Shown here: piece by piece, positions 1-64,000 of the stretch | Layout: each line of letters opens with the position of its first letter | How positions within the stretch are numbered: position 1 is the stretch's first letter | Virus record (IMG/VR): IMGVR_UViG_3300046782_000829 | DNA length: 64,000 bases | Source of the DNA: an uncultured virus (IMG/VR IMGVR_UViG_3300046782_000829) | Taxonomy: Duplodnaviria > Heunggongvirae > Uroviricota > Caudoviricetes | Strand: one strand, 5' to 3' | Program-made: the position numbers and the translations under genes | Notes under the pieces: generated by a model | Databases searched by the model: none | Seen by the model: the letters and a program-made list of their open reading frames with translations, nothing else | What the model was told of the DNA's origin: nothing

Positions 1-30
1 CTCAAACTTCTTCTCCTGCTTTTCCATCAT
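1..30 (-). CDS. 5' end of a gene truncated by the window edge (MMEKQEKKFE...)
   Basis: ATGA overlap with the stop codon of the 27..995 gene. Confidence 0.5.
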   Translation of the reverse strand, partial: MMEKQEKKFE

Positions 31-995
31 GCTTTCCCAAGCCTCTTTCGGAAGTCGTCCACTACGGTCTGGATCCCCTCCCGTAGCGGCACTGTCGGGC
101 GGAACCCTAGGACTGATGACGCAAGCGAGATATCGGGTCTCCTGATCTTCGGGTCGTCTGTCGGGAGGGCTTCCGTTACGGTCCTGAACGGTGCTCCGGT
201 TTCTTCCGAAACGATTGCCGCCAATTCCTCGATCGTAAACTCACCCGGGTTTCCCAGATTGGCGATAAAGGGACCGCCTGGCATGCGCGGATGCGTCGCC
301 ATTCTCCACAACCCATCGACGAGGTCGGAGCAGTGACAGAACGAACGCGTCTGGGTTCCGTCGCCATAGACGGTCAGGGGCTTTCCCAAGAGCGCCTGAA
401 GGACGAAGTTCGAAACAACCCGCCCGTCATTCAGGGCCATCCGGGGGCCGTACGTGTTGAAGATTCTCGCGATCCGGACGTCGATTCCCCACATCACGGA
501 TGCGTCACGCAGAAGCGTCTCGGCGGCCCGCTTCCCCTCGTCGTAACAGGACCGCGGTCCGACTGGATTCACGTTCCCCCAGTACGACTCCCGCTGAGGA
601 TGAACGAGTGGGTCCCCGTAGACTTCGGACGTCGACGCGTGGATGACCCGGCATCCAGTTGTGCGCGCCGCGCTTGCGGCTTCTGAGGCCCCCAGCACGC
701 ACGTCATCAGAGTCCCGTACGGATCCGCCTGGTAGTGAACCGGGCTAGCTGGGCACGCGAGGTTGAATAAAAAGTCGAGAAACCTGGAACCGAACAATTG
801 CCAAAACGACGGCGGAAGGTTTCGTACGTCCCCCCGTACGAAACGAAACTGCCCGCTTTTTTCGGCAGCCTCGAGGTTCCGTTCACTTCCCGTCATGAGG
901 TTGTCTATCCCGACGACCTCGAGCCCCTCCGCGAGCAGTCGGTCGCAAAGATGAGACCCCAGAAACCCGGCCGCACCGGTGACGATCGCCCTCAT
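27..995 (-). CDS. uxs: UDP-glucuronate decarboxylase / UDP-xylose synthase (extended SDR)
   Basis: TGAAGFLG Rossmann motif, NLACPASP, STSEVYGDP, YWGNVNPVGPRSCYDEGKR (YxxxK), RIFNTYGPRM, GDGTQTRSF. Confidence 0.92.
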   Translation of the reverse strand: MRAIVTGAAGFLGSHLCDRLLAEGLEVVGIDNLMTGSERNLEAAEKSGQFRFVRGDVRNLPPSFWQLFGSRFLDFLFNLACPASPVHYQADPYGTLMTCVLGASEAASAARTTGCRVIHASTSEVYGDPLVHPQRESYWGNVNPVGPRSCYDEGKRAAETLLRDASVMWGIDVRIARIFNTYGPRMALNDGRVVSNFVLQALLGKPLTVYGDGTQTRSFCHCSDLVDGLWRMATHPRMPGGPFIANLGNPGEFTIEELAAIVSEETGAPFRTVTEALPTDDPKIRRPDISLASSVLGFRPTVPLREGIQTVVDDFRKRLGKA

Positions 996-1891
996 CGGGC
1001 CCTCGGTTTCGCTCGTCCTTCGATCATCTTCCGAACCTCCGGCGACTTCGGCGCTTTCGACTGAATGAGCTCGAATCCGAGCTCATCGACCGCCGGGAGC
1101 GTCGCACGATCGATTCCTGGCTTCAGCTTCAGGGCCGTATCAAACCCTTTCCAGGCCCCCTTGATGACGTGTTGGGGGCGCTGAAACCGGCGCTTCGTCT
1201 CGACGATCCCGGGCCAAGCCTTCTCGAGCGACCTCGCCATCCGGAGGCGACCGTCCCCCTGATAGAGCTCCGCGGTGTTGCCGCCCTTCATCGTCATGGT
1301 CGTCATCTTCCAGACGAGGAACGCGTTGAACAGAACCGTGCACCACCCGCCGCTCAGGACCTGAAGGCAAAGGTCGGTGTCTTCGTTGTATCGACCCCTC
1401 CACCGGTACGGGAGATCGTTCCGGATCAAGAGGCACGAGTACACCCGGACGTTGAGATAGAACGGCGGCTGAACCGTGCGGTTCGCGCTGAACATGAAGT
1501 AGTTGAGGCCCGCGATCGCGACGTTCTGGTATCGGTCGACGAATCGCTCACAGGTCGCGAGCGCGGGCCCGGAGCTACACGGGATCTTGCGAGCCTTCCA
1601 ACGCCTGTAGGTACCCGAGATGTTGTCGTCGAGAATCCAGTGGCGTTCGGCCCCCGTAGCGGCCGAGTGCTCCCAGACGAAGTTCCGCGCCGGGATCCCG
1701 CCCTTTCCGAGATTGCTAAACGGTGTCTCGAGAATCTCTTCTGCGGTAGCGCCGTGCTTCAGGTAAAGGTCCCGCTCCTGCGGCTCGACGACGAGTCTGA
1801 ACGGTACCCCATCTCGCCTGAGGAACCGGGCCGTCATGCATCGCTCGGCCCGCCCCTTCGAGATCACGTACACCGGGTAAAGGGGGTTCAC
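992..1891 (-). CDS. GREB1-like / TET-JBP-associated GT-A glycosyltransferase (putative DNA base glycosyltransferase)
   Basis: N-terminal YPVYVISKGR, VVEPQE, ARNFVWEH, HWILDDNI (DD motif), YSCLLIRND, WRGRYNEDTDL, TMKGGNT. Confidence 0.78.
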   Translation of the reverse strand: MNPLYPVYVISKGRAERCMTARFLRRDGVPFRLVVEPQERDLYLKHGATAEEILETPFSNLGKGGIPARNFVWEHSAATGAERHWILDDNISGTYRRWKARKIPCSSGPALATCERFVDRYQNVAIAGLNYFMFSANRTVQPPFYLNVRVYSCLLIRNDLPYRWRGRYNEDTDLCLQVLSGGWCTVLFNAFLVWKMTTMTMKGGNTAELYQGDGRLRMARSLEKAWPGIVETKRRFQRPQHVIKGAWKGFDTALKLKPGIDRATLPAVDELGFELIQSKAPKSPEVRKMIEGRAKPRAR

Positions 1892-2586
1892 GTCTCGAAC
1901 CTCAGCCCCCCGACGTCCTCATTCTCGACGGAGGGCCAGCGAGCCCCCCAGGTCCCGTGGACCTTCTTCGCAATCCGAAGTTCGGCTTTGCGAACGAACT
2001 CGTCGCGGTCCGCTTCGGACGCGAACGACACGACGAGCTTCACTTGGCGTTCTCCCTGGTCGTACTCGGGCATCCCGACCCACTCGGCCGCGGCATCGAA
2101 CGTCGCGACCTCGGACGTCGGACGCGTTACCATCAGGAGCCCCGCCAACATCTGGTCGTCGAACCCGGTGCCGAGCAGGCCGAGTTCGTCCTCGTTCTTC
2201 ACCTGACGGAGCAGCTCCGTCAGCGCGCGGTCGTCCGACTCCGCGAACCTCCCGAGCTCGTTGTCGGCCGTCATGACCTTGAGGGCAGCGGGCGAATCGG
2301 GGTCGATATCGAGCCGAAACACCGGTACCTGGTCGAGCCCGAGCTTGCGTGCCGCTTCCGCGATGCCGTGACCGGCCAGGATCGTCCCGTCCCGCGCCAC
2401 CACGACCCGTCTGTAGATCCCGTACCGGCCGATCGACGCCGCGATGTGGTCGACCTGCTCCTGTGGATGCGATCGATAGTTCTTCGGGTGGGGCTTCAGC
2501 TCCGCGAGCGCCCAGTTCTCTTCGAACGACTGAACCGCATCCTTTTTCTTACCCTTCGCTACCGGGCGAACCTTGCTGGGGGGCAT
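1888..2586 (-). CDS. ParB/Srx N-terminal (CTPase/nuclease-fold) domain protein
   Basis: LKPHPKNYRSHPQEQVDHIAASIGRYG, VVARDGTILAGHG, ADNEL; start taken at ATG 2586. Confidence 0.8.
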   Translation of the reverse strand: MPPSKVRPVAKGKKKDAVQSFEENWALAELKPHPKNYRSHPQEQVDHIAASIGRYGIYRRVVVARDGTILAGHGIAEAARKLGLDQVPVFRLDIDPDSPAALKVMTADNELGRFAESDDRALTELLRQVKNEDELGLLGTGFDDQMLAGLLMVTRPTSEVATFDAAAEWVGMPEYDQGERQVKLVVSFASEADRDEFVRKAELRIAKKVHGTWGARWPSVENEDVGGLRFET

Positions 2587-3095
2587 GTCAGGAGCTGAAT
2601 GGCGCCGAACCAAACAGGAACTCGCTTGCCGTAATCGACGCCACGCCGACGAAGCAGGCGTGGGTTCCACCGACTCGGTTCTAACCCTTCCCCACCGATC
2701 GTTACGAACCCACCTCCCGCGTAATCGCTCGGAACCATTACGCGCCAAGCTTCGCGATTCCTTCGAAACCACAACATCGGAACTCGCCCCATCTCGTCGG
2801 CAGCCCTCTGGCACTGGCGCCACCATCCCCAGACCGGACTGGGGCGGCCCGACCGAAACGTCGACTCAGCCCACCCTTCGCGGTGCTTTACCTCAACGCA
2901 GAACGGAAACCGCTTCGCAGACGTCATGATGTCGCCGGACGCCTCGAATTCACCACGTGACTTCGCGTTCCCCCAGCCGCCGCTCCCGGGCGAGCGAACG
3001 AAGATACACCCGGGCTCGACCTGCCCCCACCAATCTCCGAACGTGCGGCAGACATCGAGCTCCGCCTTCGCGCCTTTTGAACGGGAATCGATCAC
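2559..3095 (-). CDS. PD-(D/E)XK Holliday junction resolvase-like nuclease
   Basis: SRSKGAKAE, RSPGSGGW, GDI...FPFCVEVK; GTG start overlaps the SbcC stop (GTGA). Confidence 0.75.
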   Translation of the reverse strand: MIDSRSKGAKAELDVCRTFGDWWGQVEPGCIFVRSPGSGGWGNAKSRGEFEASGDIMTSAKRFPFCVEVKHREGWAESTFRSGRPSPVWGWWRQCQRAADEMGRVPMLWFRRNREAWRVMVPSDYAGGGFVTIGGEGLEPSRWNPRLLRRRGVDYGKRVPVWFGAIQLLTCPPARFAR

Positions 3096-5059
3096 GCCAC
3101 TACCCGAGCGGTTGACCCTCGGTCGGTCCCGACGATCTCGATCCTCCCAGGGAAAGCATCGTTCGTCTCGGGTCGGTGCGTGATGACGAACGCCTGCCGG
3201 AACCCGTACCGGCTCGAAAGAAGAGACGCGACGTGTGCCGATAACGACCGCTGGTTCGCGCTGTCGAGCGACCCAAACGGTTCGTCGATGAAGCAGGTCG
3301 ACCACGCCGCACTTCGGTCCCGGCGGAGCCAACGGGCAGCCGATAGTTGGAACGCGATCCCGCAAAGATCATCCGCGCCCCCCGACTTGTCCGAAAGCTT
3401 TAGGTCGAGCCTGTGCTCGACGTTGTGGCCGCGAGCGGTCCCGCAGCGCGCGCATTCCTTCACGCGGGCACTTCTGCCGAACGGAGTCCCGCAGGCCTCA
3501 CACGAATCAGCTAGACCCTTGCCCTCGTGCCCCCACCGGACCTCCATCCGGAGCCTCATGCCGCAGTCCGCCAGCATCCCGTTCGCCCCGTCCTGGATCG
3601 CACCGAGTACGCCCTCCGCGATCCTCCGCTGGGCTCCACCGCGACCAAAGATCGCAAGCGCCTCGCGCGCGGTCGCGAGTTCCTTTTCCCGGGCAGCGAT
3701 TCGGCCAACCAGCTCGTCAGCGCGTCGCTTCCGCTCCGCAAACCCATCGAGTGCCTGTTTGGCCTGCCAGACCCGTTCGCGCGCTTCCGACTCAACGATC
3801 TTCACGCTCCCGAGCTCATCGTCGAGTGCCGTCAGATCGACAGCGCCTTCCCGTTCGGCCGCGGCTCTCGCTATCGGTTTGAGCCGTCGTGCCTCTACCC
3901 GATGGGCCTCGATTCGTCCCTTCAGGTCGTCGCGCTTCCGCAGCACGGCCTCTGTGCGAACCAACGTGGTTGCGTCGTCGCTCGCCTGTTTCTTCGCGAC
4001 CCCGTACCGGGCCGACGCGTCCTCGAGCAGCTTCAGATTCCCTGCCCTATCGGCATTGATCTGTTTCTCGATCGGACACGCACAGCCGGCAACCGGGCAT
4101 ACACCGTCGAACTTCCCGCGGGAAAGTTGGTCTTTCGACCTTACCTCCTGGTAAAGGGTTCGCTCGACCGCCAACGACGCGTCTCGCGCCTCCCGTGCCT
4201 TCGTGATGGCGGTAGTGACTTCGAGCTCGGACGGCATCGCGGCGAGCTCGGTCGCCATCGCGGTCCCTTGATCAACCACCTCTCGGAATCTCGCAAGGTC
4301 GCGCTGACCGGTCCGGGCCGCGACCGCTGCGTCGCGACGACCCGATACTTCCAGGACTACCCGGGCCGCGGCATCGAGCGAACGGGACGCATCCTCGAGT
4401 GCTTTTTGCCAAGAAGCCTGCACGACCTCGACCGGGTCGCTACCAGGGTCGCCTTTCAGTTCGGACCCCGTGAGCCGATTGAGCTCGGACCGGTCCGCGT
4501 CCTGAAGATCCGCGAGTCCTGCGGCCTTCGCCCTCAGGATCTTCTCGCCCTCCTGGACGGGTGCGAACCTGAGCCACTCACCCACGATCGCGATCCGGTC
4601 GGCTGGTTTCGCCGAAACGAACCAAGACGTCTTTTTCTGCTCGACGTACGGGCCGCGGCAAAAGTCCCGTAGCGAAAGCCCAACGCGCTCGCATATGATC
4701 TGTTGGGCCTCATCCCCGGTCGCCTCGCCGATACCCGGAATCTGGACGACGAGCTTCGTCGGACTTCCGCGCCGGCGCGAACGCGTTACCGTCATGGGCT
4801 CGTCGCCATCTTTTAGCAGCAGACGGACCGAACCGGACCGTTCGCCGTCCGTGATCCAATCGTCCTCGTATTCCTTGCGGTGCTGTCCGTAGAGACCAAA
4901 CAAGACCGACTCGACGAACGAACTTTTACCCTGCCAGTTCGAGCGGTCCGCTTCGTCCTGCCGACGCGCGACGATCGAGTACGCTTTCGGCTCCAGCGCC
5001 AGAACCTGCTGGCCCCGGTAGCAGAGCCAATTCTCAAGTCCGATCTCGGTGACGATCAC
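3092..5059 (-). CDS. sbcC: SbcC/Rad50-like SMC ATPase
   Basis: IGLENWLCY, Walker A NWQGKSS, coiled coils, central Cys hook (VCPVAGCACP), KSGG signature, FIDEPFGSLD, VITH; GTG start overlaps the upstream stop. Confidence 0.88.
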   Translation of the reverse strand: MIVTEIGLENWLCYRGQQVLALEPKAYSIVARRQDEADRSNWQGKSSFVESVLFGLYGQHRKEYEDDWITDGERSGSVRLLLKDGDEPMTVTRSRRRGSPTKLVVQIPGIGEATGDEAQQIICERVGLSLRDFCRGPYVEQKKTSWFVSAKPADRIAIVGEWLRFAPVQEGEKILRAKAAGLADLQDADRSELNRLTGSELKGDPGSDPVEVVQASWQKALEDASRSLDAAARVVLEVSGRRDAAVAARTGQRDLARFREVVDQGTAMATELAAMPSELEVTTAITKAREARDASLAVERTLYQEVRSKDQLSRGKFDGVCPVAGCACPIEKQINADRAGNLKLLEDASARYGVAKKQASDDATTLVRTEAVLRKRDDLKGRIEAHRVEARRLKPIARAAAEREGAVDLTALDDELGSVKIVESEARERVWQAKQALDGFAERKRRADELVGRIAAREKELATAREALAIFGRGGAQRRIAEGVLGAIQDGANGMLADCGMRLRMEVRWGHEGKGLADSCEACGTPFGRSARVKECARCGTARGHNVEHRLDLKLSDKSGGADDLCGIAFQLSAARWLRRDRSAAWSTCFIDEPFGSLDSANQRSLSAHVASLLSSRYGFRQAFVITHRPETNDAFPGRIEIVGTDRGSTARVVA

Positions 5060-5451
5060 AGCTTCACCTCGGTCATCACGGACTCGCAGAGCGCGACGAG
5101 CGCCGGTCGGTTTTGCGTCGGAACCTCGGCCGCCATCGCGACGATCACGGCGCGCGCACCAGGACATTCGGCCGCCGGTTCGGTTTGGCCGACCGGGACC
5201 GCGCCGCGCGGCGCGGCCGGCATCGGCCTTACGGCCTTCGCGATTCCCTCAAGGGCCTTCAGGGCAAGCTCGATCTCTTTCTCGCCGGTGCCGGCGGGAG
5301 GAAACAGGCGAACGAGGGACCCGACCGGAACGAGATCGCGATCGTGGGTATCCCAGAATGGGCTATCGGCCGAGATCGTTACGACCTCGCGCGCGTGCTT
5401 GTTCAGAACCTCCGTTACCTTCACGGTCTGCTGCGGTTTCCGCCTCGCCAC
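5056..5451 (-). CDS. Hypothetical protein, possibly the detached C-terminal part of SbcD
   Basis: 131-aa ORF tightly packed between sbcD and sbcC. Confidence 0.55.
   Translation of the reverse strand: MARRKPQQTVKVTEVLNKHAREVVTISADSPFWDTHDRDLVPVGSLVRLFPPAGTGEKEIELALKALEGIAKAVRPMPAAPRGAVPVGQTEPAAECPGARAVIVAMAAEVPTQNRPALVALCESVMTEVKL
5198..5217. repeat. 20-bp palindrome, near copy (19/20), inside a CDS
   Basis: ACCGCGCCGCGCGGCGCGGC. Confidence 0.75.
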
Positions 5452-6189
5452 CTAGACCTCCACGATCGCGCAGCCAGGTTGGTTCTGCTCTTCGCCGAAC
5501 GAAAGACGCTCGAGAGATCCCGGCATGAAAACTTCGCCGACCTGCTGTCGCTTGTGGTAGTGGCCGTTTAGGCAGAACCGGCGAGGCAGTAGCTTCACCG
5601 CTTCTACCGGGAACCGAACGTCGCGACCCCGCGGCATGTCGAGCGTCTCGGACCCCAGTAGAGCACCCTCGACCTGAAGGTGGCCGAGCACGACGTGGAA
5701 CGTATCGGTCCCGCGGGAGCGTTCCCCGAATCCCTTTACGACCGCGTGCGGATCGTACGCGCGAGAACGTGCGACGAACGGAAGTGCACAAAAAAGAAAC
5801 CCTCCTTCGACCCCACCTCGGTTAGGGACCGTGAGCGCACCTGGTTCCTCGAACACGACCGTCTTGTCGAGCTTCGCCTCCGCGAGCGGCGTTAGAGTCG
5901 TGTTACCGGTACCGTCTTCGAGAACGTCGTGGTTACCCGAGATCCAAAAGTTCGGGATCCCGTTCTGTCCGAGGAACCGGGCGATCTTCAATGAGAGCGC
6001 GATCCCCCGGATGGTTCCGACGGCCGATAGATCGGGATCGCAAAGGTCACCGTTGAAGCAGTAGAGATCGACGCCTTCCCGGACCGCGAGCTCGGCTGTC
6101 GCCATCGCGGCTCGCTCAACATCACCGGCACGTCGATACCCAGCCGTCACGGCGTCGACGTGCCAGTCACCTGTGGTCAGGAATCTCAT
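5452..6189 (-). CDS. sbcD: SbcD/Mre11-like metallophosphoesterase nuclease
   Basis: GDWH, NGDLCD, SGNHD, LNGHYHKRQ, PGSLERLSFGE; ATG overlaps the recA stop. Confidence 0.88.
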   Translation of the reverse strand: MRFLTTGDWHVDAVTAGYRRAGDVERAAMATAELAVREGVDLYCFNGDLCDPDLSAVGTIRGIALSLKIARFLGQNGIPNFWISGNHDVLEDGTGNTTLTPLAEAKLDKTVVFEEPGALTVPNRGGVEGGFLFCALPFVARSRAYDPHAVVKGFGERSRGTDTFHVVLGHLQVEGALLGSETLDMPRGRDVRFPVEAVKLLPRRFCLNGHYHKRQQVGEVFMPGSLERLSFGEEQNQPGCAIVEV

Positions 6190-7403
6190 TCTGCCGCTTC
6201 CGGCTTGGCGCCGAACTGTCCCCGGACCTCGCGCTCGAGGGCCCCCAGCATCTCGGGGTCGCCCGCGAGTGCCTTCAGGGCGGCCGCTTTGCCGTTCCAG
6301 CGCTTCCCCGGCGTCGACCAACTGAGCCACGCACCGCCAGGCGACTTCACGACCGCAAGCTCCATCCCGAGCTCCAGGACGTCGCGGGCGCGGTCGAATC
6401 CCTCGGGTGTCTGAACGCCGTTCGAGGTGTGGAAGTACGTGTCGGTATGCTTGTCGTCCTTGCCGCCGATCTTCGTCTTCCAGATCCGGACCTGATGCTG
6501 TTCCCCCACGACGGTCCCGCCGTCGGTCTTGGAGGCGCCGACCCGCGTCCACTCTTTCCGCGTCACCCGGATCCCGAGCGATGAATCGAACACGAGGGCC
6601 CCGCCGCCCGTGATCTTGAAGTCCTGCCCGTACTTCCGCTTGTTCGCGTCCGCGTTGACATCCTGCGACTCGCGCGCGATCACGACCATCGCGGTGTTGG
6701 TCTGCTGGAGCAGCATCGTGACCTCGTCGAGCCACGCCGCGTTCATGGCCGCCTTTATCTGAGCGGCCCTGCCCCCCATGCCGTCGACGCTCCCCTTCTC
6801 GCCCTCGGCCCCGATGTCCTGAATCTTGTCCCAGATATTCTGGGGAACGAGCTTTCGAATCGAGTCGACAACGACGAGAGCCGTTGTGTCCTTCGGGATC
6901 TGACCCTTCTCGCGGGCCTCACCAATTCCGACGAGATACTCGCGTGTCGCGTCGACCGTTTCCTCGTACGAGGTCGGCCGAATCGCGCTGAACCCGGGGT
7001 GATCGGCGTTCGGCCCCATCAGCTTCTCGACCCAATCGATCGGTGTCGTGTTCTCGGCATCGATCAGACCAAAGAAGTGGTCGCGATTCAGGAACGAAAG
7101 TCCTAATCCAAGGACGAATGCCGTTTTGCCATGATTCGAGGGACCGTGGACGATCCCGAACCGAGCGAGCGGATGACCGCCGACTCGCGTCCCCATGTCG
7201 TACCAGGGGAAGATCGTCGGAACCGCCTCGACCTTGAGCAGAACGTCGCGAGCCGGGCGAAACGCTTTGAAGCGCTTCGACACGGCCGCGAGTGCCTTCA
7301 GTCGTTCGTTCCTGGCAGATGAGCCGCCGTTGCCCCCGTCGCCGGCAGTAAGCGTTGCCTCTACCGGCGTCTCATTCTCGGCCGTTTCTTTCTTTTTTCG
7401 CAT
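6186..7403 (-). CDS. recA: RecA-like recombinase
   Basis: Walker A GPSNHGKT, IDAE, VVVDSI, TGGGALVFDSSLGIRV, KTKIG, GGAWLSW...WNGK. Confidence 0.88.
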   Translation of the reverse strand: MRKKKETAENETPVEATLTAGDGGNGGSSARNERLKALAAVSKRFKAFRPARDVLLKVEAVPTIFPWYDMGTRVGGHPLARFGIVHGPSNHGKTAFVLGLGLSFLNRDHFFGLIDAENTTPIDWVEKLMGPNADHPGFSAIRPTSYEETVDATREYLVGIGEAREKGQIPKDTTALVVVDSIRKLVPQNIWDKIQDIGAEGEKGSVDGMGGRAAQIKAAMNAAWLDEVTMLLQQTNTAMVVIARESQDVNADANKRKYGQDFKITGGGALVFDSSLGIRVTRKEWTRVGASKTDGGTVVGEQHQVRIWKTKIGGKDDKHTDTYFHTSNGVQTPEGFDRARDVLELGMELAVVKSPGGAWLSWSTPGKRWNGKAAALKALAGDPEMLGALEREVRGQFGAKPEAAE

Positions 7404-7417
7404 GGGAATAAGGCCTT

Positions 7418-8809
7418 TTAGAATTCCCATCTCCACCAACGCTCACCGGTCATTCTGGCTACGTCGCAATAAATGAAGGGGATCTCGTCGTCACTGCCTT
7501 CGAACGCGGCCGCGAGCCCAGCCGATACCGGTGACGTTGCAGGAGCCGTTTGAGCGGATTGGGTCGGCGGTGGTGCGGGCGGTGGGGTCGGGATCGGAAA
7601 CGTTTTCTGAGCGAGCTCACGCTTTGCCTCGCTTCGTTTTTTGAGCGGAGGGGGTGGCGGGGGTGGCGGAATCGCGGGAGCTGCCTGCTCGACCTCGTAC
7701 ACCTTCCCGCACGCGAGACACTTCGGGGCAGTTGCGGGCATCGGTGTCTCGCATCCGTCGCACGCGACCATGTCGTCCGGTTCCGACGCCGGCGGTGCCT
7801 CGGGCGCCGCTGCTTCCTCGGGCGAGTCGTCCTGCTCATCTTCCGCGAGATGACCGACTTCCGGAGCGTCCTTGTCCTTCGAGTCGCGCTCTGCTGCCTC
7901 ATCGGGCAGGTAGGAGGTCCAGTCGATTCCGCTGAGGCAACAGTGCTCCTCGAGCATCGCCCGCACGGCCGTTCGGGACTTCCCACCGACGATGTGGTCG
8001 AGGTTCGGGGGTGGACCGTCGATCAGCTTGGCGATCTCGGGCGTTAGCTTCTCCTCCACCATCGGGATAACCCCATAGGCTTCGTTGAACGATTCCGCCT
8101 TGTCGTCGTACTCCCACAGGAACGGGTACGGATTCTGGTACGGGTCCCCCTTCTCACGCCGGCTCTTCAGCTGGTCGCGCAGAACCCGGCGCATCTTGTC
8201 GCCGAGCCCGGAGGTCTCGACCGCGATCTGGACGCCCGACTTTACGTCGGAGTCGTCGACGACGCTGAACACGTATTCGGCTTTCGGCTTCGAGACCTGC
8301 TTCCACGCCTCTTTGACGAAGATGCCCTTGTCGCGAAGCTCGCCCTTCTCGTCGTCCGTGAGCTTCGGAGATCCGAAGAACCCCAGGAGACCACCCGCGT
8401 ACATGATGCGCTCGGTTCGGCCGTCGGGAGTGCGGAACCGAAACACCGGCTCGGTCCACGACATCTTACCCCCGACGATCTCCTGGTAGAGATCCTCGAG
8501 GAATCGGCAGTAGCCGCAGGACGGCGGGTGCTTCCGCTGTTTCGTATCCTTGTCGCGAAAGTTCTGGTTTCGCAGGACGTCCTCGTCGGTCTCGAAACAC
8601 CCGAACTTGTCACCCCAAATCTCGGCCGGCTTATCCTTCAGGTCCGCGACCCGCATGAACTGGTGACGCCAGAGGCAGTGGATGCGCGACTTCCGCGACA
8701 ACCAGACGAGGATCTTCCCCTTGTCCTTCCAGCTCTTCAGAACCTGCCCTCGACCGCCCCTCGTGGAGTGGTTGAGAAACTCGTCCATCGTCATCCCGGT
8801 ACCGGCCAT
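7418..8809 (-). CDS. Putative single-stranded DNA-binding protein with a Zn ribbon and Pro-rich linker
   Basis: Lies between PolB and RecA; CxxC motifs; acidic/Pro-rich tail containing DDEIPF. Confidence 0.55.
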   Translation of the reverse strand: MAGTGMTMDEFLNHSTRGGRGQVLKSWKDKGKILVWLSRKSRIHCLWRHQFMRVADLKDKPAEIWGDKFGCFETDEDVLRNQNFRDKDTKQRKHPPSCGYCRFLEDLYQEIVGGKMSWTEPVFRFRTPDGRTERIMYAGGLLGFFGSPKLTDDEKGELRDKGIFVKEAWKQVSKPKAEYVFSVVDDSDVKSGVQIAVETSGLGDKMRRVLRDQLKSRREKGDPYQNPYPFLWEYDDKAESFNEAYGVIPMVEEKLTPEIAKLIDGPPPNLDHIVGGKSRTAVRAMLEEHCCLSGIDWTSYLPDEAAERDSKDKDAPEVGHLAEDEQDDSPEEAAAPEAPPASEPDDMVACDGCETPMPATAPKCLACGKVYEVEQAAPAIPPPPPPPPLKKRSEAKRELAQKTFPIPTPPPAPPPTQSAQTAPATSPVSAGLAAAFEGSDDEIPFIYCDVARMTGERWWRWEF

Positions 8810-9417
8810 TACTTCCTCCTGTTCGCGATCATCGTCATGAGGCTCGCGCATCGGCTCGACCAGAGCGCCGCGAGCTTTTTGGTGTGTTGGACCATCGCGT
8901 CGAGCGTGGCCTCTCGGCGGGCGAAGTCCCGGTACTCGTCCGGGTAACGCTGCGCACACGCCGCCCTGACGTCAGCGTCCGTGATGTTCTTCGACTTCAG
9001 GACTCCCGAGTCCTTTTGCTCTTGCAGATAGAGCGAACACGCGCTCCAAATCGGAGCCTGAAAAACCTCGAATTCCTTCAGACACGCGTCGCGCTCGACC
9101 TGCGCGTTGACCGCGATCTTATCCGCAACCCGCGCGTTGTCTTCCGCCTGATCGAGTGCCTCCATCAGGGTCCCGAGGTCGTTCCGCTGGGCCCCTACCC
9201 GTAGGGCCTTCTCGAGTCGGTCGTATTCAGCTTCCGCGTTCGGTAGGTCGAGCACCCGCGTCAGGATTCTCTCGAATTCATCCGACATCCGCGGCTTGCC
9301 GTCCGGCACTACCGTCACGAAGGCTTCCGCGACCGTCTTGGGGGCTTCGGGCTCGTTCGACACTTCGGCCAACGGCGGGCCTACCCGGGCCGCCACGACC
9401 TCGCTGCGCTTACGCAT
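8809..9417 (-). CDS. Helical hypothetical protein, possible UvsY-like recombination mediator
   Basis: Coiled-coil pattern with ITDADVRA; neighbours are SSB-like and RecA genes. Function is inferred from context. Confidence 0.4.
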   Translation of the reverse strand: MRKRSEVVAARVGPPLAEVSNEPEAPKTVAEAFVTVVPDGKPRMSDEFERILTRVLDLPNAEAEYDRLEKALRVGAQRNDLGTLMEALDQAEDNARVADKIAVNAQVERDACLKEFEVFQAPIWSACSLYLQEQKDSGVLKSKNITDADVRAACAQRYPDEYRDFARREATLDAMVQHTKKLAALWSSRCASLMTMIANRRK

Positions 9418-9423
9418 GCCGGC

Positions 9424-11838
9424 CTATGGCGCCGACTTCGGTCCGAACGTGAAGCGACCCTGGCCGGCTTTCTCGAGGAGCTGTTGGTTCTTCGGAGGGC
9501 GCGTCCGGTCCCACTGCGACCAATCCCGGAGCGGGAACGCGGCCGCGAGGAGTCGCTGAGTCGGCGGCCAGATCATCTTCTCCCAGAGGTAGTGACGATC
9601 GGCGTTCTGCCCGTCGTACTCGGACGCCGGGATCGCCTTCAGATTCCCTTCATCTTTCGACCCGTCCTGGATCACGTAGTCGATCTTCGACCCAATCACG
9701 ATCTGCTCGCCCCGCTCCTCGAGTAAGCGCGCAATCGTGACGTGTGGCGGAACCGCCGCCGGCGTCTGGTCCTTCTTCAGTTTCTGCTCGTACTCGTCGG
9801 TCCGCTTCGAGAGCGCCCGGGATTGCTTCACGTCGTCGACCGTCAGGGGGTCCTCGAGAACGTGGCGCTTGTAGCACTCCACCACCTCGACGTACCGGGC
9901 CGGATCCATCGCGTCAGCTCGCGCGGGTGCGCATACGATCTTGATCGCCTCGTACTGGAGCGCGCGCGCGATCTTGTTCGCGTCACCGCGCTTCCACTCG
10001 AGGCCCTTCACTTCGGGCTTCGACTTGTCGGTCGCCCAGTTCCAATCGCCCCGCTTCGCGTCCCACCCGTAGTGACGAAGCCGGCCCACGTACTTCTTCG
10101 CCGACAGGATGACGATCCGCTCGAACATCTTCTCGTACGCGAACGAGATCTTGTTCTCCTGACACCCGCACCCCCTCAGGAGATCCGGATAGAGGGACTC
10201 GTTGCACCATCGGGCGAACGCATCGAACTCGAGTTCGGTGCCGCCGACGATAAAGAGTGAATCGGTATCGCCGTACGTGGTCCGGAGGCCCTTACCGGTA
10301 TGGGGACCGGGTCGCTCCGCGGCATCCGACGTGCGCTTGATCAACCAGACGCCGTTCTGCGTCACGCCCTCCGCGATATCGCGATCGAAAAACCTCGAGT
10401 AGATCGACCCTACGACCCCGTAGAACGAATTGGCCGCGACCTTGTAGGCCATCGACTTCCGGTCAGCGTCACGCCACTCGTCCGTATTCGGAGGCAGCTC
10501 GCTCTTACGTTTCTTCCAGAAGTCGCGGAGCCGGATCAGCTCCTTGAGAGCGTCCGTCAGCATCCCGGCGATGTCGGTCCGGAACACGACCCCATTCGAG
10601 GGGGACCGGCAGAATCCCTCGGGCTGCTTCTCGGAACTCCGCTGACCGGGCGGTGTCGCGACCTTCGTGTCGGGCGACATGTTCCACGTGATCATGATGG
10701 ACGGGTACAGGCTCTTGAAGTCCCCGACGTGAACGTTCTCGATGAACCCCTTGTCCTTCGGTTCCATTACCCAGGCGCCGGCGAACTGCTGCTCGGGTTC
10801 GCGGTCCCAGATCTTCGACGGGAAGTGGGTCCCGCGTTCGACCGCCACCCGGAGCATGAACCCATCGACGAACCGGGTTGGGTTCATCCCGTAGCTGTCC
10901 GGGAAGACCCCGCAGACCTCCGAGATCGTCTGGTGAAGCGCCAGATAGCCGGTCTTCCGGTCGAGCTTCACGACGAGCGCGGAGTCCTGCCGCATGTACC
11001 GAACCATCTCGGCCCGCGACTTGTATCGGCCCTTGTCCTCCCAAGCCTCGAACGTCCGGCGAGGATCGAACTCTTCTTTCCCTTCCCCGATCATGGCCTC
11101 ACAGACCACGTTCAGCTTCAGCGATACCTTCTCGTCACCCGACTCAGCGGCGTTCCGGTTCATCCGCTCGAACAACACCATGTAGTCGAGGAACAGCCAC
11201 CGGCGCTTGTCCTTCACGCGGGCCCGGACCTTCTGAACCCGAACCGGCATCAGCTGGAAGTCGAAGTCATCGCCATTCCAGGCGAGTACGAGATCGAACT
11301 CGTCGAGCGCGAGAAAAAACGCCTCCCAGAGATCCCGCTCCGCCTCGTCCGTATCGGCCTCCAGGACTCCCGTGATGTCGGTCAGGTCCGGGCGCGTGAT
11401 GACCCACGAGAGCAGGCGGGCATTCCCAATAGCGGCCTCGCGCGGCGATACCCGCGAGTCGGTTTCGAAGTCGACCACGCACCAATTCGGCCGCGCGATC
11501 TTCGCACCCGAGTCAGCGAGAAACCGCTGAACCGGTGAAAGATCAGCCTCGAACGCGACAACGCCGGCGCGGCTTAGGGGGCTATCGGGCGAGCACGCTC
11601 GTTCCCGGACCCATCGGTCACTCCACCGGATCCGGACCCAATCGCCCTCGTCCGCGACCGAACGAACGAACCGCGAACTCGAGAGTTCCCGCAGATGGGG
11701 TTCGATCTCGGCCCTCCTGTAGAAGCTCGACCACTCCGCCGGGAGTCGACGCTGCATCAGGGCGTTTGCATCGTTCCGGTAGAGCAGGACCAACTGGTCC
11801 TGCTCTACGAACGCGGTCGTCAGCGCCGGAATCACCAC
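9424..11838 (-). CDS. polB: Family B DNA polymerase with 3'-5' exonuclease
   Basis: Exonuclease motifs DFET, AWNGDDFD, YMRQD; polymerase motifs DFKSLYPS, KVAANSFYG, YGDTDS, KKY, KGLE. Confidence 0.95.
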   Translation of the reverse strand: MVIPALTTAFVEQDQLVLLYRNDANALMQRRLPAEWSSFYRRAEIEPHLRELSSSRFVRSVADEGDWVRIRWSDRWVRERACSPDSPLSRAGVVAFEADLSPVQRFLADSGAKIARPNWCVVDFETDSRVSPREAAIGNARLLSWVITRPDLTDITGVLEADTDEAERDLWEAFFLALDEFDLVLAWNGDDFDFQLMPVRVQKVRARVKDKRRWLFLDYMVLFERMNRNAAESGDEKVSLKLNVVCEAMIGEGKEEFDPRRTFEAWEDKGRYKSRAEMVRYMRQDSALVVKLDRKTGYLALHQTISEVCGVFPDSYGMNPTRFVDGFMLRVAVERGTHFPSKIWDREPEQQFAGAWVMEPKDKGFIENVHVGDFKSLYPSIMITWNMSPDTKVATPPGQRSSEKQPEGFCRSPSNGVVFRTDIAGMLTDALKELIRLRDFWKKRKSELPPNTDEWRDADRKSMAYKVAANSFYGVVGSIYSRFFDRDIAEGVTQNGVWLIKRTSDAAERPGPHTGKGLRTTYGDTDSLFIVGGTELEFDAFARWCNESLYPDLLRGCGCQENKISFAYEKMFERIVILSAKKYVGRLRHYGWDAKRGDWNWATDKSKPEVKGLEWKRGDANKIARALQYEAIKIVCAPARADAMDPARYVEVVECYKRHVLEDPLTVDDVKQSRALSKRTDEYEQKLKKDQTPAAVPPHVTIARLLEERGEQIVIGSKIDYVIQDGSKDEGNLKAIPASEYDGQNADRHYLWEKMIWPPTQRLLAAAFPLRDWSQWDRTRPPKNQQLLEKAGQGRFTFGPKSAP

Positions 11839-11843
11839 GGCGA

Positions 11844-12920
11844 CTAAACCTCTGAGAGCGGATCTTCTTTCTTCACGTCGACCTTCAAAACAAGACCGGC
11901 GCTTCCTTCGAGAATCGTGAACTCCATCACGACACCGTTGTCGAGATCGAGTCGGCAGGTCGGAAGGTCCACGATCGCCTTCGCCTTCTGGGTTGGGTCG
12001 TCGCGCTTCATCAACCCGAGGTTCTTCACCCCGAGCGTTAGGGCCGCCGCGATCGCGCCAGCCGGGAGCGCGCGGCGCCCGGGGGCTCCGTCGGGCATCT
12101 CGCGCCGACCAGTCTCGCGCCGCGGAAGGTTCAGCCGCTTTACCTCAGCCTGAACTTCGCGCGACGATAGCCCTTCGCGCTCGATCTTCTCGATCAGCTT
12201 CTTTTGTTCTGCTTCGTCCGAAACCCGTAGGAGCGCGACGACCTTGTGGGTTCCGAGCTTCTTGGCCTGTTCTTCCGTGAACCGCTTCGAGATGTCCATG
12301 TACCGGTACGCGGTCGATGGGTCGATCCCGATCTCGGTGACGACGAATTGATTGAACCCGCGGTACGACTGCTCGCCTTCTTGGTCACGGCGGAGCCTCC
12401 AGCCCTCGCTGTGAAAGACTTCCGCGATCTTCTTACCGAGGAGCCACTTCGACGCCTCGACACCCGCATTCAGCGCCAGAATATCGCGAACCGCCTCGTC
12501 GAGTTGGCGAAGCAGATTCCCCTCGTCGACCGTCAGGTCGGCCTTCTGGGCCGGTTCGGTTTTCGGCTCGGGTTTCTTCACGATCTCGGTCGAAGGTTTC
12601 GACTGCTTCGGGCGCTTTACCTGCGTGAGCTTCTGGGGCTCCTTCGGTTTCTCCGGAACGCCCGCCTCATCGTCGCCTCGGCCGCAAAACGGACACCCCG
12701 GGAGGTCAACGTCGGAACCCGCAAGACAGAGATCGCACTCGACGAAGTTATCCGGGTTCGTGATGTTCCGGAGGTGGATCTGGAGTAGACCGGCTCGGTT
12801 CGCGAACTTCGCGCCGCGCGGGATTCCCTTCACGCCGAACTTCTTGATTGCCTCGTCGACGAGGGCCTCGTTCATGTGTTCGACCCGGAACGCCGGCGTC
12901 GCGATCGCTTCGCTACTCAT
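11844..12920 (-). CDS. DNA-binding protein with a Zn ribbon and ParB/Spo0J-like HTH and helical region
   Basis: CDLC..CPFC; IGIDPSTAYRYM HTH; ALLRVSDEAEQKKLIEKIEREGLSSREVQAEVK resembles the Spo0J post-HTH helices. Confidence 0.55.
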   Translation of the reverse strand: MSSEAIATPAFRVEHMNEALVDEAIKKFGVKGIPRGAKFANRAGLLQIHLRNITNPDNFVECDLCLAGSDVDLPGCPFCGRGDDEAGVPEKPKEPQKLTQVKRPKQSKPSTEIVKKPEPKTEPAQKADLTVDEGNLLRQLDEAVRDILALNAGVEASKWLLGKKIAEVFHSEGWRLRRDQEGEQSYRGFNQFVVTEIGIDPSTAYRYMDISKRFTEEQAKKLGTHKVVALLRVSDEAEQKKLIEKIEREGLSSREVQAEVKRLNLPRRETGRREMPDGAPGRRALPAGAIAAALTLGVKNLGLMKRDDPTQKAKAIVDLPTCRLDLDNGVVMEFTILEGSAGLVLKVDVKKEDPLSEV

Positions 12921-12945
12921 CTGTCTGCCAAACCTTCCCGGCCCG

Positions 12946-13632
12946 TCAGGCCGCCATCCGTTCGATGTCCGAAACCGTGCAGCCGATATTGATCAGCGCT
13001 TGGTTGATCATTCTGGTCGCGATCGGTCCGTCGATTCCGGCGAACAGCTTCCCCGCGACCTCCCGCACCGATCCACCCGTCGCTACAAGGGCCTCGAGGA
13101 TCGAGCGATCGAACGTCGTTCTGCACCGGGCCAGTATGGCGCGAACCTCCGCAACCCGTTCTTGGATCGGTTCCGCGACGACCATGTCGGCGGGATCGAA
13201 TCCCCCTTCATCGACACCCCGCATCGACGAAAACGGGACCGCGTACCGCGATGGGTTCTTGTCGCGCGTGCCGTGCTTGTTGCACTGGCGGGCGCGGTGG
13301 GCTTCCGCTTTGCCGACAACTCCCGCCCCATAAAGTAAAAACCGCCCGATCGAAACACCACGCGAAGGATCGAATTCGGCGAACTTCTGCCAGACCGCCA
13401 CCGCCATCTCTTGCTCGACGTCCTCGGCACCCGTGGGGGCCTTCCAGCGCCGTAGAATCCAGGCCGCTTTTGCCGCCAACACGGGACGCGTTTGCTTGTA
13501 AAAACACTCGAACGTAATTCGGCCGTCTAGACAAGCTTGAGCTAATTCCTCGAACGAACCGCCGACCGGCGTGATGGTTTTGAGAGCTCGGTCGAGCGCT
13601 ACCCGCGCCCCGGGTTCGTACCGTCTCCTCAT
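12946..13632 (-). CDS. Sigma70-family RNA polymerase sigma factor-like protein
   Basis: Region 2-like AEDVEQEMAVAVWQKFAEFDPSRGVSIGRFL; C-terminal HTH GGSVREVAGKL. Confidence 0.7.
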   Translation of the reverse strand: MRRRYEPGARVALDRALKTITPVGGSFEELAQACLDGRITFECFYKQTRPVLAAKAAWILRRWKAPTGAEDVEQEMAVAVWQKFAEFDPSRGVSIGRFLLYGAGVVGKAEAHRARQCNKHGTRDKNPSRYAVPFSSMRGVDEGGFDPADMVVAEPIQERVAEVRAILARCRTTFDRSILEALVATGGSVREVAGKLFAGIDGPIATRMINQALINIGCTVSDIERMAA

Positions 13633-13679
13633 GACAATGCGCCTACATTGTTCACGTGATCCTCTTTCTCCGGACAATC

Positions 13680-13703
13680 GTCCTAGGTAAAAAACTCTAG
13701 GAC
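13680..13703. promoter_or_regulatory. Inverted repeat GTCCTAG-N10-CTAGGAC in the AT-rich region upstream of the sigma gene (putative operator)
   Basis: Perfect 7-bp arms with an A-rich spacer, in an intergenic region. Confidence 0.45.
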
Positions 13704-13806
13704 CAAAAGTCCCAGTGCGCCAAGCATGACGCGCCCTGTACCTATGTAAGTCTCGCGACTTTCCCCTAAACTAATCGAACGCTTAACACCTCTGCAAGTT
13801 TCTTTT

Positions 13807-14019
13807 TCAACCGACGAGCTTCGCTCGTGCGATCGCGATCGCGCGGGCAAGCCCGAGCTCGTTCGCGATCCTGATCATCTGCCGCCTGCTCACGCCAAAG
13901 TGCGTTGCCACATCGGACGTAATCCAACCGAGGAGCCTGTACTGTTCAAGAACGTCGTTCCGGGCCTGCCGTCGGTCGTACCGAACGAGCGTGCCGATGG
14001 GGGTCGGGCGGTACGACAT
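13807..14019 (-). CDS. Small Fis-like HTH protein
   Basis: GWITSDVATHFGVSRRQMIRIANELGL. Confidence 0.7.
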   Translation of the reverse strand: MSYRPTPIGTLVRYDRRQARNDVLEQYRLLGWITSDVATHFGVSRRQMIRIANELGLARAIAIARAKLVG

Positions 14020-14246
14020 CAGGTGTCTCGCGGCGGAGCCAGCATGGCGGTCACGATCGCCTTTTGGCGCGCGAGCTCGGCCCGGAGTCCTTTACGAGTC
14101 ACGAGCTCATGGAGGTACTTCTCATGAAGTCCGAGCAGGCGTGCCGCGCCGCTGTATGTGCAGCCTGCTTTTACGTACTGGGCGACCACGTATCGGCGAG
14201 CGGCTTCGGGATCAACATCGAACAAGTTGCCTAGGTAGGACCACAC
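14019..14246 (-). CDS. Small Fis-like HTH protein
   Basis: GCTYSGAARLLGLHEKYLHELVTRKGL. Confidence 0.7.
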   Translation of the reverse strand: MWSYLGNLFDVDPEAARRYVVAQYVKAGCTYSGAARLLGLHEKYLHELVTRKGLRAELARQKAIVTAMLAPPRDT

Positions 14247-15193
14247 GATCGGATCAGTTCTCCTAGATAGGATGGCGCGACCGTTGCGGGATCGGAACCT
14301 TTCGGGAGTTCGACGCGTCCGAATTCGACATGTCGGATCAGCGCAGCCCTCATTCGGTCGGCGGCCGCCTCGCCGGCGAGATCCGGATCCGTAAGGGCCA
14401 GGACTCGTCCGAACTGCGCAAGCTTGAGGATCTGGCCGAGATTAACCTTCGAACCCGAGAGGGCCGCCACCGGGAGACCCGTCGCCCTACGGGCCGCCAT
14501 CGCGTTAAGGGCTCCTTCGGTCGCGACGACCGTCTGACCGCGCCGCGCGGCGCGGTCGGGCCAGAGATGCTCGCCGAACATACAGGAGTGGTCGGGACCT
14601 TCTTCCTCCGAAGCCGACAGATACCGGACCATCGCGCCGACGAACGTGCGGGCTGTGTAGTTTCCAATCCGACCCCGTTCGTCACGAGCCGGGAATACGA
14701 TCCGGCCCTGAAGTCGCCCCTCGACCGCGTAGCCAAGCCCCCACTGTTCGACGTCGCGTTCATCGAACCCGCGCTGCTCGACCAGGTATCGACGCGGCGT
14801 TGGGGCCCACGACGCGAGCGGGAGAACCAATACGGTCGCGGGTAGCCGGAACCGCGGCGCGACTGCCGGCTGAACGTTCACGATGAGACGCTCGACCCGT
14901 TGGCCGGCCCCCATCGCGTTCTGCTCGATCCACGAAACCGCCTCACCGGGACCCGAGAACCCATAGATCCGGACGACGAGATCGATCGCGGTCCCGCCCC
15001 ACTTACAACTGTGGCAGTAGTGAACCCCGTGTTTCTCCTGGCCCGGTACGTCTTTGATTCGCCAGGACGGTCGACGGTCTGCGTGACGGCCCCCGGGGCA
15101 GGTCGCGAGCCAGGTGTCGCCGTCGTGGGTCGCCTCGACCCCGAGCTCCGCGAGGAGCTTCGGAACGTCGACCGCGAGGGGGTCGTAACTCAA
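14231..15193 (-). CDS. dnaG: DnaG-like DNA primase (Zn finger plus TOPRIM)
   Basis: CPGGRHADRRPS...YCHSCKWGG, RIVFP, TEGALNAM, LTDPDLAG, KGSDP; TTG start overlaps the helicase stop. Confidence 0.85.
   Translation of the reverse strand: MSYDPLAVDVPKLLAELGVEATHDGDTWLATCPGGRHADRRPSWRIKDVPGQEKHGVHYCHSCKWGGTAIDLVVRIYGFSGPGEAVSWIEQNAMGAGQRVERLIVNVQPAVAPRFRLPATVLVLPLASWAPTPRRYLVEQRGFDERDVEQWGLGYAVEGRLQGRIVFPARDERGRIGNYTARTFVGAMVRYLSASEEEGPDHSCMFGEHLWPDRAARRGQTVVATEGALNAMAARRATGLPVAALSGSKVNLGQILKLAQFGRVLALTDPDLAGEAAADRMRAALIRHVEFGRVELPKGSDPATVAPSYLGELIRSCGPT
14537..14556. repeat. 20-bp palindrome ACCGCGCCGCGCGGCGCGGT inside the primase gene
   Basis: Exact copy. Confidence 0.9.
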
Positions 15194-16626
15194 TCTCGCC
15201 TCCAGGACTTCTTCTCGCGCTTCGGTCCCGCGATGAAGTCCTCCATCTGCCCCCCTGCCGACTCCGCCGATGATCCAAACGGAACCTCGCGACCGCTCCA
15301 GATCTGGGCGGTGTCGGGGTCGAAGTCGAACTCGAGCGCGATCGGCCATCGCCCGTCACGTTGCTTCAACACCAAGAGCTCAAACTTGTTGTCCGGGACC
15401 GACTTGAAGAGCGCCGGGCGGTGCGTCCCGAACAGGTTGTCCGCGACCTCCACGTAGGCGCTCGATCCCTTCATGGTCGAACGATTCGGACGCTTGTCCT
15501 CTCGTTCTTCGACGTCCTTCAACTTCTGTTGATGATTGAAGATCCCGTGACATCGGCTCCTCTCCATCATCTCCTGCTGCCGATACAGGGCCCGCTTCTC
15601 GTCGCTCGGTGAATCTTCCTCGAGCGCTCGCTCCCAGAGGTCGGCGTAAAAGACGTCGCAGCCGGTGTCGCTCAGGTAGCCCTCGATCATGTCGAGGTTT
15701 CGCTCGTTCGACGCGCGCGAAGTCGAACGTCGAAAGGGATTCGGGAGAAACCTCACCCACTTCGAGATGAATTCCTCACGCTCCCGGAGTTGTTCAAATT
15801 GCTCGTCCGTGACGCGACCGAGCTTCACGTCGGAGCGGCTCCACTTCAGCGAGACGCACGCAAGGAACTCGAGGAGCTCTCCTGATTGGGGTTCCCACGC
15901 GCCGACCAGAACACGACGTCGTTGTCGGACCGACCCGAGGATAAAGTGAGCCCCCATCAGGGACTTCCCGGAACCCGAGACGCCCGTGATGAACGTGATC
16001 TTGCCGGGGGCGGCGCCCGGGATCAGGAGCGGTTTGCCGGTTTTTTGATCGACGAGATCGTCGAGCGACCGGATCCCAAACGGATAGATGGCGGCGCCGG
16101 CGCGACGCTTCCGGAGATCCTCCATCTGGTCGCGCACGAGCTGCTGGGGGTCGAGCAGAAGACCGCGATCACCGAATCCGTCGAACGATCTCGCGACCTG
16201 GAGCGCGAGCGCCCTTACCTTATCGGGCTCCGTCCGGGGATCCCGCATCGCGGTCACGAGTCCCTGAAGGGGTCCGATCCAAACATTTACTCGTGCGCGG
16301 TCCCACTCGAGCGTCCGGACGTGATGCTCGATGTTCGGGGGAGGGGCCGGCCGGAGCTCGATCAGCTGCGCCAGATAAGTCGAATCGACGCCGGCCGAAA
16401 GCGTCGCGAGCGTCGCGACGTCGAACCCGAGGTGCCGGCGTTCGAGCTCCCGAATGGCCGACCAGATCGCAGCGTTCTTCGGATCGTGAAAGTAGTCAGA
16501 CGGGACTCGCGAGACGAGAACCCGGCGGAGCTCGGGGGACGCGCACGCGGCCGCGACAATCACGACCTCGTTCAGCGAGTCTACTTCAAGAGTCGCTTCG
16601 CCAGCCTTCGGAGCTTCACGGGGCAT
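15190..16626 (-). CDS. dnaB: DnaB-like replicative helicase
   Basis: N-terminal DYFHDPKNAAIWSAI, Walker A GVSGSGKS, KRPNRSTMKGSS..EVAD, LKQRDG. Confidence 0.88.
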   Translation of the reverse strand: MPREAPKAGEATLEVDSLNEVVIVAAACASPELRRVLVSRVPSDYFHDPKNAAIWSAIRELERRHLGFDVATLATLSAGVDSTYLAQLIELRPAPPPNIEHHVRTLEWDRARVNVWIGPLQGLVTAMRDPRTEPDKVRALALQVARSFDGFGDRGLLLDPQQLVRDQMEDLRKRRAGAAIYPFGIRSLDDLVDQKTGKPLLIPGAAPGKITFITGVSGSGKSLMGAHFILGSVRQRRRVLVGAWEPQSGELLEFLACVSLKWSRSDVKLGRVTDEQFEQLREREEFISKWVRFLPNPFRRSTSRASNERNLDMIEGYLSDTGCDVFYADLWERALEEDSPSDEKRALYRQQEMMERSRCHGIFNHQQKLKDVEEREDKRPNRSTMKGSSAYVEVADNLFGTHRPALFKSVPDNKFELLVLKQRDGRWPIALEFDFDPDTAQIWSGREVPFGSSAESAGGQMEDFIAGPKREKKSWRRD

Positions 16627-16629
16627 CCG

Positions 16630-16935
16630 CTACGGATGACGCCGGATCTGGAGTTTGGAAGCGAGATCTTCGAGCACCTGATTCTCGGCCGACGCGATCC
16701 CGGGTAACGACATTTTGGCCGCTACCGCGCGTAGCTTCCGAACTCGCCCGCCCAAATCGACATCGACGGTTCCCTTCCGAAGATTCCCAAAAAACCACTC
16801 GCTCCACCGGCGGACCTCCCACCATCGAGGGCGGAAGATCCGCCAGAGGTTTCCTTCCCGATCCCCCATCAGGGTACCGTCCGGCACTTCGATCAGAAGC
16901 GGGCGTGGTGGTTTCGGAGGCAAGATCTTACTCAT
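16630..16935 (-). CDS. Hypothetical protein
   Basis: ATGA-coupled to the upstream gene; fills the gap before dnaB. Confidence 0.55.
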   Translation of the reverse strand: MSKILPPKPPRPLLIEVPDGTLMGDREGNLWRIFRPRWWEVRRWSEWFFGNLRKGTVDVDLGGRVRKLRAVAAKMSLPGIASAENQVLEDLASKLQIRRHP

Positions 16936-17462
16936 CGTGCAGCGTCTCGTGCGTTCGCGACCCGGTAGTCGGTCGCCATGCTGGCCGAGAAGAACCATCG
17001 CCAACCGAGCCGCACTCCACCGGTTCCCTGTTGGACTCGTTTCGCCTCGCGGCCCTGTTCACGATGCCAGGCCCACTGCATGTACCGGACTACATCCTCG
17101 AGGCTTCCGCCGAACTGATCACGAGCGAACCTCGTCGCCGCGATCGTCGCGAGTGCGTATTCCTTCCCGTCATCGAGCTCCAGCGGCGGTACCCGGTAGA
17201 CCTGCGCGTGGCAGCGCAAGTAAAGCGCGACGAGATGGCCGGGTCTGGTGCGCGACCAATCGCGTTCTTGGACGAAGTTCGCAACCTCGGACTCGTAGCG
17301 GGCGCGGTCTTTCTCGGAAGTTGGTCGAATGCCTTTTTGCTTCCGCGGTGGGGCCGACGACGCGAACTCCTCGGCCGTCATGCCGGCTTTCTTCTTTCCG
17401 GATGCCGACTCAGCCTGAATCATCAATACGTCGAGACGCTCGTCCGTGAATCGTCGCCGCAT
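16932..17462 (-). CDS. Hypothetical protein in the replication block
   Basis: 176-aa ORF with overlapping start and stop codons on both sides. Confidence 0.65.
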   Translation of the reverse strand: MRRRFTDERLDVLMIQAESASGKKKAGMTAEEFASSAPPRKQKGIRPTSEKDRARYESEVANFVQERDWSRTRPGHLVALYLRCHAQVYRVPPLELDDGKEYALATIAATRFARDQFGGSLEDVVRYMQWAWHREQGREAKRVQQGTGGVRLGWRWFFSASMATDYRVANARDAAR

Positions 17463-17857
17463 TACTTCCTCGAGTTGTCGCCGACGAGCAGACCGAGCTT
17501 CCGGAGGTTCGCCAGGTACGCTTGCTCCTTGCCTGGGTAGGCGCCCTTCGCAAGTTCGATCGCGGCGTTCCAGGCGCGCGCACCAGCGTCCTGGATCGTC
17601 TCGCCCGGCCGAACCTTTACCTTCACGAAGAATGGGCCGTGCTTGAAAGCGTTGAACTGGACCGGGCTGTAGGTTTCTTCGCCGTACGAGATCGTTACCT
17701 CGGTTCCCTCGTCGCCCACTAGTGGCGGTGACGTTGTGTTGTGAACGTTCGTCACAACGGTTCTGACGTCCTGTTCCGAAACCTTCTGCGGCGGCGCCTC
17801 AGCCGTCGGTTCTTTCTTCGCTTCGATCGCGGCTTTCGCCTCTGAACGCTTCAGCAT
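17462..17857 (-). CDS. Hypothetical protein
   Basis: 131-aa ORF with an AGGAGG RBS upstream. Confidence 0.7.
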   Translation of the reverse strand: MLKRSEAKAAIEAKKEPTAEAPPQKVSEQDVRTVVTNVHNTTSPPLVGDEGTEVTISYGEETYSPVQFNAFKHGPFFVKVKVRPGETIQDAGARAWNAAIELAKGAYPGKEQAYLANLRKLGLLVGDNSRK

Positions 17858-17858
17858 C

Positions 17859-19361
17859 TCAAGTCCTCCTGATTCCGCCCCGGTAAGCCTTCTCGCGCTT
17901 CAGATACTCGTCCGCCGGCACCCAGACCTGTCGGTCGAGCACGACAACGTCGTCGTTCCAGCGCGCGAGATTCTCGACCGCCTTCAGGCCCGTGATGGCG
18001 CGATCCCAGAGGTAATAGAGCCTCGCGCCTTCCTTGCCGGCCGAGGTCCGGCAGAACCGACCCCGGACCTGCCCGAGGAGCTGTTCGTTCCCGATATGAC
18101 TACACAGGACGGCGCGGTCGAGCGTCGGAACGTCGATCCCGGTCCCGACCGCCTTGATGGTCCCGACGACCGTTCGGATCTTCCCCGACGCCGCGTTCCG
18201 GACCGCTTCATCGAACTCGCGTTCGTTCTCCGGTCCCCCCACCATCACGCCAGGCGGGAACCCTCGCGCCACCAGCCCCGCCGCGAGCCTCTCGCAGGCG
18301 GCACGTCGGTCAGCCAGGAGGGCGACGACGTGGCCCGCACGGGCCTCCTGGGCCGCAAGGTCGGCCGCTATCGTGATCCTACCGGGGTCGGTCGCGAGTT
18401 CACCCTGGAGCTTCGTGTGGGCCCACCGGATCCGGAAGGGGTTCCCGGACGCCTTCGCCTGCCGGTACCAGCCGGGGGGCTCGTAGCCGGTCGGGACGAG
18501 CGCGACCTGTACGTCGTGCACGATTCCCTTCTGAACGACCTCCTGCCGCGGTACCTCCGCGACGACATCACCGAAGAGGTCCCGGATCATGTACTCGCGC
18601 CCGTCGCGCCGGCGTTCGTCCTTCGAGATCCCAATCCGGTACTGGGCCGGGAACGGATCGATCGCCGCGAAGAAAGTGTCGGCGGCCGCCGTCTGGACCT
18701 CGTCAAACACAACGGTCCCGAACATCGCCATCTGGTCCTCCACGAGCGGCCGGATCGCGAGGGTCTTCTGCATCGCGACCGTCAGGGGGGCGAGCCTGCG
18801 GGTCGGGCCCTGCACGATCCCGATGTCGATCTCCCGAAGCCCACATTCTTCCCGGATGCGCTCGACCCACTGCTTCAGGAGTCCCTTCGTGTGAACGATG
18901 ACGAGCATCCAGCGCCCGACCCGACACGCGAGCGCGAGCGCGGCTGACGTTTTGCCCCCACCGGTTTCGGCCCGCAGCAGACAGTTCTGCCGGGCCATCG
19001 CGGCCACGACCATCCGTTCTTGGTGGTCCCACGGTACGCCCCCCTTCGGGTACCGGTGCCGGACCGTCATCGGGCAACCGGACGCGCGCGCGTCGACGAC
19101 CCTGTACGGGACTCCGGTCGCGCTGAGGATCCGGCGGACGCGCCCCATCCCGCCCCGCGGGACCGAGATCCCGGAGGGGATCGGGCGCCACGTTACGTCG
19201 ATCTCGCCGGTCGGACCGGGCTGTCCCGGGAGCGCCGGGATTGGGTGTTCGAACTCCCGCTTGAGCGTCGGGAGGGCGGCCGTGAGCTCGTGCGGCGGCA
19301 CCGGACTCGATTCCGGGACCTCCTCGACCTCGACACGGTTCGTGACCGTCACGACCACCAT
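17859..19361 (-). CDS. Superfamily 2 (DExD/H-type) helicase
   Basis: WDHQ, ETGGGKT, VVFDEVQ, GTGIDVPTLD, QVRGRFCR. Confidence 0.88.
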   Translation of the reverse strand: MVVVTVTNRVEVEEVPESSPVPPHELTAALPTLKREFEHPIPALPGQPGPTGEIDVTWRPIPSGISVPRGGMGRVRRILSATGVPYRVVDARASGCPMTVRHRYPKGGVPWDHQERMVVAAMARQNCLLRAETGGGKTSAALALACRVGRWMLVIVHTKGLLKQWVERIREECGLREIDIGIVQGPTRRLAPLTVAMQKTLAIRPLVEDQMAMFGTVVFDEVQTAAADTFFAAIDPFPAQYRIGISKDERRRDGREYMIRDLFGDVVAEVPRQEVVQKGIVHDVQVALVPTGYEPPGWYRQAKASGNPFRIRWAHTKLQGELATDPGRITIAADLAAQEARAGHVVALLADRRAACERLAAGLVARGFPPGVMVGGPENEREFDEAVRNAASGKIRTVVGTIKAVGTGIDVPTLDRAVLCSHIGNEQLLGQVRGRFCRTSAGKEGARLYYLWDRAITGLKAVENLARWNDDVVVLDRQVWVPADEYLKREKAYRGGIRRT

Positions 19362-19378
19362 TGCGGCCGAGATGGCTC

Positions 19379-19398
19379 ACCGCGCCGCGCGGCGCGGT
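19379..19398. repeat. 20-bp palindrome, intergenic
   Basis: Exact copy. Confidence 0.9.
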
Positions 19399-19732
19399 CT
19401 TCGGGATCGCGATCGGCGGGATCGTCCGCGGATCGTCCGTATACCGTTTTCCGGATCGTCCGTACGGATCCGCCTACTGATCCGGATCACGTTCCCGCCG
19501 ATCGATCACGCGCCCATGTGGAGTTTGCGACAAGCAAACCCACATACGTGCTTCGCGCAGCGAAGCACCCTCACCCTTTACTGATCTAAGAGATCTGGGA
19601 GATCTAAGAATCAAAGAAACATATAAAAGAACAAGCAAATGAGGTTGGATACTGCGTATCCAACCACTCTTATCCCATCCCCCCTACCCCCCTTCCCAGG
19701 ATGGCGCCCAACAGGGTCTGGCGCCACCCACC
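19379..19732. other. Structured intergenic region, candidate replication origin
   Basis: 20-bp palindrome, 3x GGATCGTCCG, about 13 GATC sites, three strong hairpins, and an AT-rich tract with 2x GATCTAAGA. Confidence 0.5.
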
Positions 19733-19969
19733 CTACTGCTTCGTCGGTTCGTCGGGCCAGGTGTCGGCGATCTTCTGGGCCTCGGCCGACGCGTTCTTCT
19801 GAACCTCGTCGAGCGCTTCTCGGATCCCGGCTTCGTTGAACGCGGCCTTCAGCCCATCGAGCAGCGCCGCAAGCGCGGCCCCGCGGGGCCCCGGGATCAT
19901 GTGCGCGACCTCGTCGAGCAAGAACAGAGCGTGGTCGGCTTCTTCGACGATTCTTCCTAAGTCGATCAT
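19733..19969 (-). CDS. Hypothetical protein
   Basis: ATGA-coupled to the lipoprotein gene. Confidence 0.6.
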   Translation of the reverse strand: MIDLGRIVEEADHALFLLDEVAHMIPGPRGAALAALLDGLKAAFNEAGIREALDEVQKNASAEAQKIADTWPDEPTKQ

Positions 19970-20226
19970 TCGGTCCCCCCATCGAGGTCGCGGTGACGGC
20001 CGCACTCGAACGTTAGGTTACAGGTCGGGTTCTCGGCGGCAGCACGGGCCTTCGCGGCAGTACACGAAAGACCTTCGGCGGCACCGGCGCGGAGCCGCGC
20101 GAGGTAGCGCTGGCACGAGATCTCCTCGCCCGCGCGAGCTGCTTCGGCCTGCCCGGTCTGGCCGGGGTCGGACGAGAGGGCCGCACAGGCCCCGAGGAGG
20201 AACAGGAACGGGTAGGCTTTTTTCAC
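19966..20226 (-). CDS. Small lipoprotein (o-spanin candidate)
   Basis: MKKAYPFLFLLGAC signal peptide with lipobox; follows the holin-like gene; GAGG RBS. Confidence 0.6.
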   Translation of the reverse strand: MKKAYPFLFLLGACAALSSDPGQTGQAEAARAGEEISCQRYLARLRAGAAEGLSCTAAKARAAAENPTCNLTFECGRHRDLDGGTE

Positions 20227-20227
20227 A

Positions 20228-20512
20228 TTACCTCTTCGCGAATGCGGTTTTGAAGGTCGAGACGTTCTGCGCGATCTCCATGAACCCCGAGCCCGCGAGC
20301 CCATAGAGGGCACCGGCCTTTAGGGTCTGTCGGACTGTATCGGATGCGTCGCCGAATAGATACGAAACCGCGAAACCGGCCGCGAGCGCGACCGCCAGTA
20401 CCCAGACGCCGTCGATCTTCGGAAAGGTCGTGCGGGCAGCCTTTACGGCCGAGATGACGGCCGGGACCGCGAGGGTCGCGCTACTGACTCCCGTGACGAT
20501 GTCGGCGTCCAT
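20228..20512 (-). CDS. Holin-like membrane protein
   Basis: 94 aa with 2-3 hydrophobic helices, GALYGLAGSG motif and a basic C-terminus. Confidence 0.65.
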   Translation of the reverse strand: MDADIVTGVSSATLAVPAVISAVKAARTTFPKIDGVWVLAVALAAGFAVSYLFGDASDTVRQTLKAGALYGLAGSGFMEIAQNVSTFKTAFAKR

Positions 20513-20519
20513 GCCGAGA

Positions 20520-20548
20520 ATTCTGCGTGGTCCCGGGGGACCGTTCAA
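20520..20548 (-). promoter_or_regulatory. Sigma70-like promoter TTGAAC-N17-CAGAAT, 7 nt before ATG 20512
   Basis: Read directly; member of a repeated promoter family. Confidence 0.55.
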
Positions 20549-20549
20549 C

Positions 20550-20873
20550 TCACCGCGCCGCGCGGCGCGGTGCCGGCGATGGGTTCTGGGCCCGGTATTG
20601 GTCGAAGTCCTTCCGCAGCTGGGCGAGGTCGGCCTCCAGGGTCGCGATCGTCAGTTCCCTCGATTCCCGCTGAACCTCGAGGAGCGCGATCCGGTCACGG
20701 TCGACAGTGGCTCCCGCTTGGGTCTGGTAGCGGGTATCGAACTGGGTCATGAGGCCCCCGAGCCACGCGTGGCCGCCCCATCCGGCCGCCACGGATGCCC
20801 CCACGACCCCCCAGAGCTTCCAGACCCAACCGACGCGGTCAGAAAGATTCCGAATGTACGAGTCGCGGGCCAA
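20550..20873 (-). CDS. Single-TM coiled-coil protein (i-spanin or lysis accessory candidate)
   Basis: N-terminal hydrophobic helix followed by a coiled coil; adjacent to the holin. Confidence 0.5.
   Translation of the reverse strand: MARDSYIRNLSDRVGWVWKLWGVVGASVAAGWGGHAWLGGLMTQFDTRYQTQAGATVDRDRIALLEVQRESRELTIATLEADLAQLRKDFDQYRAQNPSPAPRRAAR
20552..20571. repeat. 20-bp palindrome at a gene 3' end
   Basis: Exact copy. Confidence 0.9.
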
Positions 20874-22475
20874 TCAAAGGTCCCACCCAATAACCTGGGA
20901 CCCGTTGCCACCGTTCGGCGCCACCACGTATCCGGCGAAGCCACCGCCGTGGTTGACCGTGATTTTGACAGCACTGTTCGCGACCGCCGGGTATGGGGTA
21001 GCGATCGGAATCTTCACGACTTGGTTCGTGAAGTAGGCCTGGCCGACGATGGAGGTGACGACACCGTCGGCCGCGATCCCGATCACGTTCCCAGACCCAT
21101 CGTCGAACGTCACGTTATAGCCGCAGAGCGCCGCTGATGTGGCGTTCGTCGAGTAGGTCGTGGTCAGGTGAAGCAGAATCGCTTTCGCATTCGCCGGGTA
21201 ATGAGTACCGCCGGCGAGGTCGTATACGGTCGAGGCGCTCGTGGAGCTCGTCGGGACAAGCGCTGACGTACCGCTGGACCCTTCGTCCGATTCCTGGTTG
21301 AACGTCTTGCCGTCGCTGACGCCCCGGAGGATCGGAGCTCCCGCCGAGTTAACCATTCCGCCAAACACGCACGCCGCGGTTCCGGCGGCGGAGCCGGCCG
21401 GAAACCCAAATGCCGTCGGGAGCGGGATCGCGATTGTGTTTTGGTTGTGGGTCGGAACCGGCCCATTCGTATGAGGGGCCAGAACCGGGATCCCGCGGAG
21501 CGGGCCGGGTTGGCGACTTCCGCTCGCGACGCTCGTGTACCGGCACCACCGCGGAAGTCCAAACGGTTCCGCCAGCCAAAGGTAATAGGGGCGGTTTGCC
21601 GTTACGGCGTAGCCGGCCGGCTGAAGCTCGCTACTCGTAAAGTCGAGCGATGTTGCGATCGAAACCGCGTCCGTCGTCATGGTTCCGCCGAGGATACGGC
21701 CACCGGGGCCGACCGTTTCGGCCCACCCCTGAAGGCCCGGGGTCGCGACCATTCGGTAGTGATGATCGACGCGTGAACGGTCCCGCGTGAACTTCCCCGC
21801 CACCTCGGCCCGATCGGCCGCAAGCGGTCTGACGTCCCACATGTACGGGACGGCGTTCCAGGTCGCGGCCCCGTTCGGGACTAGCGCGACGAGGAGCGGT
21901 ACCCACCCCGCGACGGTCGTGACGCCCGACGCGATCGCCCCAACACGAATCCGGTAACCGAACCGCGATGCCGCGACCTTGTTGACGAGCGCGGGCGAAA
22001 AGAGCTGGGAAGCTGGGTTGTAGATGTCGCGATTGTCGGCTTCGAGAACCGTATCGATCCGCTGGCACTCGACCACGTAGATTTGGGTCCCGCCCGACGA
22101 GTTCGTCGGCATCGCGAGCGACGAACCGGTCTGGACTCCCGGATCGTTGACGAGCTTGTAGGGGCTATCGTCCGGCGACGGCGTGCTGTCGGGATCGACA
22201 ACGATCGCGACCCCTGGGTCGACGAGCGTGTTGGCGGATGCCATCTGGGGGCGGACCAACAGACCGTTCAGGATCGCGGCCCTCATCGGACTCGTACTGG
22301 CGGCCCCGACGGAACCAGCCCCGTTCGAGTTCGAAAAGTCCCCCTGGTAGTCGAGCAGGTACGCGAGGATCGACGAAAGGTCCATCCCCTGGAAGGCCTG
22401 CATCCGGTTCAGGTCAGACGACAGTGCGCGTTCGCGCGGGTTATAGATCTCAGTCTTCCGTCCGCTCGCGCTCAT
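20874..22475 (-). CDS. Baseplate-associated tail fibre / receptor-binding protein
   Basis: Last gene of the baseplate operon; N-terminal ERALSSDLNRMQ, beta-rich Gly/Ser/Thr C-terminus. Confidence 0.55.
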   Translation of the reverse strand: MSASGRKTEIYNPRERALSSDLNRMQAFQGMDLSSILAYLLDYQGDFSNSNGAGSVGAASTSPMRAAILNGLLVRPQMASANTLVDPGVAIVVDPDSTPSPDDSPYKLVNDPGVQTGSSLAMPTNSSGGTQIYVVECQRIDTVLEADNRDIYNPASQLFSPALVNKVAASRFGYRIRVGAIASGVTTVAGWVPLLVALVPNGAATWNAVPYMWDVRPLAADRAEVAGKFTRDRSRVDHHYRMVATPGLQGWAETVGPGGRILGGTMTTDAVSIATSLDFTSSELQPAGYAVTANRPYYLWLAEPFGLPRWCRYTSVASGSRQPGPLRGIPVLAPHTNGPVPTHNQNTIAIPLPTAFGFPAGSAAGTAACVFGGMVNSAGAPILRGVSDGKTFNQESDEGSSGTSALVPTSSTSASTVYDLAGGTHYPANAKAILLHLTTTYSTNATSAALCGYNVTFDDGSGNVIGIAADGVVTSIVGQAYFTNQVVKIPIATPYPAVANSAVKITVNHGGGFAGYVVAPNGGNGSQVIGWDL

Positions 22476-22500
22476 GCGGGAGGGTACCGCGGTAGGATCG

Positions 22501-24327
22501 TTACGGGCAACCTAGGTCGTCACGAACAAGATCGAACCCGACCCCACCGGCCCGCACGGTGTCGATTACCTGCCAGACCGTTTGGTAAAAGTTACCCGCG
22601 GAGGCCGGATAGCCGTCGTAGAACGTGACGGCTGGCGACGAGTCGTATGCGTTGCTGGTCCCCGAGTCGTACGCGAACCCAAATTCGCCGTAATTGACCC
22701 CCTGGACCGTAACGAGGAAAAAAGCCCGCATCTCCAAGAAACTGAACAGATACCGGTACCGGAGGGTATGGTCGGGCCCACCCGAAAGCGTCGAAGGAGG
22801 CGTGTAGACTTGGCCGCTGACGGTTCCGTGAAGCGGCAGTGTATTGACGAACGTTCCCTGAACGACCGCGATCGATTCGAGGAACCGAGGCGTAACGGGA
22901 CCGACTCCCGATACCTGAAACGCAAGAATCGCCTTCCCGACCGCCGTGATCCCGGTCGTAGGATCCCGCTGTTCGATTCGTTCGCCTTCGAAGAAGTTGA
23001 AGTTTGGAGCCGCAACGGCTCCGTCGATCAGCACGGCCTCCATGTCGTACCAGTCCCCGAGGTCCGGGCGGTCGTAATAAAACCCCGGGAGCGACGCGAG
23101 CCCCGCTTCGCGCAGGCATCCCTGGATCCCGACAGGCGCCAGTACGCGGTTGAATGCTCTAATGACCGCGCCTGGCGAGACGACATCCGACGGAACCGCG
23201 ATCTTGCGGCGATACGAAAAGTCACCTTCTGCTGGTCCGCGGTGAATGTTACGCTCGCGCCCGAGGGCATCAAGGAACCCGAGGCGACCACCAGTTGGTT
23301 GTTCCTGATTGGTCGTCTCGATTCCCCAGCCCCCGGCTCCCCAGGGAACGAACTCCCAAGCGGCCGTGCCGGATTCCGGCGTGAGGGTGGAGTCGTACGA
23401 AATCGTGCTCGGCGCGGCTGTCGCGAGTGATGTCGCGCCCGTGATGACACCGGCTCCCGTGAAGGTTCCGGATGTCCACTGGACGACGAACGACGTCGCG
23501 GTCGCGCCGAGAAACGTGCCGGTCGCGCCGGAACCAAATTGGGTTACGGGTTCGCCTTCGATGAAGTTCCCAATCCCGGACGCATCGAACGCGATATCGC
23601 GCGCGACCGACAGAACACCCCCGTCCGTCGGACCCGGCCTCGCGTACCCGACGACTCTTGCGACGCGGCCGACGTTCGACCCGGCCGTGAACCGAAGGTA
23701 CTGGCCGACGTGATCCGGCACGAATGTGTCGGGTTTTTGGGCGCAGCGTACGAGGGGGGGCGTGACCGTCGCGTCGTTATTCGCGAAGTTCGCCGCGATC
23801 TGTCGGATCGCCCGAAGCGTGTCGGGTAGCGGGTTGTTGTATCCCCACCCAACGAGTTCGGCTTCTGCCGTGAGGTCGACTTCGGCGGTATCGCCGGGCG
23901 CGAAGCAATACGCGCTCGTTAGGTGATAGAGGCGCCCCGACTCGAAGGCTTCGCCTTCTGCTCCCGGGGTCGCGCCCCAATCGGTCGTGGTTTCGCCGAC
24001 CAAAAACGGACCCGCCATCAGGACCAGCGGGATATTGGGGAGCCCGCTCCGCGAGACCGAGAGCGTGACGGTCGCGCGCTTCTCGCCGGCGGCCGGATCT
24101 GATGTCTGGCCGCTCCACGGCAGGATGTACATGGCCTGCGTCGTGACGTCGACGGCCCTCGAGAGACGCTCCAGCATCGCCCAAGTCTGCGCGTATGCCT
24201 CGATCCCGGACCCGTCCCCCTTCTCGAAGAGCGAAGCGGAAAACTGGTTATCGACCGACGATTCCCAGACCGCCTGAAGGTCCGCGATCGTCAGGGGACC
24301 CTGTGCGGCGACGATCGGAACCGTCAT
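22501..24327 (-). CDS. Baseplate wedge protein (gpI-like position)
   Basis: Directly follows baseplate J; LDALGRERNIHRGPAEGDFSYRRKI; ends ...VRAGGVGF. Confidence 0.6.
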   Translation of the reverse strand: MTVPIVAAQGPLTIADLQAVWESSVDNQFSASLFEKGDGSGIEAYAQTWAMLERLSRAVDVTTQAMYILPWSGQTSDPAAGEKRATVTLSVSRSGLPNIPLVLMAGPFLVGETTTDWGATPGAEGEAFESGRLYHLTSAYCFAPGDTAEVDLTAEAELVGWGYNNPLPDTLRAIRQIAANFANNDATVTPPLVRCAQKPDTFVPDHVGQYLRFTAGSNVGRVARVVGYARPGPTDGGVLSVARDIAFDASGIGNFIEGEPVTQFGSGATGTFLGATATSFVVQWTSGTFTGAGVITGATSLATAAPSTISYDSTLTPESGTAAWEFVPWGAGGWGIETTNQEQPTGGRLGFLDALGRERNIHRGPAEGDFSYRRKIAVPSDVVSPGAVIRAFNRVLAPVGIQGCLREAGLASLPGFYYDRPDLGDWYDMEAVLIDGAVAAPNFNFFEGERIEQRDPTTGITAVGKAILAFQVSGVGPVTPRFLESIAVVQGTFVNTLPLHGTVSGQVYTPPSTLSGGPDHTLRYRYLFSFLEMRAFFLVTVQGVNYGEFGFAYDSGTSNAYDSSPAVTFYDGYPASAGNFYQTVWQVIDTVRAGGVGFDLVRDDLGCP

Positions 24328-25463
24328 GCCGCTAGCGTCACGTTCTGCGAAGTCGTCCGGATCGTCTTACCGGCGTCCGGTATTACGTCGCCGACAGGCG
24401 CGACGATCGTGCTGTTGGCGGGCGTTGTCGGATCGGTCGTGACGACGAGCCCATCACTTCGGAAGCGGGCCAAAACCGCCTGAAGGTCCGCGATTCTGAG
24501 CGGGTTGTTGACCGGAATCGAATTGATGAACCCAACGACCGCCGACAAGACGGCCTGGGTCAGCGAAACCGTGTCGACGTTCGCCTCGAACGCGAGCCTC
24601 AGGACGACGTCGACGATCTCGGGCTGGCTCGTCACGACGATGACGGCAATCCCGGCCGCCCGATACTCACCGAGGGATGTCGAGACGCGGTTCGCGAGCG
24701 CTTGATTCGAAACACCTGAACCGTCCGCCACGTACAGGATCACGACCCGAGCGGGCGTCGACCCGACCGTCGTGACCTCCGACGCCTGAGCCGATACGAC
24801 TCCCGGAACCTGGCGGGCCCCGAGCTCGATCGCCTTGAGGGTCCCGCGGCGAGCCGTCAGCCAGAAGTCACGAACACGGTTTCGGAAGTCCTCGTCTTGT
24901 TCGCGGTCCGCGCCTCCCGCGGTCGCGACCGGATTGTTCACCGTCAGGGTCGGGTCGAACGGAACGTTCGCCGGCGCCTGCGGTGGGATTCTCCGGATCT
25001 GGTTCGCCCCGACCTGAAAGTCGCGCCCGGCCTGAACCGCCTGAACGTCAGCGCTCGACGTCAGGTCAGTACCCGAGAACGCAGCCGTTGAGGTCGTGAC
25101 GTACTCGATCCCGTCGTTCGTCGTGACTTTCGTGCCGACCAGGATCGACCCGGCCCCCACGGTGGCCGATACTCGCGAAAACTGAACGGTCCCGACGGCA
25201 GGAGACGCGCCGAACCGCGCCGTCTGGTACCGGTCCCAGGCGAAGCGGTCGAGGTCCTCGTCCTCGGCCCCATCGAGCAGGAGGCGATTGACCGAGTACG
25301 CGAGCTGTTTGACGATCTCGAACGCGACGACGCTCGTCGAGCCGACGAAAACGTTGACGTCGCTCCCCTGGACGTCGATCTGTTTCGGGTCGATCTTGTT
25401 CGCCCGTTCGACGACGTACTGGCGCCCTACCGCAAAGAGGTCGAGCCGGGAGGGCAGATCCAT
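24324..25463 (-). CDS. Baseplate J-like protein
   Basis: AEDEDLDRFA, GGADREQDEDFRNRV, RGTLKAIE..ARQVPGV, YRAAGI. Confidence 0.9.
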   Translation of the reverse strand: MDLPSRLDLFAVGRQYVVERANKIDPKQIDVQGSDVNVFVGSTSVVAFEIVKQLAYSVNRLLLDGAEDEDLDRFAWDRYQTARFGASPAVGTVQFSRVSATVGAGSILVGTKVTTNDGIEYVTTSTAAFSGTDLTSSADVQAVQAGRDFQVGANQIRRIPPQAPANVPFDPTLTVNNPVATAGGADREQDEDFRNRVRDFWLTARRGTLKAIELGARQVPGVVSAQASEVTTVGSTPARVVILYVADGSGVSNQALANRVSTSLGEYRAAGIAVIVVTSQPEIVDVVLRLAFEANVDTVSLTQAVLSAVVGFINSIPVNNPLRIADLQAVLARFRSDGLVVTTDPTTPANSTIVAPVGDVIPDAGKTIRTTSQNVTLAA

Positions 25464-25503
25464 GGTCGGATCGTGACCCCTGGGGGCCGTGCCGGCAAAA
25501 CCC

Positions 25504-26406
25504 CTACCCGGCTACAATCACGACCGGAACGTCGAACCGCTTCGCGGCCCCTACGACCGGTTTGACCAACACGACGTATCGGGCGAGCTGCGGGGTCGCG
25601 GGGTCGTACTGAATCTTGACCTTGACCCTCGAAACGTCCGGCTCCTGCCGGATCTGAGCTTCCGCGGCTGTCGCGATCTTTTGACGGTTTGCTGGGCTGG
25701 CGAGGAGCTTCAGAAAGCTGGCGGTCCCGACCCCGTAGGCGTTCCCGAGATGAAGGAAACTACCCGGGATCGAGAGCATCCGGCGGAAGACCCGTTTGCG
25801 GAGGGACGCGATGCCCTCGTCGAACGCGTAGTCGCCCGACGAATCGACCGGGATCGTTCCGAGAACGAGCGGATCGGTTCCATTCGGAAGCGGGTCGAGT
25901 GCGCTCGAGAGCGTATCGGGGTGTGCGATATCGCGCGACGGAAGGAGTCCGTCAGGGGTTGGGTCCCGGAACGGCTGCCGGACCCCGTAGAAAGTCGCGT
26001 GCGCGTTCGCCGGCGAAAGCCCAACGAGGTCGTGAACCGTTACGTCGTAAAGGGCCGGGTAGGGGCTCAGGGGGCGGTCGAGAATCAGATTCAGAATCGT
26101 ACCGGCGAGCCCTTGATCATCGACGAGATCGACCCGGATGACCCCGACGGTTCGGGCCGGGAGCCCATCGTACCCGATCGTCGACGTATCGGGCGTGACC
26201 ACGTAGTGGAGTGGGTCGCCGGCGTCGTTCGAGTCGAGGAGTCCCGTCACGACAAGGTCTAGCGAAAAGAAGAGCTGCACGACGTTTTCGCGGATCGCGA
26301 ACGCGTTCGAGAGGGCCGGACTGACCGGTACGTCGGTCGGGCCGAGCCCCGCCCACGGGAAAACGCCCCACGGTCCACTACCCCAGCCGGTATCGACGGT
26401 CGTCAC
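25504..26406 (-). CDS. Baseplate protein with a C-terminal gp25/gpW-like domain
   Basis: GDYAFDEGIASLRKRVFRRMLSIPGSFLHLGNAYGVG...QEPDV. Confidence 0.7.
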   Translation of the reverse strand: MTTVDTGWGSGPWGVFPWAGLGPTDVPVSPALSNAFAIRENVVQLFFSLDLVVTGLLDSNDAGDPLHYVVTPDTSTIGYDGLPARTVGVIRVDLVDDQGLAGTILNLILDRPLSPYPALYDVTVHDLVGLSPANAHATFYGVRQPFRDPTPDGLLPSRDIAHPDTLSSALDPLPNGTDPLVLGTIPVDSSGDYAFDEGIASLRKRVFRRMLSIPGSFLHLGNAYGVGTASFLKLLASPANRQKIATAAEAQIRQEPDVSRVKVKIQYDPATPQLARYVVLVKPVVGAAKRFDVPVVIVAG

Positions 26407-26419
26407 GCCCCAGATGGTA

Positions 26420-26797
26420 TCAGCTGTCGGCTTCCGCGTCCGGGTCGGGGTCTGCGCGCGAGATCCGACCCCCACCCCACGCGACCCCCGCGGCGAAGTT
26501 GAGGGGGTGCTCGTTCAAAACACCGTCGCACGAGATCCCGACCGCGAGCGCGAACTTCGGGAGAGGGATCGCGAACGGGGGGATCGAGAAACTGAGCCCA
26601 AACGGGAGTGGTCCCGGAAGCTTGAACCCACAGATCGAGAACGGAAGCGTCGGGACCCGTATTCCTGCGCCCCCAGCGGCGCCTGGGAATGCCGGGATCG
26701 GAGGGAGCTTCAGCGATAACGAGAACGCCGCGGCCTCGTCCGCCAGATCTTGGACGGCCGGCGGCGGAGCGTTCGGGGGCGGTTGGAATCCCGACAT
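26420..26797 (-). CDS. Pro-rich hypothetical protein in the baseplate operon
   Basis: 125-aa ORF between the spike and wedge genes. Confidence 0.6.
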   Translation of the reverse strand: MSGFQPPPNAPPPAVQDLADEAAAFSLSLKLPPIPAFPGAAGGAGIRVPTLPFSICGFKLPGPLPFGLSFSIPPFAIPLPKFALAVGISCDGVLNEHPLNFAAGVAWGGGRISRADPDPDAEADS

Positions 26798-26800
26798 CCG

Positions 26801-27802
26801 TTAGCCTGCCAGAAACCCCGGGCACGTGACGCCCGGATTGTTTCCCGTTGGGTTTGGAAGTTTTCCCGCCATTGCGCCCGCGAGGGCCGACATGACGGCC
26901 GGCGATACGGTTCCGGTACCCGGTACGCCGGCGGCCGACAATACGCTCGCGAGGAACGCATCACGCGCCGGCGGAGCCGATAGCGCCGCGAGTGCCCCCG
27001 GGGCCGAGAACCCCGAGAGTAGGAGCAGAAAGTTGTTCAGAATGTTGAGGACCTGTTCGGTTGTCGCGACGTGTTCGCTCGCGGTGGCTCCCTGGGTCGA
27101 GACCTGGAGCGCCCCGGTCGTTCCGACGACGCTCCCCTGTTCGCCGAGCAGCATGATGGCTTTGCCCGTTACTTCTGCCCTGACCTGCTTGTTCTTCTTG
27201 TCGAGCTGAAGGACCATCACGGTCGACCCGGGGGTCGTGACGGGGGACGTCTTGTCGGTATCGTCGGTCGTCTGAAGACCAGCGAAGTCGGGCCCGAGAT
27301 GAAGGAAGTCACCGAACCCATCCCGGGCCGTCGTTGAGCCGGCGGCCTCCATCATCAGGAGCGCTCCCGTGACGGCGTTCCGGACCCCCCAGGCCTGCGC
27401 GGTTTCGACCATCCAGGGCGCCTTCATGCGCCGGAACCCGAAGTTGTTTTGAGTCGGATCGTTCGCCGCGACCGTATCGGGCCACGCGTCGAGCTCGTTG
27501 TTCATCCGCGCGACGATCACGGGATGGGCGCGTTCGTCCCCTTCCGGGATCAGGACCAAGACTTCGTCGTTCGCCGCGAACGGATAGTACTCGCCTTCGC
27601 CGGCGCCCGCGACACCCCCCGCGACCCGGCACCGGCACGGGATCCCGGACGGCTGAAGCGTCACGTCGACGATCGGGCCGAGCCCTTTCTCGAACGTAAC
27701 GGATCGGGAATCGGGTCCGTCCGGATCGACGGTACCGTACGAGACCCACTGGCGCGTATCGGCGCCAGGAAAACTCGTCATATCGCTGAGCTCGCGCTCC
27801 AT
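26801..27802 (-). CDS. Baseplate spike (gpV/gp5 OB-fold)
   Basis: AGAGEGEYYPFAANDEVLVLIPEGD...PVIVAR. Confidence 0.8.
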   Translation of the reverse strand: MERELSDMTSFPGADTRQWVSYGTVDPDGPDSRSVTFEKGLGPIVDVTLQPSGIPCRCRVAGGVAGAGEGEYYPFAANDEVLVLIPEGDERAHPVIVARMNNELDAWPDTVAANDPTQNNFGFRRMKAPWMVETAQAWGVRNAVTGALLMMEAAGSTTARDGFGDFLHLGPDFAGLQTTDDTDKTSPVTTPGSTVMVLQLDKKNKQVRAEVTGKAIMLLGEQGSVVGTTGALQVSTQGATASEHVATTEQVLNILNNFLLLLSGFSAPGALAALSAPPARDAFLASVLSAAGVPGTGTVSPAVMSALAGAMAGKLPNPTGNNPGVTCPGFLAG

Positions 27803-29562
27803 CAGGACACCTTCGGCTGACGCTTCGTCGGGCCGGCCCCTTTCGGACTCTTCTGCTCTTCACCCTGCGGAAGCTCTTGGTCCATCCTGACCTCGACGTA
27901 GTTCACGCCGCCGATCGTGAACGAGACCCCATCGTCGATCGACCATTCGCCGGAGTACTCGCGAAGTCGGAACGTCGATTGAAACCCCGCGTTCGCGTAC
28001 GCGGCCGCATAGGCGTTCGCGAGGTCGGCCGAGTAACCGGCTGCCTCGAGGAATCGGCGGGCCCCGTCCGCGACCAACATCTCCTGCTCGATCCCCGTAA
28101 GGGTCGAGTAGTCCGCATCGCGATTGACCAGGATCTCGAACGCATCCCCCGGCTTCATGTCGAAGATATCGGGATCTTCGTTCCCACCGCCGAACGAAGC
28201 GAGGTTCCGGGTCTTGAGCGTCACGGCGAGCTCGTTCCGACCGACCGTTTCGTAGATCGACTGCGCGATGACCCGCATCGTTTTCTCGTCCTCGATTCCC
28301 GAGACTCGCCAGACGAGATACTTCTGCTCGCTGTGACCGTCCCCGGGGTTCGCGCTCGTCACGATCGCGCTCGCCGGAAACCGAACGACCAACACCTTCT
28401 TTCGCTTCGCGATGTAGGACCGAACCTCGACATTCGTTGGGGCCGTCTTCGCGTACCGGCGCGCGACCTTGTAGCCCAGGACGTTTCGCCCGTAGATGAA
28501 GTGACGGCGCTCCATCTGGAGGCCCGACGGGAGCGTGCGGGTCGTGAACGGATCCTCGGGTCGCTGCGATACCGTGCTCGATAGCATCGAACGGGCCCGC
28601 TGAATCACCACGACGGTCCCCTCGACCATCACGACGTGTCCGAGCGCCCCGCAGGCATCCGTCAGGTAGTCCCAGACCGACATCTTGTTCGGCGACCCAC
28701 CGGCTTTCGTTGGGGCCGGCCCGAGCTTGGGCTTGTAGGACGTCTTGGAAAGCGCTCCGTCGAGCGACGGAACCTGCTCGCCGGCGGGCCGGTACTCGAC
28801 CGCCATACCGGCGAACTGGGGGAAGTTCGACAGGTACGTCGCGATCGCTTCATCGATTGGCTTGTTGGCCGCCAAGACGAGTCTCGGGGGCGCATCCTGG
28901 TCGATCAGAACCTTCGTATTGTCCCGGCACGTTAGGGTCGCGATCGGTTCGTTGTCCTCGTCCCAGTCGACCTCCCACTCGTCGACCCAGCCCTGAAACC
29001 GAAGATTCGACCGCGGTCGACCGGTCGCGTCGACCCAACCGTCCGGGAGTAGGAACGCGCCGGCGGCGCCCGGCGTTCGGTCGGCGGCCGAGTGTTCGTC
29101 CCCCTGCATCGCGGCCTCGTAGTCGGACGCCTTGATGGTTCCGACGTAAAGCTCGACCGCGCAGGTCCGGATCGCCCTCGGGTCGAACGGTGCGTCGACG
29201 AACTTCAGGACCAACTTCAGTTCGTTCGCACTCCGGATCCCGTTCTCCTTCCACGACGCCTGTTTCGGCACGACCCCACCGATCGACCACGATAGGCCAT
29301 CGGCGCTCTTGTCTTCCTGCTGGGGGCTGTCGGCGGAACCCGACTTCGGCGATAGGACGAGCCGCTTCGTTCCGGCGGGCGCATCCGGATCCTGCCGGAC
29401 CTCGAGCGCGTTCCGGGATGACTTCGTTCCCCGGAGCGTTTGGACGAGCTTCCGCGGCGCGTCTCCCTTTACGACCGGCGATCCGAACTCTTCGAACCGG
29501 ACGATCAGCCGCGCCTTCGCAAGCGGGTAGTAGGACTGTTCAGGCTGTTCGGGATCCGGCAC
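27802..29562 (-). CDS. Baseplate hub (gpD/gp27-like)
   Basis: FQGWVDEWEV..LTCRDNTKVLID, SVWDYL, FIYGRNV; sits between the LysM and spike genes. Confidence 0.72.
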   Translation of the reverse strand: MPDPEQPEQSYYPLAKARLIVRFEEFGSPVVKGDAPRKLVQTLRGTKSSRNALEVRQDPDAPAGTKRLVLSPKSGSADSPQQEDKSADGLSWSIGGVVPKQASWKENGIRSANELKLVLKFVDAPFDPRAIRTCAVELYVGTIKASDYEAAMQGDEHSAADRTPGAAGAFLLPDGWVDATGRPRSNLRFQGWVDEWEVDWDEDNEPIATLTCRDNTKVLIDQDAPPRLVLAANKPIDEAIATYLSNFPQFAGMAVEYRPAGEQVPSLDGALSKTSYKPKLGPAPTKAGGSPNKMSVWDYLTDACGALGHVVMVEGTVVVIQRARSMLSSTVSQRPEDPFTTRTLPSGLQMERRHFIYGRNVLGYKVARRYAKTAPTNVEVRSYIAKRKKVLVVRFPASAIVTSANPGDGHSEQKYLVWRVSGIEDEKTMRVIAQSIYETVGRNELAVTLKTRNLASFGGGNEDPDIFDMKPGDAFEILVNRDADYSTLTGIEQEMLVADGARRFLEAAGYSADLANAYAAAYANAGFQSTFRLREYSGEWSIDDGVSFTIGGVNYVEVRMDQELPQGEEQKSPKGAGPTKRQPKVS

Positions 29563-29593
29563 CCCTAAGGGTCCCAGCGGGGGGCCGGAGCCG

Positions 29594-30814
29594 TCAAGCG
29601 GTCCGCTGCGGATCGAGGATCGGGATGACTAGGGTTCGGCCGGGCGTCAGGGTCCGCTGATGCCACGGAAGGTGGTTCGCGCGCGCGATATCGACGGCCC
29701 GGTCCGGGGTCCCGTAGTGCTTCTGCGAGACGCTCGCCATGGTGTCGCCATCCTTGCACACGTGAACCTCGACCGTTTTCCGAGGAACGAGCGCGCGGGG
29801 ACCGGACGCGATGAGACGATCCTCCATCTTGGACGCGTCCGTGCCGAGCTGATTCGCCGCGTCGTGGACGCGACCGAAGTACCGCATCGAGCGACCGATC
29901 GCGACGACGTCCTGAATATGCGTCATGGTCTCGACCGGAGTTCGGTCGATCTGGTCCTTCCCCTGATTGACCGCGAGCCTCATGCTCGCCGCGAGGGTCT
30001 TGCCAGCGCTCGCGATCTGGCTCGGGATCGTGGCGGCTTTCTGCGCGACCCCGATGATTCGGCCGACGTCGTTCGCGATCCGGGTCGTCTGATCGATCAT
30101 CGTATCGACGATCGCGGCCGGCCCGAGCGCGATCGTTTCGAGTGACCCGAGCGTCAGGAATGTTGAGGTCGCGATCGGTGGCGCCGTGTTGTCGGCCGCT
30201 GCCTGGGCGGCCGCGCTTCGCTCGAGTTGTGCGGCCGACCGGGCCGCCACACCCGCGATCTCGTTCGCGGAGCTCGCGAGCCCCCGGGTCGCGCTCGCGA
30301 GGTCACCCTCGCGGGTCGAGACCGCCTTCTGTTGGGCACCACCGCGGCCAGACCAGTCGAAGCGGGCTTTCCACCGGACGTCGTACGCGGTGTCGGCGAG
30401 CCCCTCGAGCGACGTCAGGCGCCCCTCGCGTGAGCGCGTCGCGCGCGTCGACCCGTTCTCGTCCTGAACGATCCACTGGACCCGAAGCTTCGTGCCCTTG
30501 ATTCGGAATTCGTCGAGCGCATCCCAGAGGTCGAACGGCGACACGACCTTCTGGTCCCCCTCGGGGGTCGAGATCACACACGGGGTCTTGGCCAGACGGG
30601 TGCGGTTCCACTCCCCCTCCCATTCGGAGGGTTCCTCCTGGGGACCCAGAACCTGCTGGGTCGCCTCGATCGAGTTCCCCGGGTACCAGGTCGTCTTGAC
30701 GTTCTGGGTACCCTTCCAGCTCGCGCCCTTCAGCGGCAGGCCGGCCCCCCGGAGCTCAACACGCTCGCCGGACGGACCAAGGTCCTCGATCACAAGCGTG
30801 CTGAGGATCGCCAC
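29594..30814 (-). CDS. Tail tube initiator-like protein with a C-terminal LysM domain
   Basis: WYPGNSIEATQQVLGP; HVCKDGDTMASVSQKHYGTPDRAVDIARANHL...GRTLVIP. Confidence 0.8.
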   Translation of the reverse strand: MAILSTLVIEDLGPSGERVELRGAGLPLKGASWKGTQNVKTTWYPGNSIEATQQVLGPQEEPSEWEGEWNRTRLAKTPCVISTPEGDQKVVSPFDLWDALDEFRIKGTKLRVQWIVQDENGSTRATRSREGRLTSLEGLADTAYDVRWKARFDWSGRGGAQQKAVSTREGDLASATRGLASSANEIAGVAARSAAQLERSAAAQAAADNTAPPIATSTFLTLGSLETIALGPAAIVDTMIDQTTRIANDVGRIIGVAQKAATIPSQIASAGKTLAASMRLAVNQGKDQIDRTPVETMTHIQDVVAIGRSMRYFGRVHDAANQLGTDASKMEDRLIASGPRALVPRKTVEVHVCKDGDTMASVSQKHYGTPDRAVDIARANHLPWHQRTLTPGRTLVIPILDPQRTA

Positions 30815-30819
30815 GGCTC

Positions 30820-30839
30820 ACCGCGCCGCGCGGCGCGGT
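30820..30839. repeat. 20-bp palindrome, intergenic
   Basis: Exact copy. Confidence 0.9.
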
Positions 30840-30843
30840 CCCC

Positions 30844-31020
30844 CTACTTCTTGCCGGCCCAGGCCGCGAGGCCCTTGCCGAACGATGCCTTTTTCTTGGG
30901 GGCGGGAGAAGCCGAGCTTTCGGACTCCGACTCGCTAGCCGAGCTTTCGGACTCGCTGGCGGAGCTTTCGGACTCGCTCGACGCATCGAGCTTTTTCTTG
31001 AGGAACGGGGGCATCGCCAT
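30844..31020 (-). CDS. 58-aa Ser/Glu-repeat protein with Lys-rich ends
   Basis: AGGAG RBS; MAMPPFLKKKLDASSESESSASESESSASESESESSASPAPKKKASFGKGLAAWAGKK. Confidence 0.6.
   Translation of the reverse strand: MAMPPFLKKKLDASSESESSASESESSASESESESSASPAPKKKASFGKGLAAWAGKK
30911..30968. repeat. Three near-tandem copies of GAGCTTTCGGACTC encoding the SESESSA repeats
   Basis: Visible directly in the sequence. Confidence 0.8.
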
Positions 31021-31069
31021 GTTGGATTCTCCTGGCCAGAACCCTACCGCTGCTGAGGCGCCCGCACAA

Positions 31070-33004
31070 CTAGATGCCGAACGGAGTCCCGAGTCGGCTC
31101 TGGTTACGCGCGATCGCGTTCCGGACAAGGTCGCGGCGGAACGTCAGTAGAATCCGGTCCGGGTCCGAGTCTTTAAAGTCCTGCTTGATGTTGAAGGTGT
31201 TGCCGTTGAAGTTCATCTGGACCTTGTCAGGCAGCTTCCCGTGCGCGGCGTCGGTCCCCATTCCCTTGAGGATCTTGGCGAATTCCTCCGACTTCCCGCC
31301 GACGAGTTCCGCGAGGTGATCGAACCCACCCTCGACGTTCGCCCCGCTCGCGAGGAACGCATTCTGGAGCATCTCGGATCCCGCGAGCGCGTTCGCCGCG
31401 TACCGCTGAACCGCTTCGTTCTGCTGAAGCACCGCGCCGTTGAAGATATCGACCCAACGTTTCGCGCTCTCGACTTCGTCGCCCTGACCGGCCCGCTGTG
31501 CGATCTCGTCGACCTCCTCGGCCGACTGCCGGAGGATCCGGTGATGCTCCCAGACCGCATCCGCGTATTCGCCGGCCGCGCGTTGCGACATCCCCATCGC
31601 GTCCGCCTGGTCGATGTAGGCGGCCCGAAGCTTGTCGAACTCCTTCGTGTCGATCTTCTCGGCTGAACCCCCCATGTCGCGGAGCCTGACGTTGCGAGCC
31701 TCTTCGTTCTGCTCAGCATCCGACTTTCCGTGCGTCATGTCGCGGAGCTTGTTCCACTGGTCGATCGCGAGCTTCCAGGCCCCAACGGCGGCCGCGAACG
31801 CCGCGACCGCGAGCCCGAACGACGCGAGCCCCCCGGCACTCATCAGGCTGCCGCCCTTCAGCCCCATGCCGCCCATGCCGGCGAGTGAGCTCGCGACCTC
31901 GATACCGCCCTTCGCGGCCCCGATCGCGCCCGGCAGAACCGCCTTCGCGCCGAACGCGATCGCGATCTCCTCCTTGTGGGCCAGGATCCACTGCACGACC
32001 GCCTTCGCGGCGTCGAACCCCTCCTGAATCGCTTTTTTGATCTCCTCGGCGTGGTTCTGAAGGTACTGGAATCCCTCCCGGATCTTCTCGGCCGCTTCCT
32101 TGATCCAAACCCCGACCTTTACCCCCACCTCGTGAGCCCACTTCGAGATCGCCTCGCGATTCTGAACGAAGTACTCCTTCAGCTTCACGAGCGGGCCCGT
32201 CATGGCCTTCAGGATCGGGGCCCCCATCTGCTCGAACACTTCTTCCCGCATCGACTTGAGCGACTCGACCGCCTGCCCGAACGTCACGGGTGCTTTCTTC
32301 ATTTTTTCCGACATCCGCTCGACGGCCTGCTCGGCGAGCTTCATCACCTTTTCCTGCCCGCCCTCGCCGGACTGAAACATCGCCGATAGGCCCTTCGAGA
32401 CCTTCTTCGCGTTCCCTTCGACGGTGCCGGTCATGATCATCAGCTGAACGAGCGCGTTGCGGGGCCGGACGATCCCGGTTTCGAGATCGCGGAACGCGTT
32501 CGCCATTCCCTCCATCCCGCCCGGGACCGCGCGACTCGCGTAGACCATGTTCTCGGTCAGCTCTTTCGTCTGTTCGATCGACCGCTGACTTCTCGCCTGG
32601 ATCGTCGAGAACGCATCGATGATCGATTCCGTCGACGCTCCCGCCGCGATCCCGAGCCCCTCGAGCTCCTCGTGAAGCTCACCCGCTTGGGCTTTGATCT
32701 CCTCGTACGAACGCCCGCTCTTGTCGCCGATCGCGATCGATCCCGCGAGCTGCTTCTGTTCTTCCCCGAGGTTCTTCGCGGCGTTGAAGACCTCGTGCCC
32801 GAACTCCTTGATCGACTCGATCCCATGGTCGATCTGAAAGCCAGCCGCCATCGCGAGAGAGGTCTTGAAGAGCCCCGCCATCTCGTGTTGGGCCTCGTGG
32901 ACCCGCTCCGACATGTGCTCGAACCCGCCCTTTACCTTCTCGACGACGTGACTCGATTGGTCGTCGAGTTTGAGTATTGACCTGATCTCGACCGACTCAG
33001 CCAT
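31070..33004 (-). CDS. Tape measure protein
   Basis: 644-aa Ala/Gly-rich helical protein after the tail chaperones; LKLDDQSS N-terminus; hydrophobic central segment. Confidence 0.82.
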   Translation of the reverse strand: MAESVEIRSILKLDDQSSHVVEKVKGGFEHMSERVHEAQHEMAGLFKTSLAMAAGFQIDHGIESIKEFGHEVFNAAKNLGEEQKQLAGSIAIGDKSGRSYEEIKAQAGELHEELEGLGIAAGASTESIIDAFSTIQARSQRSIEQTKELTENMVYASRAVPGGMEGMANAFRDLETGIVRPRNALVQLMIMTGTVEGNAKKVSKGLSAMFQSGEGGQEKVMKLAEQAVERMSEKMKKAPVTFGQAVESLKSMREEVFEQMGAPILKAMTGPLVKLKEYFVQNREAISKWAHEVGVKVGVWIKEAAEKIREGFQYLQNHAEEIKKAIQEGFDAAKAVVQWILAHKEEIAIAFGAKAVLPGAIGAAKGGIEVASSLAGMGGMGLKGGSLMSAGGLASFGLAVAAFAAAVGAWKLAIDQWNKLRDMTHGKSDAEQNEEARNVRLRDMGGSAEKIDTKEFDKLRAAYIDQADAMGMSQRAAGEYADAVWEHHRILRQSAEEVDEIAQRAGQGDEVESAKRWVDIFNGAVLQQNEAVQRYAANALAGSEMLQNAFLASGANVEGGFDHLAELVGGKSEEFAKILKGMGTDAAHGKLPDKVQMNFNGNTFNIKQDFKDSDPDRILLTFRRDLVRNAIARNQSRLGTPFGI

Positions 33005-33404
33005 GGTCTTCTTCTTTCCTTCCGACCTGGCTTTCGAGCCGGATCACCTCCGCCAGATCGTGGTACTTGGCCTTGAACTCCTCAAGGTCTTCGTCCTGCC
33101 AGTCGCGGTCGAGCAGACTCTGGCGACCGTACCGGGCCATGTAGGAGAACATTCGCCGGCGATCCTGCTCCTGTTCCTCCGGATCGATGCTGACGTGGAG
33201 CGGCCAAAGGCAGCAGAAGACGCGCCGGGACCGCGCCGTATGGCGGTGCCGGTCCGACGCGAACGACTGGTCGTGTGCCCCCGGAACGAAGATCGCGTCC
33301 AGGATATCGTCGAGCGTGTCGGGGTCTAGCGGCCACGCCCCCGAGGGGTCTGCTGCCTCGGCGAAGGACCGACCGTCCTGACAGCGAGGCAATTCCCTAA
33401 AAAA
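32997..33404 (-). CDS. Tail assembly chaperone, -1 frameshift extension (gpGT-like)
   Basis: The -1 frame stays open from the slippery site to a stop overlapping the TMP start. Confidence 0.7.
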   Translation of the reverse strand, partial: FFRELPRCQDGRSFAEAADPSGAWPLDPDTLDDILDAIFVPGAHDQSFASDRHRHTARSRRVFCCLWPLHVSIDPEEQEQDRRRMFSYMARYGRQSLLDRDWQDEDLEEFKAKYHDLAEVIRLESQVGRKEEDHG

Positions 33405-33955
33405 TGCAGCTTCTCGTCCTGCCCGAGCGTGTGGACCTTCATGTAGTGGTTCAGGATCAAGAGCCGGCACTTCTTGCCGATCTCGTCCCAGAAACGGTTC
33501 GGGCTATTGGGGGCCGTATCGAGTCCCCAGTTCACGACCTGGCCGTCGATCGCCCGGATCATCTGTTTGGCCTGCTCGTCCATCACGCCGTCCGGATCCC
33601 CCTTCGCGCGCCGGCGCGAGAACTTCTCGTCCCCAACCGAAAGGTTCCAGACGATGCACTGCCGCTCCCCGAGCGCGGGCCGGTCGGTCCACTCGGGTTC
33701 GAACCGCATTGCCGTCATCGTGACACCAGCGGGCGGAATCGGGAGGTCAGCCGGGATCCTGACCCAGTCCGGCATCCCGACCGCTTCCGAGCTCTGGAGC
33801 CGCCCTGGCAGCACCTGCGGGGTATCGTCGTCCCCATCGAGCTCCTGAAGCTCCTGCTCTTCTTCCGGCGTTGCCGGCCGTTCCCTCACCTTGTCGGCGA
33901 GGTCCTTCATCGTGCCCGGTCCGGGCTTCTTATGTTCTCTCACGGCGGCCTCCAC
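33326..33955 (-). CDS. Tail assembly chaperone (gpG-like)
   Basis: Between tube and TMP; contains the slippery heptamer. Start may instead be ATG 33910. Confidence 0.72.
   Translation of the reverse strand: MEAAVREHKKPGPGTMKDLADKVRERPATPEEEQELQELDGDDDTPQVLPGRLQSSEAVGMPDWVRIPADLPIPPAGVTMTAMRFEPEWTDRPALGERQCIVWNLSVGDEKFSRRRAKGDPDGVMDEQAKQMIRAIDGQVVNWGLDTAPNSPNRFWDEIGKKCRLLILNHYMKVHTLGQDEKLHFLGNCLAVRTVGPSPRQQTPRGRGR
33398..33404 (-). other. -1 programmed ribosomal frameshift heptamer T TTT TTA
   Basis: In-frame CAT TTT TTA GGG matches X XXY YYZ; the -1 frame continues ...RELPRCQDG. Confidence 0.8.
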
Positions 33956-33960
33956 TTGGC

Positions 33961-34060
33961 CGGGCCCCCAGTTCCCGGTGGAGGTACTCCCGAAGGGGTA
34001 CGGGAACCAGAGGCCCGTCGCGCGTTGCGTCCTCCACTACCGGAGCCCGTCGGGCTCCGG
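33961..34060 (-). promoter_or_regulatory. Two hairpins between the tube and chaperone genes
   Basis: CCGGAGCCC-N3-GGGCTCCGG (34040-34060) and a long interrupted stem capped by cUUCGg on the mRNA strand (33961-34017). Confidence 0.6.
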
Positions 34061-34069
34061 CCCCCGGGA

Positions 34070-34510
34070 TCAAACGAGGTTCTCGTCAACCGAGCTGACG
34101 AAACCCTCCATCTTGGCCTTCACGTAGTCGCCGCGGCTCGCGACGTTCTTCGGGATCGGGCCCCACGATACGTCCGCGTACGTGACGGTCGGGGTATCGC
34201 CGTTCGGAAAAAAGTACGTGACGGTGACGTTGAAGACGAGGTCCGGAAGCGTTCGCTGAGCCTTCGCGATCACCTTTTGCTTGAACCGGAACCACTCCTG
34301 GCTCTGAAGGTGAAGCGAGAGGTCGAACTTCGTCCCGTTGTAGATCGAGTCGCCGCGGTTGCTGACCTCGCCCAGGTACCCGAGTTGTTTGATCTCGAGC
34401 ATGTCCTCGTCGTTGAACTCACTGATCGAGTTCAACGTGTCCTCGAGGACCCCATCCGAAACGATGTTGATCACGACCTCTTGGCCCTTGATCCTCTGCG
34501 GGGTCGGCAT
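34070..34510 (-). CDS. Tail tube protein
   Basis: 146-aa beta-rich protein immediately after the sheath gene. Confidence 0.8.
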   Translation of the reverse strand: MPTPQRIKGQEVVINIVSDGVLEDTLNSISEFNDEDMLEIKQLGYLGEVSNRGDSIYNGTKFDLSLHLQSQEWFRFKQKVIAKAQRTLPDLVFNVTVTYFFPNGDTPTVTYADVSWGPIPKNVASRGDYVKAKMEGFVSSVDENLV

Positions 34511-34544
34511 TGTCCGGTTCCTTCCTTCTTCGCTTCCCTGTCGC

Positions 34545-36746
34545 TTACGCGGCTTCCGTTACGTCGACGGTTTCGCCGATCGTCGTATCGAGCACGATCG
34601 AATCGAGTGACGAGATCGTCGTGACCGCGACCTTGACCCGATAGAGGCCCTGGCCGAGCGTCGTCGGCGTGTTGCCCTGCTTGTCGGAAGCCGAGAACGC
34701 CGCGATCCGCTGACTCGCGAGATCGTCCGGCGACAAGAGCCCCTTCAGGAATCCGCGAACCTCGGCCAAAAGAGCCTTGCGGCGACGGATCGTCGAGAGC
34801 TTTTTCCCGAAGCCCGTGATGCGGTTCGCGAGCGTATCTTGGATGAAGTCCGCCATCCGGCGACGCGCGATGTTCTTCAGGTTCGGGTACGCGAGCGGAT
34901 CGACCGACGTCACGCCCGACTGAAAGCTCGCGGTGCCGGCGTCCATCCGGAGCGCGCAGATACCGGCGGCCTTGAACGCGATGTAGTCCGACATCGTTAG
35001 GGATTGAGACGAGAGCCCCGACTCGATCCCGATGATGTTCCCGAGGAGCCCCGCGTCCTGGCCGGGGTTTTCCTCCGGCGGGAGCTGGCTCAGAACGCTC
35101 GCGAGGAACCCGTCGGCCCCCACGTCGACGTTGCCATCGACCGTGAAGCCAGTGCCGCCCGAGAGTCCGAGGCGTGCGATCCCGGGTACGTTCGTGCGAG
35201 CGTTCGGGTAGCAGTAGACGACCCGCTGATCCCGGTACGGGCCAACGCCCGGTTCAGAGGTGCCCTTCGCGATTGCCTTCGCGAGTGCCATCGGGGACCG
35301 CGCGAGGAACATGCGGCCGAAACAGCCGTTTGCACTCGCGCTGAGTGCGTTGTCCTTGCCCTTGCGGCGCACCGAGTTCGACTGACGAGCCGACCACGCA
35401 ACGTTGATGACCTTCGCGACCGTGTTGATGTCGAGGGTCGCGTCGAACGCAGCCGAGTACGCGGCGTCGATCTGGGATTCCGTCAGGGCCGCGACGGTCG
35501 GCGTGAGGTTGATAACGGAGAACGCCGCGAGGTCGATCGGCGAAACCGAGTCGACGAGCGTGATGGAGCCGGCGATCGATGCCGTACCGGTCCCGTCGTC
35601 GGTCGCGTGCCGCACCTTGACCGTGTAGGGTCCGGCCGATGCCGCCGTCACGGCGACGTCCTGCATCGTGACGTATTTGACCGGACCGCTCGTTTTGACG
35701 ACCGTCCCGGCCGGGATCTTCCCAGCGTCACCCGTTACGGCGGTGCCGACGCCGGCCGAAAACCCGAAGTCGGTCGCGGTCGTCGGCGTACTGAGTTCGA
35801 CGGTCCCCGTGAGGGCCGTGTTGCTCGAGAGGCGCGGTGCGCCGCTCGAAGTCTGGTCCATCGTCGTACCCGTTAGGGCGGTTTCGACGATCAGCTTCAG
35901 CTCCGCGAACGTCACGGCGTTCGAGTTCGCTACGTTCCCGGACCCACTGACCGTGCCGGCCGTCAGGCCGAGCTTCGCCGCGGTCGCACCGGTGTCGAAC
36001 CCGACGACGACGTTCTTTGCGCCGCTGCCCTTTTGGCGGGACGTCAGCCGAACTTCGGTGGTTGAGGTCGACGCGTACGTGAAACCCGCGTACTGGTTAA
36101 TCCGCGCGATCACGGCGGCCTGGGTCGTGTCGGTCGAGAGGAACGTGACGGTGAAGGCCGGCGCTGAGTCGTACTGGAGCGTGACGGTCTCGCCCCCGAC
36201 GATCGCGTAGGTGGCCGATGCTCCGGTCGTGACGGCCGCGACGGCCGTGAAAGTCGCGGTTACGGCGCCGGCGCCGTTGATCTTGAACGAGAGCGTGTCG
36301 GCCGTCGTGATCTGGTAGCTCGGCTTCGCGACTCCTGTGGACGAGCCGAGCCGCGAAAAGCTGACGCTCCCAACGCTCGTGTCGACCCGAACGAGCACGA
36401 GTCGGCTGAATCGCTTCCCCGAGAGCTGAACGGCTCCGTTGCCGTTCCAGTATTCGGGTGCGACGGCCGAGTCGGCATTGCGGGTGCGGGCCGACGGATT
36501 CTGGCCGGTCGTTCCCCCGTACGTGTAGCCGAGTGATCCGAACGTCTGCTGCATGTCCTCGGCGCCCGTGATCTCGGTCGCGAGATTGAAGGGTCCGTTT
36601 TCGAACTCCCCCACCAGCATCGCGGTGCCGGTCCCGACCCCCGTGATGGCGGCCGGCGGATCCCGGTCGATCACGTTGACCGACTCGATGTTCAGCAGGA
36701 TATCGTTGCCGGGATCGGTCGTAAAACGCCTGATGAAGTTCGCCAT
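34545..36746 (-). CDS. Contractile tail sheath protein
   Basis: ITGVGTGTAMLVGEFENGPFN; C-terminal GVTS...NIARRRMADFIQDTL; internal Thr/Ala/Gly-rich insertion domains. Confidence 0.88.
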   Translation of the reverse strand: MANFIRRFTTDPGNDILLNIESVNVIDRDPPAAITGVGTGTAMLVGEFENGPFNLATEITGAEDMQQTFGSLGYTYGGTTGQNPSARTRNADSAVAPEYWNGNGAVQLSGKRFSRLVLVRVDTSVGSVSFSRLGSSTGVAKPSYQITTADTLSFKINGAGAVTATFTAVAAVTTGASATYAIVGGETVTLQYDSAPAFTVTFLSTDTTQAAVIARINQYAGFTYASTSTTEVRLTSRQKGSGAKNVVVGFDTGATAAKLGLTAGTVSGSGNVANSNAVTFAELKLIVETALTGTTMDQTSSGAPRLSSNTALTGTVELSTPTTATDFGFSAGVGTAVTGDAGKIPAGTVVKTSGPVKYVTMQDVAVTAASAGPYTVKVRHATDDGTGTASIAGSITLVDSVSPIDLAAFSVINLTPTVAALTESQIDAAYSAAFDATLDINTVAKVINVAWSARQSNSVRRKGKDNALSASANGCFGRMFLARSPMALAKAIAKGTSEPGVGPYRDQRVVYCYPNARTNVPGIARLGLSGGTGFTVDGNVDVGADGFLASVLSQLPPEENPGQDAGLLGNIIGIESGLSSQSLTMSDYIAFKAAGICALRMDAGTASFQSGVTSVDPLAYPNLKNIARRRMADFIQDTLANRITGFGKKLSTIRRRKALLAEVRGFLKGLLSPDDLASQRIAAFSASDKQGNTPTTLGQGLYRVKVAVTTISSLDSIVLDTTIGETVDVTEAA

Positions 36747-36773
36747 GGTTCGGTTTCCCTCGCGCGCGATCGA

Positions 36774-36802
36774 ATCGTGGCACGCACGCTCCCAGGCTTC
36801 AA
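36774..36802 (-). promoter_or_regulatory. Promoter TTGAAG-N17-CACGAT upstream of the sheath gene
   Basis: Matches the promoter family. Confidence 0.5.
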
Positions 36803-37506
36803 ACGTCCGAGTCGGGACCCCCGAGGCCAAACTCGAATGTCCCGACCTCGACTTCGGGTCGGAACCCCTCGACCGGAACCAGTTTGACGACCTCGAACCT
36901 CATCTCGAGCCCCAGGTGGGCCCAGCGCCGGTTCCGGACCGCATCCGGGTCGTCGGGCCGCATTGAGGTCGCGAGCGTGAAACAGACCGTTTGGTCGTGG
37001 TAGTCGGGCATCCGGAACCGGAGCCCGTAGATCGCTTCCGACGGGACGAACGCGTCCTCGAGTGCCGCGACGAGTGACCGCCGGAGCGGCATCGAGTCGG
37101 CCCAGCACTCGACCGTAAAGGCCTCGAAGTACTCCCCCATCACCTGGAGCGCACAGTCCTTCCGTTCCTCGTCTCGCGTCGACTCAACCACGTAGGGGGT
37201 CAGACCGACCGGCTGGTATTCACCCGCACCCGGCAAGAATACGATCGACGGGAACCGGAGCTTGTCGACGTTGTCGGGCTGCTCGATGTGGACGTCCTCC
37301 GGTTTGATCCGGTACGGGATCGTGACGGGCGATCCCTTGTCACCCGGGAGCTGAAAGATGAGCTCCGAGATGTAGCGGGCCAGGATCCTGAGCGCGACCG
37401 TACGGCCGTCGACCGCCTGAAGCGCTACCTCGGGGCGGGCCGGCCACGGCGCCGTGTTGGGCGTCGCGCCGTTCATCAGGTCGTGGGCTCGTTCGCGGGT
37501 ACTCAT
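36799..37506 (-). CDS. Tail terminator / completion protein
   Basis: Directly precedes the sheath gene; RFPSIVF motif. Confidence 0.6.
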   Translation of the reverse strand: MSTRERAHDLMNGATPNTAPWPARPEVALQAVDGRTVALRILARYISELIFQLPGDKGSPVTIPYRIKPEDVHIEQPDNVDKLRFPSIVFLPGAGEYQPVGLTPYVVESTRDEERKDCALQVMGEYFEAFTVECWADSMPLRRSLVAALEDAFVPSEAIYGLRFRMPDYHDQTVCFTLATSMRPDDPDAVRNRRWAHLGLEMRFEVVKLVPVEGFRPEVEVGTFEFGLGGPDSDV

Positions 37507-38054
37507 CAGGTTGCCCCGAAGGCCCGGCGGAGCTCGCGCGCGACCTCTTCGCGAATGTACTGGGGACCGAGTCGACGAGTCGTTTTGGCGAGCGGCTGGA
37601 GGCCCCCCTTCTCGGGGTGGAAGATGCCGGTCCGCTTCATCTTGGTCGCGATCGCCCACGCGACCGACCGGTACAGTTCATCAGCAGGCCGGCCCTTCGT
37701 GACCCTGCCGGACGCGGTCTGGTTTCGCTGAGACCCAATGCCCTTTCGGCGGGCCCACTCCGCGAGGGCATCGATCATCTTCCGACCGATCTTGATGTTT
37801 TGGGGCCTGACCCCACCTTCCATCAGGACCGCCTCCAGGACCGTATTGAAGATCGCGGCTCCCGCCGGAACCTGTTCGGCTCGCCACCCGGCTCGCGCGG
37901 TTCCGCGGTCGAGCGGGAGGTCGAGGGTTTTGATCGCCCCTACGATTCGGTAAGCGGCCGCCAAGAGTCCCCGCCGGGCCGCATCCGGCATCGCGCGCCC
38001 GATCCCGGCCGCCCAGGCGCCGGCCTCTTCGATCGGGATAACGGTCGAGGGCAT
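37506..38054 (-). CDS. Neck protein (HK97 gp10-like)
   Basis: PLDRGTARAGW, MEGGVRP, ALAEWARRKG, AWAIATKMKRTG. Confidence 0.72.
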   Translation of the reverse strand: MPSTVIPIEEAGAWAAGIGRAMPDAARRGLLAAAYRIVGAIKTLDLPLDRGTARAGWRAEQVPAGAAIFNTVLEAVLMEGGVRPQNIKIGRKMIDALAEWARRKGIGSQRNQTASGRVTKGRPADELYRSVAWAIATKMKRTGIFHPEKGGLQPLAKTTRRLGPQYIREEVARELRRAFGAT

Positions 38055-38060
38055 GCCGGA

Positions 38061-38089
38061 AGCTTGGCGGCCCCGCGCCATCGGTTCAA
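38061..38089 (-). promoter_or_regulatory. Promoter TTGAAC-N17-CAAGCT, 6 nt before ATG 38054
   Basis: Matches the promoter family. Confidence 0.55.
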
Positions 38090-38091
38090 CG

Positions 38092-38301
38092 ATGGTTACG
38101 CTAATCGTTTACGTCGCGGCCGCGTTTGGGTTCTACCAACACTGGGATGCTGACCTCGTGGAGCACGGGCGGTGGGACCGACCGCTCCTGGTCCTTCAGG
38201 CGTCGGTCTGGTTCGGGATCGTGCTCGTGATGGTCTTGTTCGCGGCTATCTCGGGCGCGGCGCGCGCCGGCGGTGCCGTCCAGCGCTGGCTCACCAGCTA
38301 A
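38092..38301 (+). CDS. Small membrane protein in the opposite orientation within the neck operon
   Basis: 69 aa with two hydrophobic segments; exactly fills the gap between two minus-strand genes. Confidence 0.55.
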   Translation: MVTLIVYVAAAFGFYQHWDADLVEHGRWDRPLLVLQASVWFGIVLVMVLFAAISGAARAGGAVQRWLTS

Positions 38302-38831
38302 GGCAGCTGACGCGCCGGTGGGTCGTCCGAGATTCTCTCGAGTGCGACCGCCCAAAAGACCTGCTCGGCATTCCGGAACGGCTGCCCCAGGATCCGGTAC
38401 TTCTGCGGTCGAACCGGCCCCCCAGAGCGACCGTCCTCGACGAGCTCGTACCAGAAGTCGAACCGCTCCGGAACTTCGTCCGCGCCCGTGCGCGGGTATC
38501 CGAGCCCATTGAGCTGGTCCTCCGTGTACCGCATCGAGATCTCGTCGACCCGGATGGATCCGACCGGGTACGCGCCGGCGTGGAACGGTACCCGCGAGAC
38601 CGCGTCGAGCGGGCTGACGCGCGGGGTCGGGAGCAGCTCTACCCGGCTGAGCTCGCGCTCGCGTCCTTCGCCGCGTTCCTCCCCCGTCCACCCCGAGTGA
38701 ACCAAGAATACCCGGTATGGCCGGATCCCGAGCTTGGTCGCGAGCTGACGAATCTTGTCGGCCTTCCCGACGAGCTTGTCGATGAGGGTTCGGCCGACCT
38801 TACCCGGCGGGAGCGGTCCGACCTTCGGCAT
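38298..38831 (-). CDS. Head closure / neck protein
   Basis: Position after the adaptor gene; beta-rich 177 aa. Confidence 0.55.
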   Translation of the reverse strand: MPKVGPLPPGKVGRTLIDKLVGKADKIRQLATKLGIRPYRVFLVHSGWTGEERGEGRERELSRVELLPTPRVSPLDAVSRVPFHAGAYPVGSIRVDEISMRYTEDQLNGLGYPRTGADEVPERFDFWYELVEDGRSGGPVRPQKYRILGQPFRNAEQVFWAVALERISDDPPARQLP

Positions 38832-38834
38832 CCG

Positions 38835-39245
38835 TCAGTGAACGATCGGCACGTTGATGCCGACCGCTCCCCCACCGGATTGCCAAAATCGCTTGTCGTA
38901 CGGGTTCGGGATCACACCCAAGATGTTGGCGAGCCCGTTCCGGATGAAGTCGTACCGCTGGATGACCTTCTCGAACTCGTCCGGGTTCAGGTCGATCGAC
39001 CCGACCTTGCTTGCGACGAGCGTCTCGGTGTCGTCGAACAGTTGGAACTCGACCGCGTCGAGTTGATCGAGGAGCTGTCGCGCCTTCGCCTCGGCCGGCA
39101 ACAGGATCTTGTCCATCGCGGGCTCGATCATGAACTGGGTCTGGACCGACGCCGGGACACCTAACACGAACGTCGCGACCTCCGCGACGTTGAGGTAGCC
39201 GAGGTGATGCCGAATCCGGACCCGTTCGTCCTCCGAAAGCGCCAC
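38835..39245 (-). CDS. Head-tail adaptor protein
   Basis: MALSEDERVRIRHHLGY; helical 136 aa downstream of the capsid gene. Confidence 0.6.
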   Translation of the reverse strand: MALSEDERVRIRHHLGYLNVAEVATFVLGVPASVQTQFMIEPAMDKILLPAEAKARQLLDQLDAVEFQLFDDTETLVASKVGSIDLNPDEFEKVIQRYDFIRNGLANILGVIPNPYDKRFWQSGGGAVGINVPIVH

Positions 39246-39246
39246 C

Positions 39247-39570
39247 CTACTCCTCCAGCTTCTGGAGCTGAACTCCCTGACCGATGAGGTCCTCGATCCG
39301 GTAGTTCGACTCGTCGACGATCTTGCCGGGCTTCAGCATCGTCAGGGAACCGCGGTGCATGATCCGACGTTCTTGAAGGACCCGGTAGCGGGCGACCGGT
39401 ACGACGGGCTCATCGGGCTCGCGTTCCTCGCGCGCGGCCCTGACGAGGTCGGGGGGCGCGAGCGGGATCGTTGCCGAGTCGTGTTCGACGAACGGTGCCC
39501 CCGAACTTCCCCCGGGGATCTGGGATTCTGCCTGCTGGGCCTGCTGCGGCTTCGGTGCTGATCTGGCCAT
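39247..39570 (-). CDS. Hypothetical virion-associated protein
   Basis: GGAGG RBS; between capsid and adaptor genes. Confidence 0.65.
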   Translation of the reverse strand: MARSAPKPQQAQQAESQIPGGSSGAPFVEHDSATIPLAPPDLVRAAREEREPDEPVVPVARYRVLQERRIMHRGSLTMLKPGKIVDESNYRIEDLIGQGVQLQKLEE

Positions 39571-39622
39571 CTCGTCTGTACCTCCGCGGTTCCTTTACCG
39601 CCCCCGCGAAGGGCGGACAAGC

Positions 39623-39652
39623 AAAAGGCCACCCGGCGTAAACCAGGTGGCC
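39623..39652 (-). terminator. Intrinsic terminator after the major capsid gene
   Basis: GGCCACCTGG-TTTACG-CCGGGTGGCC-TTTT on the minus strand. Confidence 0.75.
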
Positions 39653-39681
39653 CTTCGCGGCTTACGGGAAGCGACTAAGCG

Positions 39682-41091
39682 CTAGCCCAATGCGTGCTCA
39701 ATCACGACAGCGCGCTTGTAGAGCTCGCTGCCACCCTGCGCGGTGAAGTCGGTCGGGGCCGACCAGCCGGCCGTGATGGACCAGCTCGAACTGACGAGGT
39801 CCTGCATGCGGTTCACGGGAGCCCGGATGATCAGCCGGATACGGTCGGTCGAGATCTGGACGCCGTTGTTCACGATGTCGAACTCGCCGATCTTCCCGTT
39901 GACGCCCGCTTCGCTCACGTAGGCGGACTCGTCGAGCCCGTGCTCGTAGAGGGCGCCGCGGCCACATACGATCACGCGTCCGACCTTTACGCCGCCGTTG
40001 TTGACGACTTCGGCGCCGATGTCGGCCGCGTAGAACGCATTCGCCGAAGTTCCGGTCAGGGTCCCGGAGTTCCCCGAGTCAGGCGACTCGGTGTTCATGT
40101 AGAACGAGACGCCCGCGACGGTCCCGATGTACGCCTGCTTGTAGGGGGCGTTCTCGGGCAGCGATTGCTGAAGGCGCTGGTAGACCGGGTCCTGGAACAC
40201 TTGAGCGTTCGTCAGGCTCGACAGGTGAGCGTGATAGAACCCGTCCTCGTGGGGCGGCACGTTGCGCTGGCGGAGTTCCGCGCAGGCATTGATGACGTCC
40301 TGAAGCGCGATCGTGTCCGAGCTTGAAAGCGCGTCGACCGAGTCACCACCGCCGCTGCGGAGGATCTTCGGGCGGAGCGCCGAAAGCACGGGCGAGCGGG
40401 TCGCGACGACCGACCCGACGGTCGCGGAGAGCGTCAAGGTACCGGGCCCGAACGGGTCCGTGGGGTCGTCGGGAGCGAAACCGATCGCGTTGCGGACGAT
40501 CGGGGTCGCGCCGTTCATGATCGTGATCGAGAGCGGCGAGGAGGGACCGATCGGAACCGGGCGAACCTGAGCGTTCGTCGAACCGATGACGGTCGTGAAC
40601 CCGTTGAGGGCCGCGACCCGGATCGTGGTGTCGCCGGTACCGGTTGCGGCGATCAGGTTCGTCGAGCCTCCCAAGTAGGGCTTGAAGAACGCGTTGCGGG
40701 CCATTCGGTTGACCGACATACCGGCCTGGATGCCGAGTTGGTGAACGTTCCGGCCGAACTGGTCGCCGATCGAAACGGCGCTGGTCGGCATGTGGGTGTC
40801 GATCGAATCGCCGTATTGGTCGATGCGCGCGTACCACTGCTCGTACGTCAGGGCCTGGGGATTGGGGTCGACGCCCGCGACGAGCGGGGTTGTCTTGGGG
40901 CGCAGAAGGCCCGGGCGGGTCTCCAGCTTCTCGGTGCCGAGGTTACCCTCGAAGCGCTGAAACATACCCTCGGCGCGGTACTGGAGCGCCGGCACAAGAC
41001 CGTCGTGGAATGCCCTCTCGAGCATCCCCTCTTGGATGAGCGACTGAATGCCCTCCGGGAGGGCAGAGACGATAGAGCCTTGGATGGCCAT
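39682..41091 (-). CDS. Major capsid protein
   Basis: 469 aa after the scaffold gene; TYEQWYARIDQYG, PVNRMQDLVSSSW; followed by a terminator. Confidence 0.82.
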   Translation of the reverse strand: MAIQGSIVSALPEGIQSLIQEGMLERAFHDGLVPALQYRAEGMFQRFEGNLGTEKLETRPGLLRPKTTPLVAGVDPNPQALTYEQWYARIDQYGDSIDTHMPTSAVSIGDQFGRNVHQLGIQAGMSVNRMARNAFFKPYLGGSTNLIAATGTGDTTIRVAALNGFTTVIGSTNAQVRPVPIGPSSPLSITIMNGATPIVRNAIGFAPDDPTDPFGPGTLTLSATVGSVVATRSPVLSALRPKILRSGGGDSVDALSSSDTIALQDVINACAELRQRNVPPHEDGFYHAHLSSLTNAQVFQDPVYQRLQQSLPENAPYKQAYIGTVAGVSFYMNTESPDSGNSGTLTGTSANAFYAADIGAEVVNNGGVKVGRVIVCGRGALYEHGLDESAYVSEAGVNGKIGEFDIVNNGVQISTDRIRLIIRAPVNRMQDLVSSSWSITAGWSAPTDFTAQGGSELYKRAVVIEHALG

Positions 41092-41227
41092 TGGGATGGA
41101 TCTTTCGGGTGGGGGTTCTGGTAGCCTTCGCTACTGGGCCTCTGCCACTCCTCCCGGGACCGACCGTTAACCGCCGTCGTGCGCGTATTGGGGGACTGGG
41201 TCTGCCTGTTCGCGTCTGGACACCGGA

Positions 41228-41256
41228 ACCGTGGCATTCGTCCCGAGCCCGCGCAA
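41228..41256 (-). promoter_or_regulatory. Promoter TTGCGC-N17-CACGGT upstream of the capsid gene
   Basis: Matches the promoter family; lies just downstream of a terminator-like hairpin. Confidence 0.45.
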
Positions 41257-41265
41257 GCCGCCCCC

Positions 41266-41308
41266 AAAAGCAGAAGGGGCAAACGACCTCTCGATCGCTT
41301 GCCCCTCC
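41266..41308 (-). terminator. 16-bp GNRA-capped hairpin plus TGCTTTT after the scaffold gene
   Basis: GGAGGGGCAAGCGATC-GAGA-GGTCGTTTGCCCCTTC with G:U pairs. Confidence 0.65.
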
Positions 41309-41327
41309 GGGGATCAGGACGTCCTCG

Positions 41328-42182
41328 TTACCAGGACATACCGCGCGCCCGCTTGTACTCGGCGAGCTCGGTGCTGTTCATCGAGTTCGGCTGACCGGGC
41401 CGCGGGGTCTTACCGCCGAACTTCCCCATGTCGAGAGAAGACGTTGCGGTCTTGCGGTCCTTCGGTTTCGTATCGAGCGGCACCTTCGGTTTCTTGGCCG
41501 CCTCGGCCGTCTCGCGCTTCTTCTTGTCGTCGTCGGTCTCGGTCGAATCGGCCCCGCGCGCAATCTTCGGGTGCTTCTCCGCGTACTGCCGGAACCAGGT
41601 CGAAACATCTTCTTCGTCCATCGCCCTGACCTTCGAGCTTGAGAGCCCCCGGACGTGGCGACGGAATCGGTCGAGCGCGACATCGACGTAGTCTTCCTCG
41701 AACAGCTTCGCGGCGATCTTCGTCAGGACCTGCTCCTGGCGATCGGCCAACATCCCCTCTTCCTTCTCGGAATTGAGGCGCTCGAGTTCCGCGATCCGGT
41801 CCTCCTTCTTCTTGAGGTCCTCCTTGAGTCGCGTCTCCTCGTCGAGCTTCGCCCGGCGCTCTTCATCCGCCTTTGCGTCGGCGGCTTCTTTCGCCTTCTT
41901 GAGCGACTGGGCTTCCTTGCGCTCTTCGGCGATCTTGTCGAGATCGCTCGTTCCGAAGATCCGGCGGAGTTCCTTCGCCGACATCTGGGCGACCCGCTTG
42001 AGGAACTGGGCCTGCGGGATCTTGTAGACGCCGTCGTCATCCGGGACGAGATCGTCGTCGTCACCCTTCGCGGCTTTCGGCGGATCTTTCGGCTTCTCTT
42101 CGGAAGCCTTCGGGGGATCCTTCGGTTTCTCTTCGAGCGTCTTCTCGACCGGTTTCTCAACCGGCTTTTCTTCTTCAGCCAT
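41328..42182 (-). CDS. Capsid scaffolding protein
   Basis: Highly charged coiled coil upstream of the capsid gene; GGAGG RBS. Confidence 0.8.
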   Translation of the reverse strand: MAEEEKPVEKPVEKTLEEKPKDPPKASEEKPKDPPKAAKGDDDDLVPDDDGVYKIPQAQFLKRVAQMSAKELRRIFGTSDLDKIAEERKEAQSLKKAKEAADAKADEERRAKLDEETRLKEDLKKKEDRIAELERLNSEKEEGMLADRQEQVLTKIAAKLFEEDYVDVALDRFRRHVRGLSSSKVRAMDEEDVSTWFRQYAEKHPKIARGADSTETDDDKKKRETAEAAKKPKVPLDTKPKDRKTATSSLDMGKFGGKTPRPGQPNSMNSTELAEYKRARGMSW

Positions 42183-42248
42183 TGATTCCTCCACGGGGTC
42201 AGGGGTCGTTTATCCCCCGACCCCGCGGGGCGAACACGCGAGACCCTC

Positions 42249-42929
42249 TCAGGTCAGGACGCCTTCGGAAGCCTTCAGGAGCGTATCGAGGTTCGTACCG
42301 GGCACGAGACCGAGCGTGATGGTCGCTTGCGTGACGGCATCGGCGGAAACGAACTGAACCGTGTCCTTCGCGAGGTTGAGGTTGCACTGAAGGGTCGTGC
42401 TGGAGCGCGAACCCGGCGCAATCACTTTGCCCTCACCCGTCACGGTCCCGACCGTCAGAACGGCCCGGAGCAACATCACGGCGCCGATCGCGGTCACGGA
42501 TGTCGGGAGTGCAATATCACTCGTCACGACCGGGAGCGTGAGCGTTACGGTATCCATGACGGCCGGCAAGTAGTCGACGTCGACGCGAGTCCAGGCGTCA
42601 GCGGACGCGAACGTCAGGTCGCCGGCGGCCGAGATGTTGATGTGACCGGCGGCGGTGGCGCTCGTCATCGGGGGAGTGTCGATCACCAACTCGGCAGGAG
42701 TGCCGGAACCCGCGACCGCGACCGCTCGATGAATCCGACACGCCTTCGCGTCGTTCGGGAGCTTGAGCGTGTGGGTCGAGGCAATCTGGTCGAGCGGCAC
42801 GGGCGCGCTGGGGGCCTGCTTGTAGAGGTGAACCGAGAGGGACCGCAGGACGTCGCCGAGTTTTGCGGTGCGGAACTCGTCAGCGAGATGGTTCGGGTTG
42901 GCTCGGTTGAAAGCGTCCTTCAGGCTCAT
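42249..42929 (-). CDS. Putative head structural/decoration protein
   Basis: Beta-rich 226 aa in the head cluster; GAGGAG RBS. Confidence 0.55.
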   Translation of the reverse strand: MSLKDAFNRANPNHLADEFRTAKLGDVLRSLSVHLYKQAPSAPVPLDQIASTHTLKLPNDAKACRIHRAVAVAGSGTPAELVIDTPPMTSATAAGHINISAAGDLTFASADAWTRVDVDYLPAVMDTVTLTLPVVTSDIALPTSVTAIGAVMLLRAVLTVGTVTGEGKVIAPGSRSSTTLQCNLNLAKDTVQFVSADAVTQATITLGLVPGTNLDTLLKASEGVLT

Positions 42930-42966
42930 TGGGCATTCTCCTCGGGGTGGGCCCCCAGAACGTGAT

Positions 42967-43386
42967 TCACTGCGGTCCGGCGATCAAGTAAACGATCTTG
43001 CCGTTCCCCTTGGCCTCGAGGCCCTTCAGGTAGCCGTTCGAGGGGAATTCGAACATCTGCGTGCCGTCGATCGGAAGGATCGACACGATATCGGATCCGC
43101 CCCCCGGGTCCTGTAGCGTGAGCCGGATCTGAAACCCCGACCCGCCCGCGACCCTCACGTACAGGAGCGTCCCCTGCTGAACCGTATCGGTCGGGCCGAC
43201 CCCCGAGAGGGTTGCGAACGATCCGGCGCTCGCGAGGTTCCGCTCGAGGGTTCCGGTTGAGGCGTTGACGAGCTTCTTTTGCGGGGCGAGCGAAAGCGGT
43301 TCCGTATGGGTCCCGGACGGGAACGACGAGTCAGAGACCACGTCGGGTCCGACCGAGAGACTGCCGTCCAGGACCGCGATCGACAC
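42967..43386 (-). CDS. Hypothetical beta-rich protein in the head cluster
   Basis: 139-aa ORF packed against its neighbours. Confidence 0.6.
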   Translation of the reverse strand: MSIAVLDGSLSVGPDVVSDSSFPSGTHTEPLSLAPQKKLVNASTGTLERNLASAGSFATLSGVGPTDTVQQGTLLYVRVAGGSGFQIRLTLQDPGGGSDIVSILPIDGTQMFEFPSNGYLKGLEAKGNGKIVYLIAGPQ

Positions 43387-43389
43387 GGG

Positions 43390-43749
43390 TTACTTCCCGA
43401 GCCTGTACGATTTGCGGGGATTCCCCATCGAGCCAGCACCGCGCTCGGGGGACGCCGGCGCGTCGAGTTTTTTCAGGAGCTCGCCGGAGGGTGACGTTTC
43501 GGTATTGAGGTCGGACGACTCACCCTGGGGTTGCTTCTTCTGCTCACCCTTCGTGAAGTCGCGGCCCTCGCCGGTCTTCATACCGCCCGGATTGCGGGTG
43601 AAGTCGTTGCCGGCGCCGGTCTTGACGCCGCCCGGGTTTTTGACGAAGTCGTTTCCACCGGTCGTCGGGCCGGTCGCGGTCGAGGCTCCCTTGCCGTTTC
43701 CGAAGGGGCTCTCTTTACCGGTACCGGGATATTTGCCGTCAGCGTTCAT
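43390..43749 (-). CDS. Gly-rich disordered protein with three G(N/R)DFxx repeats
   Basis: GAGGTG RBS and its own promoter (43768-43796). Confidence 0.65.
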   Translation of the reverse strand: MNADGKYPGTGKESPFGNGKGASTATGPTTGGNDFVKNPGGVKTGAGNDFTRNPGGMKTGEGRDFTKGEQKKQPQGESSDLNTETSPSGELLKKLDAPASPERGAGSMGNPRKSYRLGK

Positions 43750-43792
43750 CTGTCACCTCGCAGGCCAATCATGGATGGGGGCGCGGAGTGGT

Positions 43793-44038
43793 TCAACCAC
43801 GCAACCGATAAGACTTCTTGGGGGCTTCTTTCGCGGGAGGCTTGAGCGGGGTCTCGCCGTCGGGGCCGGGGTCACGTTTCACCTCGCCGGGCGGATACCC
43901 CGGGTAGACCTTGGTTGGAGCAACGGCGGCCGGTGGGTCGGGCATCTTGCCGGGTGCCGGTTTCCCGCTGAGCGAGTACTGCCCCGTGTGGTCCCGTAGT
44001 CCGGTTGCGTCTCTCAGCTTGTAAGGTTTCGTCGCCAT
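43793..44038 (-). CDS. Pro/Lys-rich small protein
   Basis: GGAGG RBS directly after a 20-bp palindrome. Confidence 0.62.
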   Translation of the reverse strand: MATKPYKLRDATGLRDHTGQYSLSGKPAPGKMPDPPAAVAPTKVYPGYPPGEVKRDPGPDGETPLKPPAKEAPKKSYRLRG

Positions 44039-44048
44039 CCTGGCCTCC

Positions 44049-44068
44049 ACCGCGCCGCGCGGCGCGGT
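44049..44068. repeat. 20-bp palindrome, intergenic
   Basis: Exact copy. Confidence 0.9.
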
Positions 44069-44108
44069 CCCGTAGCTTCGCGCCCCCAGGGGAGCGGTGC
44101 AAGGGGCG

Positions 44109-45128
44109 CTACTTTCCGAACTTCTCGAGCGGGATCGTCGTCATCTTGGGCCGCGGCGGTACGGGGCCCTTCCGGCCCTCCGCGCGCCAGCGCGCGCTTA
44201 CCTGCTCGGCCGGACGCCACGCGAGCGTCGCGGGGATCGGCCACGAAACCCGGTGCGGGATGACGGTCTCGCGATCGTTCGGTCGATTCGGTGGGTGTTG
44301 GTAAAGCCCGAGGTACCAACCGAACGGTTCCTGCATTCGACGGATCTGGCCATGAACCTGGTAGGAGTCCCACGAGGTGCGGTCGTCGAACACCGCGCAC
44401 AGGATCTTCGTCATATCGCCAAGCTGCTTGTCCGCCTCCTGCATCCCCTCGTGCGCGGCAGCGTTGTACGCGTACATCGACTCAGTGCGAACGATCCGTT
44501 CCGCCCAGTGTTTCGGAGCCCCCTGGAGGAAAGGCGAGTTTTCGACGAGGTCCTGCCGGACTTCCGCCCATGACTTGCGGGCCACGAGCCCGACCTGAAG
44601 CGACTCCTCGAACTGCCCCACCACCTCTTCGCCGTACCGGTCCAGGATCCCCTTCTTGGCCGGATGCTCAGGCGTCTCATCGCCGGTCGACATCAGCCGG
44701 CGCAGCATCGACGAATCGGTCCCGGAATAGGCACGGTCGAGGATCGCGGCTTCCTTCAGCGCGAGCGGTCGCGCCCCAACCCCCCTGAATGCCTTCTCGG
44801 CGCGTCCGAGGTAGTCGACGAGGTTACCGACGGACCGGTCGACCGCGTCGTGCCCTTGGTCGACCACGAGCCGCCCCAGGCCCTTCTGGAGTCCCTTCGA
44901 GACATCCCGGACCTGCCGGAGCGTCGCCTGAAGTTGCTCGTGTGTGAACGACCCCTGACCGGGCCCTCCACCGGCACGCGTCGACGCTGCGATCCGTTTC
45001 GTCAGGTCGGCCGCGGCCCGGTCGAGGAGCTTCTGAAGTCGTTTCTGCCCGACCCGGCTCGAAAGGTCGATCGCCTCGGCGCGGTTGCGCTTAACGACGT
45101 CGAGTAGGGCCTCGTCCCGCTTGGCCAT
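44109..45128 (-). CDS. MuF / SPP1 gp7-like minor head protein
   Basis: AERIVRTE, DDRT...HGQIR, HPPNRPNDR. Confidence 0.85.
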   Translation of the reverse strand: MAKRDEALLDVVKRNRAEAIDLSSRVGQKRLQKLLDRAAADLTKRIAASTRAGGGPGQGSFTHEQLQATLRQVRDVSKGLQKGLGRLVVDQGHDAVDRSVGNLVDYLGRAEKAFRGVGARPLALKEAAILDRAYSGTDSSMLRRLMSTGDETPEHPAKKGILDRYGEEVVGQFEESLQVGLVARKSWAEVRQDLVENSPFLQGAPKHWAERIVRTESMYAYNAAAHEGMQEADKQLGDMTKILCAVFDDRTSWDSYQVHGQIRRMQEPFGWYLGLYQHPPNRPNDRETVIPHRVSWPIPATLAWRPAEQVSARWRAEGRKGPVPPRPKMTTIPLEKFGK

Positions 45129-45291
45129 TACGGATCCTCTCGAGTCGGCGGGTCGCGGCCCAGCAGAGGTCGCACAGACAGGTCTTCAGGACCCCGCTCT
45201 GGCACCGGCGTGCCGCGTGGTCGGAGATTAACCGGATGAGCCTGTCGATCTCGATCTGCTCGGGAGCAGGCGGTTGAACGCGGCGACGCAT
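45091..45291 (-). CDS. Small Cys-rich protein
   Basis: Preceded by TTGAAG-N17-CACGAT-N5-ATG; CLCDLC motif. Confidence 0.45.
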   Translation of the reverse strand: MRRRVQPPAPEQIEIDRLIRLISDHAARRCQSGVLKTCLCDLCWAATRRLERIRNGQAGRGPTRRR

Positions 45292-45316
45292 TCACGATCG
45301 TGAACACGCGGCGCCT

Positions 45317-47143
45317 CTACTTCAAACCGGGTGGCTTCGGAGCTTTCGGTGCGAACGGATTCGGCGGCCTTTTGGGCATCCCGGGTTTCGGCTCGGGTTC
45401 GCTCTCGTCGTCCTCGTCGTCATCTTCCCCGGGAGCGTCGTCTTTCCCAACCGGGCCACCCGCGGGCGGGAACATCGTGGCCTGCCGGACCTGGTCTTCT
45501 TGGTTCGACTTCTGAACCTTCCCCCACTCCTCGGCGGGGTCGCGGTTGAAGATCGTCGCGGCTTCCTCGACCGCCGTTTGCTGCGACAGAACCGCTTTGC
45601 CGCCCGACGCGAGCTGGACTGCCTGTACGGCCTGGTTCTTGTCCTGGGCCGTCAGCGGGAACCATTCGCCCCACCCGAGGTCGATCCGCTCGCCTTTGCC
45701 CGGAACCCGTTCGACTTCTTCGAACATCGGGATATCGGGTTCGGGTTCTTCTGACTTCGGTTCCGGGATCCCGTCTGGTCCGATCTTCGGGGGGTCCGGG
45801 GGAGGCTTCGGAACCGGCACCATCTTGGGCGGCAGATCGATCGATTCGACTGCTTCGACCGAATTGGATTCAGCCTCAGAAGATTCGCTTTCTGATTCCG
45901 ACTTCGGGTCGGCCGGAACCTGAATCGTGACGGGTCGGCCGTTACGCTCGCGCGCGACCCGGAGCTGCTGCTCGATGAGCAGCTTGATCCCGGCCCCATA
46001 GAGCTCTCGGTGAACGGCTGCCTTCCCGAGCATCGGAGCGTAGATCGCTTTGATCGCGACCGAGCTCGTACCGGCCGCCGCGACCTGATCGGGGTCCGGG
46101 ATCACGCACTGGCAGGCCTCGAGGATCGACGCGCGCGCGTCCGCCTTCGCGGCGAGTCCGGCCGTGACGCCCGAGCCAGCAATCTCGAGGTAGTGGGCAT
46201 CGCCGTTCTCGCCGACCGTCAGGGCGTTGTCCGACCCCTTCTTGATCCCGGTCCGGCCCGCGACGATCGCGTTCATCTTCAGGACCACGGTTGGGTCGAG
46301 GTTGAGGATCGTGCCGCGCGAGATGACGGAGTTCAGGAGGTCGAGCGAGTCCATCGCGTCGTACTGCCCGTGGTAGTCCGGAACCCCCTCGGGGTCGCTC
46401 GACGGCTGATTTTGAATCCAAACAAACGGGCAGAACCCGAACCCGTGTTGGACTTTACCTTGGGGATCCTCGATCCACATCGGCTCGACGCCCGGTTTGA
46501 AAGGCGCCGGCAAGAACGACACCGTCGCGTCCGGGGTCCAGTCCTGACGCTGCCAGTAGTAGTTCCGAACGATACGCTTCTTCAGAGCGTCGTACTCGTC
46601 TTCGTGCGTGATGGTGAACTCCGAGACGTGCGCGACGATCTGCTTCTTCCGGTCTTCCCACTCGTGCACGTAAAGGTTCCGGACGTTGTGGACCTCGACC
46701 CGCGGCTTACCGCGGTCGAACGCCCACGAGATTCCGACGGACCCGGTGGCGCCCCCGAGGTTTCGGGCCTGCACCATCGCGACCCTCAGGCCCTCTTCTT
46801 TCGCGAGCGCTTCCGCGTAATCTTGCGTGTCGGGGTCGCCCGAGCAGAGAAGTCGGGGCCAGCGGTCTTCCCCGAACAGCATGTTGGTGAAGGCTTCGAC
46901 GATCGTTTTGCCGATCCGGATCGGCGCCGACGGCCGACGCTGACGAAGCGGGATGTAGAAGCTCGCGACCTCGGCCGTGATGAGCGGCTGCATGGCCTCC
47001 GAGCCGCGGCGCTGAATTCGGCCGTCGAAGTCGTACTGCTTGTAATCGTGTTGGGTGCAGTCGAAGTACTGGAGCATCCTGGTGAGCTCGAAGTACCGCT
47101 CGCTCTTGATGATCGCGGATGCTTTAAAGTCGTCGTCCGCCAT
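45317..47143 (-). CDS. Portal protein (SPP1 gp6-like)
   Basis: IVEAFTNMLFGE, HGFGFCPFVWIQN, DAHYLEIAG, SSVAIKAIYAPMLGKA; upstream of MuF. Confidence 0.85.
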   Translation of the reverse strand: MADDDFKASAIIKSERYFELTRMLQYFDCTQHDYKQYDFDGRIQRRGSEAMQPLITAEVASFYIPLRQRRPSAPIRIGKTIVEAFTNMLFGEDRWPRLLCSGDPDTQDYAEALAKEEGLRVAMVQARNLGGATGSVGISWAFDRGKPRVEVHNVRNLYVHEWEDRKKQIVAHVSEFTITHEDEYDALKKRIVRNYYWQRQDWTPDATVSFLPAPFKPGVEPMWIEDPQGKVQHGFGFCPFVWIQNQPSSDPEGVPDYHGQYDAMDSLDLLNSVISRGTILNLDPTVVLKMNAIVAGRTGIKKGSDNALTVGENGDAHYLEIAGSGVTAGLAAKADARASILEACQCVIPDPDQVAAAGTSSVAIKAIYAPMLGKAAVHRELYGAGIKLLIEQQLRVARERNGRPVTIQVPADPKSESESESSEAESNSVEAVESIDLPPKMVPVPKPPPDPPKIGPDGIPEPKSEEPEPDIPMFEEVERVPGKGERIDLGWGEWFPLTAQDKNQAVQAVQLASGGKAVLSQQTAVEEAATIFNRDPAEEWGKVQKSNQEDQVRQATMFPPAGGPVGKDDAPGEDDDEDDESEPEPKPGMPKRPPNPFAPKAPKPPGLK

Positions 47144-47421
47144 CACCGGGCCCTCGCGCGGGCGGCCGCGGAGCCCGCGAGCGGCGCGGCAGCGGCCGGC
47201 ATCGGACGCGCGCGTTCGGCTCGTCCTTCTTCGATCATTCGCTCGGCTTCTGCCGAGAGCGATACGCCGAGGATCTCGTCCGGCTCCTCGACCGCGCCGC
47301 GCGGCGCGGTACCGGCCCGGTCGAGCGCCGGCGACAACCGGCACCCAACCTCGAGGAGCGCGAGACCGGCCCCGTACAGGGCGAGTCCCGCGACGTCGCC
47401 GACGAGCGTCCTGAACCTCAT
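47143..47421 (-). CDS. Hypothetical protein with an N-terminal hydrophobic helix
   Basis: Stop overlaps the portal start; contains one in-frame 20-bp palindrome. Confidence 0.5.
   Translation of the reverse strand: MRFRTLVGDVAGLALYGAGLALLEVGCRLSPALDRAGTAPRGAVEEPDEILGVSLSAEAERMIEEGRAERARPMPAAAAPLAGSAAARARAR
47291..47310. repeat. 20-bp palindrome inside a small CDS
   Basis: Exact copy. Confidence 0.9.
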
Positions 47422-47462
47422 CTGTTCCCTTCTAGCCCCCGGGGACCGGGGACTCAAACGGC

Positions 47463-48224
47463 TCAGGCGAGGACCGAGAACCAAACCGTGATCGTGACGC
47501 TACCGGCCGTGAGAGCCGCGAGCGTGTGGCCTCCATCGGGCGTGAAGGTCGCGTTGAGTTGCTGGGCCGAGAACTTCCCTTGCGCGTGAGCACCGGTGCG
47601 GGGCGATAGGGAACCGGTCGCGGCGCCCGTGAAGACGTCCATCTGGCTCACGATCGCGGCCGCGACGGTGCCGCCGATGTCGAGCTTCACGGCCGAGACC
47701 GAGCCGCCCGAGAACAGGGTCGTGACGAGTACTTCGTGCGCGAGCACGATCGCGTTCGCCGGCAGGGCAGCGCCGATCGCGACTACTTGGGCTTCGCCCG
47801 CGACCGCGTCCGTCAGGGTCGCGTCCGTCACCGTCACGGTGCGCTTCTGGAGCGCAATCGCGGCGTCTGCCGATGCTTTCACTTCCGCGAGTGCGGTCTC
47901 AACGTTCTGCGCCGTGAAGAGCGAACCGGCATCTTCGATTCCGACGGCTGAGGCGCCCGAACCAGTCGCGGTCGACGCGAGGCTGGCGTTGAGCCCGACC
48001 ATCATGATCTCTTCGAGTTCGACTTCGTTCGCCCCTTTTGCGTGCGCCGCAACCGCTTTGGCGGCTGCTGCCGCGACCGTCGGGTCCGTTGTCGGCACCA
48101 GCAAGGCGCCAGCCCCGGTGGCCTGACTGTAGGAGAACGCGTCGACGACGCTATCGAGCGTGACACCAGGAAGCAGTTTGCCGCCCGCGAACGTGACGGT
48201 GTTGATCAAAAAGTAGGTCGCCAT
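47463..48224 (-). CDS. Putative virion structural protein
   Basis: GAGGAG RBS; ASAVGIEDAGSLFTAQNVETALAE fibre-type linker; beta-sandwich-like C-terminus. Confidence 0.6.
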   Translation of the reverse strand: MATYFLINTVTFAGGKLLPGVTLDSVVDAFSYSQATGAGALLVPTTDPTVAAAAAKAVAAHAKGANEVELEEIMMVGLNASLASTATGSGASAVGIEDAGSLFTAQNVETALAEVKASADAAIALQKRTVTVTDATLTDAVAGEAQVVAIGAALPANAIVLAHEVLVTTLFSGGSVSAVKLDIGGTVAAAIVSQMDVFTGAATGSLSPRTGAHAQGKFSAQQLNATFTPDGGHTLAALTAGSVTITVWFSVLA

Positions 48225-48282
48225 CTTGGGTTCTCCTCGGGAGTACCCAATGATGTCAGAGCCCGGCAGACGCCGCAACGAA

Positions 48283-51200
48283 TCAGGTCGAGCAGTTTCC
48301 CGGATTCATCAGGACCCAGTTGGCGGCACCGCCTCCGAGGGTTGCGTTGATCGTATAGACGATCTCGGCGTACCCGGGTCCAAACGTAGGAGCCCCCGGA
48401 ACGTGACAGAGCGTAACGGCCCCCGCGTTTTTGATCGTCAGGTCGAAGAGTCCGGAGAAGTTGAAGATCTTGACGATCGCCCCCGGTTTAACCGGAACGT
48501 CGTTGTAGAAGGTAACGATGTGCCCCTCGCCATCAGGTGAAAGCGCGAGCTCGGTGATCGATGCCGTCAGGCGAATGTCGTGTGTGGTTCCATAGCCGGC
48601 GGATGTATCGCCCGAGATGATCTGTACCTGAAGTTCCGGCGGAACTTGGGAACCGTCAAACTGCTGATACTCCTTAACGACCCACACACCCGACCCGATA
48701 TGGATCCAGGTGATGAACGACGATTTGCCCGATACCGAACCGGCATCGGTCCAGGGGTTCGTGATGAAGTTCCCATTCCAGGTAATTTCGGTTCCCCCGG
48801 CTTGAGGGCGGAAGTAAAGTGTGAGCGTCCACCAAAGTGGAGGATTCACACCGTTGAACTTCGGCTGGTTGACCTTGAGGCTGCTGGAATAGATGACGTG
48901 TTGCTCGAACCCATTCAGTAGATCGGGCGAGATCTCATCAGGCGTCGGCCCGGTGTTGATCGGGCACAGGTAGTAGTTTCCGAACGTCCCGTCGGGGGTT
49001 GCGCTTCCCCCCTTGGAGAGAAGCTGCATCGTTGTGTCCGTCATGTTCGACAGATCGACGAGAGACCACGACCCACCGTTCGTCCAGACAGACCAACGCG
49101 GTTTAACGGTACCGGCGAACTGCGACCCGATCGTCGTGATGTGTACGATCGTGCCAGTACCGGCCTGCGTAGGTTCGAACGTATAGAGGTCCCCCGAGTG
49201 ACACATGTCGAACTCGATCGCCGCGATGGTCGTATTGTTCGCCGCATGCATGCGGATAAAGTTGCCTAGGTGCAGGCTGTCCGCGTTGTTCTCCCAATGG
49301 CACGTTTGAAACTTGAGCTGGTTACAGGCGTTGTTGTTATCGGCCGGTCGAAAGAACGTGCTGGCCTGCCCGATGTTCGCCTGAAACAGCGCACCAGTAA
49401 AAGACGACTCACCTAGTCCCTCCAGATCGAGACCGACCCCACATGCTTGGGCCGATAGGCCGATCGACTTGTGTGTATTCGAGCCGATGTAGTGAAGCCC
49501 TCGCCCGCACCCTACGACCGCAAGATCGTCTTGCGTACAGGCGAACGTTGTGTCGAAGTCGATACCAATTTTGAAGTTCGCGAATATGACATCGGTCAAC
49601 TTGCAATTGACCCAATCGTGAGCGAGTCCTGTATTCCGTCCAAGTCCGGTACCCGTACCATAACCCGGTCCAACAACGGCGAAGTGCGCGAGCGTCGGTC
49701 CCACGTACGGTTGGCCGTCCACTTCTAAGAAACCACCCGAAAACACGCGTACGGTCGAGCCGTATTGCAGATCGGTTCTTAGCCAGTCGTCTGAACCAAA
49801 TACCGACTGGGCGAGTGTAGCGGCGCCATGTCCGCTGATCTTAAGCCCGGGAATCGTAATCTGATCAAGCGGACCCGACAGCGCGTACGCGCGCGCACTA
49901 CCCGGTATCAGAACCTCTTTACCTCGAGCCTGTGCGAAGGCGATCGCGTCGTTGAACGACGCGAGATTGTCGGTGCCGTAGCAGAATCGCAGGGAGCTCC
50001 CGGCGACAGTTGCACCTGGGGAGATCGTGACGTTGTGCGAGTTGACGAGCGCAGAGATCGTCGCCGCGTGTTGAACACTCCGGTAGAACGTCTGCCCCGA
50101 AAGACTCGGCGGCGCCGGGTAGATGTATGCGCTGGTGTTGCTCGCGACCGAGACGACGTTGTATTCGGCAGACGCAATCTTGATCCGCTGGCCCGTAAAA
50201 AACTCCGTCGTGAACAGAGTACCGGACCCTGTGAGCAAATAGCCTTCATTCGCGACGAACGAAGTACTAGTCGTGACGGTTCCGGTCCCGACAGTTTTCG
50301 GCGTGTGAATCAGGACGATCTTGCCGACGTCGGCCGCCGTGAAGGTCGTCGCGGTCGACTGGAGGTTGTTGACGCTTCCGCCCGACAACACACCGTCAGC
50401 GGCCCCCGCGACATCGGAGATAGCTCCGAAACTCAGAACGTCCACGGGACCACTGACGACCAGTTGACCTGTTGTGTCGGTGATCAACGATCCCGCGCCG
50501 TATCGACCAAGCCGCTGCGCCCGCATATCGATATCGGGCATCGCGGTCGAGTTACCAGAAGACGCGATACTGGCGCCGATACAAGACTTCAACGCGACCC
50601 GGACGTCGTGGGCTTGTGCGTAAACAGACCCAAACAGATCGTTCCCTTGCGTGTCGTACACCGACGGGTGGTCCTGCGAGATCCAGAACTGGCACCCGGT
50701 CGCGCGGAATGCCGAATTGGTCGGGAGCTCCTGCGAACCGATCTGGGTTTTGGCTTCGACGTACACGAAACCAGACCCGGAATAAGTACCGTTGCCGACA
50801 GACCCAACGAGTGTGAAGGTGTTGGCATCGGACACCGTCACGGTCCAGAAACCGTTGGCGCTGGTGTTGCCTAGCGCTCCGAAGACTTCGATCCGATCGC
50901 CTGTTTTGAGAAGGTGCGCCGCCGCCGTGCATACGATAGGGGCTGTGTTCGTCGCAGCCGTAATGGCAAAGTTACGTTGGTTCCAGATCAAACCACCTTC
51001 GATATCGACGGCACCACCGAGAAAGTCGATCGCGACGTCCCAGTCGCCCGTATACGCGCTGGCGTTGACGGGTGACATGTACCACTCGCAATTCTTCATC
51101 AGAATCGAGCCAGCGCCCGACCCGACTCCGCCTCCACTATTCACGATTGCGTTGTTGCCCTCGGCTTCGACATCGTACAGGGCAAGGCGCGCGTTACCGC

Positions 51201-52572
51201 CCGCCAGAACCGCCGCCCCCACGCATCCGTTGATTACGCCACCGAACATGGATGTCGGGCCCGACGACAACGCCATGTTAAGCCCATAGCGAAAGTAGTT
51301 GAGTGCGCTTCCAAACAGCGCAACGTTTTTCGTATTGTTCCCGGCTAGGTTCACGATGCCGTCGGCAAGTTGCCCGACCAAGTAGGTCGTCTGGATCGTG
51401 CATCCGTAAAAACGGATGTTGTCTGTTTGGGTGATACCTCCGGTGTTGGGACCGAGGGCTACGGCGGCGCCGCCTGCCACGTTCCTGGGGCTTGTGATCT
51501 GGCAGTCGTGAATGTCGACACCTGATGCGCCGATCGCGTTCACTTGGTCGGGACGGATCCAAAGGACGCGCTTAGCAACGCCCGCACCGTCTAACCATAG
51601 GTTTTGAATCCGTAGACCATTCACTCCCGGACAATCCAATAACGTGCCATCGGTCGCGCCTGTCCAACGGAGCCGCACGCCCATGTTACCCGCACCCGAC
51701 GCGGTCTCACCTATGAGTCGAATTGTTTGATTCGGATGACCCTGAATCGTAAGCGTCTGGTTGATGCCGTAAAACCCCGAACCCGCGACAGGAAACGGAA
51801 TCCGGATCTCGAGACTTTTCGTACTCGTCAGAGTCGCGGCGAGATTGATCGCAGCTTGAATTCCCGCTGTATCGGCAGCGTCGATTCCACGACCTGCCCC
51901 GAACCAAGCGGTGCTGATAGCTCCCGAATACTGCCGCTCCCAGCGCCCCGTCGTAAGAGCCGCTGCGGTTCCGAACCCTGGTTGGATTACGACTCCGCCG
52001 TCGTGAAGTGCGGTCGAGGTCGCGTTCCATCGGAACGTCCCACCCCCGTTATCGCCCGCTGCTGCGAAGTTCGCGACCTCGACGGTTTTGGCTCTGTTGG
52101 ATCGAGCCCCCACAAGAGCCGCGATCGTCGCGAACGTCGGCGTGAGGGCAGTGCGATCCCCTTCCGTCGCTTGAGCCCACCCACGAGCGTTTGAGGAGGA
52201 ATTGTCCTCACCCAAAACTTCTCGAAATGCCGGCTCGCGCCCACCATCATCCCACAATAGACCGTTCGGATCGCGCGTTACCGCGAAGATGAAACTTTTG
52301 AGGTTTGCCCCAAGCCCATCTCCGACCGTCAACTGCGCTCGATAGGTCCCGGGCGTTGTCGCCAAATAGGTAGCGTGAAACGAGTTCGGACTCGACGGTT
52401 GTGTCTGGGCGGCTCCCGCAGGCCACGCCGTGAAGGTCCAGATCGGATTCGTCTGCCCGCTCGACGATTGCGCAACGAAGTCGATCGTAGTCCCGGACCG
52501 AAGATCGACGCGTGCGATATCCTGTGTACCGGGACTGTCTTCCTGGCTTACCGTGAAATGAGCGCCGCTCAT
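48283..52572 (-). CDS. Large tailspike-like protein with two pectate-lyase-like beta-helix regions
   Basis: AGDNGGGTFRW, WFGA...DTAGIQAAIN, a second VDVLSFGA...TDNLASFNDAI start, Asn/Gly-rich beta-helix repeats. Confidence 0.75.
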   Translation of the reverse strand: MSGAHFTVSQEDSPGTQDIARVDLRSGTTIDFVAQSSSGQTNPIWTFTAWPAGAAQTQPSSPNSFHATYLATTPGTYRAQLTVGDGLGANLKSFIFAVTRDPNGLLWDDGGREPAFREVLGEDNSSSNARGWAQATEGDRTALTPTFATIAALVGARSNRAKTVEVANFAAAGDNGGGTFRWNATSTALHDGGVVIQPGFGTAAALTTGRWERQYSGAISTAWFGAGRGIDAADTAGIQAAINLAATLTSTKSLEIRIPFPVAGSGFYGINQTLTIQGHPNQTIRLIGETASGAGNMGVRLRWTGATDGTLLDCPGVNGLRIQNLWLDGAGVAKRVLWIRPDQVNAIGASGVDIHDCQITSPRNVAGGAAVALGPNTGGITQTDNIRFYGCTIQTTYLVGQLADGIVNLAGNNTKNVALFGSALNYFRYGLNMALSSGPTSMFGGVINGCVGAAVLAGGNARLALYDVEAEGNNAIVNSGGGVGSGAGSILMKNCEWYMSPVNASAYTGDWDVAIDFLGGAVDIEGGLIWNQRNFAITAATNTAPIVCTAAAHLLKTGDRIEVFGALGNTSANGFWTVTVSDANTFTLVGSVGNGTYSGSGFVYVEAKTQIGSQELPTNSAFRATGCQFWISQDHPSVYDTQGNDLFGSVYAQAHDVRVALKSCIGASIASSGNSTAMPDIDMRAQRLGRYGAGSLITDTTGQLVVSGPVDVLSFGAISDVAGAADGVLSGGSVNNLQSTATTFTAADVGKIVLIHTPKTVGTGTVTTSTSFVANEGYLLTGSGTLFTTEFFTGQRIKIASAEYNVVSVASNTSAYIYPAPPSLSGQTFYRSVQHAATISALVNSHNVTISPGATVAGSSLRFCYGTDNLASFNDAIAFAQARGKEVLIPGSARAYALSGPLDQITIPGLKISGHGAATLAQSVFGSDDWLRTDLQYGSTVRVFSGGFLEVDGQPYVGPTLAHFAVVGPGYGTGTGLGRNTGLAHDWVNCKLTDVIFANFKIGIDFDTTFACTQDDLAVVGCGRGLHYIGSNTHKSIGLSAQACGVGLDLEGLGESSFTGALFQANIGQASTFFRPADNNNACNQLKFQTCHWENNADSLHLGNFIRMHAANNTTIAAIEFDMCHSGDLYTFEPTQAGTGTIVHITTIGSQFAGTVKPRWSVWTNGGSWSLVDLSNMTDTTMQLLSKGGSATPDGTFGNYYLCPINTGPTPDEISPDLLNGFEQHVIYSSSLKVNQPKFNGVNPPLWWTLTLYFRPQAGGTEITWNGNFITNPWTDAGSVSGKSSFITWIHIGSGVWVVKEYQQFDGSQVPPELQVQIISGDTSAGYGTTHDIRLTASITELALSPDGEGHIVTFYNDVPVKPGAIVKIFNFSGLFDLTIKNAGAVTLCHVPGAPTFGPGYAEIVYTINATLGGGAANWVLMNPGNCST

Positions 52573-53288
52573 AGGGGTGTCAATCCGTTCGCTGTAGAGA
52601 AGAATGTTCGAAGTTTTGCGCGGTCCGATGCAGAAGGGATTCCAGACGCGATGTAGATATCGGCGACGTCACCCCCCCACGGCTGACCGGCGTAGCTCTC
52701 GCCGATCTTAAACCCAGACGTGCCAATATCCGACGACACATTTGACGACGTCAATACGCGCGTTACGCCGTTCACGCGCACGACTACTGGAGCGCCTACT
52801 GTCAATTCCCATTCGATCAAGAATGGTTGAGTGATGTCTGGTGCGGTCGCCGTGAGTTCGGAAGCAAGTCCTCCGACACCGTCGTTCCAATAGTAACAAG
52901 CACCGCCTATGTTGGTAGGGTATAGGATCGATACTGCACCCGTCGTTCTGAATTGAAAGATCGTGCCGCCTACCGAGGTGCTGGCTTTCGCGACTGCTAG
53001 CGCGTAGCGAGGGGCTCCTGCCGCTAGGATGTCGGTGGTGTCGGCTAAGAGCTGATTACTGCCGATAGTGAAAGCGATCGTGGGTCGGCCATTAATACCG
53101 TTCGCGATTGCGGGGCGCAAGCTAGCGTTGCTCTGTGTGCCCGTGAAAGCAGCGGGTGGTGCCGTTGTAGCCCATGCGCTTGCGGCGCCCGAAACATTCG
53201 TAACGCGTTCACGTGCCCCGAACCACGCGACTGTTTCGGGGACATCAAACGGAGACCAACCCCGCCAGTCTTGCCAGTCTTGCGGCAT
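52569..53288 (-). CDS. LamG/concanavalin A-like domain virion protein
   Basis: AWF...ASAW...QSNASLRP...INGRPTIAF...IG...WGGDVADIYI. Confidence 0.65.
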   Translation of the reverse strand: MPQDWQDWRGWSPFDVPETVAWFGARERVTNVSGAASAWATTAPPAAFTGTQSNASLRPAIANGINGRPTIAFTIGSNQLLADTTDILAAGAPRYALAVAKASTSVGGTIFQFRTTGAVSILYPTNIGGACYYWNDGVGGLASELTATAPDITQPFLIEWELTVGAPVVVRVNGVTRVLTSSNVSSDIGTSGFKIGESYAGQPWGGDVADIYIASGIPSASDRAKLRTFFSTANGLTPL

Positions 53289-54119
53289 TCAGGGCCCCGA
53301 TAGACCAAATACCGTCGCGGTCGTTGCTGCATTGACCTTGCTGAGGGCGATCCGGATCCGCGTGCCGGCAACCTGGGTACCGAGCGATTGAGCAGTTCCG
53401 CCAACGCCCGTGACGTTGACGTTGCCCGTCACGGCTACGAACAGCCCCTTGGTACAAGTAGCGGTGACGTCCGTAGAATCGCTCGGCGTGATCGCCGTAA
53501 GGGTGTTGGGGTCCTTCAGCGCGAGTATGTCGGTGTGAAGGGTATCGAGTTTTCCCGCGAGCGTCGTCGCGAGATCCGTGTGAAGGGTTGTCCCGAGGTC
53601 GGCATGGAGGGTATCGAGCTTCGTGTTCGCGCTCGTCTGAAGCGCGCTCGTCGCGAGTCCCGCCGTCGAAACAGTCGCCGTGACGTTGACGGTTCCGGCC
53701 CCGAGGTCTCCCCCCATCGTGAACGTATAGGTGCCGGTGGCGTCTCCCCCGGGAGGCGTCACGAGCAGGAACGCGCTGATCGATCCGGCCGAATTCTCGG
53801 CCCTGTTCGTCAGCGCCGGCACCGTGAAGTACGAGAGCTTCCCGGGGTCGACCGTTTGGGTCGCGCTCAGGTACCAGGCCTGCGTGATGTCGTCGTACAC
53901 GTAAAGCGCGACCGACATCGAGTTCGGACTTCCCGACCCAACGTACTGGTACCCGACCACGATGTTTTGGATCGGGAACCCGTTGATGTTGCTGATTACG
54001 CAGTCGAACTCGGGGTTGTTCGACGTGTTCTGAGGGGCGTCGGTCGGGGCCGAGTCGGTCCCGAGCGTCGGAAACGTAGCGGCGCCGACGGAGCGGCTGA
54101 AGGCCTTGCCGAATCGCAT
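53289..54119 (-). CDS. Putative structural fibre/spike protein
   Basis: Beta domain, then repeated LDTLHxDL coil, then ITPSDSTD...GLFVAVTGNVNV C-terminal module. Confidence 0.55.
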   Translation of the reverse strand: MRFGKAFSRSVGAATFPTLGTDSAPTDAPQNTSNNPEFDCVISNINGFPIQNIVVGYQYVGSGSPNSMSVALYVYDDITQAWYLSATQTVDPGKLSYFTVPALTNRAENSAGSISAFLLVTPPGGDATGTYTFTMGGDLGAGTVNVTATVSTAGLATSALQTSANTKLDTLHADLGTTLHTDLATTLAGKLDTLHTDILALKDPNTLTAITPSDSTDVTATCTKGLFVAVTGNVNVTGVGGTAQSLGTQVAGTRIRIALSKVNAATTATVFGLSGP

Positions 54120-54124
54120 CCCCT

Positions 54125-54153
54125 ACCGTGGCAGCCGCCCCGCGGGCGTTCAA
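54125..54153 (-). promoter_or_regulatory. Promoter TTGAAC-N17-CACGGT, 5 nt before ATG 54119
   Basis: Matches the promoter family; abuts the palindrome at 54156. Confidence 0.55.
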
Positions 54154-54155
54154 CC

Positions 54156-54175
54156 ACCGCGCCGCGCGGCGCGGT
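54156..54175. repeat. 20-bp palindrome, intergenic
   Basis: Exact copy. Confidence 0.9.
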
Positions 54176-54558
54176 CAGGAGGTAGCGCGCGTGACGTCCG
54201 GTACGACCGAACAGATCCCGGTCTGGACGGTCGTGACGTTCCCGGTCGAGTCCATCACCTGGACGTCGTACCGGAGGTTCACGGGGTTATCGGGCAACGC
54301 GAGCGTCGGGGCCGGCGGGATCGTGACCCGAACCCGGCCCCCGAGAGCATCGACGATCGCGACTCCCGAGGTCGTGGTCGAGAGCGCGATCGTCGCGGAT
54401 GCGTCCTGGTCCGATACGGTCCGCTTGGCCGTGAACCACGCCTTGCCGGCCGTCAGGTCGATTACCTGTAGGAACCCGGTCGCGGGATCCGGCCGCTTCG
54501 CGACGACCTCGAACGCGTACGTGTCGCCGCGCGGGAACGAGATGTCCTTCTGCTCCAT
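54175..54558 (-). CDS. BppU-like Ig-fold virion adaptor protein
   Basis: RGDT...IDLT...FTAK...GRVRVTIPPAPT...YDVQV...V.TV..G. Confidence 0.7.
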   Translation of the reverse strand: MEQKDISFPRGDTYAFEVVAKRPDPATGFLQVIDLTAGKAWFTAKRTVSDQDASATIALSTTTSGVAIVDALGGRVRVTIPPAPTLALPDNPVNLRYDVQVMDSTGNVTTVQTGICSVVPDVTRATS

Positions 54559-54567
54559 CCCGGGATG

Positions 54568-55128
54568 TTACGCCGTCTGGGAGACGGCTGCCCATTCGAC
54601 CGAGAGGCCCTTGCCGTGGCCGAAGAGCGCGAACCCCGCGTACCCGATCGTCCGGACCGCCATCGCGACCTCTCCCCCGACGATCCAAGAATCATCGCTC
54701 GGGTGAATCGTGACGGCGTCCGAGATTCGGGCGAGCGCCCCCTGCTCCCCACCGGCCTGAACCCCAACCAGCATCGACATATGCTGGGCGCCGTCGGGCG
54801 CGAACCTAACGGACGCGTCCTGCGTGACGTCCTCGATCTTCACGCCGGCGTTGAGCCGCACACGGGCTCGCCAGTGAAACCGCGGGAACGCCGGGTCGCA
54901 GAACATCAAAAGCTTCGCGACCGCCGACGGATGTTGCGAGAGTGGCCACCCGGCTCCCCAGGACCGCACCACGTAACCACCAGCGCCGTTCCGGAGCATC
55001 ATCTCGGGCACGACCGGGATCGTCGTCGCCCCCATCGCCTCGAGCGCGGTCGCCTTCTCGCGCGAGACGAACGCGCCGTTCCAGAAGTTCCCCGTCGGAT
55101 CGCTAAGTACAACGTGTTGGTTGCTCAT
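54568..55128 (-). CDS. Hypothetical protein
   Basis: 186-aa ORF coupled to the upstream gene. Confidence 0.6.
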   Translation of the reverse strand: MSNQHVVLSDPTGNFWNGAFVSREKATALEAMGATTIPVVPEMMLRNGAGGYVVRSWGAGWPLSQHPSAVAKLLMFCDPAFPRFHWRARVRLNAGVKIEDVTQDASVRFAPDGAQHMSMLVGVQAGGEQGALARISDAVTIHPSDDSWIVGGEVAMAVRTIGYAGFALFGHGKGLSVEWAAVSQTA

Positions 55129-55268
55129 GTTCGTCCCTTTGCCTTTTCCTCGACCCAGGACGCGAGCGCCAAGCCCGTCAGGGCCGTCACGGCGCCCGCG
55201 TACGCGACCACGACGAAGACGGCCAAGAGGATCCAGGCTGCGTCGTCGGCGGCTCGGTCGAGCTTCAT
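55125..55268 (-). CDS. Small membrane protein
   Basis: 47 aa with a long hydrophobic segment. Confidence 0.45.
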   Translation of the reverse strand: MKLDRAADDAAWILLAVFVVVAYAGAVTALTGLALASWVEEKAKGRT

Positions 55269-55272
55269 CAGG

Positions 55273-55980
55273 TCAGGGATGGCGCCGGCGAGCCGTACGG
55301 GAACCGGCGAATTGCTTCGCGCCGTGCTTCCAGGCCGGGAACGCGGCCCCAAAGACGCTCCGGACCTGGCCGCCGTCCATCAGGATCTGGTAACCACCCG
55401 CGTCCATCGAGTAGGGAGCCGCGAGTTTTCCGAGTTGGTCGAATCTTCGGCTCGTTGGTTTTCCGTCGAAGTACTCGGGGAACACGAAGTTCGACACGCT
55501 CACCGGTGAGGTCCCGGTCGAGAGCTTCATCGGATAGCTGTCGCCTTCGACGGGGTCGCAAAGCTCGAGCGCGATCAGGGTTCCGTTCGGCATCTGGGCC
55601 CAGCGGTTCGCGATCGGGTCCCCGTAGATCTCGAGCGCCTCGTGCGAGAGCGTCACGGACACGGAATTCGGACCATCAATCTCGGTCCCGCCGTTCTGGA
55701 GAATCAGATCGACGAAAACCTTCCCGTACGGATACCCGTGCGGATCTTGGTCGTGATACCCGAGGGCGCCCGCGACATCCGGATTGTCGAGCAACCAGAG
55801 CCGCGATGCCGACTTCGGGACCGCGGTGACGTCGCGGAAGTACTGGACCGCCCAGGCGGCTCGTCCCCACGCGACGCTCGCGTGGCGCTGAATCTGTTGC
55901 TGGACCGCTTCCGCCATCGCTTCGACGAGGTTCGGTAGTCCGGTAAAGTGCGCCGACTTGTTCAGGATCGCGATCAGCAT
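55273..55980 (-). CDS. Zn-metallopeptidase-like protein (HExxE type)
   Basis: GALGYHD, TLSHEALEIYGDP, ELCDPVE, VSNFVFP; GGAGG RBS. Confidence 0.65.
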   Translation of the reverse strand: MLIAILNKSAHFTGLPNLVEAMAEAVQQQIQRHASVAWGRAAWAVQYFRDVTAVPKSASRLWLLDNPDVAGALGYHDQDPHGYPYGKVFVDLILQNGGTEIDGPNSVSVTLSHEALEIYGDPIANRWAQMPNGTLIALELCDPVEGDSYPMKLSTGTSPVSVSNFVFPEYFDGKPTSRRFDQLGKLAAPYSMDAGGYQILMDGGQVRSVFGAAFPAWKHGAKQFAGSRTARRRHP

Positions 55981-55982
55981 CG

Positions 55983-56258
55983 TTACCTCCGGGTGAGAAA
56001 GTCGGCTGCTTCCTCGCAGAGCGAGGGGGGGAAGTCCTTCGACCGTTGAGCGGCCGTGACCATCCGGGTCAGGATCTGCTTCGTGGCTTGGAAGTCATCC
56101 CAGGCCTGCTTTCGGTGCGACTCGAGTCGGGCGCATTCGTCCGCGAGTCTCGTGTCGGTCGCGATCGCTTCGTCGACCTTCTGATTCAGGATCTTGAGCT
56201 CCGCGAGAGCGCTCTGTTCCTGGGGCGCCTGATGTACTTCTTCGAATCGTTTCGCCAT
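55983..56258 (-). CDS. Coiled-coil hypothetical protein
   Basis: Preceded by TTGACC-N17-CATGGT-N6-ATG. Confidence 0.6.
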   Translation of the reverse strand: MAKRFEEVHQAPQEQSALAELKILNQKVDEAIATDTRLADECARLESHRKQAWDDFQATKQILTRMVTAAQRSKDFPPSLCEEAADFLTRR

Positions 56259-56292
56259 CGCCCGACCATGCCGCGGGCGCCATCCGGGGTCA

Positions 56293-56634
56293 ATGGCAAC
56301 GCAAGAGCTTCACCGTTCCGCGCAGTTACCCCTTCATCCCGAAGTCCACAAGGGGGACTGCCGCGGATGCCTCGAATTCCTCTGCGGGGGGTGCGAGCGC
56401 TGGCGCGGCTTCTGCCAGGGCTGCGGCGACGATATGCCGGAGCTCTGCGACCTCTGCTACCAGGACGTCATCGAGTGGCGATCCTGGGCCCTTCTGCGCG
56501 AGCTCCCGCTTGATGATCAGATCGTAATCACTCCGATATCGGTCGGGAAAGAAAAAGCGATCGCCCCCGTCGTTATTCGCGTTCCGCCCAGGCCTGGAGT
56601 CCCGGCCGTGGGACCCGGACGACGCGAGCCCTGA
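56293..56634 (+). CDS. Cys-rich hypothetical protein
   Basis: Four CxxC pairs; fills an otherwise empty gap, but its 3' end overlaps the next gene. Confidence 0.45.
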   Translation: MATQELHRSAQLPLHPEVHKGDCRGCLEFLCGGCERWRGFCQGCGDDMPELCDLCYQDVIEWRSWALLRELPLDDQIVITPISVGKEKAIAPVVIRVPPRPGVPAVGPGRREP

Positions 56635-56953
56635 CGGTTCGGTTCCCGAGAATCCGGTTGGCCTCGACCCGGTGATGACCGTTGTGCAGGTACAGGACGC
56701 CCCCGCTCGCGACCACGATCGGTAGGTCCTGCGCGAAACCGTTCTTCGAGACGTCGTCCGGTTCGCCTTTCCCGCCCCGCTCGACGTAGTGCTGGACGCG
56801 CGACTTTCGAACCGTGTGCTGGACCGCGTGAAGATCCCGGATCGGCACGTCGCGAATATCCGCGGCGTCGAACTGGGAACGCGTGATCTTCCCCCCGTAC
56901 CCCTTCTTCCCGTCCCGGTACGGGAGCGTCACGTCCTCGAAGTCGGAAGCCAC
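56573..56953 (-). CDS. Stand-alone ParB/Srx-like domain protein
   Basis: VPIRDLHAVQ, LPIVV..GGVLYLHNGHHRVEA. Confidence 0.72.
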   Translation of the reverse strand: MASDFEDVTLPYRDGKKGYGGKITRSQFDAADIRDVPIRDLHAVQHTVRKSRVQHYVERGGKGEPDDVSKNGFAQDLPIVVASGGVLYLHNGHHRVEANRILGNRTVRARVVRVPRPGLQAWAERE

Positions 56954-56956
56954 GGC

Positions 56957-57187
56957 TCAGTTGGGGCGCTGGGGCGGATCCCGGCGGAGCGCTTCTGTCG
57001 CGTCTTGAACGAGCTCCTCGAGAGACTCGCGATCGAGCTGGATCCAGAATCCCTTCCGCTCGTCCGGTCCCGGGTCCTCGTTGAGCGTGACGACGAGCCC
57101 GAACTCGTCGTCAGTGATCTTCCGAATCTCGAGGTCGTGAACTTCCCCGCCGTCGGCCGGGTCGAGGTCGTCGCGGGGATCTGCCAT
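56957..57187 (-). CDS. Acidic small protein
   Basis: Preceded by TTGAAC-N17-GAGGCT-N6-ATG. Confidence 0.55.
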   Translation of the reverse strand: MADPRDDLDPADGGEVHDLEIRKITDDEFGLVVTLNEDPGPDERKGFWIQLDRESLEELVQDATEALRRDPPQRPN

Positions 57188-57224
57188 CTCGGGAGCCTCG
57201 CACCCCCCGGGGGGCCGTTCAACC

Positions 57225-57244
57225 ACCGCGCCGCGCGGCGCGGT
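57225..57244. repeat. 20-bp palindrome, intergenic
   Basis: Exact copy. Confidence 0.9.
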
Positions 57245-57483
57245 CAGACCTGCCGGACCGTAATCTCGGCCTGCCCGACCCCGAAGTGAATGAGCGCAGC
57301 CTTACGGGCCTCGAACCACGTCTGGGCCATCACGCGGAACGGAGCCGACCCTTCGACGGGTTGGCCGCACGACGTCCGGGTCGCCTCCCACGGAATAGGG
57401 CGATCCGGCGGGACCGCGCACTCGTGCTCCTTCGGCCCCCGGGACTTCGGAGCGCTGCCTCTAGCGTGCCTTCTTTGCGCCAC
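57244..57483 (-). CDS. Hypothetical protein
   Basis: 79-aa ORF ending at a palindrome copy. Confidence 0.45.
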   Translation of the reverse strand: MAQRRHARGSAPKSRGPKEHECAVPPDRPIPWEATRTSCGQPVEGSAPFRVMAQTWFEARKAALIHFGVGQAEITVRQV

Positions 57484-57619
57484 GGCCCGCTCCCTTTCGC
57501 TTGAAGTGTTCGACTTCGGCCAACCGTTCCTTCGCCTCGCTCATCGTCAGGTCCGGGCGGCTGAGCGGCTTCCCCGCTTCGCTCGTGACCTGGTGCCCCT
57601 GTTTCGTTTTCTTGATCAT
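57461..57619 (-). CDS. 52-aa basic protein not in the supplied ORF track
   Basis: ATGA-coupled to the phosphoesterase stop; MIKKTKQGHQVTSEAGKPLSRPDLTMSEAKERLAEVEHFKRKGAGRGAKKAR. Confidence 0.6.
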   Translation of the reverse strand: MIKKTKQGHQVTSEAGKPLSRPDLTMSEAKERLAEVEHFKRKGAGRGAKKAR

Positions 57620-58998
57620 CGCTTTCGTTCCTTCGCGCCCTTCAGGCGCTGCTCGATGTAGGCGTCAACGCGCCGCGCGTCGACCGTCGCCCTATGGCAT
57701 TCGCCGTACTCGCGGTCGAAGCTGATCACCTGGAGGTACTGGCTCGACCGGTACGCGGCTCCGTTATGCCAAGCGTCGCGTGGGGCTAACGTGTTGAAGT
57801 ACTCCATCTTTACGTCCGGGTATTCCTCGACCTTCACGACCTTCTTGTGATGGATGTGCCCGAGGATCCAGACCTTGTAGTTCGCCTTACCCCAGTAGCT
57901 CCGGCAACCCGGGATCCCGTTCGGACCGCAGTCGGTCGCCATCACGCCCGGGAGTTGTTCGGGCCGCGTCTCGTCGCCGTGGCAGGTCCCGATCAGATTC
58001 TTCCCGAACAGCTTGTAGGCGAACGGATTCAGGTTCTCCTCGATCACGACCCGGTCGTCGTTCCGGTACATCTCGAGCAGCAACATCTGGAGGACCGTCG
58101 AGAGCTTCGGGTCGTGGTTGCCCCGCCGGATATCGACCGTCACGAGCTCGTGCTTCTGCTTGCAGAGGTCGATGAGGCGACGAAACAGGTCGAGCCCGAC
58201 CCGGATCACCTTCCCCTGGCGGGAGTCGACGTCGACCTTGTTATGACCGCGGGGCGTCAGTTGGTTGTCGTCATCGGCGTGAAAGAAGTCTCCGACATCG
58301 ACGATGAAGGCTTCCTTCGCCGGCGGGGCCATCTCGACCAGCATCTCGACGCACCGGTAAAGCTGCTCCTGCGCGATCTTCAAGTCGAAGTCGCGGCCGC
58401 CGGTCTCGCGCCCCCACGCCAGCATCCCGATGTGGGGATCGCCGAGCACGTACGTGCTCAGGAGGTCGAGACGCTTCATCGGCATCGGCTTCGAAGGCTT
58501 CGAGAGCCCCCGGTACTGCTTCGCGTGCTGCTTCGCCTGTCGCCAGAACTCCTCCAGGTTCTTCTGGTTCTTGTCCGCGACCGCGCGCTGGTGCTGGATC
58601 AGGACCTCGCCCTGACGCCCATACATGGTCGAGACACGCTCGAGCGAGAAGTTCGGCGGGAGCGGATCGACCTTTGGTTTCCCCGAGGGGCCGCGCTCGC
58701 TCTTCACCCACTGCTTCGTCAGCTTTCCCTTCTCGTAATGGTCCGAGTTCCCCTTCAGCCGCATCGGTTCCGGAACCGGCTTCTGCCATCCGTACGCGGG
58801 CGCGAGCCCCTGCGAGGCTGCGAACTTCCGGACGACTCCGAGCGCGTGCAGGATGCTCGACGGCGATATCCCCATGCGGCGCGCTGCTTCGTGCGCGTTC
58901 CCACCGCACTCAATCGTAAGGTCGATCTTCGCAAGCTGCGTTGGAGTCGTGACGAACTGCTTGAGCTGTTCGAGCTCGCCGACGCTCGCGCTCGGCAC
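57616..58998 (-). CDS. HTH-fused calcineurin-like metallophosphoesterase
   Basis: GNAHEAARRMGIS HTH; GDPHIG, VGDFFHAD, RGNHD, HGD, GHIHH. Start is uncertain. Confidence 0.82.
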   Translation of the reverse strand: MPSASVGELEQLKQFVTTPTQLAKIDLTIECGGNAHEAARRMGISPSSILHALGVVRKFAASQGLAPAYGWQKPVPEPMRLKGNSDHYEKGKLTKQWVKSERGPSGKPKVDPLPPNFSLERVSTMYGRQGEVLIQHQRAVADKNQKNLEEFWRQAKQHAKQYRGLSKPSKPMPMKRLDLLSTYVLGDPHIGMLAWGRETGGRDFDLKIAQEQLYRCVEMLVEMAPPAKEAFIVDVGDFFHADDDNQLTPRGHNKVDVDSRQGKVIRVGLDLFRRLIDLCKQKHELVTVDIRRGNHDPKLSTVLQMLLLEMYRNDDRVVIEENLNPFAYKLFGKNLIGTCHGDETRPEQLPGVMATDCGPNGIPGCRSYWGKANYKVWILGHIHHKKVVKVEEYPDVKMEYFNTLAPRDAWHNGAAYRSSQYLQVISFDREYGECHRATVDARRVDAYIEQRLKGAKERKR

Positions 58999-59015
58999 TC
59001 CGCCTCGCCGAACCC

Positions 59016-59399
59016 CTAGGAACGGGGTCGCGGAGACTTCCGCCTCCGGAGCGTGAACGCTGCCCGCGGAGGACTTGGGAACCGGAACCCGACGGACCTT
59101 AGGATCGGTAGCTGATGAACGGCGTGACATTCGATGAACTGCTCCTTGTATTCGAACCCGGTGTCCTCGAGCGCAACGTGCCCGAGTTCGTGGAGGAGCG
59201 TCGTTTCCCAGGTCCCACGGGGAGCCCGGGGATTCAGGTAGATCCGCCGGGCGGTGAACTCGACGAACGCGTGGTCGTCGATCCCGTCAGCGTTACGACC
59301 GAAGCCGGCGACTATCTCGGGGGTCGCGAAGTAGACCCGCCACGCGCGGTGGCGGTCGTCGCGGAACCCGAACCAGAAGACCGGCTTCAGCTTCGCCAC
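59016..59399 (-). CDS. Small HExxH Zn-metallopeptidase-like protein
   Basis: RIYLNP...TLLHELGH...KEQ. Confidence 0.65.
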   Translation of the reverse strand: MAKLKPVFWFGFRDDRHRAWRVYFATPEIVAGFGRNADGIDDHAFVEFTARRIYLNPRAPRGTWETTLLHELGHVALEDTGFEYKEQFIECHAVHQLPILRSVGFRFPSPPRAAFTLRRRKSPRPRS

Positions 59400-59446
59400 G
59401 AGGGGTCTATGACGCCCCCACCGGACCCCTACAAGTTATCCCCAGG

Positions 59447-60034
59447 TTAGCGAGCCGTTCGGGGGAAGGCCGGTGACGCTACGTCCCACGCGTCGAGCTC
59501 GGGGGTCCCGAGGTGAAGCGAGCAGTTCGGGCCGTCCCGGAGCCCGCTATACATCACGCTCGGGAGCGGGCCCTCGTAGTGAAGGTCGCCACCGGCGAAC
59601 CGGAGCCCGAGCGCGTGGCCGAACTCGTGAAGCATCGCCCGGCGGAGCTCGTCCTCCGTGAACCCGAACCCCGCCACGATCGCGGGGTCGATCCCGATGT
59701 GGGCCGTCAGGGGCTCCGGGTTCTCGGCTCGCCAGCCCGTGCCGGCCAAGTGGGGCGCTACCGCTTCCGACTCGACCCGCCAGGTCCCGTCGTGCCACTC
59801 CGACCCCGCCGGAACCGAGACGACGAGGAACGACATCCCGGTCGCGGCCGACCACTCGGTCGCGGCTTCCTGGACCGGTTGAAAAAAGGTCTCGTCCGCC
59901 TCCACGATGACGTCCGCGGCCCTCGCGACTACCTGCCCGGCCTGGGGCGCCGGGTCGACCGTCGGGACCGGGCCGGCCCCGTAGGCGCACGCGTTCGCCA
60001 GCATCATCGTCGCCACCAGAATCATCTTCTTCAT
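59447..60034 (-). CDS. Lipoprotein, matrixin/metzincin-like metalloprotease
   Basis: MKKMILVATMMLANAC lipobox; HEFGHALGL; Met-turn SVMY. Confidence 0.72.
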   Translation of the reverse strand: MKKMILVATMMLANACAYGAGPVPTVDPAPQAGQVVARAADVIVEADETFFQPVQEAATEWSAATGMSFLVVSVPAGSEWHDGTWRVESEAVAPHLAGTGWRAENPEPLTAHIGIDPAIVAGFGFTEDELRRAMLHEFGHALGLRFAGGDLHYEGPLPSVMYSGLRDGPNCSLHLGTPELDAWDVASPAFPRTAR

Positions 60035-60049
60035 GTCTCTCATCATACT

Positions 60050-60074
60050 TGTCTAGACGACGTTGTCTAGACAA
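60050..60074. promoter_or_regulatory. Tandem GTCTAGAC palindromes overlapping a minus-strand promoter (-10 TATGAT)
   Basis: Cores at 60051-60058 and 60065-60072. Confidence 0.7.
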
Positions 60075-60120
60075 TCTTAAGCGCCGTAAGCGCTTTCTTT
60101 TTTGACGAGAGTGGGCGCGG

Positions 60121-60306
60121 TTAAGAAGAAAGGTAGGACGACATCGCCTTCCGGATCAGATCCGTGATCCCGATGCCTTCCTGAAGGGCCCGGACCCGCC
60201 AGGTCTCATACTCGGAATGCCGGAACCGGAACCCTCTCATCTTCGAGCTCTCGGGAGTCGGCGGAGTCGGGTCCGGCGGAACGGACTTCTGTTTTTTGGT
60301 TCTCAT
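60121..60306 (-). CDS. Ribbon-helix-helix DNA-binding protein
   Basis: KMRGFRF strand, then HSEYETWRVRALQEG and ITDLIRKAMSSYL helices. Confidence 0.7.
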   Translation of the reverse strand: MRTKKQKSVPPDPTPPTPESSKMRGFRFRHSEYETWRVRALQEGIGITDLIRKAMSSYLSS

Positions 60307-60369
60307 GGGATGTCTATACGGGCTTTCAACCCTCCCGTACACCCCTCCAGTACCAGAGGGCGCGGGGTA

Positions 60370-60573
60370 CTAACGAAGGACGGACGCGAGAGCTAGGCGG
60401 GTCGTCGTACGAGCCGCCCGGACTTTCGCCGACGATCTTCGGATCTCCCAGATCCGAGCCGCGATCCGGCCCGCGTCCTCGGCTCGCCCCGCCCGCATCG
60501 CGAGCTTCCACTCCTCCTGCAACCCCGCGATCAACTCCGTTTCCATCTTCCGTCCCTCCTGCGTTCGTTCCAT
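60370..60573 (-). CDS. Hypothetical protein
   Basis: Short ORF; alternative start at ATG 60546 with an AGGAGG RBS. Confidence 0.45.
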   Translation of the reverse strand: MERTQEGRKMETELIAGLQEEWKLAMRAGRAEDAGRIAARIWEIRRSSAKVRAARTTTRLALASVLR

Positions 60574-60591
60574 GCCCCTTAGGAACGGCGC

Positions 60592-60601
60592 TGTCTAGAC
60601 A
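60592..60601. promoter_or_regulatory. Single TGTCTAGACA palindrome
   Basis: Same motif as the tandem sites. Confidence 0.55.
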
Positions 60602-60797
60602 ACCTTTAACGCTTTCTTGCGGCATCGCGGGAGGGGGAAAGGACGACATTGCGCCCGCTGGCCTCACGAGGATCCGGCGGTAGCCGATCCGGCGGAGCTG
60701 TGAGACCGCGAGGTCAACGAACCCACCCTGTCGGGTCAGCGTCACGTTCCGGCTTCCCTCTCGGTGGTGCGTCCCGATAACCCGGTAGGATTCGTCT

Positions 60798-61124
60798 TCA
60801 CACATCGAGTTCCTCTTTCGCGATCTCACACAGCAGTTTTGACGCAACCGGGTCGAGCGCGTGAAGGCGTCCGAATGCGGTCCTACGAGTCAGCGGGTAC
60901 TCGAGCTCGGCCGCCGCGTGAAGTCCCCCGGATGACCCCGGGAACAACTCGAGCGCGAGGTCCGACCAAGGTGCCTTCCGGGCCGAGCTCGACTTCCGGA
61001 CGACTCCGTCGGTCCCCCGGACGAGCGCGAAGATCCGGTAGAACCCACGCTGGTCCCAGAACGCGCGGCCCGCGCGCCAGTCCCGCAACATGCACCGGTA
61101 CAGGTGGGCGCGTCGTTCGATCAC
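60798..61124 (-). CDS. Hypothetical protein
   Basis: GTGA-coupled to the upstream gene. Confidence 0.5.
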   Translation of the reverse strand: MIERRAHLYRCMLRDWRAGRAFWDQRGFYRIFALVRGTDGVVRKSSSARKAPWSDLALELFPGSSGGLHAAAELEYPLTRRTAFGRLHALDPVASKLLCEIAKEELDV

Positions 61125-61609
61125 GCCGGATCCCTTTCGCTCGACAGCTTCCGCCGCATATCCTGCTCGAGTTCGTCGAGCGCTCCCGGGAACGACTCCC
61201 GAATGGTCTCGCCGGCGATGGAGCGCCCCAGTACCTGCTGAAACAACCGGTACGCGAGGTTCGTCGGGTCGGCCCGGAGCGGGGCCACTAGGCTCGTTTT
61301 CGACAGGCTAGCGAGGCACTCGGCGGTCGTCCCAGGCTTGAGATCTTCATCGCGCGCTACGCGGTCGAGGAGCTCTTGAACGTGGTGCCGGTACAGGCGC
61401 TCGTTCCGGAACTCAGACAGCATTCCCGGGTAGAGGATCCGGAACGCCCCGTGGATCGCATCGGCTCGTTTCGGGTGCGCCCGCTTCGCGCGCGCGATCT
61501 CTTTTTCCGCGACCCCCATGCAGTCGAACGCCCACGAGATAGACGACGCGATGCCGGTCTCGACCCCGAGGAGGTGAGCGATGTCCTTCCCGGTAGGGAA
61601 CGCGCTCAC
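61121..61609 (-). CDS. Hypothetical protein
   Basis: GTGA-coupled; protein-like composition. Confidence 0.62.
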   Translation of the reverse strand: MSAFPTGKDIAHLLGVETGIASSISWAFDCMGVAEKEIARAKRAHPKRADAIHGAFRILYPGMLSEFRNERLYRHHVQELLDRVARDEDLKPGTTAECLASLSKTSLVAPLRADPTNLAYRLFQQVLGRSIAGETIRESFPGALDELEQDMRRKLSSERDPA

Positions 61610-61878
61610 GACTGCGCCTCGATCCGGATCATATCGGTGACGGCGCCCGCGATACGGGTAGGGGAGCACCCTTCGTGCCGGGACCAGATGACCCGGTCGC
61701 TCTCGTAGTCCCAGCAGCCGACCGCGAACCCAACCCACTCGCCCGCAACATTCTGATCGACCTCTACCCGGCCGGAGCCGGCCCACCAGCGAACTTCGAG
61801 CTCGATGCCGCCCGGGAGCTCGCCCCCCATCGTTCGGGTCGGCTCGGAAGCCCTACGGGGCGGGAACGCGGCCCTCAT
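61606..61878 (-). CDS. Hypothetical protein
   Basis: ATGA-coupled to the upstream gene. Confidence 0.5.
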   Translation of the reverse strand: MRAAFPPRRASEPTRTMGGELPGGIELEVRWWAGSGRVEVDQNVAGEWVGFAVGCWDYESDRVIWSRHEGCSPTRIAGAVTDMIRIEAQS

Positions 61879-62108
61879 CGGGCGAGCTCGCGCGAGTACG
61901 TGTGGGTCCCGTAGAGCGGGCTCCAGGTCGCGACGAGCGTCCCAGCGCGGTCGATCCGAGCCTCGAACCCGCGACCGCGAGCAGCCGTCAGGGCCTCCTC
62001 GTAGGAAGCGGTTTCGATCGGCTCGTGCCACGAGAAGTTACAGGAGCGGACCACGTAGAGGTTGGGATTCTGAACCGTCGTTTTGGCTGCCGTCGTCATC
62101 GTCTTCAT
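61875..62108 (-). CDS. Hypothetical protein, first gene of a putative early operon
   Basis: Starts 6 nt after the -10 TAGTGT. Confidence 0.6.
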   Translation of the reverse strand: MKTMTTAAKTTVQNPNLYVVRSCNFSWHEPIETASYEEALTAARGRGFEARIDRAGTLVATWSPLYGTHTYSRELAR

Positions 62109-62116
62109 GATCCAAC

Positions 62117-62151
62117 ACTAGCGTGTCTAGACACCGTGTCTAGACAATTCG
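62117..62151. repeat. 35-bp promoter/operator repeat, copy 1 (ACTAGCGTGTCTAGACACnGTGTCTAGACAATTCG)
   Basis: Differs from 63487-63521 at one base. Confidence 0.85.
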
Positions 62152-62160
62152 CATCTCCCC

Positions 62161-62412
62161 CTAACGAATCTTGAATTGGACCGTGTTCAGCTCAAGATGA
62201 CTGCCCCACCGGATCGCAGTCCCGCCGAGGTGGACGGTGTCGGTTACGTCGATCCGGGCGCCCGGTTGGGACTCCTGGATCGTCGGAAGGAGCTCCCGCC
62301 AGACATCATGCATCACGAGATGGCCGACCAAGAGCGCTTCGGGCTTCCGACCCGTTTCGAGCTCGATTAGGCGTGCGAGTGCAATCAACAACCCTACCGT
62401 CGGTTTAGGCAT
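62161..62412 (-). CDS. Hypothetical protein
   Basis: AAGGAG RBS. Confidence 0.55.
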   Translation of the reverse strand: MPKPTVGLLIALARLIELETGRKPEALLVGHLVMHDVWRELLPTIQESQPGARIDVTDTVHLGGTAIRWGSHLELNTVQFKIR

Positions 62413-62470
62413 TGTTCTCTCTCCTTTTTTGGTTCACAGCAACCGTACTTTTCTTCCGCAAAACTTGCGC

Positions 62471-63157
62471 CTACATCCGCATCGGCATGACGACGATCGA
62501 CCATTCGGACCCATTCGCGGGACACCGGACCGTCCCGAGGAGCGGATCCAGATCGCTCGCGGGCGGTTGGATCTCGACTCCCGGGTAGAGTTTATCGGTC
62601 CCCCGGTCGGAACGTTTAATGATCGTCGGCGGGCACGCCTTCGTCACAAGCGCGAGGTCCGCCAGGTACGGACCGTTGAAGCAGGCCGTCGCGCCCCCCT
62701 TGTGCTTCGGGTCGCGCCGTTCCGGTACGACCGCGTCGAGATGGTTCGGCGCTTCGTCCGACAGGAACGCCTCGTAGGAGGCGCGGCAGAAGTTCGATCC
62801 GGGCGAGATGGGCTCCATCACCTCGACGCGGCACTTCGCGATCTCGGACGCGGAACCGGGCCCCGTGATCCGGATCTCGTCCTTCGGAGCCGCATGCTTG
62901 ATCGCGCTCTCGACGGTCTCGCGCTTAACGCCCTCGACGGGGCGCTCGATCGCGCGGTCGTGGTCGACCCGCTCCCCCTTCAGGATCGCGCCGCGGTGCC
63001 CGTCCGTAGCCCAGCAGCGACCCGTCTTCTGGTCGAGCACCAGGATCGATATCCCGGGGCGCGTAACATCCGTCGACATGAACGCGAGGAGCGCGACGAG
63101 CTCCTGCTTCGAGAAGTGCCAGGTCGTTCGCCCCGATTCGTCTACCGTCGTTTTCAC
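62471..63157 (-). CDS. DNA polymerase III beta-clamp-like protein (short)
   Basis: MSTDVTRPGI, WATDGHR, FNGPYLAD, C-terminal IVVMPMRM. Confidence 0.68.
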   Translation of the reverse strand: MKTTVDESGRTTWHFSKQELVALLAFMSTDVTRPGISILVLDQKTGRCWATDGHRGAILKGERVDHDRAIERPVEGVKRETVESAIKHAAPKDEIRITGPGSASEIAKCRVEVMEPISPGSNFCRASYEAFLSDEAPNHLDAVVPERRDPKHKGGATACFNGPYLADLALVTKACPPTIIKRSDRGTDKLYPGVEIQPPASDLDPLLGTVRCPANGSEWSIVVMPMRM

Positions 63158-63477
63158 GAGACCACCGCCGGTGCATAGGCACGAACGAGCCGCGGTAGGT
63201 CGGATAGGCGCGTGCGATGGGGCTCTCGGACGTGCTTATCGAGAGCTTTCCGAGCTCCCTTAACTAGGGAGCGGAGTTCCGACTTCTCATATAGTCCGAT
63301 CTCGTCGGCGAGAATCCAAAGTAGATTCGTGGGCAACGAGCGGGCAACGACCTGGCCGATAATCGTGGTCGTCAGGTACCCGTCCGACCAGCCCTGGACG
63401 AGCACGTTATCAGCCGTTCGGCGAGAAAAGATGATATGGGGAGCCGAACATCCACACGAACAATTCGTCGTCTTCAT
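63154..63477 (-). CDS. Hypothetical protein (MKTTNCSCGC...)
   Basis: Starts 7 nt after the -10 TAGTAT. Confidence 0.6.
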   Translation of the reverse strand: MKTTNCSCGCSAPHIIFSRRTADNVLVQGWSDGYLTTTIIGQVVARSLPTNLLWILADEIGLYEKSELRSLVKGARKALDKHVREPHRTRLSDLPRLVRAYAPAVVS

Positions 63478-63486
63478 GAACCTCAT

Positions 63487-63521
63487 ACTAGCGTGTCTAG
63501 ACACGGTGTCTAGACAATTCG
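63487..63521. repeat. 35-bp promoter/operator repeat, copy 2
   Basis: Differs from 62117-62151 at one base. Confidence 0.85.
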
Positions 63522-63531
63522 ACAGCCTCCG

Positions 63532-63560
63532 TTGACCTACCTGGGGGACCGGGGGAGGAT
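63532..63560 (+). promoter_or_regulatory. Promoter TTGACC-N17-GAGGAT, 6 nt before ATG 63567
   Basis: Matches the promoter family. Confidence 0.5.
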
Positions 63561-63566
63561 CCGGTC

Positions 63567-64000
63567 ATGCGAACTATCTGCGGGGCCCCCGGGATCGAGC
63601 ACCTAACGCCGGACGAACTACGGGGGTTCTGCGGGACCGCCGACCAACTCTCGATACAGCCGGATTGGCTCGCATGCGTCGTCTCGTTCGAAACCGCCGG
63701 GACCTTCAGCCCGAGTCAGCGGAACCGGTGGGCCGTCATCGACGCGCAGAAGCGCGGCGTTCCGTATCAGGGGGCCGTCGGGCTGATCCAGTTCATGCCC
63801 TCGACCGCGAAGCTGCTCGGCACGTCCCCCTACGGGCTCGCCCAGATGACGGTCCTGGAGCAGCTCCCGTTCGTCGAGCGATACCTCGGCTCGTACCGCG
63901 GCCGGATGGACTCGCTCGAGAACACGTACCTGGGGGTCTTCTACCCGGCCGCGATCGGACAGGAAGATTCGTGGGTCGTGGCGGCCCGCGATGGGTCGAA
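63567..64000 (+). CDS. Lytic transglycosylase (SLT/lysozyme-like), probable endolysin, truncated by the window edge
   Basis: Manual translation: WLACVVSFETAGTFSPS...GAVGLIQFMPSTAKLLGT...EQLPFVERYL...YLGVFYPAAIG. Confidence 0.85.
   Translation, partial: MRTICGAPGIEHLTPDELRGFCGTADQLSIQPDWLACVVSFETAGTFSPSQRNRWAVIDAQKRGVPYQGAVGLIQFMPSTAKLLGTSPYGLAQMTVLEQLPFVERYLGSYRGRMDSLENTYLGVFYPAAIGQEDSWVVAARDGS

Follow-up and report, generated by a model that had tools for sequence, protein, structure and literature searches.

The left end of the window (the whole stretch of 64,000 nucleotides that was analysed) carries a compact set of genes on the minus strand, which are collected in Table 1.

Table 1. Genes of the cassette and its immediate flanks, with positions in the window.
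Feature	Position	Strand	Remarks
ParB2 start, second ParB-like gene	1-30	minus	crosses the left window edge; 226 aa in relatives
UXS, UDP-glucuronate decarboxylase (UDP-xylose synthase)	27-995	minus	322 aa; ORF and match to human UXS1
TAGT-family GT-A glycosyltransferase (TAGT)	992-1891	minus	299 aa, GTG start; PF20691
ParB1, protein of predicted ParB-CTPase fold	1888-2586	minus	232 aa from the ATG at 2586; phrog_620
PDDEXK_15 endonuclease gene, upstream context	2559-3365	minus	PF24608, E 8e-28

Three ORFs with overlapping stop and start codons had been described in an earlier note on this DNA, and all three were found on the minus strand where it placed them, with 4-base overlaps between UXS and TAGT (ATGA, 992-995) and between TAGT and ParB1 (GTGA, 1888-1891). 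The three ORFs are real genes. Their GC3 was 0.71-0.81, and the dN/dS values against a 95%-identical relative were 0.18 for UXS, 0.019 for TAGT and 0.032 for ParB1. The open frame of ParB1 extends to position 2826, and its ATG sits 28 bases within the end of the PDDEXK gene. The stop codon of UXS and the start codon of ParB2 share a further ATGA (30-27), which makes ParB2 a fourth coupled gene and carries the operon past UXS. Genes for the PDDEXK endonuclease, SbcC, SbcD, UvsX/RecA, PolB, a sigma factor, a primase, DnaB and a helicase lie upstream on the same strand, so the cassette continues a replication operon, as had been proposed.

The nearest virus record (G001; 96,181 bp, direct terminal repeats, CheckV 100%) was used as the complete genome of the window phage, and the region to the left of the window was read through it and through near-identical contigs, including L002. 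This region encodes ParB2, small ORFs, NT5C, TerL, a MazG-like protein, a dNMP kinase, a dCMP deaminase and UvrD. Here the cassette lies within a replication, recombination and packaging operon; in other phages it stands directly before the terminase genes. The ORFs between ParB2 and NT5C (132, 196, 272, 99 and 113 aa) gave no match in Pfam, PHROG or NCBIfam and looked helical or of low complexity by eye; the 272-aa ORF may be the small terminase subunit. Dozens of ORFs in the complete genome have no family. A probable second GT-A enzyme, GT2-like and of 321 aa, is encoded in its nucleotide module at 23463-24428. This protein was considered as a hidden ThyA-like enzyme and rejected, as it looks like a GT2-type GT-A; by profile comparison it is unrelated to TAGT. 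A host search among genome contigs gave MAG contigs alone, spread over many phyla, and led to no host assignment.

The three family assignments of the earlier note were right. For TAGT, the note had proposed a profile search, and in a Pfam search the protein matched PF20691 over the full profile (positions 1-205 of 205; E 1.2e-43; 149.9 bits, cut-off 27.5); it also matched phrog_842 (E 4.9e-37). The AF2 model of TAGT (pLDDT 83.5, pTM 0.81) resembles UDP-sugar GT-A enzymes. It matched 193 PDB chains at E ≤ 0.001, the top 40 or so listed being almost all GT-A, with COLGALT1, LH3, SpsA, GnT-I and LARGE1 among those listed, and TAGT is accordingly modelled as having the GT-A fold. In 19 sequences of the TAGT subfamily, R14, D88-D89-N90 and N169-E170-D171-T172-D173 were invariant. 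These motifs (R...DDN...EDT) correspond to the published R...DDD...EDY/F by pattern, not by alignment to the published enzymes. Homologues in cultured phages are about 37-43% identical, and no cultured phage carried a member of this subfamily above 43% identity.

The best PDB match of UXS was human UXS1 (4gll; E 1e-88, 301 bits), with the next family at 152 bits. The active site of the human enzyme comprises the triad T118, Y147 and K151 and the UXS-specific residues S119, E120 and R277 (PMC3438964); all six are aligned with identical residues in the phage protein (T122, Y151, K155, S123, E124 and R285). UXS scored far under the NCBIfam cut-offs of RmlB, GalE and ArnA, and the names given by the sources to its best 120 homologues are mostly UDP-glucuronate decarboxylase. 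By sequence, the protein is nearer to the UXS group than to the related epimerases, dehydratases and ArnA. Its nearest proteins are cellular UDP-glucuronate decarboxylases (59-63% identity), and the UXS proteins of other cassettes are more distant (45-53%), which points to separate recruitment of UXS by different cassettes. The nearest relatives include Polyangiales, a weak hint at the host. No UDP-glucose dehydrogenase (UDPG_MGDP_dh) was found in the complete genome, so the UDP-glucuronate must come from the host.

ParB1 matched phrog_620 (E 8e-29), with nothing against Pfam ParB_N at E 0.01 or better. The top PDB matches of its AF2 model (pLDDT 78) were CTP-bound ParB (7bnk, 6sdk, 7bm8), Noc and KorB, and the top Foldseek matches were CTP- or CDP-bound ParB, Noc, KorB and PadC (E 1e-6 to 2e-4). 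The N-terminal domain is thus predicted to be of the ParB-CTPase type. It has conserved box-like motifs, PHPxNYR, AGHG and DNE, which we take to be the ParB boxes. The full ParB2 gene, present in the near-identical contig L002 and in the complete genome, matched ParB_N (PF02195, E 1.5e-7) and phrog_620 (E 8e-34), with just 24% identity between its product and ParB1 across 106 residues.

Of 80 viral loci, 78 had a ParB1 homologue as the gene immediately upstream of TAGT; the two exceptions had fewer than 210 upstream bases. Among the 132 ORFs of the complete genome, only TAGT (59-72% identity) and ParB1 (50-51%) had homologues in all of three further genomes (G004, G005 and G006), and no third gene was conserved with the two in this proteome comparison. 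ParB and TAGT are on this basis a mobile pair, common to four otherwise nearly unrelated genomes. Clustering of the neighbours at the 80 loci was used to look for a base-making third partner; the neighbours so grouped were terminase, portal, MuF, protease, DUF932 and YqaJ, none of them an enzyme that would prepare a base. Predictions of the ParB1-TAGT complex gave ipSAE values of 0.79, 0.82 and 0.82 (best control 0.00), with a contact agreement of at least 91% and a partner pLDDT of at least 76. In calibration, 116 of 157 solved complexes attained this score mark, as did 2 of 215 mismatched pairs; these counts apply only roughly here, because the alignments were our own. The predicted TAGT-facing interface is the C-terminal half of ParB1, including the invariant W169, G171 and P173. 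The models support binding of ParB1 to TAGT, although ipSAE expresses predictive confidence and measures no binding.

UXS was present in 21 of the 80 ParB-TAGT loci, in at least four gene orders, and was not nearby in 24 of the 45 loci that could be judged. It also adjoins ParB-less TAGTs of 44-46% identity, which form a second TAGT subfamily. On a quick tree of TAGT, the distribution of UXS required at least five changes, three of them forced by well-supported branches, and very close TAGTs differ in its presence (L044 and L054, for example). A single clade of UXS-linked TAGTs, which would suggest a donor switch, was rejected on this scattered presence. No TAGT stood in the examined flank of 67 of the 80 phage UXS genes that were looked at, and the neighbours of these were PTPS, UvdE, ClpP and GT2. 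The repeated co-location in varied gene orders supports, at the sequence level, a functional link between UXS and TAGT. This part of the UXS-TAGT cassette that had been proposed stands; UXS as a core component does not, as it was found nowhere in G004, a complete sister genome whose TAGT (72% identical) is the closest outside the near-identical relatives of the window phage. The core unit is ParB plus TAGT, with UXS as an optional accessory.

The earlier note had hoped that an enzyme making the acceptor base would be found beyond the left edge. This was not borne out: the complete genome has no TET/JBP, ThyA-like (Thymidylat_synt), ThyX or C5-methyltransferase gene, with no Tet_JBP match at E ≤ 10 and no ThyA match at E ≤ 1. 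In 50 other records with the cassette, Tet_JBP above the cut-off was found in 0/50 and ThyA in 0/50, and in the records at least 90% complete (the complete genome and nine others) both counts were 0/10. One weak Tet_JBP match, in G042, was rejected as an acceptor enzyme, as it belongs to the generic 2OG-FeII_Oxy_3 proteins and lies some 18 kb from the cassette. Of T-even-like parts, the complete genome carries the dNMP kinase, the MazG-like protein, the dCMP deaminase and NT5C; it has no ThyA-family gene, and the alpha- and beta-GT families were absent from the Pfam scans. As no acceptor route was found, the known chemistry of the PF20691 family is without a substrate here. Since every known 5hmC/5hmU enzyme is missing from the genome, a known pathway should supply neither base as the acceptor, which would therefore be some group of ordinary DNA or a base from an unrecognised enzyme. 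The genome has no CTGCAG site (8.5 expected) and shows no general avoidance of palindromes, which suggests that CTGCAG sites are not shielded and leaves the restriction-site evidence ambiguous.

The reading that we prefer, with a probability of roughly 0.4, is that a ParB-tethered TAGT xylosylates the phage DNA before packaging, on an acceptor that does not come from any known route. ParB1 and TAGT would form a two-protein DNA-glycosylating unit, in which ParB1 binds TAGT through its C-terminal half and its free ParB-CTPase-like N-terminal domain keeps the transferase on double-stranded phage DNA, a role akin to that of the ParB-like activators of phage thymine dioxygenases. UXS would turn host UDP-glucuronate into UDP-xylose, and TAGT would transfer the xylose to the genome after replication and before packaging, onto a group of ordinary DNA or a base supplied by an unrecognised enzyme. 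That the donor is UDP-xylose, the target DNA and the role protective are inferences, and xylosylation of a DNA base would be the outcome. A bolder version, which we hold to be somewhat doubtful, is that ParB1-TAGT is a self-sufficient, horizontally mobile module with no need for a hydroxymethylated base, in which ParB clamps or opens the double-stranded DNA and TAGT places the sugar (xylose here) straight on a group of ordinary DNA, such as an exocyclic amine or an oxygen of a canonical base.

ParB-like proteins activate phage T-dioxygenases on double-stranded DNA (O'Toole et al. 2026, PMC13229309). [quoted passage not shown] The constant neighbour of ParB1 is TAGT, in contrast, and no 5mYOX; O'Toole et al. 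report there that the 5mYOX:ParB complex could not be trapped, whereas binding of ParB1 to TAGT is predicted with high confidence. The T2/T6 beta-glucosyl-HMC-alpha-glucosyltransferase, given in the available part of PMC13216743 as a characterised PF20691 member acting on DNA, shares with TAGT the Pfam and PHROG families, the GT-A fold, a phage origin and a place among DNA-metabolism genes. It adds a second glucose to glucosyl-hmC, which is made by a dCMP hydroxymethylase and an alpha-GT (PMC13216743, same part); the window phage has no hydroxymethylase, no alpha- or beta-GT was seen, and TAGT is paired with a ParB-like protein and UXS instead.

GT-A enzymes linked to 5mYOX are also described as acting on DNA (bioRxiv 10.1101/2023.12.21.572611, available portion). 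Such clusters have a JGT-like GT-A with the R...DDD...EDY/F site, lie near ParB, terminase and sugar epimerase genes and modify DNA post-replicatively, as far as the accessible text of two sources goes (Burke et al. 2021, PMC8256090; bioRxiv 10.1101/2023.12.21.572611). Unlike them, the complete genome has neither 5mYOX nor C5-methyltransferase, its TAGT has different motifs, and its sugar enzyme is a pentose-donor decarboxylase, whereas the same portions of these sources describe hexose-type glycans and do not mention xylose. JGT of kinetoplastid base J (JBP1/2 and JGT) is described as a eukaryotic structural relative of the phage GT-A DNA glycosyltransferases (bioRxiv 10.1101/2023.12.21.572611, same portion). 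Base J is also formed by adding a sugar to DNA after replication, but it needs JBP-made 5hmU and UDP-glucose, and the window phage has no dioxygenase and an implied xylose donor. Pentoses on phage DNA are known as arabinosyl-cytosine derivatives in RB69-like phages (PMC6024577; PMC13390438) and as deoxypentose-cytosine in Shewanella phage Thanatos (PMC12838424), where TH1_063 makes UDP-xylose in vitro from xylose-1-phosphate (PMC12838424). These phages resemble the window phage in the five-carbon sugar, whose transfer here is inferred, and in a donor supply that is partly phage-encoded. They differ in having ThyA-type hydroxymethylase or hydroxylase genes, other transferases, and a donor from a pyrophosphorylase or arabinose pathway, not from decarboxylation of UDP-glucuronate by UXS; a TAGT-ParB pair is not described in the three papers.

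It is unlikely that TAGT uses a host donor, such as UDP-glucose, on DNA while UXS serves another purpose. UXS might then feed the GT2-like transferase, drain the UDP-glucuronate of the host, or yield UDP-xylose that halts capsule or exopolysaccharide synthesis in the host; UDP-xylose is a known inhibitor of UDP-glucose dehydrogenase. The absence of UXS from the ParB-TAGT cassette in most phages, its presence or absence among close TAGT relatives, the second GT-A of this phage and the 67 UXS loci without a nearby TAGT, which resemble auxiliary-metabolism regions, are all consistent with such a division. However, UXS is translationally coupled to TAGT through the ATGA overlap, and unless the two share a pathway it is difficult to account for the place of UXS beside two TAGT subfamilies in many gene arrangements. 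The phages that lack UXS may infect hosts that make UDP-xylose.

A target other than DNA is likewise improbable. The substrate of ParB1-TAGT would then be RNA, a nucleotide, a polymer of the host envelope or a protein, for example ParB itself or one that belongs to the virion or the packaging machinery. The missing acceptor-base pathway, in the complete genome and the 50 other records, would fit this, as would the GT-A fold matches, which are mostly protein and polysaccharide glycosyltransferases, and the TAGT homologue of Vibrio phage 1.076.O, which lies between portal and head-morphogenesis genes. Moreover, about 65% of phage GT contigs had no base-preparing neighbour and were considered less obviously DNA-linked by the authors, in the available text of bioRxiv 10.1101/2023.12.21.572611. 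The obligate partner of TAGT has, however, a predicted ParB-CTPase fold, whose known members act on DNA, and ParB proteins recurrently partner DNA-modifying enzymes in what is available of PMC13229309 and PMC8256090. The strong full-length match to PF20691 also argues for DNA, and no membrane or secretion feature was seen by eye in TAGT.

Quite improbable is a classical 5-hydroxymethylpyrimidine acceptor, made by an ordinary TET- or ThyA-type pathway whose hydroxylase or hydroxymethylase is too divergent for Pfam. The complete genome would have room for it among its dozens of family-less ORFs, and its dCMP deaminase, dNMP kinase, MazG-like protein and NT5C recall T-even pre-replicative pathways. 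In the accessible parts of the literature, all characterised TAGT/GT-A DNA glycosyltransferases need (glycosylated) hydroxymethyl acceptors (PMC13216743; bioRxiv 10.1101/2023.12.21.572611), and thousands of 5mYOX-profile matches carry no Pfam TET/JBP annotation (PMC13229309). Yet the four genomes share only ParB1 and TAGT, so a separate cryptic enzyme would be needed in each; the counts for Tet_JBP and ThyA were zero in all ten records at least 90% complete, the sole weak match was the generic and distant 2OG-FeII_Oxy_3 protein, and the small ORFs between ParB2 and NT5C have the helical or low-complexity look already described.

The sugar coats of phage DNA decide its attack by restriction enzymes, CRISPR nucleases and glycosylase-type defences, and phage DNA glycosylation has given biotechnology such tools as the T4 beta-GT. 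With three or four genes, the locus offers a small and testable system, with ParB1 as the predicted partner, UDP-xylose as the implied donor and the known routes to an acceptor excluded by the complete genome. A solitary TAGT was counted in 288 of 753 phage genomes in the available part of PMC13216743, and a self-sufficient module, if true, would account for many such 'solitary' TAGT genes in phage surveys. Should the pair leave DNA alone, the name 'TET-associated' given to the family is misleading, and so are many phage annotations. Should it modify ordinary DNA, the chemistry would be new among DNA modifications, and pentose tagging of DNA would be a possible use.

The window holds most of an uncultured, myovirus-like phage with 64% GC, and nearly all of its genes lie on the minus strand. 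The start of ParB1, the first ParB-like gene of the cassette, falls 28 bases within an upstream PDDEXK endonuclease gene, which is preceded by genes for SbcC, SbcD, UvsX/RecA, PolB, a sigma factor, a primase, DnaB and a helicase. As read in the earlier note, three genes with overlapping stop and start codons are present and continue this replication operon. When compared with a 95%-identical relative (L002), dN/dS was 0.18 for UXS, 0.019 for TAGT and 0.032 for ParB1.

Coordinates and coupling of the four cassette genes in the window
Gene	Position	Strand	Coupling
ParB1	1888-2586	-	first of four translationally coupled genes
Glycosyltransferase (TAGT)	992-1891	-	GTGA overlap with ParB1
SDR enzyme (UXS)	27-995	-	ATGA overlap with TAGT
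ParB2	starts 30-27, leaves window	-	ATGA overlap with UXS

The PDDEXK/SbcC junction is a local variable spot directly beside the cassette. The complete genome of the same phage (G001) carries about 210 extra bases there (38191-38401, versus window 3095-3102), and the PDDEXK protein is 80-90% identical between the two, with ParB1, TAGT and UXS 100% identical. Elsewhere in the window, a 1429-aa ORF (48283-52572, minus strand) falls within a stretch whose GC content is reduced to 0.58-0.60, compared with 0.64; it has no Pfam match, and its PHROG match, to a tail protein, is weak.

The assignment of the second gene to the TAGT-type GT-A enzymes was upheld by profile and structure. The protein matched PF20691 over its full length (E 1.2e-43; 149.9 bits against a cut-off of 27.5; profile positions 1-205 of 205) and also phrog_842, the family of the T2/T6 beta-glucosyl-HMC-alpha-glucosyltransferase, and the matches of its AF2 model (pLDDT 83.5, pTM 0.81) were UDP-sugar GT-A enzymes. 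Residues R14, D88-D89-N90 and N169-E170-D171-T172-D173 were invariant in 19 members of the subfamily and resemble the R...DDD...EDY/F pattern published for phage GT-A DNA glycosyltransferases (bioRxiv 10.1101/2023.12.21.572611). A homologue with 39% identity and about 110 extra N-terminal residues was observed in Vibrio phage 1.076.O (MG592452.1; L089 4674-5843), between portal and head-morphogenesis genes and with no ParB annotated nearby.

In a scan of viral contigs, relatives of this TAGT turned up at 598 loci at least, and the best 80 were examined, in which the TAGTs were 55-72% identical except in two contigs of the window's own phage. Immediately upstream of TAGT, 78 of these 80 loci had a ParB1 homologue, a few of the matches being partial or weak; the other two loci had less than 210 bases upstream. 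Terminase subunits, portal, MuF, prohead protease, DUF932 and YqaJ were the other recurrent neighbours, and no TET or thymidylate-synthase relative was among the neighbour families found in at least five of the 80 loci. Among the 132 ORFs of G001, only TAGT (59-72%) and ParB1 (50-51%) had homologues in all of G004, a complete sister genome, and the distant carriers G005 and G006, and the latter two had almost nothing else in common with G001. In MAG contigs from many phyla, ParB1 was likewise upstream of the closest TAGTs (9 of the 32 loci, tblastn), and more distant TAGTs had other neighbours. ParB and TAGT together form the conserved unit.

The third gene had been described as a UDP-xylose synthase, and this assignment stood. 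The SDR protein scored 301 bits against human UXS1 and 152 bits against the next PDB family, and its T122, S123, E124, Y151, K155 and R285 aligned with the six active-site residues of hUXS1, among them Ser119, Glu120 and Arg277, which are reported to distinguish UXS from epimerases (PMC3438964). Its closest relatives were cellular UDP-glucuronate decarboxylases (59-63% identity), and by sequence it is itself a UDP-glucuronate decarboxylase. As UDP-glucose dehydrogenase is absent from the phage, the substrate of UXS must come from the host.

UXS was present in 21 of the best 80 TAGT loci (19 when the window's own species was excluded), in gene orders that included UXS-x-ParB-TAGT, UXS-ParB-TAGT and ParB-TAGT-UXS. 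When mapped on a quick tree of TAGT, its presence required at least five changes, three of them forced by well-supported branches. The window UXS resembled cellular enzymes more closely than it did the UXS found in other cassettes, which suggests repeated recruitment of the gene into cassettes. UXS also adjoined TAGTs without a ParB (44-46% identity). No UXS was found nearby in 24 of 45 judgeable TAGT loci, the other 35 of the 80 being too short to judge, and none was found anywhere in the sister genome G004. Conversely, TAGT occurred in the retained flank of only 13 viral UXS loci among the best 80 of 115, and the remaining loci had PTPS, UvdE, ClpP, cytidylyltransferase and GT2 genes as neighbours. 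Across viral UXS loci L143-L219, the commonest neighbours were PTPS/QueD-like genes (25 loci), UvdE (22), ClpP (19) and cytidylyltransferase (13), not TAGT. The link between UXS and TAGT is thus real, but not exclusive. It is unlikely that TAGT takes a hexose donor of the host while UXS serves another purpose, possibly with a second GT-A enzyme encoded at G001 23463-24428; UDP-xylose made by UXS is the probable donor of TAGT.

The product of that last gene (minus strand; L085:3463-4428), outside the window and about 11 kb downstream of the cassette, is a 321-aa protein with no Pfam match, which is probably a second, GT2-like GT-A glycosyltransferase. It had an ESM Atlas score of 0.99 to a cluster automatically named GT2, PF00535 was present in 7 of 120 listed homologues, and weak PDB matches were to B4GALNT1, at a WIDADV motif, and to ceramide glucosyltransferase. 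The protein is one of a large family that lacks annotation (1871 proteins at E <= 1e-5), and by profile comparison it was unrelated to TAGT.

ParB1 had no Pfam match at E 0.01 and matched ParB PHROGs. Its model (pLDDT 78) matched CTP- or CDP-bound ParB, Noc, KorB and PadC, followed by the serine kinase SerK and sulfiredoxin. Complex prediction of ParB1 with TAGT from purpose-built alignments (A1, A2) gave ipSAE values of 0.79, 0.82 and 0.82 (highest of three controls, 0.00), with a contact agreement of at least 91% and a partner pLDDT of at least 76. Of 157 solved complexes, 116 attained the score mark for this pair, as did 2 of 215 mismatched pairs; these counts are approximate here, custom alignments having been used. 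The predicted interface involved the C-terminal half of ParB1 (residues 117-181 and 220-232, with the invariant W169, G171 and P173) and TAGT residues 96-117, 137-146 and 243-294, and left the ParB-type N-terminal domain free. These models support binding of TAGT by ParB1. For one subclass of phage thymine dioxygenases, ParB-like proteins are reported to be activators that act specifically when the DNA is double-stranded, and they may keep the dioxygenase on DNA (PMC13229309). ParB dependence on dsDNA is seen for 5mYOX176. It has also been proposed that ParB proteins guide modification enzymes to DNA as it is packaged (PMC8256090). A glycosylation target other than DNA is an improbable alternative beside these reports, and double-stranded phage DNA is the preferred target.

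ParB2, 226 aa long in relatives, carries PF02195; over 106 residues its identity to ParB1 was only 24%. Often another ParB-like gene or domain stands ahead of ParB1-TAGT: 12 of the 80 loci had homologues of ParB2, a 439-aa ORF of the L015 clade (L015 5935-7254 and relatives) has two ParB_N stretches, and loci L076, L077 and L080-L083 have a second ParB-like gene or domain at 8953-9996. Two different ParB proteins per cassette may be common.

It had been suggested that the enzyme making the acceptor base might lie beyond the left edge of the window. Two near-identical contigs continue this flank, and G001 is complete (96,181 bp, 127-bp terminal repeat, CheckV 100%). After ParB2 come five small ORFs without a family, then NT5C deoxynucleotidase, the large terminase, a MazG-like protein, dNMP kinase, dCMP deaminase and UvrD helicase, and farther on an RNase T-type exonuclease, an HNH protein, a Dam-type (D12-class) adenine methyltransferase (G001 18942-19775, minus strand) and the second of two sigma-70-like factors (G001 7091-7912; the other at window 12946-13677; both minus strand). 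The nucleotide-metabolism set around the terminase, outside the window (G001 25738-32042; L085:5738-12042), comprises UvrD, dCMP deaminase, a T4 gp1-like dNMP kinase, a MazG-like pyrophosphatase and NT5C; it is similar to the T-even pool-shaping kit, but lacks the central enzyme, a ThyA-family hydroxymethylase. In six-frame family searches of the complete G001, Tet_JBP (E <= 10), Thymidylat_synt (E <= 1), ThyX and C5 DNA methylase were all absent. By the family models used, therefore, the whole genome lacks an enzyme that makes the acceptor, not just the part within the window. Tet_JBP above the cut-off and ThyA were likewise found in 0 of 50 further cassette records, nine of them at least 90% complete. 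The single weak Tet_JBP match among these 50, in G042, was rejected as a generic 2OG-FeII_Oxy_3 protein. This complete 43-kb phage, with UXS-ParB-TAGT followed by a SAM methyltransferase, carries three tandem ORFs with 2OG-Fe(II) oxygenase-like HxD...H patterns about 18 kb from the cassette (L107 1135-2956; G042 is the record of L078), the first matching PF13640. A cryptic hydroxylase providing a classical acceptor is the least likely alternative, as unrelated genomes have only the ParB1 and TAGT pair in common.

Donor, target and acceptor of the cassette are inferred here. In the reading we prefer, tentatively and with a probability of roughly 0.4 for the whole chain, the ParB domain would keep the ParB1-TAGT complex on double-stranded phage DNA, and TAGT would move xylose from phage-made UDP-xylose before packaging, onto an acceptor made by no known route. 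CTGCAG was wholly absent from G001 (0 sites versus 8.5 expected) and TGCA was depleted (O/E 0.66), with no general avoidance of palindromes (median O/E 1.07 for 4-mers and 0.93 for 6-mers), which hints that any modification would leave some sites unshielded.

Phage DNA glycosylation by TAGT/GT-A enzymes, and ParB beside modification genes, have been published (PMC13216743, PMC8256090, PMC13229309), as have pentose adducts on phage DNA, namely arabinosyl derivatives in RB69-like phages (PMC6024577, PMC13390438). The DNA of Thanatos contains a deoxypentose, and its protein TH1_063 makes UDP-xylose (PMC12838424). The published literature, the supplements of which may list such neighbourhoods, yielded no ParB that constantly accompanies the glycosyltransferase itself and is predicted to bind it, and no TAGT fed by UXS; among the matches listed for UXS and phage none was on phage DNA modification by title or abstract. 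Solitary TAGT is reported in 288 of 753 genomes in one survey (PMC13216743), and another describes about 65% of GT contigs as solitary (bioRxiv 10.1101/2023.12.21.572611). The cassette offers a compact test case set in a complete genome.
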